Assembly (NCBI GenBank): GCA_047495785.1 | Contig: JBLDXI010000024.1 | Coordinates: 1,302,001-1,366,000, forward strand | Reading direction: 5' to 3' | DNA from: Lepidodermella squamata | Taxonomy: Eukaryota > Animalia > Gastrotricha | Length of the DNA: 64,000 nucleotides | The notes under the pieces: model-generated | Database searches by the model: none | What the model was told of the DNA's origin: nothing | Seen by the model: the letters and a program-made list of their open reading frames with translations, nothing else | Translations under genes and position numbers: made by a program | Part shown: piece after piece, positions 1 to 64,000 of the stretch | Layout: every line of letters starts with the position of its first letter | Position numbering within the stretch: position 1 is the stretch's first letter

Positions 1-1
1 A

Positions 2-790
2 CATGGCTGCCATGCGACGGCTTATATGACTCGGGACTTTCGACCTAAAACTTCATCGGTCGAGGGCTTCGCCTGGAAGGAGCATAGCCACGAGCCGCGG
101 CACGAATTTTACGTCGCAAAAGCTTTGAGAAACGAAATCAAGGTATTTTATTTTTTTTTAATTTAAATTCTAAATTTTAAATTTTAAGATATTTTGATCT
201 ATCAAATTTGAATCATTTTTTTTTAATTTTTTTTTTAAATTTCATGATTTTTTTAGATGAAGGCAATAACATCGAGTGATAAGCCTGGATCGATTATGGA
301 AGAAATGATTTCCACAGTTCCACCTGAAGTCAAACATTTATTGAGGGACAAAAGCGCAACTCGCCAGTTGATTCTCAGAACCCGGAAAAGAGCGAGCAAA
401 AATACGAAAAATCGCCAATCGCCGCCGTCAATGGTAGTCAAACCGCTTCCGAAGGTCGACGGGCCTGTTCCTGAGCCGAAACCAGTTACTCCTGCGCCAG
501 CGCCTGTCCAGCGTCAAGAAAATACCGCCAGTAATGATCAAGGAAGATTCGAGGTGAGACTTTAAAAAAATGAAAAATATTTCGAAATTCTTGAAATTTT
601 CTGCGACTTTCAGATGCCGCCTGCTTTGTTTCAACAAGTGACGATAATAAATGCGGCTGTCGGTGGGGCTGCGCTTCCGATTTTCGACCAGCTCATGCCT
701 GGTGTTGAGGAAGCTTATTATCTTACGATTCTAGACCAAATTCGATCGCGTCGGCCTGACTTGCTCCGTCGATATAACAATTCAAGCTAA
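2..790 (+). CDS. 3' part of a FLYWCH-type zinc finger / MULE transposase-derived gene (5' end outside window); exons 2-142, 257-553, 614-790
   Basis: Spliced frame reads HGCHATAY...KEHSHEP...KALRNEIK|MKAITSSDKPGSIMEEMISTVPPEVKHLL...RQLILRTRKR...DQGRFE|MPPALFQQVTIINAAVGGAALPIFDQLMPG...Y* with two phase-0 GT-AG introns. C..HxH plus the following helical block resemble FLYWCH/MULE N-termini; the last exon resembles the MULE DGTF...F.QL.TI.....P..Y.LL segment. Confidence 0.65.
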
Positions 791-1074
791 CCAGAAAAAA
801 ATGTATTTGTATCGTGGAAAAATCTGAAGTAAAACGTTTTCGTGCCTCGTGCTTATTGAGACCTATTTTGTCTAAAAATAACGTTGTATTTTGTTTTTAA
901 TTTTGGAATTTTCCAGAAAAATTGAGTGTGCAATGAGGACCAAATTAATATAAAGGGTTCCAGCTTCCAGCGCTAAATTCTCCTAAAATCTGAGTATTTT
1001 TTAGTTTATAGTCTATCCTAGAATCCCAGCTTTTTCTTAATTCAAGTATTAATATGCGAGTTATTCTTCAGCCT

Positions 1075-1210
1075 GTCAATCCGATATCGATTTCAAATAT
1101 CGATTTTACAAATCAATGATTTTTCCGTTATCGGAAGTCTTTGAAGCCGTTATGAAATTGTTTAGCTGAAGGTACCAGGTTGCTAAAATAAAAAATCACT
1201 CGGTCATGCA
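1075..1210 (+). repeat. Dispersed repeat family, copy 1 of 3
   Basis: gatatcgatttcaaatatcgattttacaaatcaatgattttt... matches ~30880-31035 (reverse strand) and ~40915-41050 (forward). Confidence 0.6.
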
Positions 1211-2833
1211 TCGATGAAAAATAAAGGCCCAAATCGCAAGATTAATACAGACGCTTAAATTTTAGTGATCCAAATGTGTGGACCATTTTACTACGTCTCT
1301 TGCAGAAATAATCACAAAAAGTAACTATTTTTCGAGTTTTAGCTGTGTCGGCTGTAATTTCTCTTACATGTGAAGTTGATGTAGGAACAGAAAAGTCAAA
1401 TGATTGCTCTTCCGCCCGGTAAATTCTTATCGATTATAATTTCACGCCTCAAATCGAACGGCGGCGTTTTTTTCAACTCTAGCCTATAAAAGCGGCCAAT
1501 CTTCATCAAGTGCAAGAGGAAATAGCCGCTTTTTCGCCCTCGTTGCTCAAATCGTAAAAATCATCGCTCAGAGCAGCATAGCACATCGGGCGAAAAAAAG
1601 TGGGGCCATTTTTCTTCATAATACACTTACTTATCGCGCGCTTTTTTATGCCCTGTCCAACAAGCAGTCAGTTCCAGGTGGAGAAGTTTTATTTATACCT
1701 AGCAGCTATTCATCTTGAAGGAAAAAAACCGCAAAAAATCGTGCATTTTATGCATAACGATTATTATGATTTTGCGCGATATAGCATCAACAAAATTATC
1801 GCACCAATGTTACAAATCTTGTTATACTTCATAGATTAGCGCAATTTGTGGCAAACATCCTGATGGCATTGCGACTTGGAATTTTCGAGTCATATCGTCG
1901 TTTTATTGAGTGTATTTTCGCGATTTTTTCGGCATGAACTCATTAGGGCTAAGATTTTTTTTCACGCCCAGACGATTGAATTATCTGTTCAAAAGTGCCG
2001 GCTCAGTTCAATGTGACCTATCATTAAATGTCTGTATTATTTTAACTGTAATTCCTCGACGCCATAGCCGGCGCCTTTTATCCTCGTTAACTCGCCAGTA
2101 TAGCTTATTAGCATTGCGATTATAGGCGGGTAAAAAAACCTACTACTTCACGCGCATTTTCGCAGTACAAACTCGTTGTGAAGAAGAGCAGACGCGCGTT
2201 CGATGTTCTTCATCAATCAGCCAGATTGCGCTGGAAATTGGAAAAAATATTGTCTAGACCGGTTATTTTTCCAGTTATCCATACTTGGGATTTTCCGCAA
2301 ATTTTAACTTTCAGGCTAATTTCGGTTATTTAAAAAAAGCCCCGTGGATTATCTTATTTAACAAAAAAGCAGTCCTAATCAATTATCCAAGCTTAAATAT
2401 TATAGAAAATCGCTGGCGGCGCCGAAAAAAGTCGGATTTATGATTGTTTATTTTTAGCTTTAAGGTGACAAGTAATTGATGAGATTTGCGCGCTTATATT
2501 ATTATATGAATGAAAGGCTAAAAACAAATATTTTCTACTTGTCATCTGTCACCTTCGAAGTGAAACCTGATTTTTTTTCCGCGCTGCGGTATGTATTCCT
2601 CTTATATCAAGCGTTACGGGCGGTTGAATTCATTAGTTGTGTACTGGATTTGGTAGAAAAAAACATTGCGTCCGATTTATTTTCATTTGGTTCCGTATAC
2701 AAATGGTATAGCCATTCAGGATTGTTTTGTTCATGTACCAAAAATTAGCTTCTCTTTATGAAACTTTTGTTTAAGTATGTGTTTTCCAATTTCAGACAAA
2801 CATTTTCAGCAATACGTTTTTAATTTCGAAGCG

Positions 2834-5248
2834 ATGGTTCTCGAGAGCCCGTTTTGGGCTATGGCTTTCCTCAGTTGCGCCTTATTTCTCGGCGTATATG
2901 GCCAAATCCCAAACAGTAAATTCTATAAAGGTTATTCTAAATTATTCTATTTCTGATTATTACCAGAAATTGTTACCGAGCTGGAAATAATGGAATTTGA
3001 CCCCGCTCTCGGCGAGAAGGTTCATTTCGCTGCTCGTTAAAATTCGCTAATTTTGATAATTTTTCAGCTCAACACAGCTTATTGGCAAAAGCAGAGCATG
3101 AACACGTTGCGAAACCGGTTGGAAGCCCTTAAGAAGTCTGGATTTCCGTCCGCAAATCGACCGAAGCGAGCCAAAAATATAATCCTATTTGTGGGGGATG
3201 GGCTCGGAGTTAGTGGCGTGACTGCGACTCGAAAATTCAAGGAAACCTACAGCAAATTGCCTTTCTACGAAAATAAACTCATATGGGATTCATTTCCATT
3301 TTCCGGATTCTCAAAAGTATTTTCCAGATTTTTCCCAAAATTCGAAAAATAATTTCCTATTTGTTATAGACGTATGAGCTGGACAATGTTATTGCTGGTA
3401 ATTTGGCTATAAAATCATCCCTAAAATTTAAAATAATTATTTAACATTTTACAGATAGCGCTGGAACAGCAACTGCTTATTTAGGAGGAGTCAAAACTCG
3501 AATGGGATTTATTGGAGTGGACGGAAGCGCCGATATGACTTGTGGTAAAGTTCATAAAAAAAATTGAATTAAAAAATTACCTAATATGTTGAAGCATCGA
3601 AAAAGGGCTACTTGGAATCGATCGCTTCATGGGCTGATAGAGCAGGGAAAGCTAGCGGCCTGGTCACGACTACAACAATCACTCATGCATCACCCTCACC
3701 TCTTTACGCTCACCTTCCAGCTCCATTGCGCCCATTTGAGTACAGCGCAGATAAGGTGAGAACTAGTCCCAATAAATATTTTATTATTAGCGGGTTTTTT
3801 CTTACGAAATAGTTTCAATTTCCCAAAACCCACCCGGCGTGTGAAGATATTGCAAAGCAATTCGTTAAAAATGGCCAGCATTTGAAAGGTTTGAAGTAAT
3901 AATTCATGTTGGATTCATTTTTAAATCGAAATTTTTCCTCAGTCGCATTTGGAGGTGGCCGGGCTTACTTTCACCCGACCTCAGAGACTGTTCAACCTGA
4001 TGGGAAACCCGGACTTCGCAATGACGGCCGTAATTTGATTAAGGTAAAATCGGCTTTCAAATTTTTCAGAAAGTTCCTATTCCTTGAATTTTTATAGGAA
4101 TGGGCTGAGGATAGATCTAAGGGTGGCACTCGCCGTACCAAATACATGACAACGCGCGAAGATTTGAAAAATCTCGACTCTAAATCGGCCGATTATTTTC
4201 TCGGCCTTTTCCACTACGACCACATGACTTTCATGGACGACAATCCGCCGGCTCATGAGCCATCTCTTAGCGAAATGACGGCTGGAGCAATTAAAATCCT
4301 CAAGGAAAATGAAAATGGCTTTTTCCTATTTGTCGAAGGTATTTTTCAGAATTTCTCAAAAATTAAAATAAATTGCTATATTTCAGGAGGACGAATTGAT
4401 CACGGCCACCACAATGGCGTTGCCCGGTAACATTTTAACAAAAATCACTAATTTTTCAATTTTTTTTAATTACAAGATACGCTCTGGTTGAAGGCATTGA
4501 ATTTGACAAATCTATCCAAACTGCATTGGACATGACTGACCCTAGTGAAACCCTTATTATTGTAACAGCCGACCATTCACACACCTTATCAATGGGCGGC
4601 TACCTGCCCCACAATAGCAGCATTTTAGGTAAGATTTTTCAATTTTTTATTCATTTTTTAGCGCAGCTCGGATTTTTCAGGTCTCAGTGTCAGCCTTGGT
4701 CTTGATCGGAAGACCTTTACCTCCCTCATGTATGCAAATGGCCCCGGTGCTAATCTAACCGGGCCTGAGGGGCCTTACACGGGTTCCCGACGAAATGATA
4801 CGTTGGAAAGGGTCATGGAACGAGGCTTCAAACAGCAAGCCATTGGTATAATTCTAAAAATTCCTGATTTTATTCTTCGAATTTTGTTTCACCCAGTTCC
4901 GTTGAGAATGGAAGGCCATGGTGGTGAGGATGTCCCAGTTTATGCCCACGGCATTTACTCGGAACTTTTCTCCGGTGTTTTCGAACAAAACTACATTCCG
5001 TAAATTTTTATTTCATTTATTAATTAATTTTAAGGAAACTTGGTTTTTTATTATTAAGGTGGGCAATGGCCTGTGCCGCCGGCATTCACTACGGCCCAAC
5101 TGGTACGATTGTGCCTGAAATGGAAGAGCTATGCCCGAGACCGTTTTTCGGCGCTCCCTACGGTATCAACAGCGCTTCCAGTCCGAATCTCGCGGCGACC
5201 AGTATTGCCGCCGTTATTTTTATATCCACCTTGACGGTGTTTCTATAA
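2834..5248 (+). CDS. Alkaline phosphatase, secreted/GPI-anchored, about 14 exons
   Basis: Signal peptide MVLESPFWAMAFLSCALFLGVYG; motifs NIILFVGDGLG, DSAGTATAY, THASP, FVEGGRIDHGHH, TADHSH, HGGEDVPVYA; hydrophobic C-terminus NSASSPNLAATSIAAVIFISTLTVFL; ~50 nt GT-AG introns. Confidence 0.93.
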
Positions 5249-6340
5249 AGCATAAAACCAACACAACTCATTGCGATTGAAAAAATCGGCAGAAATTATG
5301 AAAAAAATGACCTGATTATCTCGTTTTAGCTCATACCCGGTTTATTTTTGAAACTAGTCATTTTTTGTTACCCTTTATTATCCGTGAAAACACTGCCAGT
5401 AATTTTAGAGAAATTGTTTGTTATCCTGATTTCGAAATAAAAAAAAATAATGCCACAGTGGCCTATTTTAGGGGAGTAATTTGCGCGTGACCTAGCGGGT
5501 GAACTGTTGCTCAGTTCCGGTTAGCGAGGGTAAAATTAAGGTTACTCGCGGTGGCTGTATTTACCCAGCAGGACAGTCAATCCACTCACACCCGAGTGAG
5601 CTCGCGCGCGCGCGCAGTAAATACTCCAGGGTGACACAAAAATCTCGCCTTTTGTTGCCGACGAGTTGAAACAACAAGCTGCTCGCGAGGCGGAGATGGT
5701 TGAAATCAAACCAAATATACTATACCTACGCTCAGCCAAGGTTAATCGAGTACACAACGGCTATTACTATAATATTTTTAAGGTGGCTGTTATAATAATC
5801 ACAACACGCGATGATAATGAGAAAATGGCGACGTGGAAATCTCAAGAAGAATCGACTACTGCCGCGTATAATGTATGATGGAATGCTATAGCAGCGTCAT
5901 CATCAGCAGCGCCACCAGCAGCTGCCGCTAACAGTAGAATATCACCGACCCAAAACACACACACACACTCACAGGTAATATGGCAAAATATGTGCGCGCA
6001 CAGCCTGGTTTTGTTCTGTGCGCTGTTCGGTAAACATTATTGAGGCGAATTTCGTAACGGCGAACAGTTATACACGTAGCATGGCACATCGTGGTCGAGG
6101 TTCGCACGTTAAAGACAACACAACACAAGAAACACATGGCCTTGATAATATAATATCGCCCAATGAATTCTTATTGCAATTTTGTATTTCTCGTAGCGCT
6201 ACCTTAAAATTTAGGACAATTTTTCTCTATTTTTTACAATTTAAAGTGTGACATCTCTTTCGCATGTGTGACCTTGTTTTTGATGTCTCTATATAGAATT
6301 TAATTTATTTTTGAATATTATTGCTATGCTGAGCGAATGA

Positions 6341-8083
6341 ATGAGAAATTGTGTCCTCACTTCGCCGACGCGTCGATTAATTGAAGACGGCGACGAGATT
6401 GAGCCGCTGATCGACGAAGAAATCGGCGCCAATAATAAAATGACTGTCGTCAAGTACTACCTTATTCTAGCGCCTCTTCAACGCCTCCGCCAACCGCTGT
6501 TCATCGGCCTTCTCGCGTGCCTGGCTATTACCGCGCTTATCATCATGCTAGTCCAGGCTCATCTCTTCTCTCGGCCCAATTCTGCTCTTGTCATTCAAAG
6601 GAATCGGCATAGAAATATAAAAATTAATCTGGATCAAGGCGGCGATGTCGAGTTGGAACAGATTGAAATCGACGACAACGACCCGAATGGCGGGATTATC
6701 GAAATTCAAGCGCTTGAAAATAGGAAAATTTCATCAGAAAATGACATCGGAAAATTGCGAGTCGAAGAAGTTGGGAAAGAAGAGAAAACACCTCCTGGGA
6801 AGGAAAAATTCCATAAAAACTTCAAATTTGTAAGTTTTCACGTAGAAGTACGGTGACAAAACAGCAAATGCGACAAATCAGCAAACTTTTTATTTCGCGA
6901 CAAAACAGCAAAAACTTACTATTTGAATTTTCTGCTGTTATGCCGCATGTTGGAAAATTTGCTGTTATGTCGCGTTTGCTGTTTGGGTATTTGCTGTTAT
7001 GACGGTCTGCCTTAAATTTAATATCACAATTTATCAACGATTTTTTTGCAGAATGAGCGCAGAATGGAGAAAACTTTTTCCGACCGGCAGGACCAGGCGA
7101 CTCGAACTTGCTTGAAGTACTACAACTACGGGCCTAATATTTCGTTCATTCCTTACCGCGAAGTATCTTACCGATTCATCTACGTCGACGACGTCCACAA
7201 AATTTTATACTGCGCCGTGCCAAAAGTGGCGTCGACAAACTGGAAACGGCTATTCATGCTGTTAGGATCGCATGAGAATAAAAGTGCGGTTGTTAATACG
7301 GATATGAAGGAGGTGCATGAGGGCAATGCGACGTGGCCTTACATCAAGCCGCTGAAATCATACACACCGGTCGAAGTTGCGCAACGCATTCAGAATTATA
7401 CCAAGGTCATGTGGGTTCGAAACCCGCTTCACCGCCTCGTTTCAGCTTGGCGATCGAAATTCACCAAAAATAACACGTTTTACAACGAGGTAAGGATTAA
7501 TTGAATTTTCTATTTTTTATTTGACATTTTTTTGGGAATAGGTTTATGGATCTTATATAATAAAGAAATATCGACCGAAAGCGACCGAGGCAGAGATAAA
7601 AGCTGGCTATCCTGTCTCATTGAAGGAGTTTTTCCTGTATCTTCGAGACGAAGGGCTGGTTCGAGGCGATGTCCACTGGGGACATTACCACACCCACTGT
7701 TTAAGCTGCATAATTCCGTAAGCTCTTATTGAAAAGTTGAATTATTTTAGAATCAAATTATATAAAATTAGCTATAAATGATAGTTAAAAAAATTAAGGT
7801 GGATTTTTCTTAATTTTCTCAATTTTTTAAATTTAGCTACGATTACATTGGAAAATTGGAGGACATGGCGTATGAAGCGACTTATGTGTTGCAAAAAGTG
7901 ACGGGCGACTACGGCTTTCGATTTCCGTTATCAAGCGAGCGGAAATCAGCGCCATCGATGCAAGACAGCGACTACATGGCTGCGATAAAAGAACTTCCAC
8001 TCGACCTACTGCAATACGTCTCGCTCGAGTTCAAAATCGACTATGAAATGTTCGGCTACCCGATGCCAAAGTTTTTCGACTGA
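6341..8083 (+). CDS. Carbohydrate sulfotransferase (Sulfotransfer_2, CHST8-14-like), 4 exons
   Basis: Type II TM anchor; 5'-PSB YCAVPKVASTNWK; 3'-PB VRNPLHRLVSAW; DVHW...C..C..YDYIGKLE; DYEMFGY. Confidence 0.9.
6850..7007. repeat. Small foldback/MITE-like element in CHST intron 1
   Basis: Three acagcaaa-like units on the left mirrored by four to five tttgctgtt-like units on the right; this intron is about 4x the usual length. Confidence 0.5.
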
Positions 8084-8829
8084 AATTCAGTGCATTTAGA
8101 AGCTTTCTCGTGAAAATATTTCAGTATTCCAAAGGAGATTTGAATATAGTGTAAATTATTCTTGGTTTTTCAAGAAAAATTATGATGTGCAATGTTATTA
8201 TACCTAAAGGCTATGTTTTGACTGGAGCGTCAATAAAAGCTCACAAGATAACTTGAGTTATTATTCAATTTTTTATCGGAATTGAAAAATATCGGAAATC
8301 TTTTGATGAATTCGACTGAGGAGCGATATGATGGAGAATTTTCATTGCAGGTTAAAATGACTTCTTTTTGAGCCAACCGGATCGGTCATCGCTTTAGCCT
8401 AGATTTGATGAATCTAGGATCCGAGCTAATTCCCTGAAAATGACCCACGATGACCTATAGGAAAATTATGTACGAAAATTATCCATGCATACTCACTGAT
8501 CCATTTTCTCTTGGATAGTTAGGCACCATTATCGATTTATTTGCATTATTATTGATCCGGCTGCTTACTTTTAAACCAGAAATATTTGTGGCCAATTTTT
8601 CTCAATATTTTGTGATCATAATCATGAATTTTTAATATCTGATTGAGCAAACATATCTTTCTTAGTAAGCCGGATTAATTATGATGCAAATAAATCGATA
8701 ACACGACAATAAACTCTCCGCAAGAAACAATGCGCAGGAATATCGGAAAATTATGAAGGCTTTGTTCAGTTATATAACTAGCCTTTAAATTAAAAAGCTC
8801 ACCCATTGGGAAGCTTTGATTTTTAAACA

Positions 8830-10116
8830 ATGGTCTTGAATTCGGTCATAATTGATCTACACAACAGGCGCGCCTTCTACGCTGGCGAAGTCATCAATGG
8901 CACTTGCCTAGTAACAGCAGGTAGGGAGGCCGAGTCGGTTCCATTTATCAAAATTAAAGTTCAAGGCCTCGCGAAAGCTCGATGGAAAAGACGAGATTTC
9001 CATCATGCCGATGTTCGGAAGATTTTCTCGACAGAGTTTGACATACCGATACCGGGAGGTATCGTACCACCTGCTGGTCAATACAGCTTTCCCTTTTCTT
9101 TTCAAACTCCTAACAAGTATGTCTAGACAGTAACAACTTTATGTTAGATTTTGAGCCAACTCATGTATTAGTTTACCAAGCTCTTTTGAAACTTTGAATG
9201 GGACCGATACCGCTTACATGAGGTATTGGATTCAGGCGCTCTTTCCGCTTGAACGGTCTATGCAATTATTGTCTCCTGTGGCGAGTTCGGCTTTATTCAT
9301 GCTTGTACAAACAATTGATCCAAATATTCCACAATTTAATGTAAGCATAAAAAACGCTTGTATTTCAAGCCAGAGAGTATACCTTTCTATGTTCAGTTTC
9401 CTGTACGTGGGGATGACTCAAAAGAGATCGACTGCAGTATGTGCGGTCAGGCCCAACGTTCTGTCATCGTGGCTCAGTTCGATCGAGCTGCCTATTGCCC
9501 GTTAGAGATCGCTCTCGTAACAGCGACAATTGACAACCGCTCATCCCGCCGATTGATGCCTTACTTGAACCTTGTTCAACGCGCATATATTGGGAACGAT
9601 TTGCCCTGTAAGGAGCGGAAGTGGCGTCTTCAACCTGTGCTGGATCAATCGGGTGGCAACCCGTTCGGTGAAATGTTGGGACCGAATGAAAAATTAGAAC
9701 TGGTGAAACGAGGCTTCATCATTCCTAATGTACCACCTTCGATTTCGATTCCAGGGCTATTAAACGTTTCCTATCACATCGAAATATACCTTGAAATTGG
9801 AATGTCAGTATTGGATCTTAAAGTCTATCTGCCCATTATTATTGCGAGCATCCCATATCGTGGCAACGACCAGCTAATGGCTAGAGTGAATCAACCTACT
9901 GCGACAATCATGACCACCTTCAACAGCGCAACCCCATGGACTGGAGCTGGCAATTCACTATGTCAAGGTATGCCACCACCACCGCCGTCATTCGAATTAG
10001 GAACTTTGGCTGCTAGACCTTCAGGTCCACCTCCGCCTAGTTTCGAAGCTTTGTTTAGAGAGGTGAAACTATGTTATCCCGAGGACGATCATCTTCAGTC
10101 CGTTAGCACTAGATAA
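8830..10116 (+). CDS. Alpha-arrestin (arrestin domain-containing protein) copy 1, A-type, 3 exons
   Basis: FYAGEVING...G.AKARW...GQYSFPFSFQTP|LPSSFE...RYWI arrestin-N fold; DRAAYCP.E...IDNRSSR...IPNVPPSI...SYHIEI...LPIIIASIPY arrestin-C fold; proline-rich tail. Confidence 0.9.
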
Positions 10117-10465
10117 TGTGAAAGAAGCGTCAATAAAAGCATGCTAGAAGCATTAATTTTTAATGAGTAGATTCGAATTATTCAAAACAGATTGTTTGCT
10201 TGGTGACAATATCGATTTTTCTGGTAAAAGTCCAATAGCATAGACGTAAAAAATAGTAGTGCAGCATCAGTGCCCATGTGTAGACCTGGGATGCACCAAG
10301 CAGCAACATTCAACTATTGACCATCTATTCATCTTTTGATATCGCTGTCTTGGAGCATCATATATAAGGCGTCTGAAAACATCAATAAAATATTCTTTGA
10401 GTTGTGTAAGATTGGTGGTCTCTTTGACTTCAACACTCAGACCAGGATTAACACATGCCATAATC

Positions 10466-12723
10466 ATGGGTTTGGATTCATTAGCTATTGCTCTGACTGA
10501 TAAGAATGTTTTCTACGCCGGAGAGGTCATCAACGGTTTCTGTATGGCGATGGCCAGTGGTAGCCCTCAGTCTATACCAATCATCAAAATCAGAATTCAA
10601 GGCGTGGCCAAAGTTCACTGGACTGAACAGCACACGCATGGGAGTGGCGATCACAGTCACACCGAAACAGTCCATTACATTCAAGTTAGAAATATCATGA
10701 TGGCGGAGTTCGACATTCTAGTTCCTGGGGGTATGGTACCACCTGGTCAACACAGTTTCCCTTTCTCATTTTTGACTCCACCAAAGTAAGCCGATTTTCC
10801 AAGTGTTTTAATCAAATAAAAACTCGGGATTTTAGTTTGCCAAGCTCATTCGAAGGCGCGCATGTCTATGTTCGGTATTGGATTCAAGCATTCGTTCCAC
10901 AAGGCTGGTTTCAGTCGATTTTCTCCCCTAAGGCTACATCAGTCTCATTCATGATGGTGCAGCCAATCGATCCTAACATTCCTCAGTACAATGTGAGTGA
11001 TATCTGCTTTGAAGTTCGAATTTTAAGGAGGACTGCAAGGGTGACACTTTGAAAAGCTCTCAACATCAATTTCTGTTATATATTCGTTAGCGTTACGGTA
11101 TAACTCTCCATTTGACGGTAATTCCATCTCGCCATTGTTATCTAGTTGCGGTAAACAATTTACCGTAAACGGCACTACCTCGACTCTGAAGCATACAAAT
11201 ACTCGCGCGCGGTAAAATTAATATTTCTGCGGTAAATTCAGCTCATATTGTGGAGGAATAGAAATAATGGAGTCGGAACTGCGCGCGAGTCTTGGCTCGC
11301 GTTCTTACAATAGAGCGTGTTACGCAACCCATAATCTGTTGAAAATACAAGGAGAATAACGTGAGGATAAACAACACGTTTGCACGAAGTATAAAGCTTC
11401 GTTGCATTTCAACGAAACTTTTATGGGCAGAGCGAAATTACATCGCGGGATGGGCGACAGAATAGCCTAAAATAGAAAAATGCATGAATAAAGTGCGTTA
11501 AGCTTTTTTGCATCTCTGCATCTCTGTCAAGCCAGTCGCGTGCCGGAAAAACTAAGCGCCAGTTTTTTACGTCCATCAAAGCGTTGCGCCCTTCATCTCT
11601 ATGTTTGGCACGTTGTTCTGTCGTCCACCGAGTCTTGGCTCGCGTTCTTACAATAGAATTGCCTGTTGGTTTAGGGTGTTATAAAATGACGCGTTACCAT
11701 GGTGATGCGCGCGGGATTCCTCCATGGCTCATTAGCAGCATGCTTCTTCACAAAAGACAAAAGCTTACGTTAAATAGTAACTGCCGCAATTGCTTCTACG
11801 GTAAAAGTAACGCCGCGTGCGGTAAAAATTTACAAACGCGGCGGCGTTCGTTATACCGAGCTGATGAAGTAAATGAAACCGTCAAATGGAGAGTTATACC
11901 GAAACGCTAGCGCGGATTATAGACGCACTTTGTAAGCTCACCCGTGACCGGTGCCTAATCTTATTTTCCGAAATGAAACATAGCTCATTCATTTCTTTAT
12001 ATTAACTTTCCATAGTTTCGTGTTCGTGGAGCTGACATGAAGGAGATTTGCTGTTGCTGCTGTGCTCAGGGCCCTCTTGTCGTCGAAGCCCAAACTGATC
12101 GAGCTGCATTCTGCCCGTCAGAAAGTGTTTTCATAACTGCTTCATTCGACAACCATTCATCACGCAATGTGAGGCCGTACATCCGCCTTGTTCAACGTGC
12201 CTATTTGTGGGCTCGGGGAAGTCATCACGTCGACACGCGAAGCTGGCCTCTCTTGACAGATCAGTCGCAAGAAAACCCGTTCATTGCACTTGGGGAGAAT
12301 CAGAAGTTTCAATGGGCGAATCGGCCATTCCTCATACCAAACGTGGCACCTTCAATATCGATTCCCGGGCTTCTTAACGTGACTTACCACATCGAGGTGG
12401 GCCTCGACATTCCAATGGCGTTCGACCTAAAGGTATATCTACCGATTGTCATTGCAACGATACCATATCGCGGTGGCGGGCAGAGAACGGTTAGGGTGAC
12501 TCAACCTGATGCAAGCATCATGACGACATTCAACAGTGCTACGCCGTGGACTGGAGTTGGGCATTCGCAGTCGCAGGGCCCACCGCCTTTGCAGCCGCCT
12601 GTTGAATTTGGCAATGAAGCTGCAAGACCAACATCTCCCCCACCGTCCTATTTCGAAACTGTGTTCAAGGAGTCGCAACCGGTTATTTCATCAGATGACC
12701 ATTTCGGGCAGGTGCAAGTGTGA
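10466..12723 (+). CDS. Alpha-arrestin copy 2, B-type, 3 exons, with enlarged intron 2
   Basis: Same arrestin N and C motifs; CCCCC before QGP; C-terminal PPPSY; intron 2 (~1 kb) carries a TIR element. Confidence 0.9.
11090..11907. mobile_element. Non-autonomous TIR DNA transposon with TA target-site duplication
   Basis: gcgttacggtataactctccatttgacggt ... accgtcaaatggagagttataccgaaacgc (30 bp TIR, 1 mismatch), flanked by TA on both sides; no transposase ORF. Confidence 0.85.
11327..11629 (+). repeat. ~300 bp repeat, copy 1, bracketed by a 29 bp direct repeat
   Basis: Near-identical to 14577-14863; cgagtcttggctcgcgttcttacaataga occurs at 11286-11314 and 11629-11657. Confidence 0.85.
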
Positions 12724-13099
12724 AATGCCTCTTCGCAGTGTAAAAGCTTGTAAGCATATGCTTATTTGAATAAAACTAAATTTGCGCATTTAACATGTAC
12801 AAAATCCTGAGAAAATACTCAATAATTTCGAAAGAAATCGGAGTAAAGGTCAAAGTTGCCTGTCCAAAACGGGGACATTAGTGGAAAGAGGAATCTTTCA
12901 AAATTCTGCCAAATTCTGATGTATTCTTATACATATAACAAAGCCGCCCTGTGCAGTTGAATTAACTTCTGTACTGAAAAATTCGTGGTAGCACGCGATT
13001 TTGCAACGCGAGCGGAGAATGTCCGGTTTTTCAGCAAACAACCTGCGTAGCTATTGACATATGCTGCTACTTGACCATGAGTAATCATATATAATATAG

Positions 13100-13322
13100 C
13101 ATCTTAGGCCAGATTTTGCGGAGTCAAAGTCCAACTACGTGTTGCTCTGATGCTCGATATGATAGCATCAATGGGATCAATGGGGCTTGGCAGCACGCGA
13201 TTCTATCAATTGATTAATATAGTGTGAAAAAAATCACACCCACCAACCCGACCAGCCCCACTATCGCGACCGACCCAGCAACAAGTAGTTGGACTTTGAC
13301 ACTGCATATCGAGACTAAGATG
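13100..13322. mobile_element. Degenerate MITE
   Basis: ~47 bp imperfect inverted repeats catcttag...gtcaaagtccaactacgtgttgct / agcaacaagtagttggactttgac...ctaagatg in TA-rich flanks. Confidence 0.65.
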
Positions 13323-13630
13323 TATAATATATAATCATGTACATTTGAAGACACGATTCGGTGAATGGGAATAGAAGAATTTCCATTAATTTTTATTCGG
13401 TAATCAGACCTGGCATCAGAGTAATAGTTGTGGGGAATGTACGTTTTTTCGCTGGGCTCACACGTACATTCTCCTGCTACTCGTAGGCTAGCATTGTCAT
13501 ATAGTGAATGTCTAGCTAGTATAGGCTTTTCTCGTCAGCAAGCCTTGCAAGAAGGTTAGCAAGTAAATAAAGGTTCAAGCAAAAAGTTGTCTTTTTCAAC
13601 ATTCCACCGTTTGTGATTAGCCACTAATCC

Positions 13631-14033
13631 TTATTGGCCTGAAGGTTTTTTGCATTCTGCCGAATACTTCCGATCGAGTGCAGCATTCTCACCTTTGCAA
13701 TAGTCCGCAGCTGAACAGTCGAATATCGAACAAGTATTATGCCGGCCCGTATATGGCAAATAGCAATTGCAGGTGCCATTAGCGCACTTTCCTTTGGTAA
13801 AACCCTTGCATATGCATTGACCGTTACAATCGTGGTATCCCGGACCTGGCCTATTACCAAAGATTGGGCCGCAGATACTGGCAGCAGCGATTGCCCTTTG
13901 TTAAAAAAATAAACATAGTTTTGTTATTAACTTTACCATTGCTTGAATAAGATTGAACTGACCCGTCTACGGACGACGATGAAACGAACAGAAGGAGCAT
14001 CCCAGCCAAGACGGCGGTCGACATCGGAGACAT
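13631..14033 (-). CDS. Secreted cysteine-rich defensin-like (CS-alpha-beta) peptide, spliced
   Basis: MSPMSTAVLAGMLLLFVSSSSVDG|AIAAASICGPIFGNRPGPGYHDCNGQCICKGFTKGKCANGTCNCYLPYTGRHNTCSIFDCSAADYCK(G|)Q*; 67 nt intron gtcagt..caaag and probable 54 nt intron gtgag..ttcag; TATA box upstream. Confidence 0.8.
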
Positions 14034-14067
14034 TGTGTGTAATGAGCTGGAATTATTGAAGAACGGA

Positions 14068-14075
14068 TTTATATA
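14068..14075 (-). promoter_or_regulatory. TATA box of the defensin-like gene
   Basis: TATATAAA on the minus strand about 35-40 nt upstream of the ATG. Confidence 0.5.
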
Positions 14076-14576
14076 TAATAATCCTCTAATGAAGTGTCAT
14101 TTGGGATTATTCGAGTCATTGAGGCATTAGCCCCAGGAAAAAATGAGGCTGTACGGCAATAGGAACAGAGAAATGCGGCAGATTTGGAATATTCTTATGT
14201 CTTATGATATCTTATGATATCCAGTTTTTTCGAATATAAACGATTGATGAGATTAGGCGCATTAGGTTTACCTCCAACGTTTCGTTTACTGATCGTATCT
14301 TCAGGGAATTTACAGAGAAAGCGTAAAGTTGAAATTTCAAATTAAGGCGGATAACAAGGATTTAAATTTATGATACCTAGTAAGGTTTAAAATATTAATC
14401 TGATCTGATGATTAATCTTATTCTAGTGGAGATTTCCCGTCGAGGACAAGGAAACCGGACGAAACTAGAAAGAGAAGAGAGATTGAATTTTAAAGATGCA
14501 AATAAGAGCAAAATGTAGGATGTGATGAAAAATTTGAGAATTATATAGCGAACAGGAGGCGCAATGATAGGCGCAT

Positions 14577-14863
14577 ACCCATAATCTGTTGAAAATATAA
14601 GGAGAATAACGTGAGGATAAACAACACGTTTACACGAAGTACAAAGCTTCGTTGCATTTCAACGAAACTTTTATGGGCAGAGCGAAATTACATCGCGGGA
14701 TGGGCGACAGAATAGCCTAAAATAGAAAAATGCATGAAAAAAAGTGCGTTAAGCTTTTTTGCATCTCTGTCGCGTGCCGGAAAAACTAAGCGCCAGTTTT
14801 TTACGTCCATCAAAGCGTTGCGCCATTCATCTCTATGTTAGGCACGTCGTTCTGTCGTCCACC
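14577..14863 (+). repeat. ~290 bp repeat, copy 2
   Basis: Near-identical to 11327-11629 (acccataatctgttgaaaat...ttctgtcgtccacc). Confidence 0.85.
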
Positions 14864-15343
14864 CTGCGACTTATGAGCCCGAAATAGCAAATAGCCCGAT
14901 GGCTCGACAAGAAAATGTCATTAGTCAACGTAGGCCAGCATCTCCGACAGAATTGTGAATAGGTATGCAATTCCCACCCGGCACCTTCCGCACTAGGTGC
15001 CGAGTTGGTGCAGAATGAGGTGCCAAATAGCTTTGGAAATGGTTATGGATTTTTTGTTTCATATTTCTAGCCTGTATACTTTTCAAAATTTATGTCTTTT
15101 AAACTAGGGGGTGATGGAAAGCGGTAACGATTGAGGTCAACAACCCGAAGAAAATCCTAAATTTCGAAAGAAATCTGAGTAAAGGTGCCTGCACAAAGCG
15201 GGAACATTTTTCAATAGCTTTCTTTCAAAATTGTGCCAAGAAATAGAAGCTTTCTGGTGCCTTGCAATTGACGCATTCATAGCATGGTAGCCAGGTGAAC
15301 ATCACGTTTACTCGCACGGGAAGCCCGTTTAGCTTGTTATGTA

Positions 15344-15811
15344 CAGTGAAAGTTGTTTAAACCGGACCGGTCTAAACCGGACGATTTCGGGTGGCTCGAT
15401 CCGAAAGTGTGGACTTTACATTATAATTTTATTGTCTAAACCGGACTCTCTAAACCGGACTGGTGTATAAACCGGACGGATTTGGGGCTCGAAGTCCGGT
15501 TTATGCAATAAAAAGTCTAATTTTCTATATAATTTTGAAGAATGTGCCAGCCCCTGCCTGACAAGAGTAGCCTCAAAATTTCGAAAAAAATTTAAATTCA
15601 AAATTATTGCGAATATAGCTCAATATGCTGATTATTTATATTAAAATTGTCGATTCCGTACTCAAAAACTATTACTTAGCTTCTAATACTTAAAAATTCC
15701 ATGAATTTCACGTGGTATTTCCTATACCGGACTCGGTCCGGTTTAAAATAATTCGGACTTTCTCTAAACCGGCCTGGCACGACTTTAGTCCGGTTTAGAC
15801 AACTTTCACTG
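15344..15811. mobile_element. Tc1/mariner-type MITE, TA TSD
   Basis: TIRs cagtgaaagttgtttaaaccggac / gtccggtttagacaactttcactg, TA on both sides, many internal taaaccggac motifs. Confidence 0.88.
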
Positions 15812-16689
15812 TAGTTGGTCAGCATCTTCTTCGCGGTGCTTTCACATAATCGCTCGAGCGGCCAACTCTTGGATGAGTCGGATTTCCTGTTTACGTATTT
15901 CGACTCAAGCATCAGCGCGTAGAGGCCACATCGAGCGTGATTTGATGGATCCAATGGATTCGATCTGTTTTTGAATAACAGCTTTATATCAAGTATGAAA
16001 CCGATAATTTATTCTTGTCACAAGGCTCGAAAAAGGCCTCATTCACCTTTATTTTGACTTCACAAGCAGATTCACTTTCCGAACCAACAAGTTCATTCTG
16101 TATTTACTTTGATGCTATGTTTTGACTATGAAACCTCACAAGTTAGAATTATGCATTTCTAATGACAAATAGCTGACATGTTTTGCGGATCAACCTTCAC
16201 GAATTCGACCAACCGTAAGGAGTATTTTCTTTCAAGTTGGGAAAAGTTTAAAACACTATGCTATTTCAGCCACCCGTCCGTCATCGCATTGGCTTAGCTT
16301 CCTTACTTTAACTGCGAACAAAAGCATGAGCATTTGTTTTACCCTGAATTTGAGTGTACAATTTTAGTGGAATGGACTGCTATAGGAACAACACGGTATA
16401 ATGCTTAGAAATAGTGATAACAAGTTACAATTCACCACTCACTCAGCACACAATGTGAGCTCCTAATGCATATGGCCATCAATTATTCAGTAAAAATCAT
16501 CGTGTGATGCATTTGAAATAAACCGTCCAGATTTGATTTTTCACGATAATACAACTCGATCATTTGTGCATTGGCGATTGCTTTCATAAGCAACGCGAAG
16601 AAATAGTTAACGAAATTCGTGGTGTCAATTGGCTCTTCGTAGTACATATAACGCGAAGTGTTAAACAACTTGTAATAGTGCCTCGAATT

Positions 16690-17952
16690 ATGGGCATAGA
16701 TTCCGTCAACATCTGTCTGGTCAACAACAGAAGTGCCTTCTACGCCGGAGAGGTGATCAACGGCATTTGTCTGGTGACAGCAAGTAGGAACACCCAGTCG
16801 GTTCCAATCATCAAAATTCAAATTCAGGGCCTCGCGAAAGCTCGATGGGAAAGGCGTGATTTCCACCATAACGATTTTCGGAACCTTTTTTCGACAGAAT
16901 TCGACATAACAATCCCGGGCGGCATTGTTCCACCTGGCCAGCACAGCTTTCCCTTTTCATTTCAAACTCCTAACAAGTAAGTCTGGAAATTAATCGATAT
17001 TAAATATTGAGGTATCTCATGCCTTAGTTTACCAAGCTCTTTCGAGAGATTAAAAAGAGACGCCAGTGCTAACGTTAGGTATTGGATTCAGGCACTCGTT
17101 CCACAAGATTCGTCCAAGCCTCCTGTGACGAGTTCAATTTCATTCATGCTTGTGCAACCCATCGATCCAAATATTCCACAATTTAATGTAAGCATAAAAT
17201 AGCCCTTTATTTCAAGCCAGATTATACCTTTCCGTGTTCAGTTTTCTGTTCGTGGAGATGACTCCAAAGAGATAGGATGCAGCATGTGCGGTGAGGCCCA
17301 ACGTGCCGTCATCGTGGCTCAAATCGATAGAGCTGCTTATTGCCCGTTAGAGATCGTTCGCGTAACAGCGACAATTGATAACCTGTCTTCACGCCGGTTG
17401 ATGCCTTACTTGCACCTTGTTCAACGCACGCTTGTTGGAGATGATCTGCCCAAGTCGCAAAACTGGCGCCTGCAACCTATTGACCGATCGGGCGGCAACC
17501 CTTTCGATGAAATGTTGGGATCGAATGAAAAATTAGAACTGGTGAACCGAGGCTTCGTCATTCCTAATGTACAACCTTCGATTTCGATTCCAGGGCTATT
17601 GAACGTTAGCTATCACATCGAAATCTACCTTGAAATTGGAATGTCAGTATTAGATCTTAAAGTCTATCTGCCCATTATTATTGCGAGCATCCCATATCGT
17701 GGCAACGACCAGCCGATGGCATTGATGAATCAACCCAAGGCGGCAATTATGACGACCTTTAACAGCGCAACCCCATGGACTGGAGCTGGCAATTCACTAT
17801 GCCAAGGTATGCCGCCACCACCCCCGTCATTCGAATTAGGAACTTTGGCTGCTAGACCTTCAGGTCCACCTCCGCCTAGTTTCGAAGCTTCGTTCAAAGA
17901 GTTGAATCTAGGTATATCCGATGCCGATCATCTTCAAGTGTTTCGGGCATGA
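16690..17952 (+). CDS. Alpha-arrestin copy 3, A-type, 3 exons
   Basis: Close paralog of 8830-10116 with the same intron positions. Confidence 0.9.
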
Positions 17953-18345
17953 ATTAACACAATCATTATCGGTCCCGTTCGTGAATACAAGATGTGACTG
18001 AATCTTCAATAAAGCATTTGAAGAGCTATCAATTTTTGATGAGTGGTAGCGCATAAATCGAAATGAGTAGCGCACTTTTTCTTCCACTTCGCCCCTTCAT
18101 GCAACGTCCAGTACTGGTGTTTATAGTGCTAGATCAAAACTGTTTTAATTTTGAAATTACTGGACATAAAATTAATCACAGAATTCACATCGTATTCACA
18201 GAATAATTATTCACGGCCGGGAGGCAACCGAGCGGTCATGTAATGGGACCTAAGCCGCGGCGTCCTATAGTACGCGTCATGCAAATCCAGACTCGAAGAA
18301 TCTTTGACAAGGCTTGGCTTGCCATCCTCGATTCAACTTTATTTA

Positions 18346-20736
18346 CTAAGCTAATGTTGATCTAGGCTTCAACTTATTTCCAAGTTCATCTGCTTTCAAA
18401 TTAAATGCCGCCTCTTGGATTTCGTCCACTTTCAAAACTCGGGGCAAGTACGTAAACAAGGCATTAGACCCTGCAAAGCTCAGAAGAGCCCATGCCACAG
18501 CTATTTGTTGAGATGACGTATTACTCAGTGATAATAGGATTAGGAAACAAGCCGAAATAACTGCGAATGCATTGACTGCACTCAGAAGGAGAAAGTTAAT
18601 TTCGCGTATTGATTTCGCTGCTCCAGAACTTTTCAGTTCAAAGCCGAAAATGCAGGATATTGCCAACAGGAGGCAGTGAACCCCTACAAAACAAAACTGC
18701 CAAATTGTTTGGTAATCCGAATAACAAGATTGACTGCTGTATTCGACAAAGACATCCGCTTCAAAATCGTATATTTGCTTATTGAATATTTCATAGCATC
18801 GGATAGGATGAATCGTTAGCCAACAAGTCAGCATAAGGATATTGACCAATAAAATGAGCATTTTCATTTTTGTCTTTCCGTCACCCCCTATTTTAACTTG
18901 GAAATTATAATTTCTAACCGTGTTGGTAGATCGCGCAGATGTGTTAGTCACCCCAATACTGGATTTGTGTCTTCGCCATGAGCTCCTTAGTCTGAAATGA
19001 TCAGATGAGCACAATTTCGTATGAATGATTTTAGAAAAAATCGCTGAATTGACGATAGATAACCCAGTGACTAAGAATGCCACCCTAGCATGCCAGAGCT
19101 TGGCCTCAAGTTGCAGACTTTCCGAATCTGCGGTTAAAAGAACAGCCGATATAGAGCAAACCAAGCAACCAGCGTTACTGTATATGTTTGAATGCTTGAG
19201 ATCTCCAGGCTGGGAAGATTTAGCTATTTTAACTGACGAAAATATGAGAAAACCTGATAGAAGGCAAGCAGCAACTATAGATGCGGCAAAAACACTTTCT
19301 TGAACGGCTTCTCTTATAACAACATGTTCGGAAGAATCCTTGGGTGGTTCTTTATCTGGAGTTTGCCATGGAATTGGCGTCAGAAGATTGATGACAAAAT
19401 CATCATTATTCTGTCCAGTTGTATTCATAACTTGTTGGACAATCCCAATCAGCGCCATCGAACCGCTCGATAACCAATAAGAGATAGTGACCAGATCGGT
19501 GGCGAACTCTCCCGTTGAAGTGTACTTGTGTCTACCAACACGTAGCCCTTCAAAATCCAGGGCTATCGCGGAGTCATTGACGATCCCGCTTACGAAACGA
19601 GACATGCTAGAAGATTCGTGAAAGCTCAGGAGACTCTGCTTCATCCTTCGTAGGAGCTTATCTGCCGAATCAAGAGTTAGGATAGCCGCCAAGGTAGTGT
19701 CATGGCACTGATACCGGTATTGATAGTCATCGCCACGAGATCTATTTGTCCTCGCGTCAATCATCGCTTCAAATTGAGCAGCGCTGTAGCCCAAGTGACT
19801 TGGTCGATTCATATCCATTGGAGTTTGAATATTCGTAACCATAATCGTGATTCTGTACTGCTCAAGCACCATTGACTTGGTGCAGCCTGGACTATTTGTT
19901 ATATTGTTCGGAATCGACGAAGGGTCTGGTACACCTGGGGTTTGCATTATGAATGCGTACCTAGGACCAGTCATTCCAACCTCATAAGTTAGGCAGAAGA
20001 ATCGCCTAGCTAGTAGAACTTGGGTGTTCCAAAAGAAGACGATCCTTACGTCGAGTTTCTTCATGGTATAGATAAGACTCGGGTCATCCAGTGTTTGTAC
20101 ACCGTCGTAGAGAATTACGGTTACATTGTTCTCATGAGCGACTCTGTTTAGCATCTCAGCAGCTTCCATCGTACTGCTGCTACCAAGAAAAGCGATGATT
20201 GCGATCTTTTTCCACCTACCAAGTTTCCTCGCGATTTGAAGCATCGAGTGCGATACGATGAAGTTGACAGCCCGGGTTAAGTACAGATTTTTGTAACGAG
20301 TCCGGTCAATCAACATGCCACCAGCGCCTGAGATGGAAAACGCGACTAGGTCCATGTGGTGAAGGGCTGGACCTAACGCCTTACAGCCACTGGAGTAGTA
20401 ACCAGTGATCACAACAGGCGATAACTTCCTATTTCGGAACATCGTGACTGTATTTGATACTGATCTCAAACCGTCAGTGCCTTCGTCAGCAATGACAAGG
20501 TTCAAACGGTAGTCAGGTAGAATGTCGCTTCTGTTATTGATGTGATCGACGACTATTTCCGATGCAACTCGGCACTCGTAGCCGTTTCTTGGTGGGTTGC
20601 CTGTCAGGGGCAACAATTCAAGAATGTCTAAATCATGTTTCATAGATCTTGTTGATTGCAAGATGTAGGCAAGTGATATTAAGAAAACGATATGCATTTT
20701 TCTGAGTTCAAACTGTGACTTGCTATCTATTACCAT
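18346..20736 (-). CDS. Class C GPCR, GABA-B receptor-like, intronless
   Basis: 796 aa ORF: signal peptide, Venus flytrap domain (HINNRSDILPDYRLNL...D), no cysteine-rich linker, W.TPD..PPKD stalk, seven hydrophobic segments ending YLPRV. Confidence 0.88.
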   Translation of the reverse strand: MVIDSKSQFELRKMHIVFLISLAYILQSTRSMKHDLDILELLPLTGNPPRNGYECRVASEIVVDHINNRSDILPDYRLNLVIADEGTDGLRSVSNTVTMFRNRKLSPVVITGYYSSGCKALGPALHHMDLVAFSISGAGGMLIDRTRYKNLYLTRAVNFIVSHSMLQIARKLGRWKKIAIIAFLGSSSTMEAAEMLNRVAHENNVTVILYDGVQTLDDPSLIYTMKKLDVRIVFFWNTQVLLARRFFCLTYEVGMTGPRYAFIMQTPGVPDPSSIPNNITNSPGCTKSMVLEQYRITIMVTNIQTPMDMNRPSHLGYSAAQFEAMIDARTNRSRGDDYQYRYQCHDTTLAAILTLDSADKLLRRMKQSLLSFHESSSMSRFVSGIVNDSAIALDFEGLRVGRHKYTSTGEFATDLVTISYWLSSGSMALIGIVQQVMNTTGQNNDDFVINLLTPIPWQTPDKEPPKDSSEHVVIREAVQESVFAASIVAACLLSGFLIFSSVKIAKSSQPGDLKHSNIYSNAGCLVCSISAVLLTADSESLQLEAKLWHARVAFLVTGLSIVNSAIFSKIIHTKLCSSDHFRLRSSWRRHKSSIGVTNTSARSTNTVRNYNFQVKIGGDGKTKMKMLILLVNILMLTCWLTIHPIRCYEIFNKQIYDFEADVFVEYSSQSCYSDYQTIWQFCFVGVHCLLLAISCIFGFELKSSGAAKSIREINFLLLSAVNAFAVISACFLILLSLSNTSSQQIAVAWALLSFAGSNALFTYLPRVLKVDEIQEAAFNLKADELGNKLKPRSTLA

Positions 20737-22510
20737 GAAGCATCACTGAAAATTCAGTTGCCTTATAAAGGGACAACCTTTTAGAGCCTGCCCTAGCCAA
20801 TCCGTGGTTAAACGGATGCAAGTAAATATCTCGAAATAATCGTCTGGAAACTTGAGCTTAGCACGAACTCTTAGTTTAGATTTGTCAGTGAGATGACAAT
20901 TTTAAGACAAGAAAATCGTGCTGCACTGATAAAGGTCCGTAGGTCCGCTTTATATTGCTATTTAACGGCTGAACGTAGGATTTAATAATGTTCGACGTGT
21001 TGCTGTAATAGGTACGTCGCTGCGTGGCTTCTAAAAAAAACTTTTCGGAGATGATCTTGATGATGCGGAAACCAGTGACAAAGTGACTTCTATAGTGCAA
21101 CGGATTTCGAACTTCCCAGACATTCTCAAATTTCAAATTTGAAAAAACAACACTGACGATAAAGCTTTTCGAAAATTCAAGCAATAATAATTGGCTGGTA
21201 GGGCAGCGGTTCCCAAAACTTTCTGACTGGTACAAGTAAACAAATTCACAGCTGGAATTCAAGCATTGCTGACCTACTACTGACATGAGACGTAGGTAGG
21301 ACGCGGAAGCTTGAACCCTGCCATGCTGACTGAAGTGTTGGCGTTTGAATACGCATGAATATTCTGCATTTACAGCTTGAAAAATAAAAATGACAGGGTT
21401 TAATAATTATATTAAAATAAATAATTACTGACAATTTGTATAAAAATTAGAAAGGTCAAGTTCTAAAAGCTACAGGAAACTGTAAGGTTCCATGGTAACC
21501 AGGCTGGATCCAGGTTCCCGGAAACCGTTCAGGTCAAGATCTTGGAGGACGATGGCAAACGATGGTCTAAACTGTTGGCTGATGAACATGTTTGCATGAC
21601 ATGTTTTGGAATAAATTCCGCTTTGATTAATTGACACATGGCGTAGTTCTAGGTTTGTTACGCAATGAACCGGGAACACAGCCTAAGTAAAAAGTAATTC
21701 GTCTGCGAGTATTTTCTAGTGGCTTTTCCTCAATTGATGAGTAAATCCCCCATTGAAAGAAGGCCTGTTTTTTAAAGCGTCCCATCATTTATATCGCCCG
21801 TTTGTAGATCGGCCAAATTTTACCTGATTTCACCCCGAAGACAAGGCAATTGCAGCATAGGCGATCGGCCACCAGATTGGCCACCGGATTCTCAAATTTG
21901 ACTGGAACTAGCTGCTATTCATGCTATTACATCGCAAAAATGCAGTTATTCTTTCGGCCTTTCAATTTACTGAGGCGAGTTCCAGCTAAAATGAGCCAAA
22001 AGCTGTTCATTTGCTTGTCAAGTTCGTCGACAAAACTGGAGCATAGATCTCAATTCAGCCCAGCCTAAGGTTATTTCAATCGTTTATTTATTTTTCTCTA
22101 GTCATGCCAACTTAAACTTTTTACCTGAAACATGAAAGTTAGGCGGGAGCTTATGCCGGATTTTTCATTTCGACTTTCGATTAGCTACAGTAACTAGCTA
22201 CTAGAAAGCTGACAATTATTTCATTTATGAATAAGATTCCCGACTGCAGATTCAAGGGAAATTTCATGAATTTGCTATTTTTTCTGGGAATTTTCTGGAT
22301 AATTCGTATAATTCAAGGGATTTTATTCAGCAACGTTGATTCCCGGATCCATTTTGTCACGAGGTCAAAAAGCAACACAGATATTGGTTTTATTCAGCAA
22401 TTTTATTTAAAAAATAATTTGGATATTTGTTTCATCTCGCCCGAAGGCTCTGCCCGGTTTTTCACTTATAATGCTAAGCATTTGTTCGATTTAGCTATAT
22501 TTTATTCTAA

Positions 22511-24019
22511 ATGTTACTGACCACATTGAATTTATTCTTTGTGGCTGTCTTCCTCGGCGAGGATCCTCTCGCCTTGCTGGATTTGGGAGCTACGATTTTT
22601 AGCCTGGTTCTCATTGTCGTTTCAATTTCCCTGCTCGTCACTGGAGCTGTTCTCTTGTTTGCCTGTGTATGGATTTATTCCGGTAAAGGAGGGTGGCGAA
22701 AAGTCTTGTTATTCGCCGTTCTATGCCAGGCTGGTACGGACTTCGACTACCAGCGAAACTCCATGAGAGTTTCGGATGAGCAATACAAATGTTCGCATTC
22801 GCCGCAAATACTGTCTCATTCTTGCAGTTCGATGGATCTCGGGTAAATTAATCAAAAATTACGATATCCAACATGTTATTTTTCGATTTTTACGTGAAGC
22901 ATCGGATCTTGTGATCCATTTGCATACAGCTACTTCAAAGCGACGTTGCTTTTGCGGAGTGGCGATGTAATTTATCTGTGGAATTAAGACCATTTGAAAA
23001 AATATAATTTCACCTTGCTTAGGTTCAGTCGAACCCAGGCCCCGCGATAAAGTTCACGTCATTATCGCATGGCAAAAGCATTGCTAGTTCGAGCGGCCTA
23101 GCGTTACCCGGAAATACATCTTGGCAACAGGAGGAAACGACACCTCGTGTACCTCATACCCGAAAAATCAAGGATGATACGTTACCTGGTAAAAAAATTT
23201 TTCCTTTATGATGGTAAGATGCATCCTAATGTTATAGAAATTCCGGAAAAACGAGTTTTTGTCGAACAACCTGCTGCTGCTATCATCCTTCAACCCAATT
23301 TCGCCACCAAGAGAGCCGCAATAGCAACAGACGAAAATACTAGACTTTACGCGCCAACAGTCGCTGAATTGAGAGCGGCTGGGTAGCCTTAACAATCCAC
23401 TCCATCAGTTCGAAGGCGTACGATTTTCTCAGAGATTCAGCAATCCTAATGTTACCTCACTCCTCCACCATTAACGCGGTCACACCAGTCGATTACGAAC
23501 CCGGAATTTCGGAAAGCTGCTTGATAATGCTCGCTGAACAAATCAAATCTTCTACTAAACCTGAAAGTTATCGACTGGGCCTGATATCATTAGATGCCAT
23601 GTCAATATCAGGCGGCTTAGAGATTGTTGATAAGGGTAATACAATTGTGGGGATGTCCCTGGATGAACCTGGAACACCAGCTACGCAGTGTTTGTCCATC
23701 GTCCTGAAATTTGTCGAAAATGTTACTACTGTAAACGTCGCCAATTTTCCAATGGTTAATATGCCTGTGGACAGAATTTCTCTTTTCTTGAAAAAGACAA
23801 TCGAGAAATTGTTTCAATTGCCAACCCCAGTAATTGTTATCGCTGCGACGTGGGATGGCGCTGGAGAAAACTGGCCTGGTAAAACACTTCGGATCTGATG
23901 GTTTTCCTCATCCTTTCGCTGAAGGCGTGAAAGTTCACCTGCTATTCGACCCGCCTCACATTTTGAAAATTTGTCGAAATGCTATAATTCATAAAAAGGT
24001 AGGCTCATGGGTTTCCTGA
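22511..24019 (+). pseudogene. P-element/THAP9-like transposase pseudogene with spliced hydrophobic leader and 2A-like motif
   Basis: Core motifs ALTIHSISSKAYDFLR...LPHSSTI, LISLDAMSI, ATQCLSIVL, TWDGAGEN, FPHP, LFDPPHILKICRN; frameshifts near 23378 and 23875; 3' half absent; upstream exons 22511-22842, 22900-22966, 23023-23188 splice in frame to 23238. Confidence 0.82.
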
Positions 24020-24178
24020 ATGTCTTTCTAACGCCAATTTTTCTAGGTGATTTTTTCAAATTAATAGATTTGAAACGTAATTAAATTTAGTTAAAAGAAA
24101 AAAAAATTTAAAATTTTAAAATTTGTATACAAACATAATTAAAGCATTTATGTCGAATTTGCACTTCGACGGCCTGTA

Positions 24179-24380
24179 GCTGCTAGACCTTCTACTCCGC
24201 CTCCGCCGATTTTCCAAGGTTACTTCATAGGGTTGAATCTAGGTATTTTCGATGCCGATCATCTTCAGGTGTTTTGCGCGTAAATTAACGCATTCATTAT
24301 AGATCTCATTCATGAATACATTATGTGACTGAATCTTCAACAATCGCGTGGAAAGAGCTATCAATTTTTGATGAGTAGAA
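24179..24380 (+). pseudogene. 3' remnant of an A-type alpha-arrestin with its 3'UTR
   Basis: AARPSTPPPPIFQGYFIGLNLGIFDADHLQVFCA* aligns to the end of copy 3 (AARPSGPPPPSFEASFKELNLGISDADHLQVFRA*); the UTR matches ~17953-18043. Confidence 0.8.
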
Positions 24381-24493
24381 GAAAAATAATTGGAAATGAA
24401 TTGCAGTTTCGTGCTTTGTGATAAGTATAAGTCCAATAGCATCGACATAAAGCACGCGATCATTAGTCTAATACCAGTGTACTTTTCACAACC

Positions 24494-25805
24494 ATGGGCT
24501 TGGATGGTTTAGCTATTGGATTGAACAATAAGAATGTTTTCTACGCCGGAGAGGTCATCAACGGATTCTGCATGGCAATGGTCAGTGGTAGTCCTCAGTC
24601 AATTCCAATCATCAAGATCAGAATTCAAGGCGTGGTTAAAGTCCACTGGACCGAAGACGAGAGGCTCAGTGAGATGCAGCGAAAACACAGCATTAGTCAA
24701 TACAAAACAGTCCATTACAGTCAAGTAAGAATTCTCATGATGGCGGAGTTCGACATTCAAGTTCCTGGCGGCATGATTCCACCTGGTCAACATACATACC
24801 CTTTCTCGTTGTTGACGCCGCCAAAGTATAGGCCTATTTCAGAAATGATGTAAATTAATTAATGCTCTAGCTTTTAGTTTGCCGAGCTCCTTCGAAGGCT
24901 CACATGCCTATGTTCGATATTGGGTTCAAGCCATCGTTCCGCAAGGCTTATTTCGGTCTTTCTTCTCCCCACTAGCTACGTCACTTTCATTCATGATGGT
25001 GCAGCCAATCGATCCAAATGTTCCTCAGTACAATGTGGGTGTCACTATTTGATTGGCTTTGATGTTCTAATTTTATGGCGGAATTTTATATTAGTTTCGT
25101 GTTCGCGGGGCTGACATAAAGGAGGTTGGCTGTTTGTGTTGGGCTCAGGGCCCTCTTGTCGTCGAAGCCCAAACGGATCGAGCTGCGTTTTGCCCTTCAG
25201 AAATCGCTTACATTACGGCTTCATTTGATAACCACTCATCACGCCATGTAACGCCGTTTGTAAACCTTGTTCAAACCTCCTATTTGTTCGACGCACGTGG
25301 ACGTCGTCACAGCGACATGCGAACCTGGCGTCTCATGACAGATCAGTCGCAAGGCAACCCGTACGTTTTGATGGGTGAGAATCAGAAGATTCAATGGGCG
25401 AATCAGGCATTCCTCATTCCGAACGTGGCGCCGTCAATGTCGATTCCCGGGATTCTAAACGTGACTTACCGCATCGAGGTCGGTCTCGACATTCCGATGG
25501 CATTTAACCTCAGGGTTTATCTACCCGTTGTTATAGCCACGATGCCTTATCGAGGTGGCGACCAGAGAACTGTTATGGCGACTCAACCTGATCACAACAT
25601 AATGACAACATTCAACAGTGCTACGCCGTGGACTGGGGTTGGTCATTCGCAGTCTCAGGGTCCACCGCCTCTGCAGCCACCTCTTGAATTTGGTAATGAA
25701 GCTGCCAGACCAACAGCTCCTCCACCAACCTATTTCGAAACTGTGTTTAAAGAATCGCAACCGGCTATTGCATTCGATGACCACTTCTCGCAGGTGCAAA
25801 TGTGA
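24494..25805 (+). CDS. Alpha-arrestin copy 4, B-type, 3 exons
   Basis: Close paralog of 10466-12723; PPPTY motif. Confidence 0.9.
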
Positions 25806-26031
25806 ATTTGTCAACCTTGTGGATAGTGGTAGGAATATAAGCACAATCAGTTAGTCAGTGTGGCCAACCCTGTTAGAACCAAATCGAATAATAAATGCCT
25901 GATCGGAGGAATACCGTGTAGTTCACCAAATTCTAACAAAGTGATAGGTGTTAAGGGTGCTTTAAACTTTCTATGAGGCTATGAGTTTTATTTTGTTTGA
26001 TTTCGAAGCTCTCCCCACATTTTGGTAACTA

Positions 26032-26896
26032 CACCTGTTTTCCTTTGCATTTTCAAAATGACAGAAACCAATTTCACAATCACTCTCCGGCACGCGTTCT
26101 TCCTTTTCATCAGCTTCCTTTTCTTCATTTTTTTACTTTTTTAATATAGAGCTTCTGCTTCATTTTTTTCCTCTTTTTCCTCATAATGAAGCAGAAGCTC
26201 TACAGTCAGCTCCTGCTATGCTAAGCATGCTTTCAGCGGAGACAAGGAAAAGTTGCGCGTAGGCGAAACTTGCGTAAAAGCGAATAACTCTTAATAAAGC
26301 TGGGAAGTGCCGGAATTCGATGGTTTTATTACTAAAACGCAATTTTTTCTATTTTTGAGATGATATCAGTGATATTTTTGCGGTTTTTCTTGTCAAAAAC
26401 TACTGAGTACAGGAGCTTCAATGCCATTAGCACCATTTTTTCGGTGATCTCCACACACTGATAGCTCGACATTGGCGCTGTTACTAAACGTAGCCGCATT
26501 AGCGCGCTTCTGGCATTAGCGCGCGCGCACCTACACACGACGCGCACACCGACCAATAAGCGCGCGCGCACAAAATAGAGCGCAGGTTCTCTTTGCAGGT
26601 TGAAAAGGGGAAATTGCGTTATGCAGGTGCACAGTTACATGGTTTCTCAGTATTTGGGACCGCCGAAAAAGCTGCGTGTTAGCGGAACTTGCGCTTTGTC
26701 GAATTTGCGCAATGTCGAGAAAAAACGAGGGCCATCGCGTCGGCGGAGCTTGCGTTATGGTGTGTTGCGTTATAGCGGGGGCTGACTGTATATTAAAAAA
26801 GTAGAAAAATGAAGCTGATGAAAAAGATGAACGCGTGCCGGAGAGTGATTGTGAAATTGGTTTCTGTCATTTTGAAAATGCGAAGGAAAAAAGGTG
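26032..26896. mobile_element. Foldback MITE (host element), TA TSD
   Basis: ~110 bp inverted arms cacc.ttttcctt.gcattttcaaaatgacagaaaccaatttcacaatcactctccggcacgcgttc...; TA at 26030-31 and 26897-98. Confidence 0.88.
26203..26788. mobile_element. Nested Tc1/pogo-type MITE, TA TSD
   Basis: TIRs cagtcagctcctgctat / atagcgggggctgactg flanked by TA; interrupts the right arm of the foldback element. Confidence 0.85.
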
Positions 26897-27076
26897 TATT
26901 GATGGTATTTAATAAATAATAACGCAAATTAATCGATAAAACCATGAACTATTTATGATAGAGAACATCGCGAGAACATCGGAAAATGCAAGATTGCCAA
27001 CAATAACGATAATTGTTCAGTTTACCAATAGCTATTCTAATAAAAACCGCTCATTATCGAAAACTAACCTCTTTCC

Positions 27077-28379
27077 ATGGTCTTGAATTCGGTTATCACC
27101 GTTCTAAACAACAGGAGCGTCTTCTATGCTGGCGAGGTGATTAATGGCGCTTGTGTAGTGACGGCAAGCGGAGACGCCCAATCCATTCCATCCATCAAAA
27201 TTCGAGTTATGGGGGTTGCGAAAGTTCGCTGGGCCCAGCAGCGCGCGAATAAGAGAGCTTTACATTTCTCAGATTTCCGGAATATCTTTTCAGCAGAGTT
27301 TGACACAGCCGTCCCTGGAGGTTTGATTCAAGCTGGCCAACATAGTTTCCCATTTTCATTTCAGACTCCAGCCAAGTAAGTTTAAAAAAATATCCCGTAC
27401 CTTCAGATGAGCTATCCTATTATGTAGTTTGCCGAGCTCTTTGGAAGGTGACCACGCTTACGTGAGGTATTGGGTTCAGCCTGTTGTCCCGCCGAACTTG
27501 TTCAAATCTTTCTTCCATCCAATGGCTATGTCGATTTTATTCACGCTTGTGCAGCCGATAGAGACAAATATTACCCAGTATAATGTAAGTCTCAATTTGT
27601 TTCTCTGCCGATAAAGATCGATAGATCTTATTTTTGTTTCGTCACAGTTTCGGGTGCATGGAACCGACTCCAAGGAGACTCAGCTCCTATGCTGCAACCT
27701 GGGTCGGCTTAGCATGGAAGCTCATATTGATCGAGCCGCCTTTTGCCCTTTGGAAACCGTGCACGTGACTGCGTCATTCGACAACCAGTCATCACGTGAA
27801 GTAAGACCATACGTCCGCCTTGTCCAATGCATTCGCATGACCGTCCCGGGTGGATATAGCCATTTAGTATCGCGGAATTGGACTCTAGCTTTAGAGAATA
27901 CCACAAACAACATGTTCCCCTATTTGCGGGAAAATGAAAAGTTCCAAATAACAAAGAAGCCATTCCTCCTACCAAACGTTGCCCCGTCCATAACGATTCC
28001 AGGACTGCTAAGTGTGGCCTATCATATCGAAGTTGGAATCTACATCTCAGGGGCCTATGATCTCAAGGTGTATCTTCCCATCGTCGTAGCGACAATGCCT
28101 TATCGTGGTGGCGAGAAGCAGGCTCCTGCTCGAGTGAGTCAACCCGATGCAACTATAATGACGACGTTCAATAGCGGTACGCCGTGGACTGGAATCGGAC
28201 ATTCGAAATCGGCCAATCGGCTCCCTTTGGAATCTCCGATTGAATTTGGCAATGAGGCAGCTAGACCAACATTTCCACCACCGGCTTGCTTCGAAAAGCC
28301 TTTACCTCGCGGTGATGACCATTTTCTGGTTATGCAGAGATTCCTAAATGGCGAGCCACAGTTGAATCATTACAGTTGA
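27077..28379 (+). CDS. Alpha-arrestin copy 5, divergent, 3 exons
   Basis: Arrestin N/C motifs and same intron positions; tail PPPACFE. Confidence 0.9.
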
Positions 28380-28571
28380 AGTCCTGGTACAGATATTGGA
28401 TTCCCTGATGAAATAACGGCACCGTATCGTGAAAGCATTTCTGTTTTGAAATTATTTATTCGTGTACTCCGGCTTTTAACAATTCTAGACTCAATGTGCG
28501 ACAGTGGTTTTAAACAATCAATTAGTCTAACAACAATCGTTAGGATACAGTTTTGGTATCACTTGACCTAT

Positions 28572-30774
28572 CTACAAAATTGTAAGACAAGACGATGAGA
28601 CAGATACAGCTTCACAGACGGCTGGAATAGCTTCGATGAAATATCGATAAGCCTCAGGAATGATTCCCAAATCGATTTGTTTCAACAGATCGACCTTTTT
28701 AGCTTTCGCTATAGGTAAGGCTGAAGGGTAGGCTGGGAAAATTTGATAATTCGCAATCGAACAATGGTCTCTTCTTATGAATGGCGTGAACTCTGACCCG
28801 GCTTTGAAGCTCTTTCGGACATCAAATCGATCGAGATTCGGCTTCCGAATCCGAAACCAGCATGCTTCTTTCCAAGGGGGCGTTTGACCAGTCGAATTTA
28901 TTAAAGTTGAATAATAATTCAGAGGGATATTGAATTTTAGGAACGAAGAGTGCGGCATGTTTTGGCAATCGAAACCAGCCTCAGCGATGATATCTCTCCA
29001 CTCATTCGGGAAACTGATTGAATCCCTTTGGTTGGCCTTGGTTTCAATCGCAGAATGAACACAGTCGACCTGCATGAAAGTATGGCCGGCCACTAGAAAT
29101 TTTTGGTGGACAACTTTCAGAATCGGACTGTAATGTAAAGCTGCCATTAAAGCGTTGGTAATGATTGAGTTTTTGTTCTGGCCAACGCAATTATCGGACC
29201 AAAGAATGACCTCTTGCACTTGAGGGTCGAGTTTGGAAGTCAAATAGTCGAAGAGACAAGTGCCGATCTCATCCGAACCGCGACCACCGTCCCATTCGTC
29301 CCAGACATAGCATAGCGATTTTCGGGTTGCTACGTTGTAGACGACCAAGTTTTGCGTGTTGAGCTTCTCATGGTAGCTCAATTCACATCGGGGAGATTCC
29401 AGTATGGCCTGTTATTAAGGTGGTTAGTAAGTTTTAGTAAAAATGACCTAATTTCGGACAATTTATTCCTAGAATTTTGAGGGAAAATAGTTATCATGAA
29501 GACACAGGATTTTGACCTAGTTCTGGACATTTTTCACTCAAAATTCCGAAATAAACTGTCCGAAATTAGGTTATTTTCAAACTCTTAAAGGCAGGTAGCC
29601 GTTTGAGAGAAAAATAGCTATAATTAGGGATGTTGACCTAGTTCTGGACATTTTTAACTCAAAAGCCTACCTGCATATCAAACTGCAGAAGTGCGATGGT
29701 GCCATTGGATTTGATAGCCCTTCTTTTATCAGCTCGAAGTGCCCGTCTCGCCAGCGAAACCTCACATCGATGCTGCTGATACGCCGCCTCAACGTCCTTT
29801 GTCTTCAACTCAGCTGGAAGCTTTTCATAACGCAAACAAGCCGCGCAACGATTTTTCAACGGTTTATGCGTCGAAATTTCCGGGTAATCATTGCGCAGGA
29901 TTTCAAGAAACGTCGATATGCTAACTGGCTTCGGTTGATCCAACGTCGGCTTGAACTCTTCGACGTACATTTTGTAGATTTTCGTCTTTGTCAGAGATTT
30001 GCTAACGTAGATCCTTGACGAATTTTTCCGAGTGTAGTGAGCTGGAACTTTTGGGATAGATTCGATGAAGCTGCAGATAGACTCGAAAGCATCCTTCGAC
30101 AAACCTCGATAAGTCCCACCCCGCCGGTCAGGTTCAACGAGGCCCGATGAAAATATCAGGCCGTTAATTCGTTTGACTTTGAAGTCCAGCGTCCAGTTAA
30201 TGAAACCCGTTCTTTCGCCAAGAGTTGCGAGGAAAAACTTGCCGCAAACTTCGATCCTATCCGTAGTACTTTTCGAGGGCGAAAAGCAACTCGGTAGGTG
30301 GTATCTGAACCTCCGATTTTTCGCCTTGCCATTCGCTGGCTCGAATTGATGGACGAACGAAGCAACAATTCGACGCCGCTCGTCGATCGAACCTAACGAC
30401 CAATACTGGTCGAAAATTTGCTGAGCGGCTGACTCGGAAATTTTTTCATAGCAATAACGGTTGCATTTGCAGATTAAATACGTGCATTTCCTAGCCTCAG
30501 CCATGCCCTTGCCGTTGCTTTTCTCGTACGCGAGACCTTTGTTGCGAAGTTCCTTACGCAGGATTGCTTGCTTCGACTCCCTATTGCGTTGCTTTATATT
30601 GCGTTTACGAGGCTTCCCGGCTTTTGAATCCAAGCCATCGTTGTAGACGGATTCTGGATCGGATTGGTACTCGGTTTCCAACGAGTCGGCTGAGCTAATC
30701 GATGCGTTATCTTCTTCATCGCTGATTTGAAGTTCTTTTTCGATGAATGATGATTTTACCAATTGATTTCCCAT
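28572..30774 (-). mobile_element. Sola-like DDD DNA transposase, 2 exons (30774-29671, 29408-28572), ~646 aa
   Basis: C.C...C and VCGKFFLATLG, DRRGG, IPKVPAHYTRK, C..C; catalytic-type motifs FDMQ|AILESP, WDEWDGGRGSDEIG.C, WSDNCVGQNKN, KFLVAGHTFMQVDCVHSAIE; phase-0 GT-AG intron joins the two ORFs without disruption. Confidence 0.85.
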
Positions 30775-30879
30775 TTTCTAAAAAAATTTGTAAAAAAAAA
30801 TGTTTCTAAAAAAATGTATTTATTATTTTAGCAGCACTAAATTTGTATTCCGAGTTTTTTCCTTCTAGATCGATTCTAA

Positions 30880-31035
30880 TGCCCCTAAGACCCTGGGAAC
30901 TTTCATTTTTAGCTACCCGGTGTCAACAGCTTGATAGAAAATGTTCAATATTGCCCTCGGATATCGATATCGGATATCTGAAAAATCAGTGATTTGCAAA
31001 ATCGATAGTTGAAATCGATATCGAAATTTTGTAAC
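30880..31035 (-). repeat. Dispersed repeat family, copy 2 of 3
   Basis: Reverse complement matches 1075-1210. Confidence 0.6.
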
Positions 31036-32419
31036 CTACAAAAGGCGACCCAAATATGTCCCAATCTGAACGAATTTTAAGCGGCCGTCAAAGAGTAAGG
31101 CGACGCAAACGCACTATAATATTCTGGTTAAGGATAAATAAATTACAAGATGCGATGGTAATAGGCATGGGCACTAACTATTCGCTAACTTTTAAGGTTA
31201 GCTGTGTAAAATGAAATAACTAGGTCATGTCCGGCATTATAGCTTATATGAGCTGAGCCGATTCAATTCTGGAAATCCTTTCTGGCTAATACTTGTTTTC
31301 TGCAAAATTGCTCACTATTATCGTCTCCATTGTAGTAGTGAGCCAGCTGACCTACATTTTTCCACCTTTTTTCTGGCAATAATTCAATCATATAAACCTG
31401 GCTGTTTTGTGTCAACAAGAAGTCATAATTCCACGTGATGTCTGTGTTTTCTGGACAATGCAAGGTAAACATGGCTCATTTTGAAGGCTGATCGCTAGTT
31501 TTCTGTCGGATTCACCTAGTTACCCAGCGAAATTAATGGCGGAAATGAGGTGAAAATTGTGTTTGTTTCGTCGGCTTTTTCTCGGATTATCTTTCATTAG
31601 TGACCAGCCGCATTGTCATGCCTGTTTTTCGCGTCTCTAACTGATTCGGATGCATTTTTAACGATCATTTTATCATAAAAATTTCCTGTTCCAGCTATCA
31701 GCGTCAGAATCGAAGCGATATACAATGAATTATAAGGAACCAGGGTGCGTAAAAAAGTAAATTTCTTTCGAAATCACCCACTTGAGATTATTAAGGTGGA
31801 ATATTTATGCGGAATAATAATTTTTGAGAAAAGCCTGAATTTGGGACAATGATCTGAATGCGATTTCACTGACCAGCGTGGCGGCCTTTATTACCGCGCC
31901 ATTCACGCGGTCCTTTGATCGCAGGCCATACACGTAACTTGAGGTGAAAAGATGCTCCAAAAATGTCCCACAATGGCGCACAAAGAATTCAACATTTTAT
32001 GCGACGCTTTTCAAAAATTATCGAGGTGCAGTTTCTCACAACAAGCGTCTATTACCAATCCTCTGAATTTTCCCTGGAATGAGGGCATCAGGTGAAGTAC
32101 CTTGTAGTATAAAACTGTTGCTTGACATCGACCGAAAACTTTCGATGCTGCGAAATTCGGATCGGCAGCAATTTTGGTCTTGCTTCATTGCAATTTTGCT
32201 TTTCGTCATATTAACATATTCTTTCGCCCTCATGGCTGAATTATCAATCGAAAAAATCTCAATTGATCTAGATAAGGTATGTAAAATTAATTTAGCTAAT
32301 ATGGATTTAATAAATAAAAACCATTTTTCTAGAACTGTCACTCCGGACGAAATTTTTCGATAATAAAAGAGGCTAAAATGATGTGATAAATATTCTCTGT
32401 TTTATTTATTTTAGATTTT

Positions 32420-33628
32420 ATGGTAATTTCTAGAAAAATTCGAGAATTTCGCATTCGATTATCTCTATTTTCGATAATATTCTCATCGACCCTTTCCATA
32501 CTTATCCACATCACCTCGAATTTATTTTCCCCTGGAATATGTGAGCATGCCTCGGGCGAGAAATTAATTTTATATGCGACCACATTTTTTTCTGAAATGT
32601 CGCTTCATGTGTCCTATATGAACGACCACCTTAACGATTGTAATGACCTGAATTGCCGCGGCGTGGCATCGCAATACCGCGAGGCTTGTTTCGATGTCGC
32701 CGACGCGTTAATTTTTTCGCCCGTCTACGAAGATTTCTACACGGCTATGCCAATGTTCGCGCGGAAAAAACGCCGGAAATTAAGGCAGTTATGGATATTC
32801 AAGTCGTTTGAAAGTCCGATGAAGTTAACGCAAATGCTGCCGAGAAATGAAGCGTTCTACGCGTGGGCTAATGGCCGGTTCAATCTATCGCTTACATTTC
32901 GATTTGACTCTGATTTACCGGCCCCTTATCACTACCCGTTTGAATTTGTCCCTGGCTCAAAACCTATCCCGTTTAATTCGGAAATTTTCAAACGAAAATC
33001 GAAACACATCGCTGCTGTTATTTCGAACTGTAAAGATGAGTGGAATAGAATTGATCGGCTTAAAGAGTTGGAAAATTATGGTCTTACCGTTGATATTTAC
33101 GGAAAATGTGGCACGAAAATATGCCCTGGAAAAGTTTCAGGCGAGTGTTACAAACAACTGGAGAAGGATTACTTCTTTTACGCTGGACTTGAAAATACGA
33201 TCTGCCGCGATTATGTCTCAGAAAAATTCTTCGCCCCGCTAGAGTACGACATGGTGAATTTGGTAGCTGGAGGCGGGAATTATTCGTATCTCGGCCCGCC
33301 GAATTCTTTCATAAATTGGCGAGATTTTCACTCTGCCAAGGAATTGGCGGATTATTTGCTAGCTGTAGCTGCTGATGAGGAGAAATACGCTAAATTTTTC
33401 GCGTGGAGAGGCCTTTACGTATTTCCAAGTGGGCCGCCTTATAAATTCGCGTGTAACCTCTGCGAAAAATTAAGGCAGATGCTTCCCGGTACTGAACAGG
33501 CTAGTTTAATCCTCCTCAATATTTTTTTTTATTTTTTTTTCAATTATTTAAAAATACAGGTTATTGTCGACTTGAAGTCTTGGTGGTACGATCAAAGTGG
33601 ATGCGTCACAAATCCTTATAAGATATAA
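32420..33628 (+). CDS. Alpha-1,3/4-fucosyltransferase (GT10)
   Basis: Type II anchor; ADALIF, QLWIF.SFESP, FNLSLTFRFDSD, AVISNC, VDIYGKCG, YFFYAGLENTICRDYVSEKFF, PPNSFI, YAKFFAWR, C.LC; probable 60 nt in-frame intron 33500-33559. Confidence 0.92.
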   Translation: MVISRKIREFRIRLSLFSIIFSSTLSILIHITSNLFSPGICEHASGEKLILYATTFFSEMSLHVSYMNDHLNDCNDLNCRGVASQYREACFDVADALIFSPVYEDFYTAMPMFARKKRRKLRQLWIFKSFESPMKLTQMLPRNEAFYAWANGRFNLSLTFRFDSDLPAPYHYPFEFVPGSKPIPFNSEIFKRKSKHIAAVISNCKDEWNRIDRLKELENYGLTVDIYGKCGTKICPGKVSGECYKQLEKDYFFYAGLENTICRDYVSEKFFAPLEYDMVNLVAGGGNYSYLGPPNSFINWRDFHSAKELADYLLAVAADEEKYAKFFAWRGLYVFPSGPPYKFACNLCEKLRQMLPGTEQASLILLNIFFYFFFNYLKIQVIVDLKSWWYDQSGCVTNPYKI

Positions 33629-33714
33629 TTTTATTAAATAATAAAGGCCATAATTAGTATGATTTTATGATCAGTTATAGCGCATGAATCATAATAATGA
33701 TAATCTGATTTTAT

Positions 33715-34727
33715 TCAAGCGTCGACAATGCCTTGACGATCCTCTGATTTGTTTTTGCTGACCATTTTTTTGACCTGCATCGGGAAAGCGTTCACCGCGT
33801 TGCCAACATTACCGTCTGATTTGAAAAATTCCGGAATCGCAAAAATCGAAACGGCCAACCAAGGCAGAGCGCATAGATAAGCCATAATCTGGAATTGACA
33901 ATTATGAAAAAATTTAAAAATTTACTAACAAATAATTACGTATGTAGCCTCAAGGAGGCTGAAATCTGGCTTCTCAATGGGAATGCACAAAACATTGCCC
34001 GTGCAAACTGGGTCGGCCTTGATCATTGCCATCAAGTCCATCTTAGTTTCGACCTCATTAACGCCCTTCATTAAAAAGGTAGCCGCGCCGATCCAAAACG
34101 GAACCATTATGAAACACGTGAACATTGTGATTCTGGTACATCGGCGATCAGTATCGTCAGGGCTGTGATCCTTAATTATCTGCGATGTAACGTTTAGGAT
34201 CAAATTTAGTCTTTGACGAAAAATCGATAAGTATACTTACCTCTTTCCAACATGCGGAGACCAAAAATGCGATAGCGGCAAAAACAACGTAGACGATAGC
34301 CGCTGGTTGGGCAATATCCGTTTGAATAGAAAAATCCAGCGCATTCGATTGTTTTACGTAAATTGAACTTGATCACATAGTTCAATAGATTATTAAATCA
34401 AATTGTTGGAGATAACTCACTCGAAAGGATAGACAGTGTCGATGATAGCCGTTTTCGGGGTGAAAATGAACGAACAATTCCTCGATGGGCACGATGAAAT
34501 GTAGGAGCCTGTAATGTGTGTCAAGCCGAAATACGGATACGTTTCAAGTTGGATGGCAGTCAGAATCGTTACGAAAGGTATAATGAACAGCTGAAATTGA
34601 ATGCATTTTTATCGTAATTCTTTGGGAATTTCTTTGGTTATGTTACCAAGCTGAAAAGTGGTACCAAAACTAGGAAGATGAGTACCAACGCGCCTACAAC
34701 TTCCAGCCAGCTACATTTGTTAGCCAT
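33715..34727 (-). CDS. Uncharacterised 4-TM membrane protein, paralog A, 5 exons
   Basis: MANKCSWLEVVGALVLIFLVLVPLFSL|LFIIPFVTILTA...SCPSRNC...AAIVYVVFAAIAFLVSACWKE|...ITMFTCFIMVPFWIGAATFL...|IMAYLCALPWLAVSIFAIP...GIVDA*; frame conserved in paralog B. Confidence 0.75.
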
Positions 34728-34959
34728 TTTCTAGCTGTAATTCTGTGATGTTCGCGACAATAAAAATACCAACAATCACGGTGAGGCTAGAATAAATAGT
34801 CAGAGACATGTTTCACATTTTTAATGATAAGAACTTATCAAAGATAATATAGGTTTCATGAATCCCGAATCGGTGAAAAAAGCTTATTGAGATAAATTAT
34901 AAAATAGATAAAGTATGACAAACATAGATAGCGTATAATTTTATCATACAATTACTTTT

Positions 34960-35065
34960 TCATATCGCCGATGATTTATTTTCGCCGGTAATATTTGAGC
35001 ACGCTTCAAGTAAGCGAAAAATTAATTTCATATGCGACCACATTTTTTTCCTCGGAATGGCTGCT
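34960..35065 (+). pseudogene. Decayed 5' fragment of a second fucosyltransferase copy
   Basis: atttattttcgccggtaatatttgagcacgcttc...aaattaatttcatatgcgaccacattttttt matches 32520-32592 of the intact FUT. Confidence 0.65.
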
Positions 35066-35440
35066 CGTAGAAATATATATAACGCGAATTTTGCTAATCG
35101 TACAAATATTTCAGATATATTCATGCTGAACTTTGAAATTTTCATGGTTTAATCAATTTTGATCGCAACTGTTCCAAATTTAAACCGTATGTGCATCGAA
35201 GCGTGACCAACCTCCCGCCGAACTTAGGCATGCATTAGGGAAAAATTCAGTATCAACCACCCTGAAAACCAAAAATACCCGAGGTCGGTAATATCATAAA
35301 CACCGATGGGCCCGGCCCGTAAAAATATACTTGTCGGTATCGAAATTGAGTAAATGGCTGAATTTCGAAGTTTTTATTCGAATATATGTATGACTAGCAA
35401 ACATTTCTTTTATATACAAATTTATAAAATCTGATGTTAT

Positions 35441-36454
35441 TCAAGCATTGACAATGCCTTGACGATCCTCTGATTTGCTTTTGGCGAAAAAGTGTTTGAC
35501 CTGCATAGGGAAAGCATTCACAGCGTTGCCAACATTTCCGTCTGATTTGAAAAATTCCGGGATCGCAAATATCGAAACGGCCAACCAAGGCAGAGCGCAC
35601 AAATAAGCCATAATCTAAGAGTGAAAATAATAGTAAAATTGCGAAAATCACTGAAAATTATTTACGTATGTAGCATCAAGGAAGCTGAAATCTGGCTGTT
35701 CGACGGGAAAGCATAAAACGCTGCCCGTGCAAACTGGGTCGCTCTTAATCATGGCCATCAAGTCCATCTTAGTTTCGACCTCATTAGCGCCCTTCATCAA
35801 AAAGGTAGCCGCGCCGATCCAAAAAGGAACCATTAAGAAACACGTGAACATCGTGATTCTGGCTCGGCGTCGATCAGAATCGCCCGAGGTGTGATCCCTA
35901 ATGACCTGATAGCGTTTATGATCAAATTTAGCCATCTTTTATGTTTGACAAAATATAGATAGGTATACCTCTTTCCAACATGATGAGACCAAAAATGCGA
36001 TGGCGGCAAAAACAACGTAGACTATAGCCGCTGGTTGGGCAATGTCTGTTTGAATGGAAACGTCCGGCGCGTCTGTTTGTTTTACGTAAATAGAACTTGA
36101 ACGCAAAATTCAATAGAATTCATTTATTATTATTATATATTTGAGACAACTCACTCGAAAGGATACACACTGTCGACGGCAACCGTTTTTTGCCTAAACG
36201 AACAATTCCTCGATTGGCACGACGCGACGTAGGATCCTGTATAGTGTGCCAAGCCGAAATAGGGATACGTTTGTATATGGATGACAGTCAAAATGGTGGC
36301 GAAAGGTATGATGAACAACTGGAATTTATTGCATTTATTGTAAGCATTTATTGAAAATGTCTTTGGTTGTTACCAGAAAGAAAAGCGGTACAAAAATTAG
36401 AAAGATGAACATTATGACGCCCACAACCTCCAGCCAGCCGCATTTGTTAGCCAT
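35441..36454 (-). CDS. Uncharacterised 4-TM membrane protein, paralog B, 5 exons
   Basis: High similarity to 33715-34727, including ~210 bp of upstream sequence. Confidence 0.75.
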
Positions 36455-36709
36455 GTTTTAGCTCTAATTCTGTGATGATCGCCAAAATAATATAACCAAC
36501 AATCATGGTGAGGCTAGAATAAATAGTCAGAGGCATGTTTCACATTTTTAATGATAGGAACTTATCAAAGATGATATAGGTTTCATGAATCCCGAATCGG
36601 TGAAAAAAGCTTATTGAGATAAAATATAAAATAGATAAAGTAGGACAAACATAGATAACGTATAATTTTATCATGCTAATTTGATAAAAAAAATCCAGCT
36701 TAAAAAGCG

Positions 36710-37045
36710 ATGAATCAATTCGCGTATCCTTCCAAGGCTATTCTTATTCACCTTGTCGCGTCCAGAAACAAAAACTGGGGTATGATGAATCAGGGGATGC
36801 TGCCGGAGATCATTCATCAACAAATGGCGACGCCGAAACCTGTTCGCCCCACATGGGACATCGACCCTTATCTCTGGAAAAGCCCCATTGGTGAAGAAAT
36901 TGTTGTTCGAAACTCCTCAACAGGATTCATTGTTTGGCAGCTTTTCTCGCCAAAATCGCTGGCTGATTTGACGCCAATAAATTCACCAAATTCCGAAAAT
37001 GATCTGAAAGTTTTCGAATCTAAAATAGACGAAGGTCACCAATAA
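36710..37045 (+). CDS. Possible small hypothetical protein
   Basis: 111 aa ATG ORF with coding-like composition; no recognisable family. Confidence 0.3.
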   Translation: MNQFAYPSKAILIHLVASRNKNWGMMNQGMLPEIIHQQMATPKPVRPTWDIDPYLWKSPIGEEIVVRNSSTGFIVWQLFSPKSLADLTPINSPNSENDLKVFESKIDEGHQ

Positions 37046-37256
37046 TTCAAAGCTAAACCGGAGGAGAAGTTCTGATTTTTAGGATTTGACCATGATGCCT
37101 CGGCCCCAAATGTGGCGTGCTACGAAACAATAATTTTACATTTTTCAAGCGTATAGTAAAACGAAATCAATGTATTTTTATTATTATTCAAAATTAATGG
37201 TATTTTTGTCGTTTCACCGGTTTTCTCAAAGATCCGGATGAAAGCTGATTGTTTGT

Positions 37257-37717
37257 CTAATATCGATACAGGCCATTGGTAGCCGCCGCGCCCTTGGCGC
37301 CCAAATAGTTGGGCGCAATCACGGACATTCGCGGCTGTTGGAACATGCCCTGAACGCCGGAGATAACAGGCTTGATGCCTTCGAAATCGTTAGGATTTTT
37401 CGCGAATAGGTGCTGATTAGGCGGCAACATTTGCTGCCGTTCCGACGAAAACGATCCGACTGAAGATCGCCCGCCAACGCCGGTTTGTTGCTGGCGAATA
37501 TCCATGTCGTCTTTCTCGGACGGGCTAACAGCCGATTTGTTCGCAGAAGCTCGTCTGAAATTAGGATTCGCTATAAATTTGCTATAGTGGGAATGATTAC
37601 ATACCTCATAGCCATGACAATGTTGACCATTATGGCTACTACGAGGAAAAAAATCGCTGCCATAATCGGGCAGACGATTGATAGGACCACAACATTAGTC
37701 GAGCTAGTTTCAGCCAT
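37257..37717 (-). CDS. Small single-pass membrane protein 1 (2 exons)
   Basis: MAETSSTNVVVLSIVCPIMAAIFFLVVAIMVNIVMAMR|RASANK...NGLYRY*; phase-2 intron 37604-37555. Confidence 0.72.
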
Positions 37718-38115
37718 GATTGCACTGTTTGACTTTGAAAAAAACTTGGTTTGCCTGCAGGTGGGAAAACCTCCTTGGTGTGCACTATACCAAATGCGAC
37801 CGCCTACAGGGAAATGCGACCAGGGAAACAAAAAATAAAAAAAGCTTTCAAGGTCTATTGATTTTTCACAATTGCTAGTCATAACATGCTCGACACTGCT
37901 CAATAATTTAGATCCCTTTCAATGACGTCCTGACTGGAGGCGGAAATCCTTGGAAAACATGAAGAAACAGAAAAACAAGATCTGGAGAATTTCCATCGCC
38001 TCGTCCTTATTTATTTTCGCAATTTTCAATTTTTAAATATAAGGGGTAAAGTTAAACTGTCGAGGATTCAGTTGAATATTCGCTATTTTTGCGGCGAAAT
38101 TTCAATCATCTTGAT

Positions 38116-38492
38116 TCAGTGGCGACTTTGGCCGAGCTCTTTAGCTTCGTCGTCGTCACTTTTGCGGCGATTAACGGCTTTGTCGAAATTTTGATCCTTG
38201 TACAGGTGAGCATTTTTATGCTGATCGAGCGAAGCCGAAGATCGAACTCGTTTGTAGTCGCCACAGCCGATTTGCTCACGGCGCTCGTCGGCCGAATTCG
38301 GTCGCACTTTTGACGGCGATTTCCTACAAAATTCAGGAATAATTAGAAAAAAAGATTCCCAATAACAAATTTCAATTCAAACCAAATCAGGAGAATAATC
38401 TTGATGACTACAATGAGGACTAGAAGCAGAATGGCCGCAATCACCGGGCTGACAACCGCGAGAACAAACGGGTTAGAAGAGCTATTTGCCAT
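38116..38492 (-). CDS. Small single-pass membrane protein 2 (2 exons)
   Basis: MANSSSNPFVLAVVSPVIAAILLLVLIVVIKIILLIW|KSPSKVRPNSADERREQIGCGDYKRVRS...SRH*. Confidence 0.72.
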
Positions 38493-39100
38493 ATTTTTGT
38501 TGGCTTTTGTTACCACAAGTATTACCTGCTAATGAAAAATCGTGATGATAGAATTTTTTGAAATCTTTCGTGGGCTTGGAATCAATCAATAATTCAGCTT
38601 TTAATTCATTAATTATTCAATTTTCTTCGATTTTTTTCGATTTTTTTCACGGAGCGACCGAAGTTCAGCACACCCTGAAACTTGATAATCATGAAATCTA
38701 AAATGAAATTTTCAAAGCAAGGAAAAGAAATTCAAAGGCGGGAGTTCAAGTGGAAAAAACTCATAGTTTGAAGGGAGAAGATAGGTAGCGACTCAGCATT
38801 CAGCTATCAGCTTCGTCGATGTGCATACGAAATGGCCAATGTCCAGCTGCGAAAATGTTCTGCTCAACATAAACTTTTCCAAGCTTGGCCTTGAATCCAG
38901 TGTCAATCGATAGACAGAGTTTGATATTTTTGATTAATTTTTGGTATCCATAGAAGCAAGAAAAAAATAAAAACGGGTGCAATCTTTCATACAACATCTA
39001 TTTTTAATAATTTTTAATAAATTTAATAAATCATTACGGAAATACCAGATGACTATTTCTCGGTTTATATAAGAAAAACGGGGTTCCGATAACTTAGTTA

Positions 39101-39579
39101 CAGTGAAACCCCGATTTGGCGTCCTTTTATTTTCCGTTGTAACGGTGACAGGTACTCGCGATCACGGGATCATGACCGACGACCCGACTTGTATTTAGGC
39201 AAAAACAGTTCCCGACAAACTAAGAAACTAGGCGGTTTTATTATTGCTAAGGCTAGGCTAATTCATGATATCCAAAACGGAAGATGATAAGTTCATGTAA
39301 AATTGGGCTTTTTATAGCCAGTTTGTGAAACAGGTGGAGCGCGCGCTGCCAAGCAGCACGCGCCGAACATATGTTGCTAGAAATAGTAAACAGGGCGGTG
39401 GCGTCACCGCCACATCCGTCTACGGGAAATCCGGGTATGCAAAAGATAAGGGGATGAAAAATCTTCATTTTTCCCCGCAGCATAGCATTGCATGTAAATT
39501 GACCCGGATTATCCGTCTTTTCGGATTTCCCGCCCGATTTTTTGGCCGGCCCGTAGATGGCCAAATCGGGGTTTCACTG
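39101..39579. mobile_element. Tc1/pogo-type MITE, TA TSD
   Basis: Perfect 20 bp TIR cagtgaaaccccgatttggc / gccaaatcggggtttcactg with TA on both sides. Confidence 0.9.
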
Positions 39580-39651
39580 TAATTTTTTACCTTGAAAATG
39601 GTTATTAGTGAAGTGCAAGAGTCCTAAAATTAGTAAAAACCCCAAGCTCGA

Positions 39652-39749
39652 CCTAGCCCTAACCTTAACCTTGATCTCTAATCAAACCCTAACCTTAACC
39701 TGAAACTGAACCCTGAAACCTAACCCTAACCCCTAACCTCTGATAACCT
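39652..39749. repeat. Degenerate telomere-like (CCCTAA/CCTTAA)n tract
   Basis: ccctaaccttaacc...accctaaccttaacc...cctaaccctaacccctaacc. Confidence 0.7.
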
Positions 39750-39960
39750 CAATTCCCAACCATCGTTTTGCTAAAAAACCAAAATTCAATAAAAAAATAT
39801 GTACGATAGAACACTTCGAATTAAGTTTTTATGTTCACATTTTTAAATAATTCAGCTATCGTTTCCATAGCAGTCTGTCGGGTTCCATAATAGGTCGACG
39901 AAACTTTTGTTTCTTTCCAAGTTCATCTCATTTTATTTTGAAGAGTAAATGCTGGGTTGA

Positions 39961-40485
39961 TCAGTAGACAAAGTTTATGTGACGTTTTGTAAGTTTTTCG
40001 CAAAATTTGTTCATGTCTTGCGTGGCCGTGGCATTGCTATTTCGCAGTACGGAACTCATAGTCTCACTCGCCTTCCCACCGATCGGTTTATTTGCCTCCG
40101 GTTTCTTGTAGATGGCTCCGCTTCGAAGGTCCTCAAGCTCATGCGATTGTTGAACTTGTTGAGGCGTCGGGGTCACGAATCGAACCAAATTATCGGCTGG
40201 TGGTGGCGGCCTTGGGACGAATCCGATGGGCTGCAAAGGCTCGGGCTTGTCGACAGATCGCACCTGGGAGAGCTGAATTTTCGTTGAGGATTTTCGGCTG
40301 TTCTCGTCTTCGACCACCCGAGGACGGCGCCTATAAGGAAAAAAGCCGTTATGAGGTTGATTAATTATGAAAAATCCGAACCTTAAAACCATGATAACTT
40401 TCACGATAATCACGACGACCACCGTCAACAAGGCGACGACGACAACGCATATTGCCCCTATAGCTCCCGGTGCCCAATCAGACAT
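39961..40485 (-). CDS. Small single-pass membrane protein 3
   Basis: MSDWAPGAIGAICVVVVALLTVVVVIIVKVIMVLR|RRPRVVEDENSRK...PRPPPP...; in-frame intron directly after the TM. Confidence 0.72.
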   Translation of the reverse strand: MSDWAPGAIGAICVVVVALLTVVVVIIVKVIMVLRFGFFIINQPHNGFFPYRRRPRVVEDENSRKSSTKIQLSQVRSVDKPEPLQPIGFVPRPPPPADNLVRFVTPTPQQVQQSHELEDLRSGAIYKKPEANKPIGGKASETMSSVLRNSNATATQDMNKFCEKLTKRHINFVY

Positions 40486-40914
40486 GCTAGTTTTATCGTT
40501 TAATAGTCTCTCCTTCAAAGGTTTTGATGAAAAAATCAAAATCGGTGCCTGAAATTTTGCGAAAAGTTACGCTAAATAATTTAACATGCTCAGTTTTTAG
40601 CGCTCTGGGCTGTCATCCAGCCGTTGTTGAGTATGATGACAAGGACATTTTTCTGCGACAAATCAGCGGCACAGCTCAGCTTATGACGTAGATTGAAGCT
40701 TTATATTGAAAACATATCTATAGAATTTAGAATTAAGGTTGCGTGGCTAAGTTCGATCCTCAGCCAAATGTATCCTGATTAGTTTCCGGCAAGAAATATT
40801 CTGCGGAAAATCAAGAAATCAAACAACCTAAATTTGAGGCTATAGTTTCCCGAATTAGGATTTTCGCAATCCCGCCCAGCCGATATAGGTCTACTGCTTA
40901 ATATCACTTTTACA

Positions 40915-41050
40915 GAGCTGATATCGATTCCAAGATTCAAAAAATCACTGATTTTTCCCATATCAGGAGCCTTGGAAGCCAGGCATTGATAGCATTCCTA
41001 TCCAGCTAACGGTACAAAGTTGCAAAGATAAAAATCCCGGGATCAAAGGA
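40915..41050 (+). repeat. Dispersed repeat family, copy 3 of 3
   Basis: gatatcgattcc...aatcactgatttttccc.tatc...cagctaacggtac..agttgc matches 1075-1210. Confidence 0.55.
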
Positions 41051-41324
41051 ATGATTCGAAATCGGAAAAATCGACGAGATGCGTATAGGACCAATTATTC
41101 ATAGGAACAAATATTCAGAAGCCATCGAATCCCTGTTTCCTTAAATTTACGTTCGAAACGGCGCAAAAGACTGCCTTTTTGCACTAAAATTCACCCATTT
41201 TTTGATCTTTTAATATCGAATATAACAATAACAACTATGTCAGCGAACAAGTTCACCGTTACATGCCACTGATTTATACAAGAACACCTATGAAAGTCCT
41301 TATATCGCGAATTCTGCCTTGATT

Positions 41325-41730
41325 TCAGTTGTAAACATCGTGCGACTCTGTGCTGTAAGTCTTCCGAAGCACATCGGCATTCATGGATCGGTCGCTTCCG
41401 GAACCGCTGCCGTGGCCCATCTTAGCGTATGTGACGTCACGAGGGTACCGGCCACTCTTCGTCATTTCGCCTTTGAGAACACCCGAGGCGATCCGTTTGC
41501 CATCGCCTACTGCCATTTGCTCGCGGCGGTCCATAGGGCTAACTTTCGACGGCGAACCAGCCATTTCCCTGGAAAAAAAACCGAAATTGAGTGATATAAT
41601 AAAAATACTGGCTATATTGGTCATACTTGAAGGCAAATGCAACTTTGACAGCTATGAGTATCATAGCCGCGAAGACCGCAATCATCAATACGGCAATAAC
41701 GGCCACAATCGCAGCGGAAAAATCACCCAT
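41325..41730 (-). CDS. Small single-pass membrane protein 4 (2 exons)
   Basis: MGDFSAAIVAVIAVLMIAVFAAMILIAVKVAFAFK|EMAGSPSKVSPMDRREQMAVGDGKRIAS...VTYAKM...DVYN*. Confidence 0.72.
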
Positions 41731-41972
41731 TTTTTTCGACAATTTCTAAAAAAAATACAAGAAATAAATATTGCGAGTACGAAAACCTTATTATTGTGGG
41801 TGTTGAATCATTTATTAACTAGCCAGTTACGAGCTAAAACGCTTCCTACGTTACCTTTTAGACATCGAGGCATTCGAACTTTTAGTTGCCAGGCAGCAAG
41901 ATCAAAACAGTCAGATTTTTTAGATTTTAATATTTAAAAAAATTGAACTTGATAAAAGACGAAGAAAAGGAG

Positions 41973-42505
41973 TCAAAAATGGGTGTTGTTTGAAAACATC
42001 ATATTTCCAGGCATTGGCTGGGCGAAAGCTTTCTTGCCGAATTGTTGGGCCGGCGAGGCAAATCCTGGGAATCCTTTCCCACCACCCATCTGCAGCAGGT
42101 TCACGCCCTGGCCCGATGGCATTGAAGCTGAACAGCGAGTTTTGCCAACAAATTCCCAGGCCGCATTAGCGCCTTGGTTGAAGTTATTTTTCGCTGGAAC
42201 ATTGTACAGCGTTGGGTTCATTATCGGGCTTTGATTGTTCGAATTTTTCGGAATATCGAGGTGGAAATCGCTTTCCTTGCCGGGATTTTTGTCAGATTTA
42301 TCTTTTTCATCTTTCGCCTCTTCCTCAGCAATTTTGCCACGTTGATCCCTGAGAACAAAATTGTTTACAATAAGAAATAAATTGATGTAATTAACCCTCA
42401 CCTCCATGTTGTAATAGCTTTGTAGATGATGAAAACGAACATGAAGAAACATACTGCTATCAACGTTCCAATGACAATTGTAACTGCCAACGAGATGTCG
42501 CTCAT
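41973..42505 (-). CDS. Small single-pass membrane protein 5 (2 exons)
   Basis: MSDISLAVTIVIGTLIAVCFFMFVFIIYKAITTWR|DQRGKIAEEE...NNTHF*; donor gtgagg, acceptor ctcag. Confidence 0.72.
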
Positions 42506-42750
42506 TTTTCACGAATTTCGGCTAAAAAAATCTCAACCTATGCGAGTTGCGAAACCCCTTGAAAAAAACTTATCGATTTGCGAATAAAAAATTCATCAAT
42601 ATTTTTCATTTCCTCAACGACGTTACTAAATTATTAAAATTTGCTCTTTAATCTTGGTCCATTTATTTTTTACAAAAAAAACAAATACGAAAATGAAATT
42701 GAGATAAAATTAAGAAAAGTCAGAAATTCCCGCCGTTTTTCCAGCTGATT

Positions 42751-43125
42751 TCAGCGTTCAGCGCTAGTAGCAGCAAAATGGGCATCATCGCCTGGGTAGC
42801 TTGTTTTTCGATAGCTGTCTTTGACCAGCGACATGACAGACTCGCGTCGGTGAACACCTTTAGTAGGCGTGTTGGGCGCGTAAATTCTTGCAATGGTCTG
42901 GCGCCGTAAATCGCCGACTGCATACTGCTCTTCGCGAGAGTCGCCAGATTCGCCAGATATAGCCGAACTGCACTTATTTTTCGAGGCACTTGCCGGGAAA
43001 ACCTTCGCCTTGGAGTATTTTCGAATAACTCGGACGATTTCCACGAGAATTACCGCCATACCGATGAGTACGGCTGCCATGATGACACATAGGACTGAGA
43101 TAATAATCACTGACCAATCGACCAT
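42751..43125 (-). CDS. Small single-pass membrane protein 6 (single exon)
   Basis: MVDWSVIIISVLCVIMAAVLIGMAVILVEIVRVIRK...SREEQYAVGDLRRQTI...*. Confidence 0.72.
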   Translation of the reverse strand: MVDWSVIIISVLCVIMAAVLIGMAVILVEIVRVIRKYSKAKVFPASASKNKCSSAISGESGDSREEQYAVGDLRRQTIARIYAPNTPTKGVHRRESVMSLVKDSYRKTSYPGDDAHFAATSAER

Positions 43126-44016
43126 TTTTATTATTAGGCTCTTTTTGAGAGTTTAGTCAGAAAAAAATGAAGCTAAATACCCCACGCCAAAAAGTAAATC
43201 AGCATCTGGAACGACACCAATGATCGTTCAATGACATCATCACCGCGCTCGCCAGAAACGCCTACTTGGATCGCTAATAGCTTGAGAGTTCAGGTGAGTC
43301 ATCTAAAAGTGCACTAAATCAAAATCACGGAAAATCACGGAAAATGTTGAATTTAGACAAAAAATGATTTAAACACATTAGTCAGCTGATGAGCGTCTGA
43401 AATGTCCCAAATTAATTCTCAGTTTGTTCTCATAATGTCCCAAATTTCACATATAGTGCTAATTAAAGGCAAACATTCCGCCGTTTGATTATTTTCTTGC
43501 GATGCTACTATTGTGTATGTTTTGCGCGCAACTGCGCTAAAGAGACAATTTGCGCGCACTTTTATATTAGGGCCGCCTTAATAATTTTATTGGGCCCGCA
43601 AATTGAGCGCGGCGCAAAAATAGTAATGCACAATAATACGATGAAAAATCGATAGAAATTAGCTTTATATTAACGCTAAAATAGCCGGTTGCGGTGTCCC
43701 TATTGGCATGAACAATATATACAGCGAGTGAAACTGTGTTGCCGCCGGCCGCAGCACATCAGAGATGAGCCAAATGACGATGCGAAGAAGAACGGGAAGG
43801 AAGTGAACTATATACGAAAACGACACAAAATTATATTGCTGGCGCGCTTAACTATACATGAATTTTGCATCGTTAAAACATCCGAGTGGACCGTATAATT
43901 GACTATAACCGCATTTTTTCCCACGCGGATGTGCTCGCAAATTTTATTAAATTTTTGGCGGCGGGTACTTGGAGACGATGCGATTATTAACCTGCTGCTG
44001 TTAGTCGAAATTTAAC

Positions 44017-45285
44017 ATGGCGATATTTCGGGGCGAGAAGAAGTGCTTCTTAGCTATTGTTTGCTGCTCAATTATTGCTCTTCTAGTCAGCATATCGAAC
44101 TTGATCCAGAATCGTGGATCCTACCTCCACCAAAATGGAGACCAACCAGCGAGAAACGAAACGAAATTTCAGCCATTGACGAGCAGCATAGCACCTGTAT
44201 TAGCGCAGCAAGAATTCGAGAAAAATTTGACCTTGGAAAGAATTTTCGAAAATCGCAGGCTCCAGGTCAAAAAAGTTTGCGCTCACCACTTTGGAATTGT
44301 CAACCGTGACCGGATTCTTCCGATGTTCGAGTACCAACGAGGCGATCCTTATCATTTCATTCTGCTGGACGAGAGGCATAAAATTATGTATTGCGCGTGA
44401 GTTTAATTTTTTCGAATTTTAAATTTAAATTTTCAAATTTTTTTCAGAATTCCAAAGGTCGCATCAACGACTTGGCGCCAATTTTTCGTTCAACTTGGAA
44501 CCGGATCCACTGAAATTGGGGTTAATATCGAGCATTGGAACTCGACCTCGCCTTACTTGAAGCCTCTATCTGCCTATACGTCCGATGGGTTCTATCGTCT
44601 TCTCGGCCGGTTGAACTCCTACAAGCGAATTCTCTGGGTTCGGGACCCTCTTCAACGCCTTCTGTCAGCCTGGCGAAGCAAATTTCAAGAGAAAAATGAC
44701 TATTACTGGAAGGTATTAAGATTTCACCAGCTTAATGAATCCAGCTTATTTTCTCGTTTTTTTCGACAGAATTTTGGTCGCCAAATTCTGAAGCGCTTTC
44801 ACAAAAGACTGCTTAACGACGAAGTCATGCAAGCTGGAGGGCCAATTCCCCTGATCGATTTTTTCAGATTCCTAGGAGATGCTAGCACAATCAACGACGT
44901 CCATTGGGAAAAATATTACAAGTAAAATTAAAATTGATAAAATTAAAAATTAATTATTTCAATTGTTCCTTTAGGTTGTGCCTTCCTTGCCATATGAATT
45001 ACGATTACATAGGTAGGCTGGATTTTACCTGTTTTTAATTGCTTCTAATAATGCGATTTAGGTCATTTAGAAGGCGGGGAAGAGGAAGCAAATTATGTTA
45101 TACGGCAAATAACGAAGCAAGAAACAATTTTAATCCCGCGAAAGCCAGACAAGGCCGGATCTCAGGATGCGCTGCGTAAAAGGGCTGCTTCTCAACTTCA
45201 GGATATTCCGAGGCCTCTGTTGAAACTTGTTCTTGATAGATACATCGTCGACTACGCCATGTTCGGCTACCAAACACCGCGATGA
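44017..45285 (+). CDS. Carbohydrate sulfotransferase, tandem copy 1 (5 exons)
   Basis: TM anchor; YCA|IPKVASTTWR; WVRDPLQRLLSAW; DVHW; CLPC.MNYDYIG|HLE; DYAMFGY. Confidence 0.9.
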
Positions 45286-46105
45286 TTTGATAATTTGATA
45301 ATTTATTAGTATGAAATAAAACTGCTGAGATATCGCGGATACAACAATTTTGAACATTTTGGGTTAACCGGTGAATATTTTAAATCGCCAAAAATCAGGT
45401 ATAATTTGTAATATCGCCAAAATGTGCAGACATATCGGAGATCATCCTAATTTCTCGCCTAAAATATATCCGAAAATCTCAAAAGTAACACTGATTTTTT
45501 GAACAGAAGATCATTTAGCGGAACAAAATCTGCATGTTGCGGAACCTAATTTTAAATCTGTTCTCGATTTTTTTTACGAAATTAAAGCAATATGAATTCT
45601 ATAGGGAAGAATCTGCCTGATGCAAAATTGTACGCTGAATTTAAAAATGATTTATTTTAAATAATTATTTGCCGATCAATCATGGCATCATTGATAGGTT
45701 TGAAAAGGTTATTAACAACTCCAATTTGGCGCCGCTAACAGGCAAATTAGGTTCCGCCAAAAGGAAGACCCCTTTTTGAACATTGAAAACATGTTTTTTG
45801 TCCAAAGTGACCCCGCAGAAATTTTTCGATGGCTATAACAATAGACATGACCCAATAGCACTTGTAAGGCTTGTACGTTTGAATACCACGTGGCGATTCT
45901 GGCCGGAGCGCATTATTAATTAAATACTCATTGTCTCGGTAGGCGAGTGTTTAAGCGATTTAAATATCGGAATTCGATTCGTCTCTTAGACAAAATTCAA
46001 ATATTAGACGCTAAGATTTCCTTTTCTAATAAATAATGAATGGGAGAAATACCGCGCTTATTGTTTATTTTTTGAGGATGAGCAGTTTTTTTTGGCAAAA
46101 TTACA

Positions 46106-47367
46106 ATGTCGCGATTAAGTACAGAGAGACGGTGCTTCTGCTTCGTGGCAGTCGCGACAACAGTCATAACTTTCATGACAGCCATTACCTTCATGCCAAA
46201 CCATTACCACTTGGTAAAATCAGTCTATGTCGAAGAAATATGGCTGCAAGAAGATGCCGAAAAGTCGACGACTCAATCGCGATCTAGGAATGAGGAAGGC
46301 GATGATTTGTTTTCAAATCCTGCAATGGAAGCGTTGTTCAAAAAGCGCCGAGATTCATTGATCACGAAATGCGCTGGAACCTTTGGCCTCAAGCCAAATG
46401 ACAATGGTATGGAGATCATTACGTACCGGTATACGAGTGCCTTTAGACACATTCTGGTCGATGAAAGGCACAAAATACTATATTGCGCGTAATTTATTTC
46501 ATATTTTTGATGAATTTTAATTCATTTTTTTATTTAGGATACCGAAGATAGCGACGACGACGTGGCGGTTGTTTTTCGTCCAGCTTGGCGAGAATAAAAC
46601 TGAAATAGATTTTGATATCGAGCCATGGAACGCAACTTGGCCTCACTTGAGGCCGCTGAGCTCTTTTAACCTCGAAAAATTCCAAGTTATTTGGAATGAA
46701 TTGAAGAAATATCGGAAAATCATTTGGGTGCGAAATCCTCTCCAGCGATTGATATCGGCCTGGCGCAGTAAATTCGTCGAGTACAATCATTATTATTGGG
46801 ATGTGAGCATTTATATAAGTTATTAATTTATCTTTAATTTATCTTTAATTTATCTTTAATGACCTGAAACAGATAATGGGACGCGGTATATTGGAGAGAT
46901 ATCACGCGAATGATACGAATTACGCCAAGGTAACAGAACAAGGTGGGCCTTTACCAATTCGCGATTTTTTCCGGTATTTGGGCGAACAGCAGCACATTTA
47001 CGACGTTCATTGGTCAAATTATCACAAGTAAAAAAAAACAAAAAAATAATGAAATTTTATTGAATTTTTATTGAGCAGATTATGTCTTCCATGCAACATT
47101 CGTTACGATTACATCGGACATTTGGAAAGCGGCAAAGTAGAGGCCGATTATGTTATCAAGAAACTGACTCGGCAAGACAGAATATTGATTCCGAGATCGG
47201 ATTCCGAAGGCAGTCGTTACAAAACGAGAACCGCAGCTGAAATTAGAGTTCTTAGTGATGACATCATTTTTCCGGCGCTTAAATCGTACGCCATAGACTA
47301 TAACTTATTTGGCTACGATTATCCGAAAGGATTTTTGGCATATTTGGATGAGAAGAATAAAGCGTGA
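46106..47367 (+). CDS. Carbohydrate sulfotransferase, tandem copy 2 (4 exons)
   Basis: IPKIATTTWR; WVRNPLQRLISAW; CLPCNIRYDYIGHLE; DYNLFGY. Confidence 0.9.
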
Positions 47368-48941
47368 TTCACTTATGGAAAATAAGGCGGTTTAGGTTCA
47401 AAATTCAAATTTTTTAATTCCCGGCCTCGCTTCGACGAACCAATCTCGACACCTTGCGCTAGTTTATACCAATGCCGAACCATTAGGCCCAGCGTCTTAC
47501 CTCGGTTTTCTTCTTATGGCCAAACACTTGAGGAAGCATTTACCGCTGAGTGTTTGTTCCCGAGGCCTGATTCGCTGCTTTAGCGCGTTGTTCAGATGCT
47601 GTACCTTTTCAAGCGCAAGCAAAGCTGCTCTTGTGGCTACTTGTGGCCCAAATTTCTCACAGCATTTTCTTACGTTCTACGCCTGGTTATTTTCTTCTTT
47701 CTTCTGATTTATTTCGATTTTTCACTGGCGATCATTTCCCCCTCTATACCCTTTTATTATATAAATCCCTTTCCACGAGTTAGGTCATCGCGTTTACAGA
47801 GCCAGAGTTGACCTGGGTCAGGCCGGGCCGTATTTAGTCGATGTCTTCTCGTTCATTTAGAGGCAAGAGTAGTCAATGAATTAGGCGGTCGCATTCATTG
47901 GGCATTGAATTCACATCTAATTTACTGCCGTCAGAAAGTTGACAAGGCATCAATGATCCACTGGAAAGCCAGCCATAAAAATAGGTCACAAAAAGCCATG
48001 AAAATGTGGGGCAGCGCGGTCACCTTTATCGAAACTGAGAAAATCGCAAAATAGAGCTCACTAAAATTACCCGGCCAGGAAGAAAAAATGCTCTTCACAT
48101 GCTGAAAAATCGACCGTTAACAAGTGAAAAGTGGGGCGTGGTGAATGTGTCCGATTTTACAGGCCTCGGTGATGCGGTAATGCGCCATGGTGAGGAAAGT
48201 ACGGCGAAACTTGTTGATAAGTGACTGCAGATCCCTAAAATTCACTAGGCAGCAGCCGTGTTGTTCATTTATGCGGTGCATTGATCGGTATTTCTACTTA
48301 TGATTTGATTACCCTCATCGATCCGGAGTATTGCGGCCTAAAACTCTGAAAAGTATAGAAACCTTGCCGTGTCGCCACCTATCAAATCGTGAACTCTGAT
48401 AAGGGAATAAGAAGTGGTTGTAATATGCTGCCATCAACCCTGAGCACAAGATATCCATAAAATAGAAGGAAAACCAGTGTAATGGAACGAAATCGACTCG
48501 CGGGGATGCCAATCATCGACCTCACGGACTTGCACGAGGGATGGGCGTGCAATAAAGCAATCAATTATTATTGGGCTACTGTTATTACCTGTGCGATGAG
48601 TGCTGATTGCTACTATTCGTAAATGCGCGCTGGGTCTTCACATGCATGAATTCACGATTTATCATGAGCAATAGTACCCTAGCTTTTGACTTTCGCACGG
48701 GGATTTCATTTTTTTGCTCAATCTAACAACAACGCGCATTTTCTCAACGCCTCGTTTTTGCATTCCGCTTATATAACTTAGAAAGCTCTCATCAATTATT
48801 CACTGGAAAGCGGTGAAAGAAAAAACTATCGATGTGTTTGATTTGTGTGCTTATTATTAGGTATGTAGTAGTAGAGTCTCTTGTAAGCTTCAGTACGAAA
48901 GTGGGCTGGAATGCTCATAATTGGCAGCACGGCGAGGCATA

Positions 48942-50262
48942 ATGACTTTCCTCGACTTTGAAAAGCGATGTTTCCTACTTGTAACTCTGACAGCATCAGT
49001 GATCGGCTTGTATATCGCCGTAGCCTTACTACAATTTCCATCGAACAACATTCTTTACGTTCAGCAAAACTGGCATGAACACACGTTCATTGTCAGCGTA
49101 GGCAAGGATGATGCCGGAAAGTCAAACGGAACCATCAATCGAATCAAGGCATTGGCTGGAACCACCCAACGGACGGTCGCAATAACCAGGCAATTCTTAA
49201 ATGAATCAGCAGCGGATACGAATGAAACGTCTGGCGATAAACAGCTTGAAGATATGTTTGTGGAGCGGCGAAAATGGAAGCTGAAAGCGTGCCAAATGTA
49301 CTTTGGGTTATCACCGCGAAATAATTACGAGCTGTCAATTAAGGGCTATCGCAGGACGGTAGCATTTCGTCATCTGATGGTCGATGATAAACACAAAATC
49401 ATTTTCTGCGCGTAAATATTTTCTCTTCCCATAATTCTTGTTTTTATGGATTTTTTCTAGGATTCCTAAAGTAGCATCAACGACATGGCGACTATTTTTT
49501 CTACGACTCGGTCGAGGCGTGAAGAATCTTGTTGAGGATGTGGAGGACTGGAACTCCACCTGGCCTTATTTGAGATCTCTGTCTACTTACTTGAGCGAAG
49601 ACTACGACAAGTTTTGGACCCGTATTAAAACTTACAAAAAGGTTGTGTGGGTTCGCGATCCTCTTCAGCGGCTTCTTTCAGCTTGGCGGAGTAAATTTCA
49701 AACCAAAAATGCTTTCTACTGGAAGGTTGATCGAAAATAATTCATGTAACATAAAGTTGACATTATTTTTTTCAGGCATTCGGGAGGTCGATATTGGAGA
49801 GATATCACAAAGGTGACAAAAATTATACGGCTTTGAAAGCTGCTGGTGGCCCTGTTCCTTTGAAAGACTTTTTCCAATATCTGAAGGACCAAAGGACGAT
49901 AACGGATGTTCACTGGGAAAAATATTACAAGTATTATTTTGAAGTTAACATTAAATTGCTTTCAAATTCAAATTGAGTTCAGGCTGTGTCTTCCTTGTCA
50001 TCTCAATTACGACTACATCGGTCATTTAGATGGAGGTATTAAGGAGGCCAACTATGTGCTGGAAAAACTTACTGGCCAGAACGAAATTCTGCTTCCACAC
50101 AGCTTGGAAACGCGCGAAAAACTACTGAATCAAACAGTGGCTCAGCTGAGCACCGTTCCTAAAGATTTAATATTTTCAGTCCTCAAAAACTACAACATTG
50201 ATTACGCATTATTTGGCTATTCGTTCCCTCAGAAGTTTGAAGATTTTTTTCGAACGTCGTGA
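48942..50262 (+). CDS. Carbohydrate sulfotransferase, tandem copy 3 (4 exons)
   Basis: IPKVASTTWR; WVRDPLQRLLSAW; DVHW; DYALFGY. Confidence 0.9.
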
Positions 50263-50475
50263 TATATCTTGTTGCCAAGTAAAATTGATCGAGCTTCTTA
50301 TCGAGCGTGAAGGTGGTGGTTACAACTAAAAAATTCGCATGCGCAGGACGTGCGATCAATAACACGCACCACGCATCAGCACAATAACCTGACCTATTTT
50401 TTTTTACAAAGGTCTCGACAAAAAACACGAACCCACTGCTACGTAGATGAATGAAAGCGCGGCAGCTGGAAGTTA

Positions 50476-51700
50476 ATGGCCTTTAATTTTTTTGCTTTCG
50501 AACAGAGATGCTTCTTGTTATCCGTAGTCCTTGGAACGTCGATGATTTTCTTGATGATCGCCCTTTTTGAGGGCGTAGCGAGGACAACATCTGTGAGTGC
50601 TCCAACACTGATAATCCTATGGAGAGATAACGTCAAGGAGAAAAGGCGAGTTCCCCTCATCCAAATGGTCAATGAGACGTATGAAACCGAACCCAAGACC
50701 ACTACTGCAGTAGCCACCACAAAAACTGCGTCGAAAGATGAATTGTTGGAAGTTACATTTGCCCTGAGACGGCAACAAGTCAAAAACGCATGTGCAAGGC
50801 ACATTCCTTACCAGAACAATGGTGCATCACCACTGTCTATCATAAGACTGAACGTAAACTTGTTCGCTCAGCGGCACATTTTAATCGACGATGAGCACAA
50901 AGTTTTGTTCTGCTCGTAAGTGTAATTAAAGCACAAACCAACCGTGATAATTCTGATGTCGTTTGCAGAATTCCAAAAGTCGGATCGACAACTTGGCGGC
51001 AGTTTTTCGTGCGACTCGGCAAAAACCAGCCTGATATTGAACCTGATGTTCAAGAAGACTGGAATTCAACAGCGCCCTACCTCAAACCGTTGTACATGTT
51101 TTTCAAAGAGAACCAAGACTACCTGTGGACCCGAATAAGCTCGTATAAGAAGGTCATATGGGTTCGTGACCCTTGGCAGCGGCTGCTGTCAGCTTGGCGT
51201 AACAAATTTTTCGAGGGAAATGGTTACTATTGGAAGACATACGGCATACCTATCGCTAAAACATACGGCGACGAACGGCTCAATCAAACTGTTAGGGAAA
51301 TTGGTGGGCCGTTGCCACTTGAATATTTCCTTAAATACCTCACTGGTCCCAAGCCGATTACTGACGTGCATTGGGAACCATTTTACAAGTAATAGAATTG
51401 ACGTCTTTGAACAGCATATTTGAACTAATTATTTTATGTAGGATGTGCCTCCCTTGCCTCATAGATTATGACTACATCGGCCACCTTGAAGGTGGAGAGG
51501 ATGAAGCTAATTACGTGATTAAGCGAACGACAAAGCAAGACAACGTGCTGATGAAACACAAATCTTTAGAGCTGGTAACGCAAGCGCATGAATCGACAAG
51601 GCAACAGGTTGCGAATATCAATTCAGTGATGCTGCATACAGCTGTTGAAAAGTACAGGATCGATTTTGAGATGTTTGGCTATGATCCACCGGTATTTTAG
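50476..51700 (+). CDS. Carbohydrate sulfotransferase, tandem copy 4 (3 exons)
   Basis: IPKVGSTTWR; WVRDPWQRLLSAW; DVHWEP; DFEMFGY. Confidence 0.9.
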
Positions 51701-52061
51701 GCTTCTTGAGTTGTTATACTAATTTGATTCTCATTGACTATGACCCGGTTTTTAGCAACTTCTCAATTTTTATCTTTCGAGATTACAATTTATTAAATCT
51801 CTATACATTTTTCATAGTTCATAACGACGTATGAATAAAACATTCTTTGGACTCAAGGCTTGTCTAGTTGCTAAGTTGACGGATATAACGGGTTTCTCTC
51901 AAGCAAAAGCCAGTAGCATGGAATGAATAATAAATAACTAGCATATATTGGAATATCGATAGCTGGTTTTTTCGAACAATGCCACAAGGGTAGCTCATAC
52001 GCGTCAATATGAGTACAACGCTACTTTCCAAGAATGCACTGGACATTTTTTCTCGCCAGTT

Positions 52062-53494
52062 ATGAGCTCACATTGCCATGAGAGGGCAACTTACCTGCTG
52101 ATTCTCTTTAGCGCTTTCAGTTTGCTGGTATTTATCCTAAATGTTGACTCGGACAGAATTTCGCCCAAATCCAAAGCCTTGCATATTTTTAACGAGACCA
52201 GGGCTCCAGTAACTTCTGTTGTCAATGCAACGCTCGAAAAAAGGTTCGCTGGTCGGCGAGAGGCCGTTCGAAAAGCCTGCTCGAAGTACTACGACCTAAA
52301 TCGGCTCTCATCCTTGGAAGCTTTCAAACGAACCTTCGCCTTTCGGCACATCCTAATCGATGAGCGGCATAAAATATTATTCTGCGCGTAATTATTTCCC
52401 AGAGCAATTTTTGGGTGAACCTCTGAAATTCTCTATCGCAGGATTCCGAAAGTTGCTTCGACAACATGGCGAAGATTCTTTGTTAGGCTGGGTTCAAATA
52501 ACAAGTATTTCAATGAGAGTCTCGAAGATTGGAACGCTACTTGGCCCTACGTGAAGCCTCTTGCGGCCATCGTGGCTGAGGGAAACTTCACTTGGGCATG
52601 GGACAAAATTCAGAACTTCACAAGGGTGATGTGGGTGAGGAATCCTATGGATCGTTTGTTGTCCGCTTGGCGAAACAAATTTCAGCTTCACAGCGATTAC
52701 TATTGGAATGTAAGTTGCTGCTTACAACTTTAGTAAAGCAAACAACCCAGACGAAAATCAGTAGACCGAGAGCTCAGTAGATCGTACGTAGATCCAAAAG
52801 GCAAAATATCCGTCCAAAATTGTTGTTTTTCCGACCTATTGTCGATCTATTAAACTGGATCTACGGGCATCGATCCTGTGTAGGTCCTAATTTTACCATT
52901 CGATCTACGTAGGGTCGAACCCTTACGATCTACCCCAGTGTCAAATTTAGATCGAGCCATGGTCTACTTTTTTTCGACTGGGAACTAATTATGAAGGTTT
53001 TCGCAGGTTTTTGGAAAAATCATTACTTATAAATATCATCAGAATGATAGCAGCTACGCTGACCGCCTCAAAGTAGGGGGTCCTGTCGATCTCTTAGACT
53101 TTTTTCGTTACATCACTGGCCTTGGTACGCAAGTGGACGTCCATTGGGAAAAATTTCATAAGTTGGTAACCCTGCTCTGCGAATCAAAAGCAGTTTCAAA
53201 ATATCCTATTTTTAAAGGATGTGTCTTCCTTGCCATCTAAATTACAACTACATTGGTCGCCTTGAAGGCGGCTCCGTGGAGGCTAATTACCTAATTCGCC
53301 GGCTAACAGGGCAAAACGACATTCTTCTCCCTCACGATAATGGAGAGATGTCGGAAAATGTACGCAAAGCTGCTGAGTTACAATTGAAATCAATCCCTAA
53401 GTCACTTCTCAAAAAGGTTTACCGCCGTTACAACACAGATTTCAACATTTTCGGCTATAAATTACCAGTGTTTGTTTTCGAACCATGGAAATGA
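52062..53494 (+). CDS. Carbohydrate sulfotransferase, tandem copy 5 (4 exons)
   Basis: IPKVASTTWR; WVRNPMDRLLSAW; DVHW; DFNIFGY. Confidence 0.9.
52746..52982. mobile_element. MITE with CCCAG termini (CACTA/EnSpm-like), 2 bp AA TSD, intronic
   Basis: cccagacgaaaatcagtagacc / ggtctactttttttcgactggg; internal gtagatc/gatctac repeats. Confidence 0.75.
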
Positions 53495-54097
53495 ATGCGC
53501 GAAGGTGTGAAAAACTGACGATGTTTACGAAATGAAGTCGTGACTAAATTGGAACAAACTTTGTCTTTGACTTCCTATCTACAATTCTACGTCTAATCAC
53601 TCATCGGAAACAGCATGTTTGTTTCAAGCCTTAGCACTTAGCAGCAGGTATCATTTTCAAGCTTCAGTCTAAAAACATCTGGATATTTCTTTTCCGAAGT
53701 AAAAAAAACAGTCTAGGTAAACTTCTTGCATCCTGCACGCTGAAAGCAAAAAAACAAGATGCAACGTACAATTCAGATTATCAACCGACAGGTTAGATCA
53801 TCATAACATGAAAACAAGTTCTTTCAAGTGTGGAGGAGACAATTTATCTCTCCTGCATGTTTTGTGTCACCCTTAACGAGATCATCTGTTGACCTAGAGA
53901 AACGTAACAACTCAGACATTTCTACACTCGTTATTTTATTCAAAAAATCCTAAATTATTACTAAACTAAGGTTAGTTGATCAAAAGTAAGAGAAATAATA
54001 AGTTGGACAAACCAGCCGTCAGTTTCAAAAGAACAAAATCTCGGCACAATGAGGTTACAAACTACAAAACGTCTGAGGCTACTAGTTTCATTCAGAT

Positions 54098-54529
54098 TTA
54101 CGCCTTCGGATCCTGGGTGTTCAACATTGACTTCATCTTCTCCAGAGCAGCCATTCGCCGCTGTTGGGCAAGCTTCTGTTCCAATGTTACAGGAACAACC
54201 TGCTTCTGCAGTACCACTTTCGGAGCTGTTCGAGCTTTATTTAGCGAAATAGATCCACGCATGTAAGTTTGCTGGACACGAGGGTTGGTTCGCTCCTCGG
54301 CCTGTTCAGCAGCTCTGTTCTTTTGCAGCTGGATCATTGTTTGCCAAAATTGCTCTAGAGTGAAAAACTCGTGAAAAGGAGTAGGTAGAGTTAAGGTGTA
54401 ATTACGTTTAATTTCTGGAACCGATAGCTCGCCACCTTTGAAGGCTCCTGGAGTGTAGGCAGATACCACTGCACCAACGAATACTACTACAACTGCAACG
54501 TTCAGTGCACAAAAATGAATTGCGGCCAT
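54098..54529 (-). CDS. Orphan secreted protein (~143 aa)
   Basis: Signal peptide MAAIHFCALNVAVVVVFVGAVVSA; Q/K-rich helical body; single exon. Confidence 0.65.
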   Translation of the reverse strand: MAAIHFCALNVAVVVVFVGAVVSAYTPGAFKGGELSVPEIKRNYTLTLPTPFHEFFTLEQFWQTMIQLQKNRAAEQAEERTNPRVQQTYMRGSISLNKARTAPKVVLQKQVVPVTLEQKLAQQRRMAALEKMKSMLNTQDPKA

Positions 54530-55103
54530 TTTTCTAAGAGACAGAAACAGTTTATTCTCGAGTTGATAAATACTGATATTGCGAGACTTTGTGGGCAAAA
54601 ATACTAATGTCTCAAGAGTGTGAAGAGGCGAGTTTTAAAAAGATAGCATCAATAGGATGCGGTCTGCTTCCGCCACGAGGCGTCAAAGTGCGCCTGCCCG
54701 CTGAGCACGCGGCGCCTAATTAAGCGTGAACTTCAGTTTGTAAAACCGCTTCTCAATTGCGTGGTCCTGAAAAAACAAGTTGCAATACAGACATTTCATT
54801 TGATTGATCAACAACACACTGCCTTGTCTGCGACAAAAATTCAGATCGATCTCGGTTCAATGCTAGTAAATCAATTTGCCGCTTGGTTAATTTGAATATT
54901 AAATTTAAGTCTTTGGCCCGCATACCCCTCATGGCCAGCGGAAGGAAAATTGGGATGTGTTAAATGAATGAGGAAATAAACGTGAGCAGCAACCTCACAC
55001 CTTAATCATAATCACAGCAGTAATTATCGATCACAACTCCACCTTCGGTATTTACGAGAATATGGCACACCCACAAATATTGTAAAATAAGCATAGCTGT
55101 AGC

Positions 55104-56336
55104 ATGCGGTCGACCATGAGAAGACTTGCATTCAACATCATACACTACCCATGCCGTAGTACTCTAATAATCATTTTAATCACTTTGGCTTTAATGATTT
55201 TGGTATGGAACTACTCTATTCAATACCAGCGCGAGGCCTTAGCCCGAGCCATTCAGGAGAGAAAAGAGTTTGCTGCTTCAGTTTTTCACCCGCCGAAGAA
55301 GACTCGCAAACCCGTGAATAAACCCGTGCTGCCGCCGTCGCCAAGAAAATTTACCACTGGAATTCCAGACTTTGAAGATGAAGCAGTAAAGGTCAGTTTT
55401 ATCCCATGTTCAAACTCAAAATACTTAAACCCTGATTTTCCTGTCAAGCTTTCTCCGGATGAAATCGAACGGCGATTGAATGAAAGGCGCAACTTGTCAG
55501 CTCAGGTTTGCAAGGATAAATTTGGCTTCACCCCACTGAAATATCGGAATCTCAGCCCGTATCGAAGGCTCAAATCTTTCAGTTCAATCTTAGTTCATGA
55601 CGAACTCCAGCTAATCTTCTGCTCTGTGGCTAAAGTTGCGTCAACGAAATTCAAGAAGATGTTGATTCTTCTCAGCTCGGCGACAAATTTCTCATACCCG
55701 GAAGACATTAACGACTTGAAAGTACACGATGAGACAAAATATGGACTCGCCTGGCCTTACTTCAGACCGTTGTCTCATTTTACGGAAAAGGAAGCAGAGT
55801 TGAGGTTTCAACGGTATCGCAAAGTCATGTTTGTGCGGAATCCCTACGAGCGTGCAGTCGATGCTTGGATGAGTAATTTCAGTCATGTTGACGTGACGAA
55901 ATTGCTTAAAAACTCCGACCTTAAGGCTGACGTAGTTCCTCTGAATAAGAAAAAACTCGAAATACCTTACGTGGAGCCGAAGAAAAGCCGCGGCAACCTG
56001 CCGGAATTCACATCTTTCTCGCAATACATTGGCTACCTGGGAAAAACTGATTTGACATCTGAGCTTGAAATTTGGTACAGCCATTACTACGACCACTGCC
56101 TTAATTGTGTAGCCGACTACGATTATATTGGGAAATTAGAGAGTGAAGAAGAAATCGAACATATTTCGAAGAGAATCGCCCTTTTTTCTTACAGTAAAGT
56201 TTCCTTCAAGAAATCTGATATTGCTTCAAACTCGCTTTCTAATGCCTATCGTCAGATGCTGTCACAAATCTCACTACCTGATCTAGAAGCTTTCTCTGAA
56301 AAATACAAAACTGATGCAAAAATGTTTGGTTATTGA
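55104..56336 (+). CDS. Intronless divergent carbohydrate sulfotransferase-like protein
   Basis: TM anchor; FCSVAKVASTKFK; FVRNPYERAVDAW; C..C...YDYIGKLE; DAKMFGY. Confidence 0.88.
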   Translation: MRSTMRRLAFNIIHYPCRSTLIIILITLALMILVWNYSIQYQREALARAIQERKEFAASVFHPPKKTRKPVNKPVLPPSPRKFTTGIPDFEDEAVKVSFIPCSNSKYLNPDFPVKLSPDEIERRLNERRNLSAQVCKDKFGFTPLKYRNLSPYRRLKSFSSILVHDELQLIFCSVAKVASTKFKKMLILLSSATNFSYPEDINDLKVHDETKYGLAWPYFRPLSHFTEKEAELRFQRYRKVMFVRNPYERAVDAWMSNFSHVDVTKLLKNSDLKADVVPLNKKKLEIPYVEPKKSRGNLPEFTSFSQYIGYLGKTDLTSELEIWYSHYYDHCLNCVADYDYIGKLESEEEIEHISKRIALFSYSKVSFKKSDIASNSLSNAYRQMLSQISLPDLEAFSEKYKTDAKMFGY

Positions 56337-56646
56337 AATAAAAAATTGACCTCCTTTTAACACAATTTGCGTAAGATTTATTGTCAATGAGAAGTAAAAT
56401 TTGTTTTGCTAAAAGAACCGTCATTTTCTTTCACAACATCATTATCAAGGAATATCGATCAATATTGCCATAAATAACGAGAATACTTCGCCATTCTTCT
56501 CCTTTGTTCGTCGATATTAAAATAGCGCGCGGTGAAAATAACGAAGATTAAATGCATTGGAATTTATCATTGGGACTCATTTCAGCAGGTGATTTTCGTA
56601 CATAACAACAGACATTCAGTATATTTTGCGTAAATAAGTTGTTATT

Positions 56647-57798
56647 TCATTGTTGAGCTGGGCACCGCTTCTGACGGCGAGCACTCACGCCGGATCGACT
56701 TGTGACGGGCGAGTTTGATGATGACGACGACGAGTCAGAGGCTACGGAGGCGTGCTCAGCTTGTTCCGCCGCCTGCTCGCCTGGTGGGCGGCGCTTAATA
56801 CGTGCCCAAAGTGTCATATGAGGGTCCGTTGCGAAATCGAACAAAACTTTAGTCCATGAGTGGTGGCATGGTAAATTGTTGTAGTATTCCGACGCTATTT
56901 TCGACACCTCAGGAAGCAGGCGTCCTGGGATGTTCGGGAAGTCGTGATGTTCGTTATGGTAGCCCACATTGTGCGTCAAAAAGTTAAGCGGACCGTAATA
57001 CGAGTATGTCTCGTAGCCCTTGACAAACATGTAATGCTCGGCAATGAAATGTCCCGAAATTGGGTGGATGCCATATCCCGAGAAGCTGCTCATCACGAAG
57101 TAGACAAGCGACTTCCAGCTGAAGAAGTAAACAATTGCGGCGTTAAAAGACGTCTGAATGAACAAATTGACCAATTCGTGGGCGTTCATAAGCTGGGGAT
57201 AGACAATCATCGGACGAAGACCGTAAGCCCAAGGCTGGAGTGAAAGCCAGAGCAGCTTGCCAAAAGTTCCTGTGAATGTCCTCGCCTCCCATTCAGTTGG
57301 CAAATCAGTGTCGTAGTACATATTGCCCTGATTCTTGTGATGGGCAAGGTGGTATTTTTTGAAGGAAGAAGCAGCGGGGAATGCGATGGGAAGATTCGCT
57401 AAATAGGCTAGGAAGCGATTTGAAGTGCAATGCCGTAGTCCGAAGGCTAGATTGTGAGCCAATTCATGCATAGCCAGAGAAAGGGAGTGATTGCAAGTTC
57501 CTCCGATGCAGTAAGCGACGACGAGAAGATTGAAAATGTCGGCATCGCGCATGATGTAAGCAACAATTATTTGCACGGTAACTAGGCCGAAAACCCAGTA
57601 AGCGAGTTTTTGGTCTGATCCCATGAGCTTCTGAAGTTTTGGAGCGTATTCTTTTTCTGGGAGAAAAATTGATGATTAAGGAGGATTAAATGATGACAAT
57701 TGTGGCTTACTGAGCATTTCCTTCCTGCGGGACAGATGAGGCTCCTCATTTGCCTGCCACAGAAAGTCTTCTGGGTGAGGCTCGGCGTCCGCAACCAT
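56647..57798 (-). CDS. DEGS1: Sphingolipid delta(4)-desaturase / C4-hydroxylase (DEGS family), 2 exons
   Basis: DFLW...EEPH..RRKEML N-terminal motif; His boxes HELAH, HLAHH, HNEHH; HPISGHFIAEHY; ETYSYYGPLN; DFPNIPG. DEGS1 versus DEGS2 cannot be resolved here. Confidence 0.93.
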
Positions 57799-60700
57799 TT
57801 TTTTAACAATCCGTCTAATAAAATTGTTATAAAAATTGTAAAAGATAAAGTCTGACTGTGCAGATAACACGTTGAGCTTATTAATGCTTGTTATCTAAAC
57901 GAACGTGGGTGAAAATCGAGATATGGAATACGAAATGAGATGCCCTTTGCTCAGCTGCTAATTATCGCGACTAATAAGGCCATAGCGATGCATCGGGAAT
58001 GGCCCAGAAAGACCTGTGTTCCGGCATATTTGCCAGTGCTATTAGTGTGTCAAATGTCGTCTTAGGCCATCTCTTATGGTAAAGCGGTGCGCGTACAGTG
58101 GCGTGATACCGCCGCATACAACGCCGGCATCGTAGTAAAATCGCAAGTGGGAACCTAATTCATACATGTGCAGCATGGCCTCGCGCGTCTATAAGCCATA
58201 GCAGTGTTTATCGTTGTGGTCTTCACTGCCGTTTTTAACGGCTAGATGACTGCCCTTATACGCGGTGCGTTGTCTGTAAGCAGTATTTTGTGCGCGGCAC
58301 ATTCGGCTTCAGTCATTCATAACAACACTGCTGAGCTGAGGCCGCTGGTGGAACTGTGTTGCACATGATGTAGCGTAGTAAAAGTAATTTTTAACAATGA
58401 GCATGGGCGCTTTTCATGCTGCTGGCGAGGCCGTGCGTGGATGCTGCCGGCGCTACTATTGTTTTAGCTTATTCTCTTTCCCGCGTGGTTAATAACCAGC
58501 TAATAAAAATATGACTGCAACAGCACATGCGACGTGTACGCGGGGCTGTGTAACAAAGCAATTGTCGGCATTTTTTTGTAATTTTTCTATTCAAATTGGT
58601 TCGGTTGTTTCAAGAATGGAGAGATTATTATTGTAGATGAAAGATGAAAAAAAAATCCGCGAGTTGGCCGTTTTACACACGCTAACTTTTTATGAATGAG
58701 AGGCGTAGGCTTCGTGTTCACCCACGCTGCCTCTCTTATTTCACAGCAAAAAATTAGCATCTTGAGTCTGCTTCATTACTCACAACTATTGGCCACTTCA
58801 TGTTCAAAAATCGTAAATAAAATTTAAAATAATCTAGTTGATTTTTGAATAGCGGCCGGGCAATGAGACGCCGCAGCTGCGAAGCTTCCATAATATTATT
58901 TCCTCGAAACAAATAATGAGCTAGAAGTGTTTATAGAGCAAAACATCAGCAAGTTGGACTTAGCACCTCATTAAAAAACGCGGTGTCCTAATAGCACGTC
59001 TTATGGGCCGAGCAGGTTTCAAGTTATGGCTCTGTAATAAATCAACGCTTGGCACGAAACGCAATTTCAAAAGTTGAACTCAATAAGTGGGCATCTGCGG
59101 GTGTGTTTAGACATCGCGAAAGCACAAGAAACGGTCAAAAGCAATTAAATTGGTTCAATGTGAGTAGATAACTATGTCATGATATTGGGAAAATATCGCA
59201 AAATTTATTCAAAATTTATTTTCGCTCAATCTTGACCTGTTTTCCAAAAAACTCGTTTCCATTGTACCGGAGAGGGGTAAAAATTTGACAGGTACAAGTT
59301 TGACAACTTTTTTCTACCTAATGGCCTACCTGCGGTTGACTTCCTAAATTTGTGGAAAAAATATCTAAAAAATCCTTCGGCTCCTGTTGATTAAGGGTAT
59401 CAACCTGCAAAGTAGCGATTTTGAGGTACAATTTTGACAACTCAAAAAACTACGTTGAAAGACTTATTAACCGATTTTCAAATGGTACTTCGATGAGGCC
59501 TGTCTCATGTAGATAATTCTAGATTTTTTTTCCAAAATTCTAGAACCGTTCGTTTATTTTTGGTGAAGTTACAAAGCAACACCTTGAAAACAGCGTTTTA
59601 AAACAAAAAATTCTAACATCAAATAAAAAATTCAATTTTCACCACGCACACGATGAATCACTGCTGACGCTAGATGATCAAGTTGAAAAAGGGGCATTAC
59701 CATAGAGTAGTCAAAGTTGTATCAGCTTGTCAAAATTGTACCTTTCTTTCGGGCCATTTTTCTCAGGTGAATTACCTGGATCAGGCCGTGGAAAAATTAC
59801 AACAATTATGCCCAGGACAAGGAGGTTCTAACGGTGTAAAAATTTGGAAAGAATTCACCTGAATTGATTTTCTGGAATTTTTTACAAAGTTTTACCTTTT
59901 TGTTGTCAACATTTCCCCGGTATAAATTTGCGTGTAAAACCAAGTGATGGATGATGATAATAAGATCCAAATACGCATCAAACACAAAGAGACTCGGACT
60001 TTAAACACCCTGACTGCAAACAAGCAAGTTATTATAGGTGGGATGCGAGATGGCATCTCAACAAAAAATGGAAGAAATATTCGAAATTTTGCGTAAAATA
60101 GTTCATAATAATTTTTCTTCAAATAAGAGTGGAATGTAGCCAAGTTACCGATTTTTCCGGTCAAGGTCCGATTTCAACCTGTCATCTATCAGCCCGCTCA
60201 GTCGTTTATCGGATGCGAGAATCGCCACTTATAAAATAATCCTCGAATTTTTGTGAAAACATGTAAACCAACCCTTTCATTCTCGAATTTAGGTACTGCG
60301 ATTTATTTACAGAATTTTTAAAGCAAACGATAAAACTGGGTTATAATTAGGCATTTCTTCGTAATTTCATGTCCCGTTCCGGTATTAGCACGATTTTAGC
60401 GTGAAATTTAAATAATAAATGTCCCGAATAATTCGTTGACTAATCTCATCTTTGAATAGCATCGCGCCCTAATTTCGGCCCCTTTTTATATTATTAAACC
60501 TTCGCGAGCCAAGTTAATTTTTCAAAAATAAATGGCAATAACCATATTCTAGCGGCGATATTAAGCTTGAAAACGCCGGTTTCCACACGCCTGTACAATT
60601 TTCGGTAAATTTCCACAGATTTTCGGCGTCTAGTCACCCGGATCTATATATAGATAACTCGGAACTATCATAGGCGATGATGCTCCATTAACATTTTTTG

Positions 60701-62675
60701 CTTTGTTTTGGTCATCATTATTTGATTATTAGGATTGGGTGAAAATGGTGAGATATCACGTCGTCCATATAATTGATCCCACTGTGAAAGCGGCCTGGAC
60801 GCTCCCTCGTACCTCTCGACCGGTGTCGCCCAGTGAGCACACACGTGCCCGTGAGCTCTTGAACCGGCTGGGCGGTAATAGTGCGCGAAATTAAACACGC
60901 CTAGCCGAGCGATGAAACGGCGCGCTTGTTATGAAACACGGTTATAGTAAAACCGGAAATAGCAGTCACAGGTGCAGAGATCATTAGCCAAACACGCGCG
61001 TTGTTGCGGCTCAAGTGGCCGGGCAACACCTCGCAGCCGCCAAAGCTTGTTGACACATAGCAAGCTGATATCTCGTTATCTACAAGTTACCCCGCTGATT
61101 CCGCATAATATCGATACGTGATACACAGCCGGTAAACAGAGACAGAGAGACGATGAAGTGCGAGATGAGTGACGAAATGGTCTCAATCATTTCTCATGAA
61201 AGCATTCCTTACTCCGCACCCACCTAGATGAATAGCCATTCTGAATAAGTATTCACATGATTTTCAATATTCCGATTTTTTTTTAATTCCATCAATATAA
61301 TTTCGTTCAAATTCGAATGGGACCATTTTTCGCAATGAACAAAAATTTGCAGTAATCTGGAAAATTTGATTTTTTGATAAATTTAGGAAGAATGACTTCA
61401 CGAATTAATTTTACGATTTTTCGAATTTTTACGCGATTTTTTTAAATTCCAGGTAAATTTAGAAAATTACCAGGTAATTCCGGACACTCACATATTATCA
61501 AACTGACTTAATGTCTGATTTCAAGACGACCTTTGCGTGAAATTTTGGAATTATTATGATGATCGCAATTTTATTCGTTTGATAAATTGATCGATTTTAC
61601 ACCCAAACTTTAGGTGGATGCCCGGCTATTGTCTGTGTTGTCTGATTTTTATTTTTTCGGTTACCGAGAGAGCTATAGAATTAAGGAATGCCTAAGCTAA
61701 AAATTTTACCACCCTAAAATTATAGGGCGACTTATTATACAATCCTGAATATCTAAGCGAGTTGATTGATTAGGCGTTGTCAGGTCTCATTTATGTTCCG
61801 TAATATCACTCGAGTGGTCTCAGTCTACCTGGGTGGGTTGTACTCAGCCATAATGACCGGATAAAAGTCATTGTCTTTTTATCGCGTAATAAACAAAGTG
61901 ATACCGCATGCGCGCGCGTGATAACATGCGGCGGCGAGCTGTGGGTCAGAGCGCGGCCGCGCAAAAACAAAAGACGCGTTTTTGTCCACCCGGCAGCTTC
62001 TGTCGCGCAGTTGTTGATTACCGTGGCGCGCGGGCGCGTCGCTTCACCTTTAAGAGCGAGTGGCCCAAAGCGGATTATTATAGGCTATTATATTATCGGC
62101 CACCAGTGCGGGCGGGCGCGAGGCCTGCTCGCATTTTCCTATATCTACAGCATCAATCCTTTAGTCCTAAATGCTGTTTATTGTTTTGAGGCACTGTATT
62201 ATGGATTTTTTGCCCATATATATATTATATTCCTTTCTATACACCACACCACCTGCAGATTGACTGCATTTTGCGGGTAGTTTCTGCGCTTTATTAGCTC
62301 TTTATTAGCCTCGTAAATAATTAGGTGTCTGTCATAGGCTGGAGTATGATTTTTTTAAGCTGGAATACTCGTACTTGTACTGATTCCAAATACCGAATCA
62401 GGATGAATACTATCATTTTGCCTTAGAATCAATCAAAGGACATAGTTGTTTTTAGCCAATTTTGGGCAAAATTACCAAAAAAAACCATTTGAAAATACTC
62501 GTATTCGAATTTTATTTTTGTGAGACATTTTTTTATTACTATTCACTCTGCTTAATACTTTTTCCTAAAAAAAATTCACTGATTCCTGCGATCGTTCTAG
62601 GGACGTTTTTCCAGTTCATTCGTCATATTTTACTGATATTTTTAGGAATTATTTTATCACAGCAGGTTGATTAAA

Positions 62676-63107
62676 ATGAAATCGCCTGCTATGCTGCTGC
62701 CAGTCAAGATGACTGTTATCGATAGAAGTCGCCGGAAACACGATCTCGGCTTCTGTTACTCGTGCGTTAACGTGGCACTTTTCATGGTCTTCACAGCGCT
62801 TGCCGCTTATTTCCTGCTGATCTTCTGCTCTAACCTACCCGGTACTTCATACTCGCCCTTTCAAAGCCAATCGTCAAACAACTCGCCCATCTTCTTTACC
62901 GCCGTCCTCAAGCCGCGATTCGAGTCGGAAAAATCGGACAGCAGCAATAATGAGATGATCGCGATTTGGGGCCAGGTGATATTTCGCCGCGAGTGGATAT
63001 GGAACGTGAACCGCGATACGACGGTAATTGTCGATGAATCATCATCATCATCCTCATCTCACTCAACTTCACAACTTCTGCGGCAACTGCTCAAGCGGCT
63101 AAGGTGA
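62676..63107 (+). CDS. Probable first coding exon of a type II membrane protein (may continue beyond window)
   Basis: Basic N-terminus, TM VALFMVFTALAAYFLLIFC, Ser-rich stem; acceptor just upstream (cagcag) and candidate donors at cag|gtga and aag|gtga. Confidence 0.4.
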   Translation: MKSPAMLLPVKMTVIDRSRRKHDLGFCYSCVNVALFMVFTALAAYFLLIFCSNLPGTSYSPFQSQSSNNSPIFFTAVLKPRFESEKSDSSNNEMIAIWGQVIFRREWIWNVNRDTTVIVDESSSSSSSHSTSQLLRQLLKRLR

Positions 63108-64000
63108 TGGCGTGTATCGCGAAGCTTTTTACCACCATAACACGCGATGACCTTGATCATTTTATTAATTATTATGCAAATTTTTAACGATTTCTGCTGG
63201 CCTGTTACCATCAGTGACGTGACATCTGCTGACTCCTTGTAAAATATCAACTTGATTTTAAATTTTTCCAGAAAATTTTCGAAAAATAAAAAAATTGCAA
63301 GAATCAATATCAGAGAGTCGTTTCCTTGAATTGAAGTTCGGTTATAGGAAATCGATTTCATCTTCCCGAATTCGAATCTATAATCGATTTGCGATTTTTG
63401 GATTCAGAAGCTCCAGAAACTGGAAATTGTCACTCATGAAAATTAAGGTGAAAGAATATATCCAACTGACAGGTAAATTAACGGTAAAATGGGCGTTTTC
63501 TGGCACAGGTTCGTCCACCCTTCGAATATTTCGAAATTTCGAAATTCATCGCTTTGGACTGTTTCGGGCTTATGACTGGCATGAAGCTGGATCCATGCTG
63601 ATGATTATACTATTTTTTTATCACATCACCTTGATTTTCGGCTATTTTTTAAATCAATAGCTCAATGGGCGCTTCAGCAAAAATGATTGAAATTAAATCA
63701 CGAAATAGAAATGTTTACTTTCTGAAATTTATTATTAAATAAATATCTAATTTCCCATACAATTTTGATGTGTCAAATAAATTCATTGCGATTTCGGCTT
63801 CAATATTCTGTGCAGATTTATGGCTCATTCAAGCAGCAATCTAAATTTATATGATGATGCGTTTTCTTTTAATGGACAATTTTTGTCGCTATCAGAACAG
63901 ACGGACAGGCGCATGACTGGATTTCAGCTGCGCACCTGGAATCGATTGATAAGAATACTTAATTGCCGTGATTGCTATAATAAAATGAGACGTTCTTTTT

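What the first reader, a model, noticed from the sequence alone, without database searches (positions are those of the whole stretch)
22511..24019. P-element-like transposase with a membrane leader and a 2A-like StopGo motif that only exists after splicing
Seen in sequence: three canonical short introns (22843-22899, 22967-23022, 23189-23237) join one open frame: a hydrophobic leader (LGATIFSLVLIVVSISLLVTGAVLLFACVWIY), then FAYSYFKATLLLRSGD|VQSNPG-P, then a linker running toward the P/THAP9-type transposase core. The motif is cut between D and V by a phase-0 intron; unspliced RNA stops at GDVIYLWN*. No THAP C2CH finger is visible where one is expected. Established: D(V/I)ExNPGP drives ribosomal skipping in viruses and occurs in some non-LTR retrotransposons and invertebrate genes. 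Inference: a DNA transposon that makes two products (membrane peptide plus free transposase), with release gated by splicing, echoing splice-controlled Drosophila P. Caveats: E is replaced by Q (one base change, possibly decay) and this copy has two frameshifts and is 3'-truncated.
Basis: partly seen in the sequence, partly recalled or inferred. Interest (0 to 1): 0.92.

Follow-up and report, generated by a model that had tools for sequence, protein, structure and literature searches.

The report
P transposon with membrane leader and 2A
A cut-and-paste (P-element-type) jumping gene in this small animal genome puts a greasy membrane peptide and a virus-style "ribosome-skipping" 2A site, split by an intron, in front of its transposase. 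Five diverged lineages of the element keep this layout, which the surveys I could read do not report for DNA transposons. The copy in this window is a broken one.

Summary
Window exons 22511-22842, 22900-22966, 23023-23188 and 23238-> join in frame through GT..AG introns of 57, 56 and 49 nt and give ...FKATLLLRSGD|VQSNPG^P.

The stretch is a copy (21284-24154) of a P-superfamily DNA transposon with 28-31-nt TIRs (CATGAGACG...) and 8-bp target duplications. Its transposase has HTH, RNase H and GTP-binding-insertion domains; a profile hits Drosophila P transposase at E 5.5e-79. No THAP finger was found.

A full copy on contig C66 (5.28 kb) splices to an uninterrupted 1006-aa ORF: a 139-aa hydrophobic leader ending in NPG, then an 867-aa transposase.

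Seven copies in five lineages (52-99% alike) keep a hydrophobic leader, LLL(L)xxGD, an intron exactly between D and V/I, and (V/I)(E/Q)xNPGP. Three lineages have the canonical E. Leader dN/dS is 0.16.

Q is not decay. The Q lineages are the recently mobile ones: C46 and C25 are 99.9% alike with different TSDs, and the window copy is a presence/absence polymorphism.

The leader occurs only inside this element. LINEs of the same genome also carry leader+2A.

No RNA data exist, so splicing and skipping remain inferred. "Gating by splicing" has no evidence.

The scan had already flagged the same design on other DNA of this genome.

The parts
21284..24154 (+). Truncated, internally deleted copy of the P-type transposon (2871 nt)
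   Evidence: Homology to the C66 copy (98.7% / 96.5%) and the C29 copy starts at 21284 and ends at ~24142. A DNA contig of run X1 joins 21283 to 24155.
21284..21311 (+). Left terminal inverted repeat, CATGAGACGTAGGTAGGACGCGGAAGCT; the right TIR is missing in this copy
   Evidence: The same 28-31 nt lie inverted at both ends of the C66, C29, C46 and C25 copies.
21312..22510 (+). 5' subterminal / untranslated region of the element; the promoter is presumed to lie here
   Evidence: Blocks 21284-21524, 21654-21716 and 22077-22170 are conserved with the C29 copy at 75-81%. It holds no long ORF and no THAP. High summed contig depth over 21200-21600 suggests many short derivatives share this end.
22511..22842 (+). 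Exon 1: hydrophobic leader, with its strongest membrane-type segment at residues 18-59
   Evidence: ORF. The Kyte-Doolittle 19-residue maximum is 2.88. dN/dS is 0.16 against C29.
22843..22899 (+). Intron 1 (57 nt, GT..AG, phase 2)
   Evidence: The same splice in C66 is needed for the 1006-aa ORF.
22900..22966 (+). Exon 2: ...DPFAYSYFKATLLLRSGD, the N-terminal half of the 2A peptide
22967..23022 (+). Intron 2 (56 nt, GT..AG, phase 0) between D and V of the 2A motif; read-through gives VIYLWN*
   Evidence: The intron sits at the same codon boundary in 7 copies of 5 lineages. Lengths are 53-64 nt, none a multiple of 3, and all carry an early stop.
23023..23188 (+). Exon 3: VQSNPG^P (23023-23043), then the start of the downstream product (PAIKFTSLSHGKS...RKIKDDTLP)
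23189..23237 (+). Intron 3 (49 nt, GT..AG, phase 1)
   Evidence: A read of the translated junctions places it at the same position in C46.
23238..23998 (+). Exon 4 remnant: linker, end of the HTH, N-terminal RNase H part with the first two catalytic D. Broken by a ~400-nt deletion at 23382 and a 14-nt deletion at 23871/23872
   Evidence: Pfam PF12017 and PF21787; alignment to C66.
23999..24154 (+). Start of intron 4, then the truncation point. Exon 5 (GTP-binding insertion, third catalytic residue, C-terminus), the 3' UTR and the right TIR are absent

Best explanation
The window holds a dead copy of a ~5.3-kb P-superfamily DNA transposon. The element's single five-exon gene encodes, in one frame, a ~139-residue membrane-type leader ending in a 2A/StopGo peptide, followed by an 867-residue THAP-less P-type transposase.

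Proposed mechanism:
- After splicing, the ribosome first makes the hydrophobic leader, which probably takes the nascent chain to a membrane (inferred).
- At LLLRSGD-V(E/Q)SNPG^P it skips the Gly-Pro bond, releases the leader and carries on from Pro (inferred from the motif).
- This yields a free transposase with a coiled coil, HTH, split RNase H (D-D-E) and a GTP-binding insertion, which can enter the nucleus.
- When skipping fails the transposase stays fused to the membrane leader. Failure should be more frequent in the Q variants, because E14Q keeps only 26-56% activity in FMDV 2A. The site would then also set how much active transposase is made.

Shown here: the element's structure, the in-frame architecture, its conservation and selection in five lineages, and the P-type identity.
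Inferred: the splicing (no RNA), the skipping, and the membrane targeting.
For: P-type element:
- TIRs and 8-bp TSDs.
- PF12017, PF21787 and PF21788 score above their cut-offs.
- A family profile hits 6p5a at E 5.5e-79, and the two catalytic D and the H..K..RN motif are invariant.

Architecture:
- The C66 copy splices to a 3021-nt ORF with no stop, with NPG^P after residue 139.
- Leader, LLL(L)xxGD, intron, then (V/I)(E/Q)xNPGP are found in C24/C66, C29, C46/C25, C4 and C16. The intron sequences are unalignable, while the N, P and G codons differ synonymously: AAC/AAT, CCA/CCT, GGC/GGG.
- C66 against C29: leader pN 0.26 vs pS 0.69, dN/dS 0.16; 2A segment dN/dS 0.17.
- All leaders have membrane-grade hydrophobic segments, KD19 2.0-2.9.
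- The leader is found only inside copies or deletion derivatives of this element.

Plausibility of skipping:
- E to Q is the one substitution reported to retain activity (PMC3708506 section 8; PMC12846837: 56% or 26%).
- Three to four leucines at -14..-11 fit the active eukaryotic class (bioRxiv 10.64898/2026.06.17.732966).
- LLLRSGDVE.NPGP also occurs in a catalogued viral StopGo site.
- The Q lineages are recently mobile.
Against: - No RNA run holds the stretch, so no splice junction is confirmed.
- No skipping assay exists.
- A deep mutational scan found no E14 substitution above its activity threshold except E14H (bioRxiv 10.64898/2026.09.24.754024), so the Q forms may skip poorly.
- Most retrotransposon 2A-likes tested in human cells lowered protein abundance and did not skip cleanly (bioRxiv 10.64898/2026.06.17.732966).
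- C66, the one intact copy of this sublineage, has no target duplication.
- The nearest relative outside this genome (51% identity, contig L051) has no leader or 2A.
Confidence: 0.6

Rival explanations
1. The 2A-like peptide works mainly as a leucine-rich 'stall helix' that lowers transposase output (the reduction class). It gives little or no clean separation, and the protein that is made stays fused to the leader and membrane-bound. The module would be a self-limiting brake, not a two-product device.
For: The preprint 10.64898/2026.06.17.732966 reports that 59-70% of retrotransposon-linked 2A-likes reduce protein abundance, and that 3-6 leucines upstream go with reduction. These elements have 3-4 leucines. 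The Q at the E position in the young lineages would weaken skipping.
Against: A transposase permanently tethered to a membrane could not reach the DNA, yet the Q lineages have transposed recently. The full NPGP core is strictly kept in all lineages, and it is needed for skipping. The assays behind this idea were done in human cells, not in the host.
Confidence: 0.22
2. Leader and transposase are two separate genes or transcripts carried by the element. The transposase is translated from its own start just after the motif, and the in-frame join is not used.
For: In the C29 copy an ATG lies three codons after NPGP, heading an ORF that begins MKFTSL.... The relative L051 seems to start its transposase without a leader. 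There is no RNA evidence for the splices.
Against: Only C29 has that ATG; C66, C24, C46, C25, C4 and C16 do not. A split 2A kept exactly in frame with both sides in five lineages, with a conserved intron phase, is not expected for unlinked genes. The exon-3 head (V/I)(E/Q)xNPGP has no function without the preceding exon.
Confidence: 0.1
3. The leader is a captured fragment of an unrelated host gene, or the motif is a chance or decaying relic in this one copy.
For: The window copy is dead: it has two deletions and a truncation. Its motif carries Q in place of E.
Against: A leader search over the whole genome finds only copies and internally deleted derivatives of this element. Five lineages keep the module under purifying selection. 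The pattern occurs 11 times against 0 in the control.
Confidence: 0.03

Closest known systems
Drosophila P element / THAP9-type (P-superfamily) DNA transposons
   Same: TIRs of about 30 nt, 8-bp target duplication, multi-exon transposase gene, coiled coil + HTH + RNase H split by a GTP-binding insertion domain, and D-D-E residues. The profile match to 6p5a has E 5.5e-79. The TIR begins CATGA as in Drosophila P; that comparison is from memory, not tested.
   Different: No THAP zinc finger. A 139-residue membrane-type leader plus 2A peptide lies in front of the transposase. There is no evidence of P-style regulated retention of an intron giving a DNA-binding repressor.
2A-like sequences at the N-terminus of ORF2p/ORF1p of non-LTR retrotransposons (Heras 2006; Odon 2013, PMC3708506)
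   Same: A mobile element places D(V/I)ExNPGP with a leucine-rich upstream tract near the N-terminus of its enzyme ORF. E-position variants, including ES to QL, occur naturally. LINEs of this same genome do this too.
   Different: Here the carrier is a class II cut-and-paste transposon. The motif is split by a spliceosomal intron, which a retrotransposon could not keep through its RNA copy. The upstream part is a defined membrane-type leader.
Sea-urchin '2A-like signal sequences' giving dual targeting (Roulston 2016, PMC4981915)
   Same: An N-terminal hydrophobic targeting sequence is followed by StopGo. Skipping frees a cytosolic product, and failure sends the fusion to the membrane or exocytic pathway. 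This is the model for the proposed partitioning.
   Different: There the short 2A-like peptide is itself the signal sequence of host NLR-type proteins. Here a 139-residue leader with separate hydrophobic segments precedes the 2A, and the cargo is a transposase.
Viral 2A/StopGo peptides (FMDV F2A, T2A and others)
   Same: The core GD(V/I)ExNPG^P with upstream LL. The string LLLRSGDVE.NPGP is found in a catalogued RNA-virus site.
   Different: This one is cellular/transposon-borne and intron-split. Q replaces E in the window copy and in two lineages.

Membership tests
P-superfamily DNA transposon | Terminal inverted repeats of about 30 nt | tested here: met
   28-31-nt TIRs are present in the C66, C29, C46 and C25 copies. 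The window copy keeps only the left one (21284-21311).
P-superfamily DNA transposon | 8-bp target-site duplication | tested here: met
   C46 has CAAATTTC, C25 has AAGTTAAG, and C29 has CCCAGCCC (8-9 bp). C66 has none. It cannot be tested at the truncated window copy.
P-superfamily DNA transposon | Transposase with P-type HTH, RNase H fold interrupted by a GTP-binding insertion domain, and catalytic D-D-E | tested here: met
   PF12017, PF21787 and PF21788 score above their cut-offs. The profile matches 6p5a at E 5.5e-79. D in SLDAMSI and D in TWDGAGEN are invariant. E in QDANEMLF was read in the C66 exon 5. The window copy lacks exon 5.
P-superfamily DNA transposon | N-terminal THAP (C2CH) DNA-binding domain | tested here: not met
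   There is no PF05485 hit in the C66 or C29 proteins. The whole-genome THAP HMM hits only C7:1901034, C32:448820 and C3:3630523.
2A / StopGo recoding peptide | C-terminal motif D(V/I)ExNPG^P in frame inside a longer ORF | tested here: inconclusive
   The motif is canonical in C29 (DVESNPGP) and in C4 and C16 (DVERNPGP). The window, C66 (DVQSNPGP) and C46/C25/C60 (DIQLNPGP) have Q for E. It is in frame after splicing.
2A / StopGo recoding peptide | Hydrophobic, leucine-rich tract about 10-14 residues before the skipped bond | tested here: met
   LLL or LLLL lies at -14/-13 to -11 in all lineages. The criterion comes from PMC12846837 and bioRxiv 10.64898/2026.06.17.732966.
2A / StopGo recoding peptide | Two separate translation products demonstrated | not testable with these tools
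   This needs in-vitro translation, a reporter assay or mass spectrometry.
2A / StopGo recoding peptide | The motif exists in the mature mRNA (the splice is used) | not testable with these tools
   No RNA run holds the stretch, and the only holder is DNA-like contigs.
2A-like signal sequence / dual targeting (Roulston 2016) | The N-terminal peptide is at once signal sequence and 2A | tested here: not met
   The hydrophobic segments (residues 1-16 and 18-59) lie about 70 residues away from the 2A at 119-139. It may work alike, but it is not the same module.
Drosophila-P-style splice control | Regulated intron retention yields a truncated DNA-binding repressor | tested here: not met
   Retention of intron 2 would end the protein at GDVIYLWN*, before any transposase residue. 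Regulation itself cannot be tested without RNA.

The most novel reading that the evidence does not exclude
In this animal a 'membrane leader + 2A' cassette is a general expression device of mobile elements of both classes: P-type transposons and at least two LINE families checked here, plus Helitron and Mutator according to unchecked scan notes. Incomplete StopGo, tuned by E/Q at the key position, would act as a rheostat that splits the enzyme between a membrane-tethered inactive pool and a free nuclear pool. In the DNA transposons the intron inside the motif would make the device exist only in spliced mRNA.
Probability: 0.25. Interest if true: 0.85.

Novelty: new variant of a known kind. Interest (0 to 1): 0.72.

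Why it matters
Natural 2A/StopGo sites are known from RNA viruses, non-LTR retrotransposons and a few host gene families. The two large recent surveys I read (PMC12338488; bioRxiv 10.64898/2026.06.17.732966) and my full-text searches mention no DNA transposase.

A cut-and-paste transposon that keeps such a site across five diverged lineages would extend recoding to class II elements. So would the site being split by an intron and preceded by a membrane leader. This would also show that the motif can persist as ordinary spliced nuclear coding sequence.

It offers a natural E/Q series for asking whether partial skipping is used as a dosage or localisation control of a transposase. It also raises the question of what the released membrane peptide does for the element.

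Finally, the family is a THAP-less branch of P transposases, so how it recognises its ends is open.

Tried and rejected
- RNA evidence: the look-up of sequencing runs gave one DNA-like run only. Laying it showed no splice joints, only a presence/absence joint.
- Relatives with the same layout elsewhere:
  - The exon-4 protein against 1.84 billion representatives gave one close fragment and distant P transposases. None of the best 150 carries NPGP.
  - The close fragment's contig has a related TIR but no leader or 2A.
  - The exon-5 protein in the search for homologous proteins gave nothing at E <= 1e-10. This says little because of the length window.
- Leader identity: Pfam gave nothing. The Atlas gave only generic membrane-helix fragments below 0.9.
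- Single-sequence search of solved structures gave nothing; only the profile worked.
- No TIR pair was found inside the window copy, which is explained by the truncation.
- Host-gene origin of the leader is rejected. Chance is rejected.
This covers further upstream of C7, the distant P-like families, and the split sites at C1:4939549, C9:3393278, C28:109310 and C60:139270.
- Supplementary tables of PMC12338488 are not held, and PMC5874415 is not held.
The only joined sequence made was the in-silico splice of the unaltered C66 copy.

Full report
**1. The observation**

- An ATG at 22511, directly preceded by a stop, opens a 110-codon hydrophobic exon.
- Three short GT..AG introns follow: 22843-22899, 22967-23022 and 23189-23237.
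- Removing them joins this exon in frame to ...DPFAYSYFKATLLLRSGD, then VQSNPGPAIKFTS...DDTLP, then EIPEKR...
- The D|V boundary of the 2A-like motif coincides with a phase-0 intron.
- Read-through of that intron would stop after GDVIYLWN.

**2. What the stretch is**

The window is G000:C24:1302001-1366000 of a 121-Mb genome in 151 contigs. The stretch is repeated DNA.

Extent and ends:
- Homology to a copy on C66 (98.7% and 96.5%) and to a copy on C29 (~67-81%) starts sharply at 21284 and ends near 24142.
- The C66 copy is full length, 5.28 kb (L017 ~901-6175). Its ends are 28-31-nt inverted repeats beginning CATGAGACGTAG.
- The C46 and C25 copies are flanked by 8-bp duplications (CAAATTTC and AAGTTAAG). 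C29 has 8-9 bp. C66 has none.

The protein is a P-type transposase:
- PF12017 (HTH), PF21787 (RNase H N-terminal part) and PF21788 (GTP-binding insertion) score above their cut-offs.
- A profile of the family with its database relatives matches the Drosophila P transposase structure 6p5a at E 5.5e-79.
- The two catalytic aspartates and the H..K..RN motif are invariant. The QDxxE glutamate is present in exon 5.
- There is no THAP finger in the proteins. A THAP HMM run over the whole genome hits only three unrelated places.

**3. The full gene**

In C66 the exons are L017 2130-2461, 2519-2585, 2642-2807, 2858-4032 and 4330-5610. They join to 3021 nt, 1006 codons, with no internal stop. NPG^P follows residue 139, and the downstream product has 867 residues.

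Relative to this, the window copy has:
- a ~400-nt deletion at 23382;
- a 14-nt deletion at 23871/23872;
- no sequence past the start of intron 4.

**4. Is the leader-2A part of the element?**

Yes. The same layout occurs in seven copies of five lineages. Their transposases are 52-99% identical to C66:

| Copies | Sequence around the intron |
|---|---|
| C24 / C66 | KATLLLRSGD\|VQSNPGP |
| C29 | KATLLLRSGD\|VESNPGP |
| C46 / C25 (C60 shares the exon-3 head; its upstream was not fetched) | ISLLLLQCGD\|IQLNPGP |
| C4 | SRLLLLRSGD\|VERNPGP |
| C16 | LRLLLLRSGD\|VERNPGP |

- In all seven copies examined an intron lies exactly between D and V/I.
- The introns are 53-64 nt, never a multiple of three. 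Each has an early in-frame stop, and their sequences are unalignable between lineages.
- The codons for N, P and G differ synonymously between lineages.
- Upstream, every lineage has a membrane-grade hydrophobic exon, with a Kyte-Doolittle 19-residue maximum of 2.0-2.9.
- Between C66 and C29, non-synonymous divergence of the leader is 0.26 against 0.69 synonymous. dN/dS is 0.16 for the leader, 0.17 for the 2A segment, 0.25 for the linker and 0.04 for the core. Synonymous sites are near saturation, so these ratios are rough.
- A search of the whole genome with the leader exon finds only copies of this element.
- The two 'leader-only' places on C73 are internally deleted derivatives, in which a leader piece is joined to the 3' end of the transposase gene.
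- The genome-wide pattern for an acceptor followed by (V/I)(E/Q)xNPGP gives 11 hits against 0 in the control. The contiguous D(V/I)(E/Q)xNPGP pattern gives 13 against 0.

**5. Q in place of E**

Q is not decay of this copy.
- The intact C66 copy has it, and a second lineage (IQLNPGP) acquired it independently.
- C46 and C25 are 99.86% identical yet sit at different sites with different duplications, so that lineage moved recently.
- The window copy itself is polymorphic. In the only run that holds it (DNA-like contigs), one contig joins 21283 to 24155 at depth 49.7. The contigs across the two element junctions have depths 48 and 51.7.
- The lengths in that record suggest that the other allele has ~398 other letters at this place. 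If so, a later deletion took the element's 3' half together with some flank. This is an inference from record arithmetic; I could not read those letters.

Published work on the substitution:
- E to Q is the one change at the conserved positions reported to keep recoding activity (PMC3708506, section 8).
- The reported activity is 56% or 26% (PMC12846837, citing Donnelly 2001 and Kjaer & Belsham 2018).
- A recent deep scan found no E14 substitution above its threshold except E14H (bioRxiv 10.64898/2026.09.24.754024).

**6. How it most likely works**

- One spliced mRNA is translated from the leader ATG.
- The hydrophobic leader emerges first and probably engages a membrane.
- At NPG^P the ribosome releases the 139-residue leader and resumes at Pro.
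- This gives a free transposase that carries basic, NLS-like tracts (for example RAKMRKIKSKCRKNRR).
- Unskipped chains would remain tethered to the leader. This parallels the dual targeting described for sea-urchin 2A-like signal sequences (PMC4981915).

The upstream LLL/LLLL tract fits the leucine pattern of active eukaryotic 2A-likes (bioRxiv 10.64898/2026.06.17.732966). The string LLLRSGDVE.NPGP also occurs in a catalogued viral StopGo site.

The same preprint reports that many transposon-borne 2A-likes mostly lower protein yield. That is the main rival reading.

Splicing, skipping and targeting are inferences. No RNA run exists for this organism in the index.

**7. The 'gated by splicing' idea**

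Retention of intron 2 would indeed prevent synthesis of the transposase, but so would retention of any upstream intron. The truncated product would contain no transposase part, unlike the Drosophila P repressor. I see no evidence for regulation, only for a conserved intron position.

**8. Outside this clade and this genome**

- Other P-like families of the same genome (~30% identity) begin directly with a basic N-terminus. They show no NPGP within the 1.5 kb available.
- The nearest relative elsewhere is a 3.1-kb Logan contig at 51% identity. It starts with a related TIR and has no leader or 2A.
- None of the best 150 public relatives carries NPGP. Gene models there are fragmentary, so this is weak evidence.
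- The module therefore looks like a gain within this clade.
- LINEs of this genome also have a hydrophobic leader plus a contiguous 2A. One family has C2H2 fingers and a reverse transcriptase (L054). Another has Cys-rich fingers and an APE endonuclease (L059, L062).
- Earlier notes of this scan list the same design on other P copies, and on a Helitron and a Mutator-type element. I confirmed the count of split sites and the LINE cases, but not the Helitron or Mutator.

**9. Comparison and novelty**

The element is a member of the P superfamily by ends, target duplication and transposase domains. It fails the THAP criterion, so it is a THAP-less branch.

The peptide meets the sequence criteria of 2A/StopGo in three lineages and carries the tolerated Q in two. 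Activity is untested.

The literature I could search contains 2A-likes in retrotransposons and host genes, but none in a DNA transposase.

I rate it a new variant of a known kind. The window copy itself is a dead, polymorphic fragment. The interest lies in the family.

Noticed in passing
window 21283/24155: The element copy is a presence/absence polymorphism in the only run that holds it. One contig joins 21283 to 24155 (depth 49.7), against junction contigs at depths 48 and 51.7. Record lengths suggest about 398 other letters in the other allele, meaning a deletion took the element's 3' half plus some flank.
   Followed up: partly
window 21200-21600: Summed contig depth is 440-690 over the left TIR and subterminal region, against ~80 inside the element. 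Many short (MITE-like or deleted) derivatives probably share this end.
   Followed up: no
L054 (G000:C7:3989758-3992780, minus) and L055, L057, L060: A retrotransposon ORF with a hydrophobic leader, LLLMTAGDIETNPG^P, C2H2 zinc fingers and a reverse transcriptase. No APE domain is seen in the part available. 2A has so far been described for APE-type LINEs.
   Followed up: partly
L059 and L062 (G000:C33:2000918-2003940; C55:1992168-1995190, minus): A LINE ORF with a more than 400-residue multi-hydrophobic leader, KLLKCGDIESNPG^P, Cys-rich PHD-like fingers and an APE endonuclease.
   Followed up: partly
L053, L058, L061, L063, L064: A repeat family with a multi-pass hydrophobic segment followed by RVLLLANDVEMNPG^P. 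The downstream exon is short and has no Pfam match. Element type unknown.
   Followed up: no
G000:C1:4939549, C9:3393278, C28:109310: Three further intron-split (V/I)ExNPGP sites lie outside the P family found here. They could not be fetched.
   Followed up: no
L016 2736-3695 (G000:C29): The C29 copy has about 1 kb of other, partly low-complexity DNA inserted inside its leader exon. The rest of its ORFs are open.
   Followed up: partly
L014 about 5789-6209 and L015 about 5857-6305 (G000:C73): Internally deleted derivatives of the element. A leader fragment is joined directly to the last ~170-340 nt of the transposase gene.
   Followed up: yes
window 24494-25805 and 27077-28379: Two tandem, spliced, arrestin-N-like genes with similar exon structure lie just downstream of the element. 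The ORF at 18346-20736 (minus strand, 796 aa, single exon) looks like a class C receptor. Both readings are by eye and were not tested.
   Followed up: no

Follow-up and report, generated by a model that had tools for sequence, protein, structure and literature searches.

What are the six small open reading frames that lie on one strand between positions 37257 and 43125 of this 64-kb stretch of gastrotrich DNA (the window), and what might their products do? A sequence-only reading had described an array of single-pass membrane microproteins, taken as putative signalling adaptors or channel/receptor accessory subunits, and compared their design with that of LAT/PAG-type adaptors or KCNE-type subunits. 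We have found that the six genes, here called A to F, belong to a ten-gene single-pass family of the same genome. On our best, still tentative, explanation, the proteins act as membrane-tethered docking or regulatory subunits with the N-terminus out and the C-terminus in.

In phyla that have been poorly sampled, orphan families of small single-pass proteins are a common finding, and the present one overturns no established view. It is a clean and well-delimited case, with ten genes, one anchor, one tail motif and two members with swapped tails, and could serve for studying the origin and diversification of small docking proteins tethered to membranes. Gastrotrichs have one sequenced genome by published account (PMC11660948), and their lineage-specific genes are therefore essentially unexplored.

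Gene structure and coding evidence

All six genes lie on the minus strand where the sequence-only reading had placed them, and by ORF reading their products are 105-159 aa long (Table 1), which makes them small proteins rather than microproteins. Each begins with an N-terminus of 4-9 residues free of basic residues; a single hydrophobic helix comes next, and beyond its basic border the tail is polar. The five phase-2 introns directly after the helix in B to F were likewise confirmed: all are GT..AG, 50-59 nt long and in the same codon, with a pyrimidine tract in each, and each splits the basic (or Trp) codon that closes the helix. The GC content of these introns is 24-32%, against 38-57% in the exons. 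Gene A is the sole intronless member of the ten-gene family. The intron of gene D would, if retained, be in frame and without a stop. Upstream of the ATG, at a distance of 6-39 nt, there is an in-frame stop in four array genes (A, B, C and E; in B a TGA at 6 nt) as well as in G and H, two paralogues outside the window; the very short N-terminus is thus real and no artefact of a missed exon, and a longer, KCNE-like N-terminus is ruled out. A sulfotransferase gene neighbours the array.

Table 1. Positions of the array genes, their exons and introns, and the tail motifs within the window
Feature	Position	Strand	Description
Gene A	coding 43125..42754; with stop 42751..43125	minus	single exon, 124 aa; ORF and translation
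Gene A tail motif	42895..42936	minus	REEQYAVGDLRRQT; from alignments
Gene B	coding 42505..42402 + 42348..41976	minus	159 aa
Gene B exon 1	42402..42505	minus	104 nt; MSD and helix
Gene B intron	42349..42401	minus	53 nt, GT..AG, phase 2, GC 26%
Gene B exon 2 and stop	41973..42348	minus	124-codon polar tail without the RREQ..VGD motif
Gene C	coding 41730..41627 + 41568..41328	minus	115 aa
Gene C exon 1	41627..41730	minus	104 nt
Gene C intron	41569..41626	minus	58 nt, GT..AG, phase 2, GC 29%
Gene C exon 2 and stop	41325..41568	minus	80-codon tail
Gene C tail motif	41484..41528	minus	RREQMAVGDGKRIAS; from alignment
Gene D	coding 40485..40382 + 40330..39964	minus	157 aa
Gene D exon 1	40382..40485	minus	104 nt
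Gene D intron	40331..40381	minus	51 nt, GT..AG, phase 2, GC 31%
Gene D exon 2 and stop	39961..40330	minus	122-codon Pro-rich tail without the motif
Gene E	coding 38492..38383 + 38323..38119	minus	105 aa
Gene E exon 1	38383..38492	minus	110 nt
Gene E intron	38324..38382	minus	59 nt, GT..AG, phase 2, GC 24%
Gene E exon 2 and stop	38116..38323	minus	68-codon tail
Gene E tail motif	38236..38283	minus	RREQIGCGDYKRVRSS; from alignment
Gene F	coding 37717..37605 + 37554..37260	minus	136 aa
Gene F exon 1	37605..37717	minus	113 nt
Gene F intron	37555..37604	minus	50 nt, GT..AG, phase 2, GC 32%
Gene F exon 2 and stop	37257..37554	minus	98-codon tail
Gene F tail motif, degenerate	37452..37496	minus	RQQQTGVGGRSSVGS; from alignment

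Judged by their sequence, the six ORFs are very probably real genes. The codon-usage score, compared among six frames, was highest in the annotated frame in all 15 exon pieces; the chance of an open second exon of 122-124 codons, calculated at the local base composition, is ~5e-4; and poly(A)-type signals follow every stop by 24-101 nt. When both strands of the window were scanned for ORFs that begin with ATG and have an equally strong N-terminal hydrophobic stretch, the six array genes were recovered, along with one multi-exon gene at 36454 (minus) that is unrelated. Synonymous sites are saturated between paralogues (pS 0.65-0.95), yet reading frame, intron and helix sequence have all been kept, all ten frames are intact, and pN in the helix exon is only 0.22-0.32 among the E-H group. 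Since saturation makes dN/dS uncomputable, only pN and pS are given for paralogues, and selection estimates for the tails are weak because the tail alignments are short. It is very unlikely that the ORFs are not functional protein genes and are instead unexpressed, decaying or incidental in a non-coding locus. A point in favor of this is that none of the ten products was found in public protein collections, where records of the same genome may lie outside the scope of the look-up, but it is set against the intact frames despite saturation, the uniformly best in-frame codon scores, the poly(A)-type signals and the intron position and phase shared by nine genes. A DNA search of the organism's own genome gave no second haplotype copy of the locus.

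The ten-gene family and the search for relatives

Profile searches of the genome identified four further members (G, H, I and J). When a profile of four array tails was run against the whole 121-Mb genome, G (E 2e-6) and H (E 1e-3) were matched; a profile of the six helix exons returned H (5e-10) and G (9e-8) as the sole matches below E 0.2, so that the helix exon is family-specific genome-wide. Iterated searching converged on ten members, nine of which carry a GT..AG intron of 48-59 nt with low GC in phase 2 at the same position. The helix exons align gap-free, and most paralogue pairs gave shuffling z-scores of 4-17. F and its paralogue G, which lies outside the window, are 67% identical in the protein sequence of the helix exon (pN 0.22) and 39% identical in their tails. 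The earlier statement that the sequence has diverged and only the architecture is kept is justified for the B and D tails, and that of B has no significant likeness to any other tail by shuffling. It goes too far for A, C, E and F, which have a tail motif in common, and for the gap-free helix exons, where even D resembles A, C, E and H at z 5-8.

Relatives outside the genome were sought with separate exons of B to J as queries in the library and protein searches. Gene A and all exon pieces were run against Pfam-A (E up to 10) and NCBIfam, and the only matches, to DNER_C, Vpu, Syndecan and a phage holin, were noise from the helix below threshold. Gene A and a tail profile had no match in a PDB sequence search, and a word-index protein search with gene A and an eight-tail alignment had none at E up to 10. 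Searched in this way, Pfam, NCBIfam and PDB gave no relative. A full HMMER pass of a six-tail profile over 1.84 billion representative proteins returned two matches, both artefacts of repeats, namely a translated repeat (P0001) and a repeat protein from bacteria that contains TQQTACGD units (P0002). Two metagenome scans, one for the tail motif and the other for the helix motif, gave no confirmed match, no orthologue was found in the protein and metagenome searches, and exact look-ups of A and three neighbouring proteins found none on record, with same-genome records possibly outside their scope. As far as these searches reach, the family is lineage-specific, as had been suggested; gastrotrichs are barely sampled, which limits the scope of 'found only in this genome'.

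Membrane anchor and tail motif

The N-terminus of the ten members is 4-16 residues long and neutral or acidic. It is net acidic in eight members and free of Lys and Arg in eight, with basic residues confined to I (one Arg) and J (two Lys), both of which are still net acidic. The transmembrane segment had been put at ~26-30 aa. Its hydrophobic core is shorter, at ~23 residues. At the putative inner interface, the core is followed by Lys, Asn, Glu or Arg in a fixed position (K/N/E in the array) and by a further six hydrophobic residues, and a basic residue closes the segment. Within the core is a conserved face of small residues (Cys/Gly/Ala/Ser, then Ala four or five positions on), and three to five basic residues follow the helix. 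The positive-inside rule is the established basis for calling topology; since the N-flank is non-basic and the flank after the helix strongly basic, an N-out/C-in orientation is predicted. By sequence rule, the lack of a cleavable signal peptide, the long anchor and the net positive C-side are those of a type III (N-out, C-in) signal anchor. An AlphaFold2 model of gene A places a helix at residues 4-40 with pLDDT above 88, followed by a tail at ~50 that has no secondary structure. N-myristoylation of an MG start was considered and dropped, as it fits only some members.

Polar or disorder-promoting residues make up 73-79% of the tails. Seven of the ten tails carry a conserved linear motif, S-x-K-V-x-P followed by RREQ-x-x-V-G-D-x-x-[KR]R-x(1-2)-S/T. 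The motif occurs in four of the six array tails (A, C, E and, in degenerate form, F) and is absent from B and D; member I retains a remnant only. Past VGD, five members (A, C, E, G and H) have R/K-R-x-S/T sites. Tyrosines number one to five per tail and are unaligned between members; in the one conserved aromatic column, F and G have Phe. None of the ten members has a cysteine within 10 residues past the basic border.

Possible roles and comparison with known systems

It is hypothesized that the short N-terminus lies outside and the tail in the cytoplasm, where the motif would be a docking site for a cytosolic partner, adjoined by a putative phosphorylation site for a basic-directed kinase. 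The conserved face of the helix may pack on another membrane helix, either of the protein's own kind or of a partner. Together, motif docking and helix packing, if both occur, would lead to a role as docking or regulatory subunits tethered to the membrane; B and D, with the same anchor and different tails, may have different partners. Identification of a partner that binds RREQxxVGD would establish a new module for membrane recruitment.

A role driven by the helix, like that of KCNE, FXYD/phospholemman or the regulins, appears rather unlikely. Here the helix would bind and tune a channel, pump or receptor, and the tail would only modulate, for example via phosphorylation. This would agree with the helix exon being the best-conserved part (as in F and G) and family-specific across the genome, with the small-residue face and the fixed interfacial Lys, and with the basic-kinase-type tail sites, which recall those of phospholemman and phospholamban. 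It is opposed by the lack of any Pfam match to ISK_Channel (KCNE), FXYD or any regulin and by an outer segment too short for an FXYD motif or KCNE-type glycosylation; moreover, the conservation of the tail motif equals that of the helix in seven members, more than a tail that only modulates would require. KCNE and FXYD proteins, too, are small and single-pass, have a conserved helix and extend a short tail into the cytosol, and phospholemman also has basic-kinase phosphorylation sites. KCNE (ISK_Channel, PF02060), however, has a glycosylated outer domain of at least 40 residues, whereas the family's outer segment is 4-16 residues, and the FXYD motif that precedes the helix in FXYD proteins (PF02038) is found in no N-terminus of the family.

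The tails could alternatively hold sorting signals, among them aromatic C-termini, that drive export, endocytosis or PDZ-type anchoring of the protein or a bound cargo, which we consider improbable. Aromatic C-terminal ends can act as class I/II PDZ ligands or COPII export signals, and Y or F ends six of the ten proteins (B -THF, D -FVY, F -YRY, G -FRY, H -NFY and I -VHF); NPSY occurs in the tail of H and NPTLY in that of B. The C-termini of A, C, E and J do not fit, Tyr is unusual as the last residue of PDZ ligands, and an apparent common motif in B and H (MNPxxYN..PAKNxF) is not significant (shuffling z 0.2).

It is highly improbable that the orientation is the opposite one (N-in, with the tail outside or lumenal) and that the proteins are membrane-anchored precursors of a conserved 8-9-residue peptide, EQxxVGD[Y/F], cut by convertases: dibasic RR and KR/RR do bracket the EQxxVGD[YFG] block in C, E, G and H, with the RR-EQMAVGDG-KR of C in cleavage-plus-amidation form, and the surrounding tail diverges freely, like propeptide spacers, but the flanking charges predict N-out/C-in, the upstream dibasic site is missing in A and F, the tails are without cysteine pairs or enrichment of glycosylation sites, and a 23-30-residue hydrophobic stretch after an acidic N-terminus is far too long for a cleaved signal peptide and unlike the basic n-region and 7-15-residue h-region of secreted peptide or neuropeptide precursors. 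If true, this would make the genes a gastrotrich-specific family of tethered signalling peptides.

Among the closest known systems are transmembrane adaptors from immune cells of vertebrates. In LAT, PAG/Cbp, NTAL, LIME1 and SCIMP, too, a short N-terminus on the outside, lacking a signal peptide, leads into a single helix, and the long cytosolic tail is disordered and acts through short motifs. The proposed design class, in which a single helix with a basic border joins a short outer end to a disordered inner tail, is upheld by the charge asymmetry, the AlphaFold2 model and the ESM-Atlas look-alikes, which are short-ectodomain bitopic proteins throughout (Stannin, FAM163, TMEM52, LIME1, SCIMP, TMIE and Opalin, all below 0.9; LIME1 and SCIMP at 0.83-0.84). 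As specific analogues, LAT/PAG and KCNE fall short, since their hallmarks of membrane-proximal Cys, conserved tyrosine motifs or a glycosylated outer domain are absent. LAT and PAG have a Cys-x-x-Cys just inside the membrane for palmitoylation and several tyrosine docking motifs, whereas the family has no such cysteine and carries RREQxxVGD followed by Ser/Thr, not Tyr; no sequence or profile match to Pfam LAT, PAG, LIME1 or SCIMP was obtained with gene A and the exon pieces at E up to 10.

The nearest named look-alike is Stannin (0.88, with 145/256 features in common), which, being below 0.9, is a lead only. Stannin, too, is small (~88 aa) and has its helix at the N-terminus, followed by a cytosolic part; the latter is a folded helix, whereas the family tail is predicted to be disordered, and no Pfam match to PF09049, PF09050 or PF09051 was found at E up to 10. 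Syndecan (PF01034) has in common a single helix with a small-residue face, a short tail and an aromatic PDZ-type end; it matched only below threshold, in the helix of B exon 1 (E 1, 9.8 bits against a cut-off of 25.2), and its large outer domain with glycosaminoglycan sites and its EFYA end have no counterpart in the family. The AIYKKPEANKP of D recalls the syndecan tail and is noted here as a lead only.

Array gene models and a ten-member family

The sequence-only reading had described six small same-strand genes for single-pass membrane proteins at window positions 37257-43125, five of them with a phase-2 intron directly after the helix. Both observations were borne out and extended. Genes B-F each contain a single GT..AG intron of 50-59 nt with a pyrimidine tract and a GC content of 24-32%, versus 38-57% in the exons. 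All five introns are in phase 2 and interrupt the same codon position, a basic (or Trp) codon at the end of the hydrophobic helix, and exon 1, which encodes the short N-terminus and the helix (the helix exon), is exactly 104 nt long in B, C and D. In A, B, C and E, and likewise in G and H, two family members outside the window, a longer N-terminus is excluded by in-frame stops 6-39 nt 5' of the ATG. A poly(A)-type hexamer lies 24-101 nt past the stop in every gene. Stop-to-ATG gaps within A-B-C (window 41973-43125) are just 245 and 242 nt, and a T-rich tract with AG precedes the ATG by 15-16 nt in B and C and by 36 nt in E; this spacing and these tracts would be compatible with trans-splice acceptors or with co-transcription in an operon-like arrangement.

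Array genes (window coordinates) and family members outside the window
Gene	Location	Strand	Product	Found by
A	43125..42754, one exon	minus	124 aa	
B	42505..42402 + 42348..41976	minus	159 aa	
C	41730..41627 + 41568..41328	minus	115 aa	
D	40485..40382 + 40330..39964	minus	157 aa	
E	38492..38383 + 38323..38119	minus	105 aa	
F	37717..37605 + 37554..37260	minus	136 aa	
G	Same contig as array (C24), ~60 kb to left; with J in 1278181-1279688 (loci L006, L033)	minus		Tail and helix profiles
J	C24, ~1.2 kb from G	plus (opposite to G)	16-residue acidic N-terminus	Iterated search
H	Contig C3			Tail and helix profiles
I	Contig C12			Iterated search

In A, C, E and F, the polar remainders after the helix (tails) have in common S-x-K-V-x-P, then RREQ-x-x-V-G-D-x-x-[KR]R-x-S/T, with an aromatic residue 12-20 positions further on. 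Genome-wide searches covered an assembly of 121.2 Mb in 151 contigs; the published assembly of L. squamata has 122 Mb, 157 contigs and 43% GC (PMC11660948). When the whole genome was searched in six frames with a profile built from the four tails, two further genes emerged, G at E 2e-6 and H at E 1e-3. The profile of the six helix exons matched H (5e-10) and G (9e-8) and nothing further in the whole genome below E 0.2; the helix is thus family-specific rather than generic. Iteration of the search gained I and J and then converged at ten members. The longer N-terminus of J is strongly acidic (MTDSEEDEKKELSTAN), and its tail motif is a variant (LEPGVGDLDRRYS). The phase-2 intron is at the same place in all four outside members (G, H, I, J); A is the sole member lacking an intron, most simply through precise loss.

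In shuffling tests the helix exon of D was related to those of A, C, E and H (z 5-8) and that of B to those of G (z 4.8) and C (z 3.6), and the tails of B and D had no resemblance to those of other members. B and D thus retain the anchor but differ in their tails. The strong sequence divergence reported earlier holds for the B and D tails; the helix exons and the A, C, E and F tails, with their shared motif, are less diverged than had been stated.

Helix, topology and comparison with known proteins

The ten helix exons align gap-free through the helix, in which a small residue (Cys in 7/10, followed by Pro in six members) precedes an Ala by four or five positions, and a polar position (K/N/E/R) is fixed six or seven residues ahead of the closing basic residue. 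The N-terminal flank is net acidic in eight members and lacks Lys/Arg in 8/10, and the opposite flank is strongly basic; under the positive-inside rule, this asymmetry predicts that the N-terminus is outside and the tail in the cytosol. AlphaFold2, run on gene A with an alignment of paralogue pieces, predicted a single helix at residues 4-40 (pLDDT >88) and a tail without secondary structure (pLDDT ~50). Tail residues are 73-79% polar or disorder-promoting, and basic-kinase-type sites occur immediately past the VGD block.

For the proteins of spliced genes, relatives were sought exon by exon. None was found in Pfam or NCBIfam, among PDB sequences, by word search, in two metagenome scans, or in a complete HMMER run against 1.84 billion representatives, where the only two matches were repeat artefacts. 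The profile search listed matches with E up to 1e-3, so that an ortholog sharing just a short motif could have been missed, and gastrotrichs are barely sampled, which bounds the claim of no relatives. ESM-Atlas look-alikes (Stannin, C1orf185, FAM163, TMEM52, poxvirus A36R, LIME1, TMIE, Opalin and SCIMP) all scored <0.9 and the recognition score of gene A was low, so they indicate design class, not kinship. When the family sequences were checked for the features that define LAT/PAG adaptors, KCNE, FXYD, Stannin and syndecan, each set proved to be lacking. What stands of the earlier interpretation is a lineage-restricted family of the described design, with ten members and no relative found; a function as adaptor or accessory subunit is hypothetical, and the sequences lack the hallmarks of the named analogues. 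The family is undescribed, of an ordinary kind and modest in interest.

Proposed role and alternatives

We tentatively propose, as a reading that may well be wrong, a role as membrane-tethered docking or regulatory subunits: the proteins would work via the short tail motif, with the conserved helix face perhaps packing against another helix. It is unlikely that they instead regulate a channel or pump through the helix. Trafficking signals in the aromatic C-terminal ends are improbable.

That the genes are not functional is a little more improbable again. Their products were not found in the public collections queried, which may lack records of this genome. With a codon-usage table built from recognisable genes in the same window, the annotated frame scored highest of six in 15/15 exon pieces, including those of paralogues G and H. 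Synonymous sites are saturated in all paralogue pairs (pS 0.65-0.95). Within the E-H group, the helix exons differ by only 0.22-0.32 at non-synonymous sites, and reading frames, intron position and intron phase are all retained; the paralogues are old duplicates maintained by selection. ATG ORFs with a comparable N-terminal hydrophobic stretch, on both strands of the window, comprise these six and one unrelated gene. Very improbable is the opposite orientation with release of a dibasic-flanked peptide. In C, E, G and H, EQxxVGD is indeed bracketed by RR...KR/RR; the charge asymmetry of the flanks speaks against this orientation.

Genomic surroundings

Short introns and a GC content of ~41% characterise the window, which is animal DNA. 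To the left of the array is a plus-strand cluster of arrestin-domain genes (9358-28379; Arrestin_N/Arrestin_C, E 1e-8 to 1e-16), a candidate class C receptor recognised by eye (18346-20736), whose confirmed part is only an ANF_receptor ligand-binding domain, and a family-10 fucosyltransferase (32420-33628). To the right, several exons at 44017-56336 resemble carbohydrate sulfotransferases by eye, of which only 44557-44922 was confirmed (Sulfotransfer_2, E 6.6e-10), followed by a fatty-acid desaturase-family gene, by eye possibly a sphingolipid desaturase (56647-57624). None of these neighbours has an evident link to the array. A small multi-exon membrane-protein gene without a Pfam match is duplicated in tandem on the minus strand (33715-34500 and 35441-36454), the last exons being almost identical over 56 aa (MAYLCALPWLAVSIFAIPEFFKSDGNVGNAVNAFPMQVK...). 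A plus-strand ATG ORF of 111 codons (36710-37045), also with no Pfam match, is convergent with gene F and ends ~210 nt from its stop.

Nested short transposable elements lie between D and E (39011-39824). One has 22-bp inverted ends (cagtgaaaccccgatttggc..., ~39100 and ~39582) and is interrupted by an insert of 277 bp (39138-39414) with copies on at least 10 contigs at 91-98% identity. Both are embedded in an older dispersed repeat (~73% identity), in which a degenerate, telomere-like run of CCCTAA/CCTAA occupies 39640-39760.
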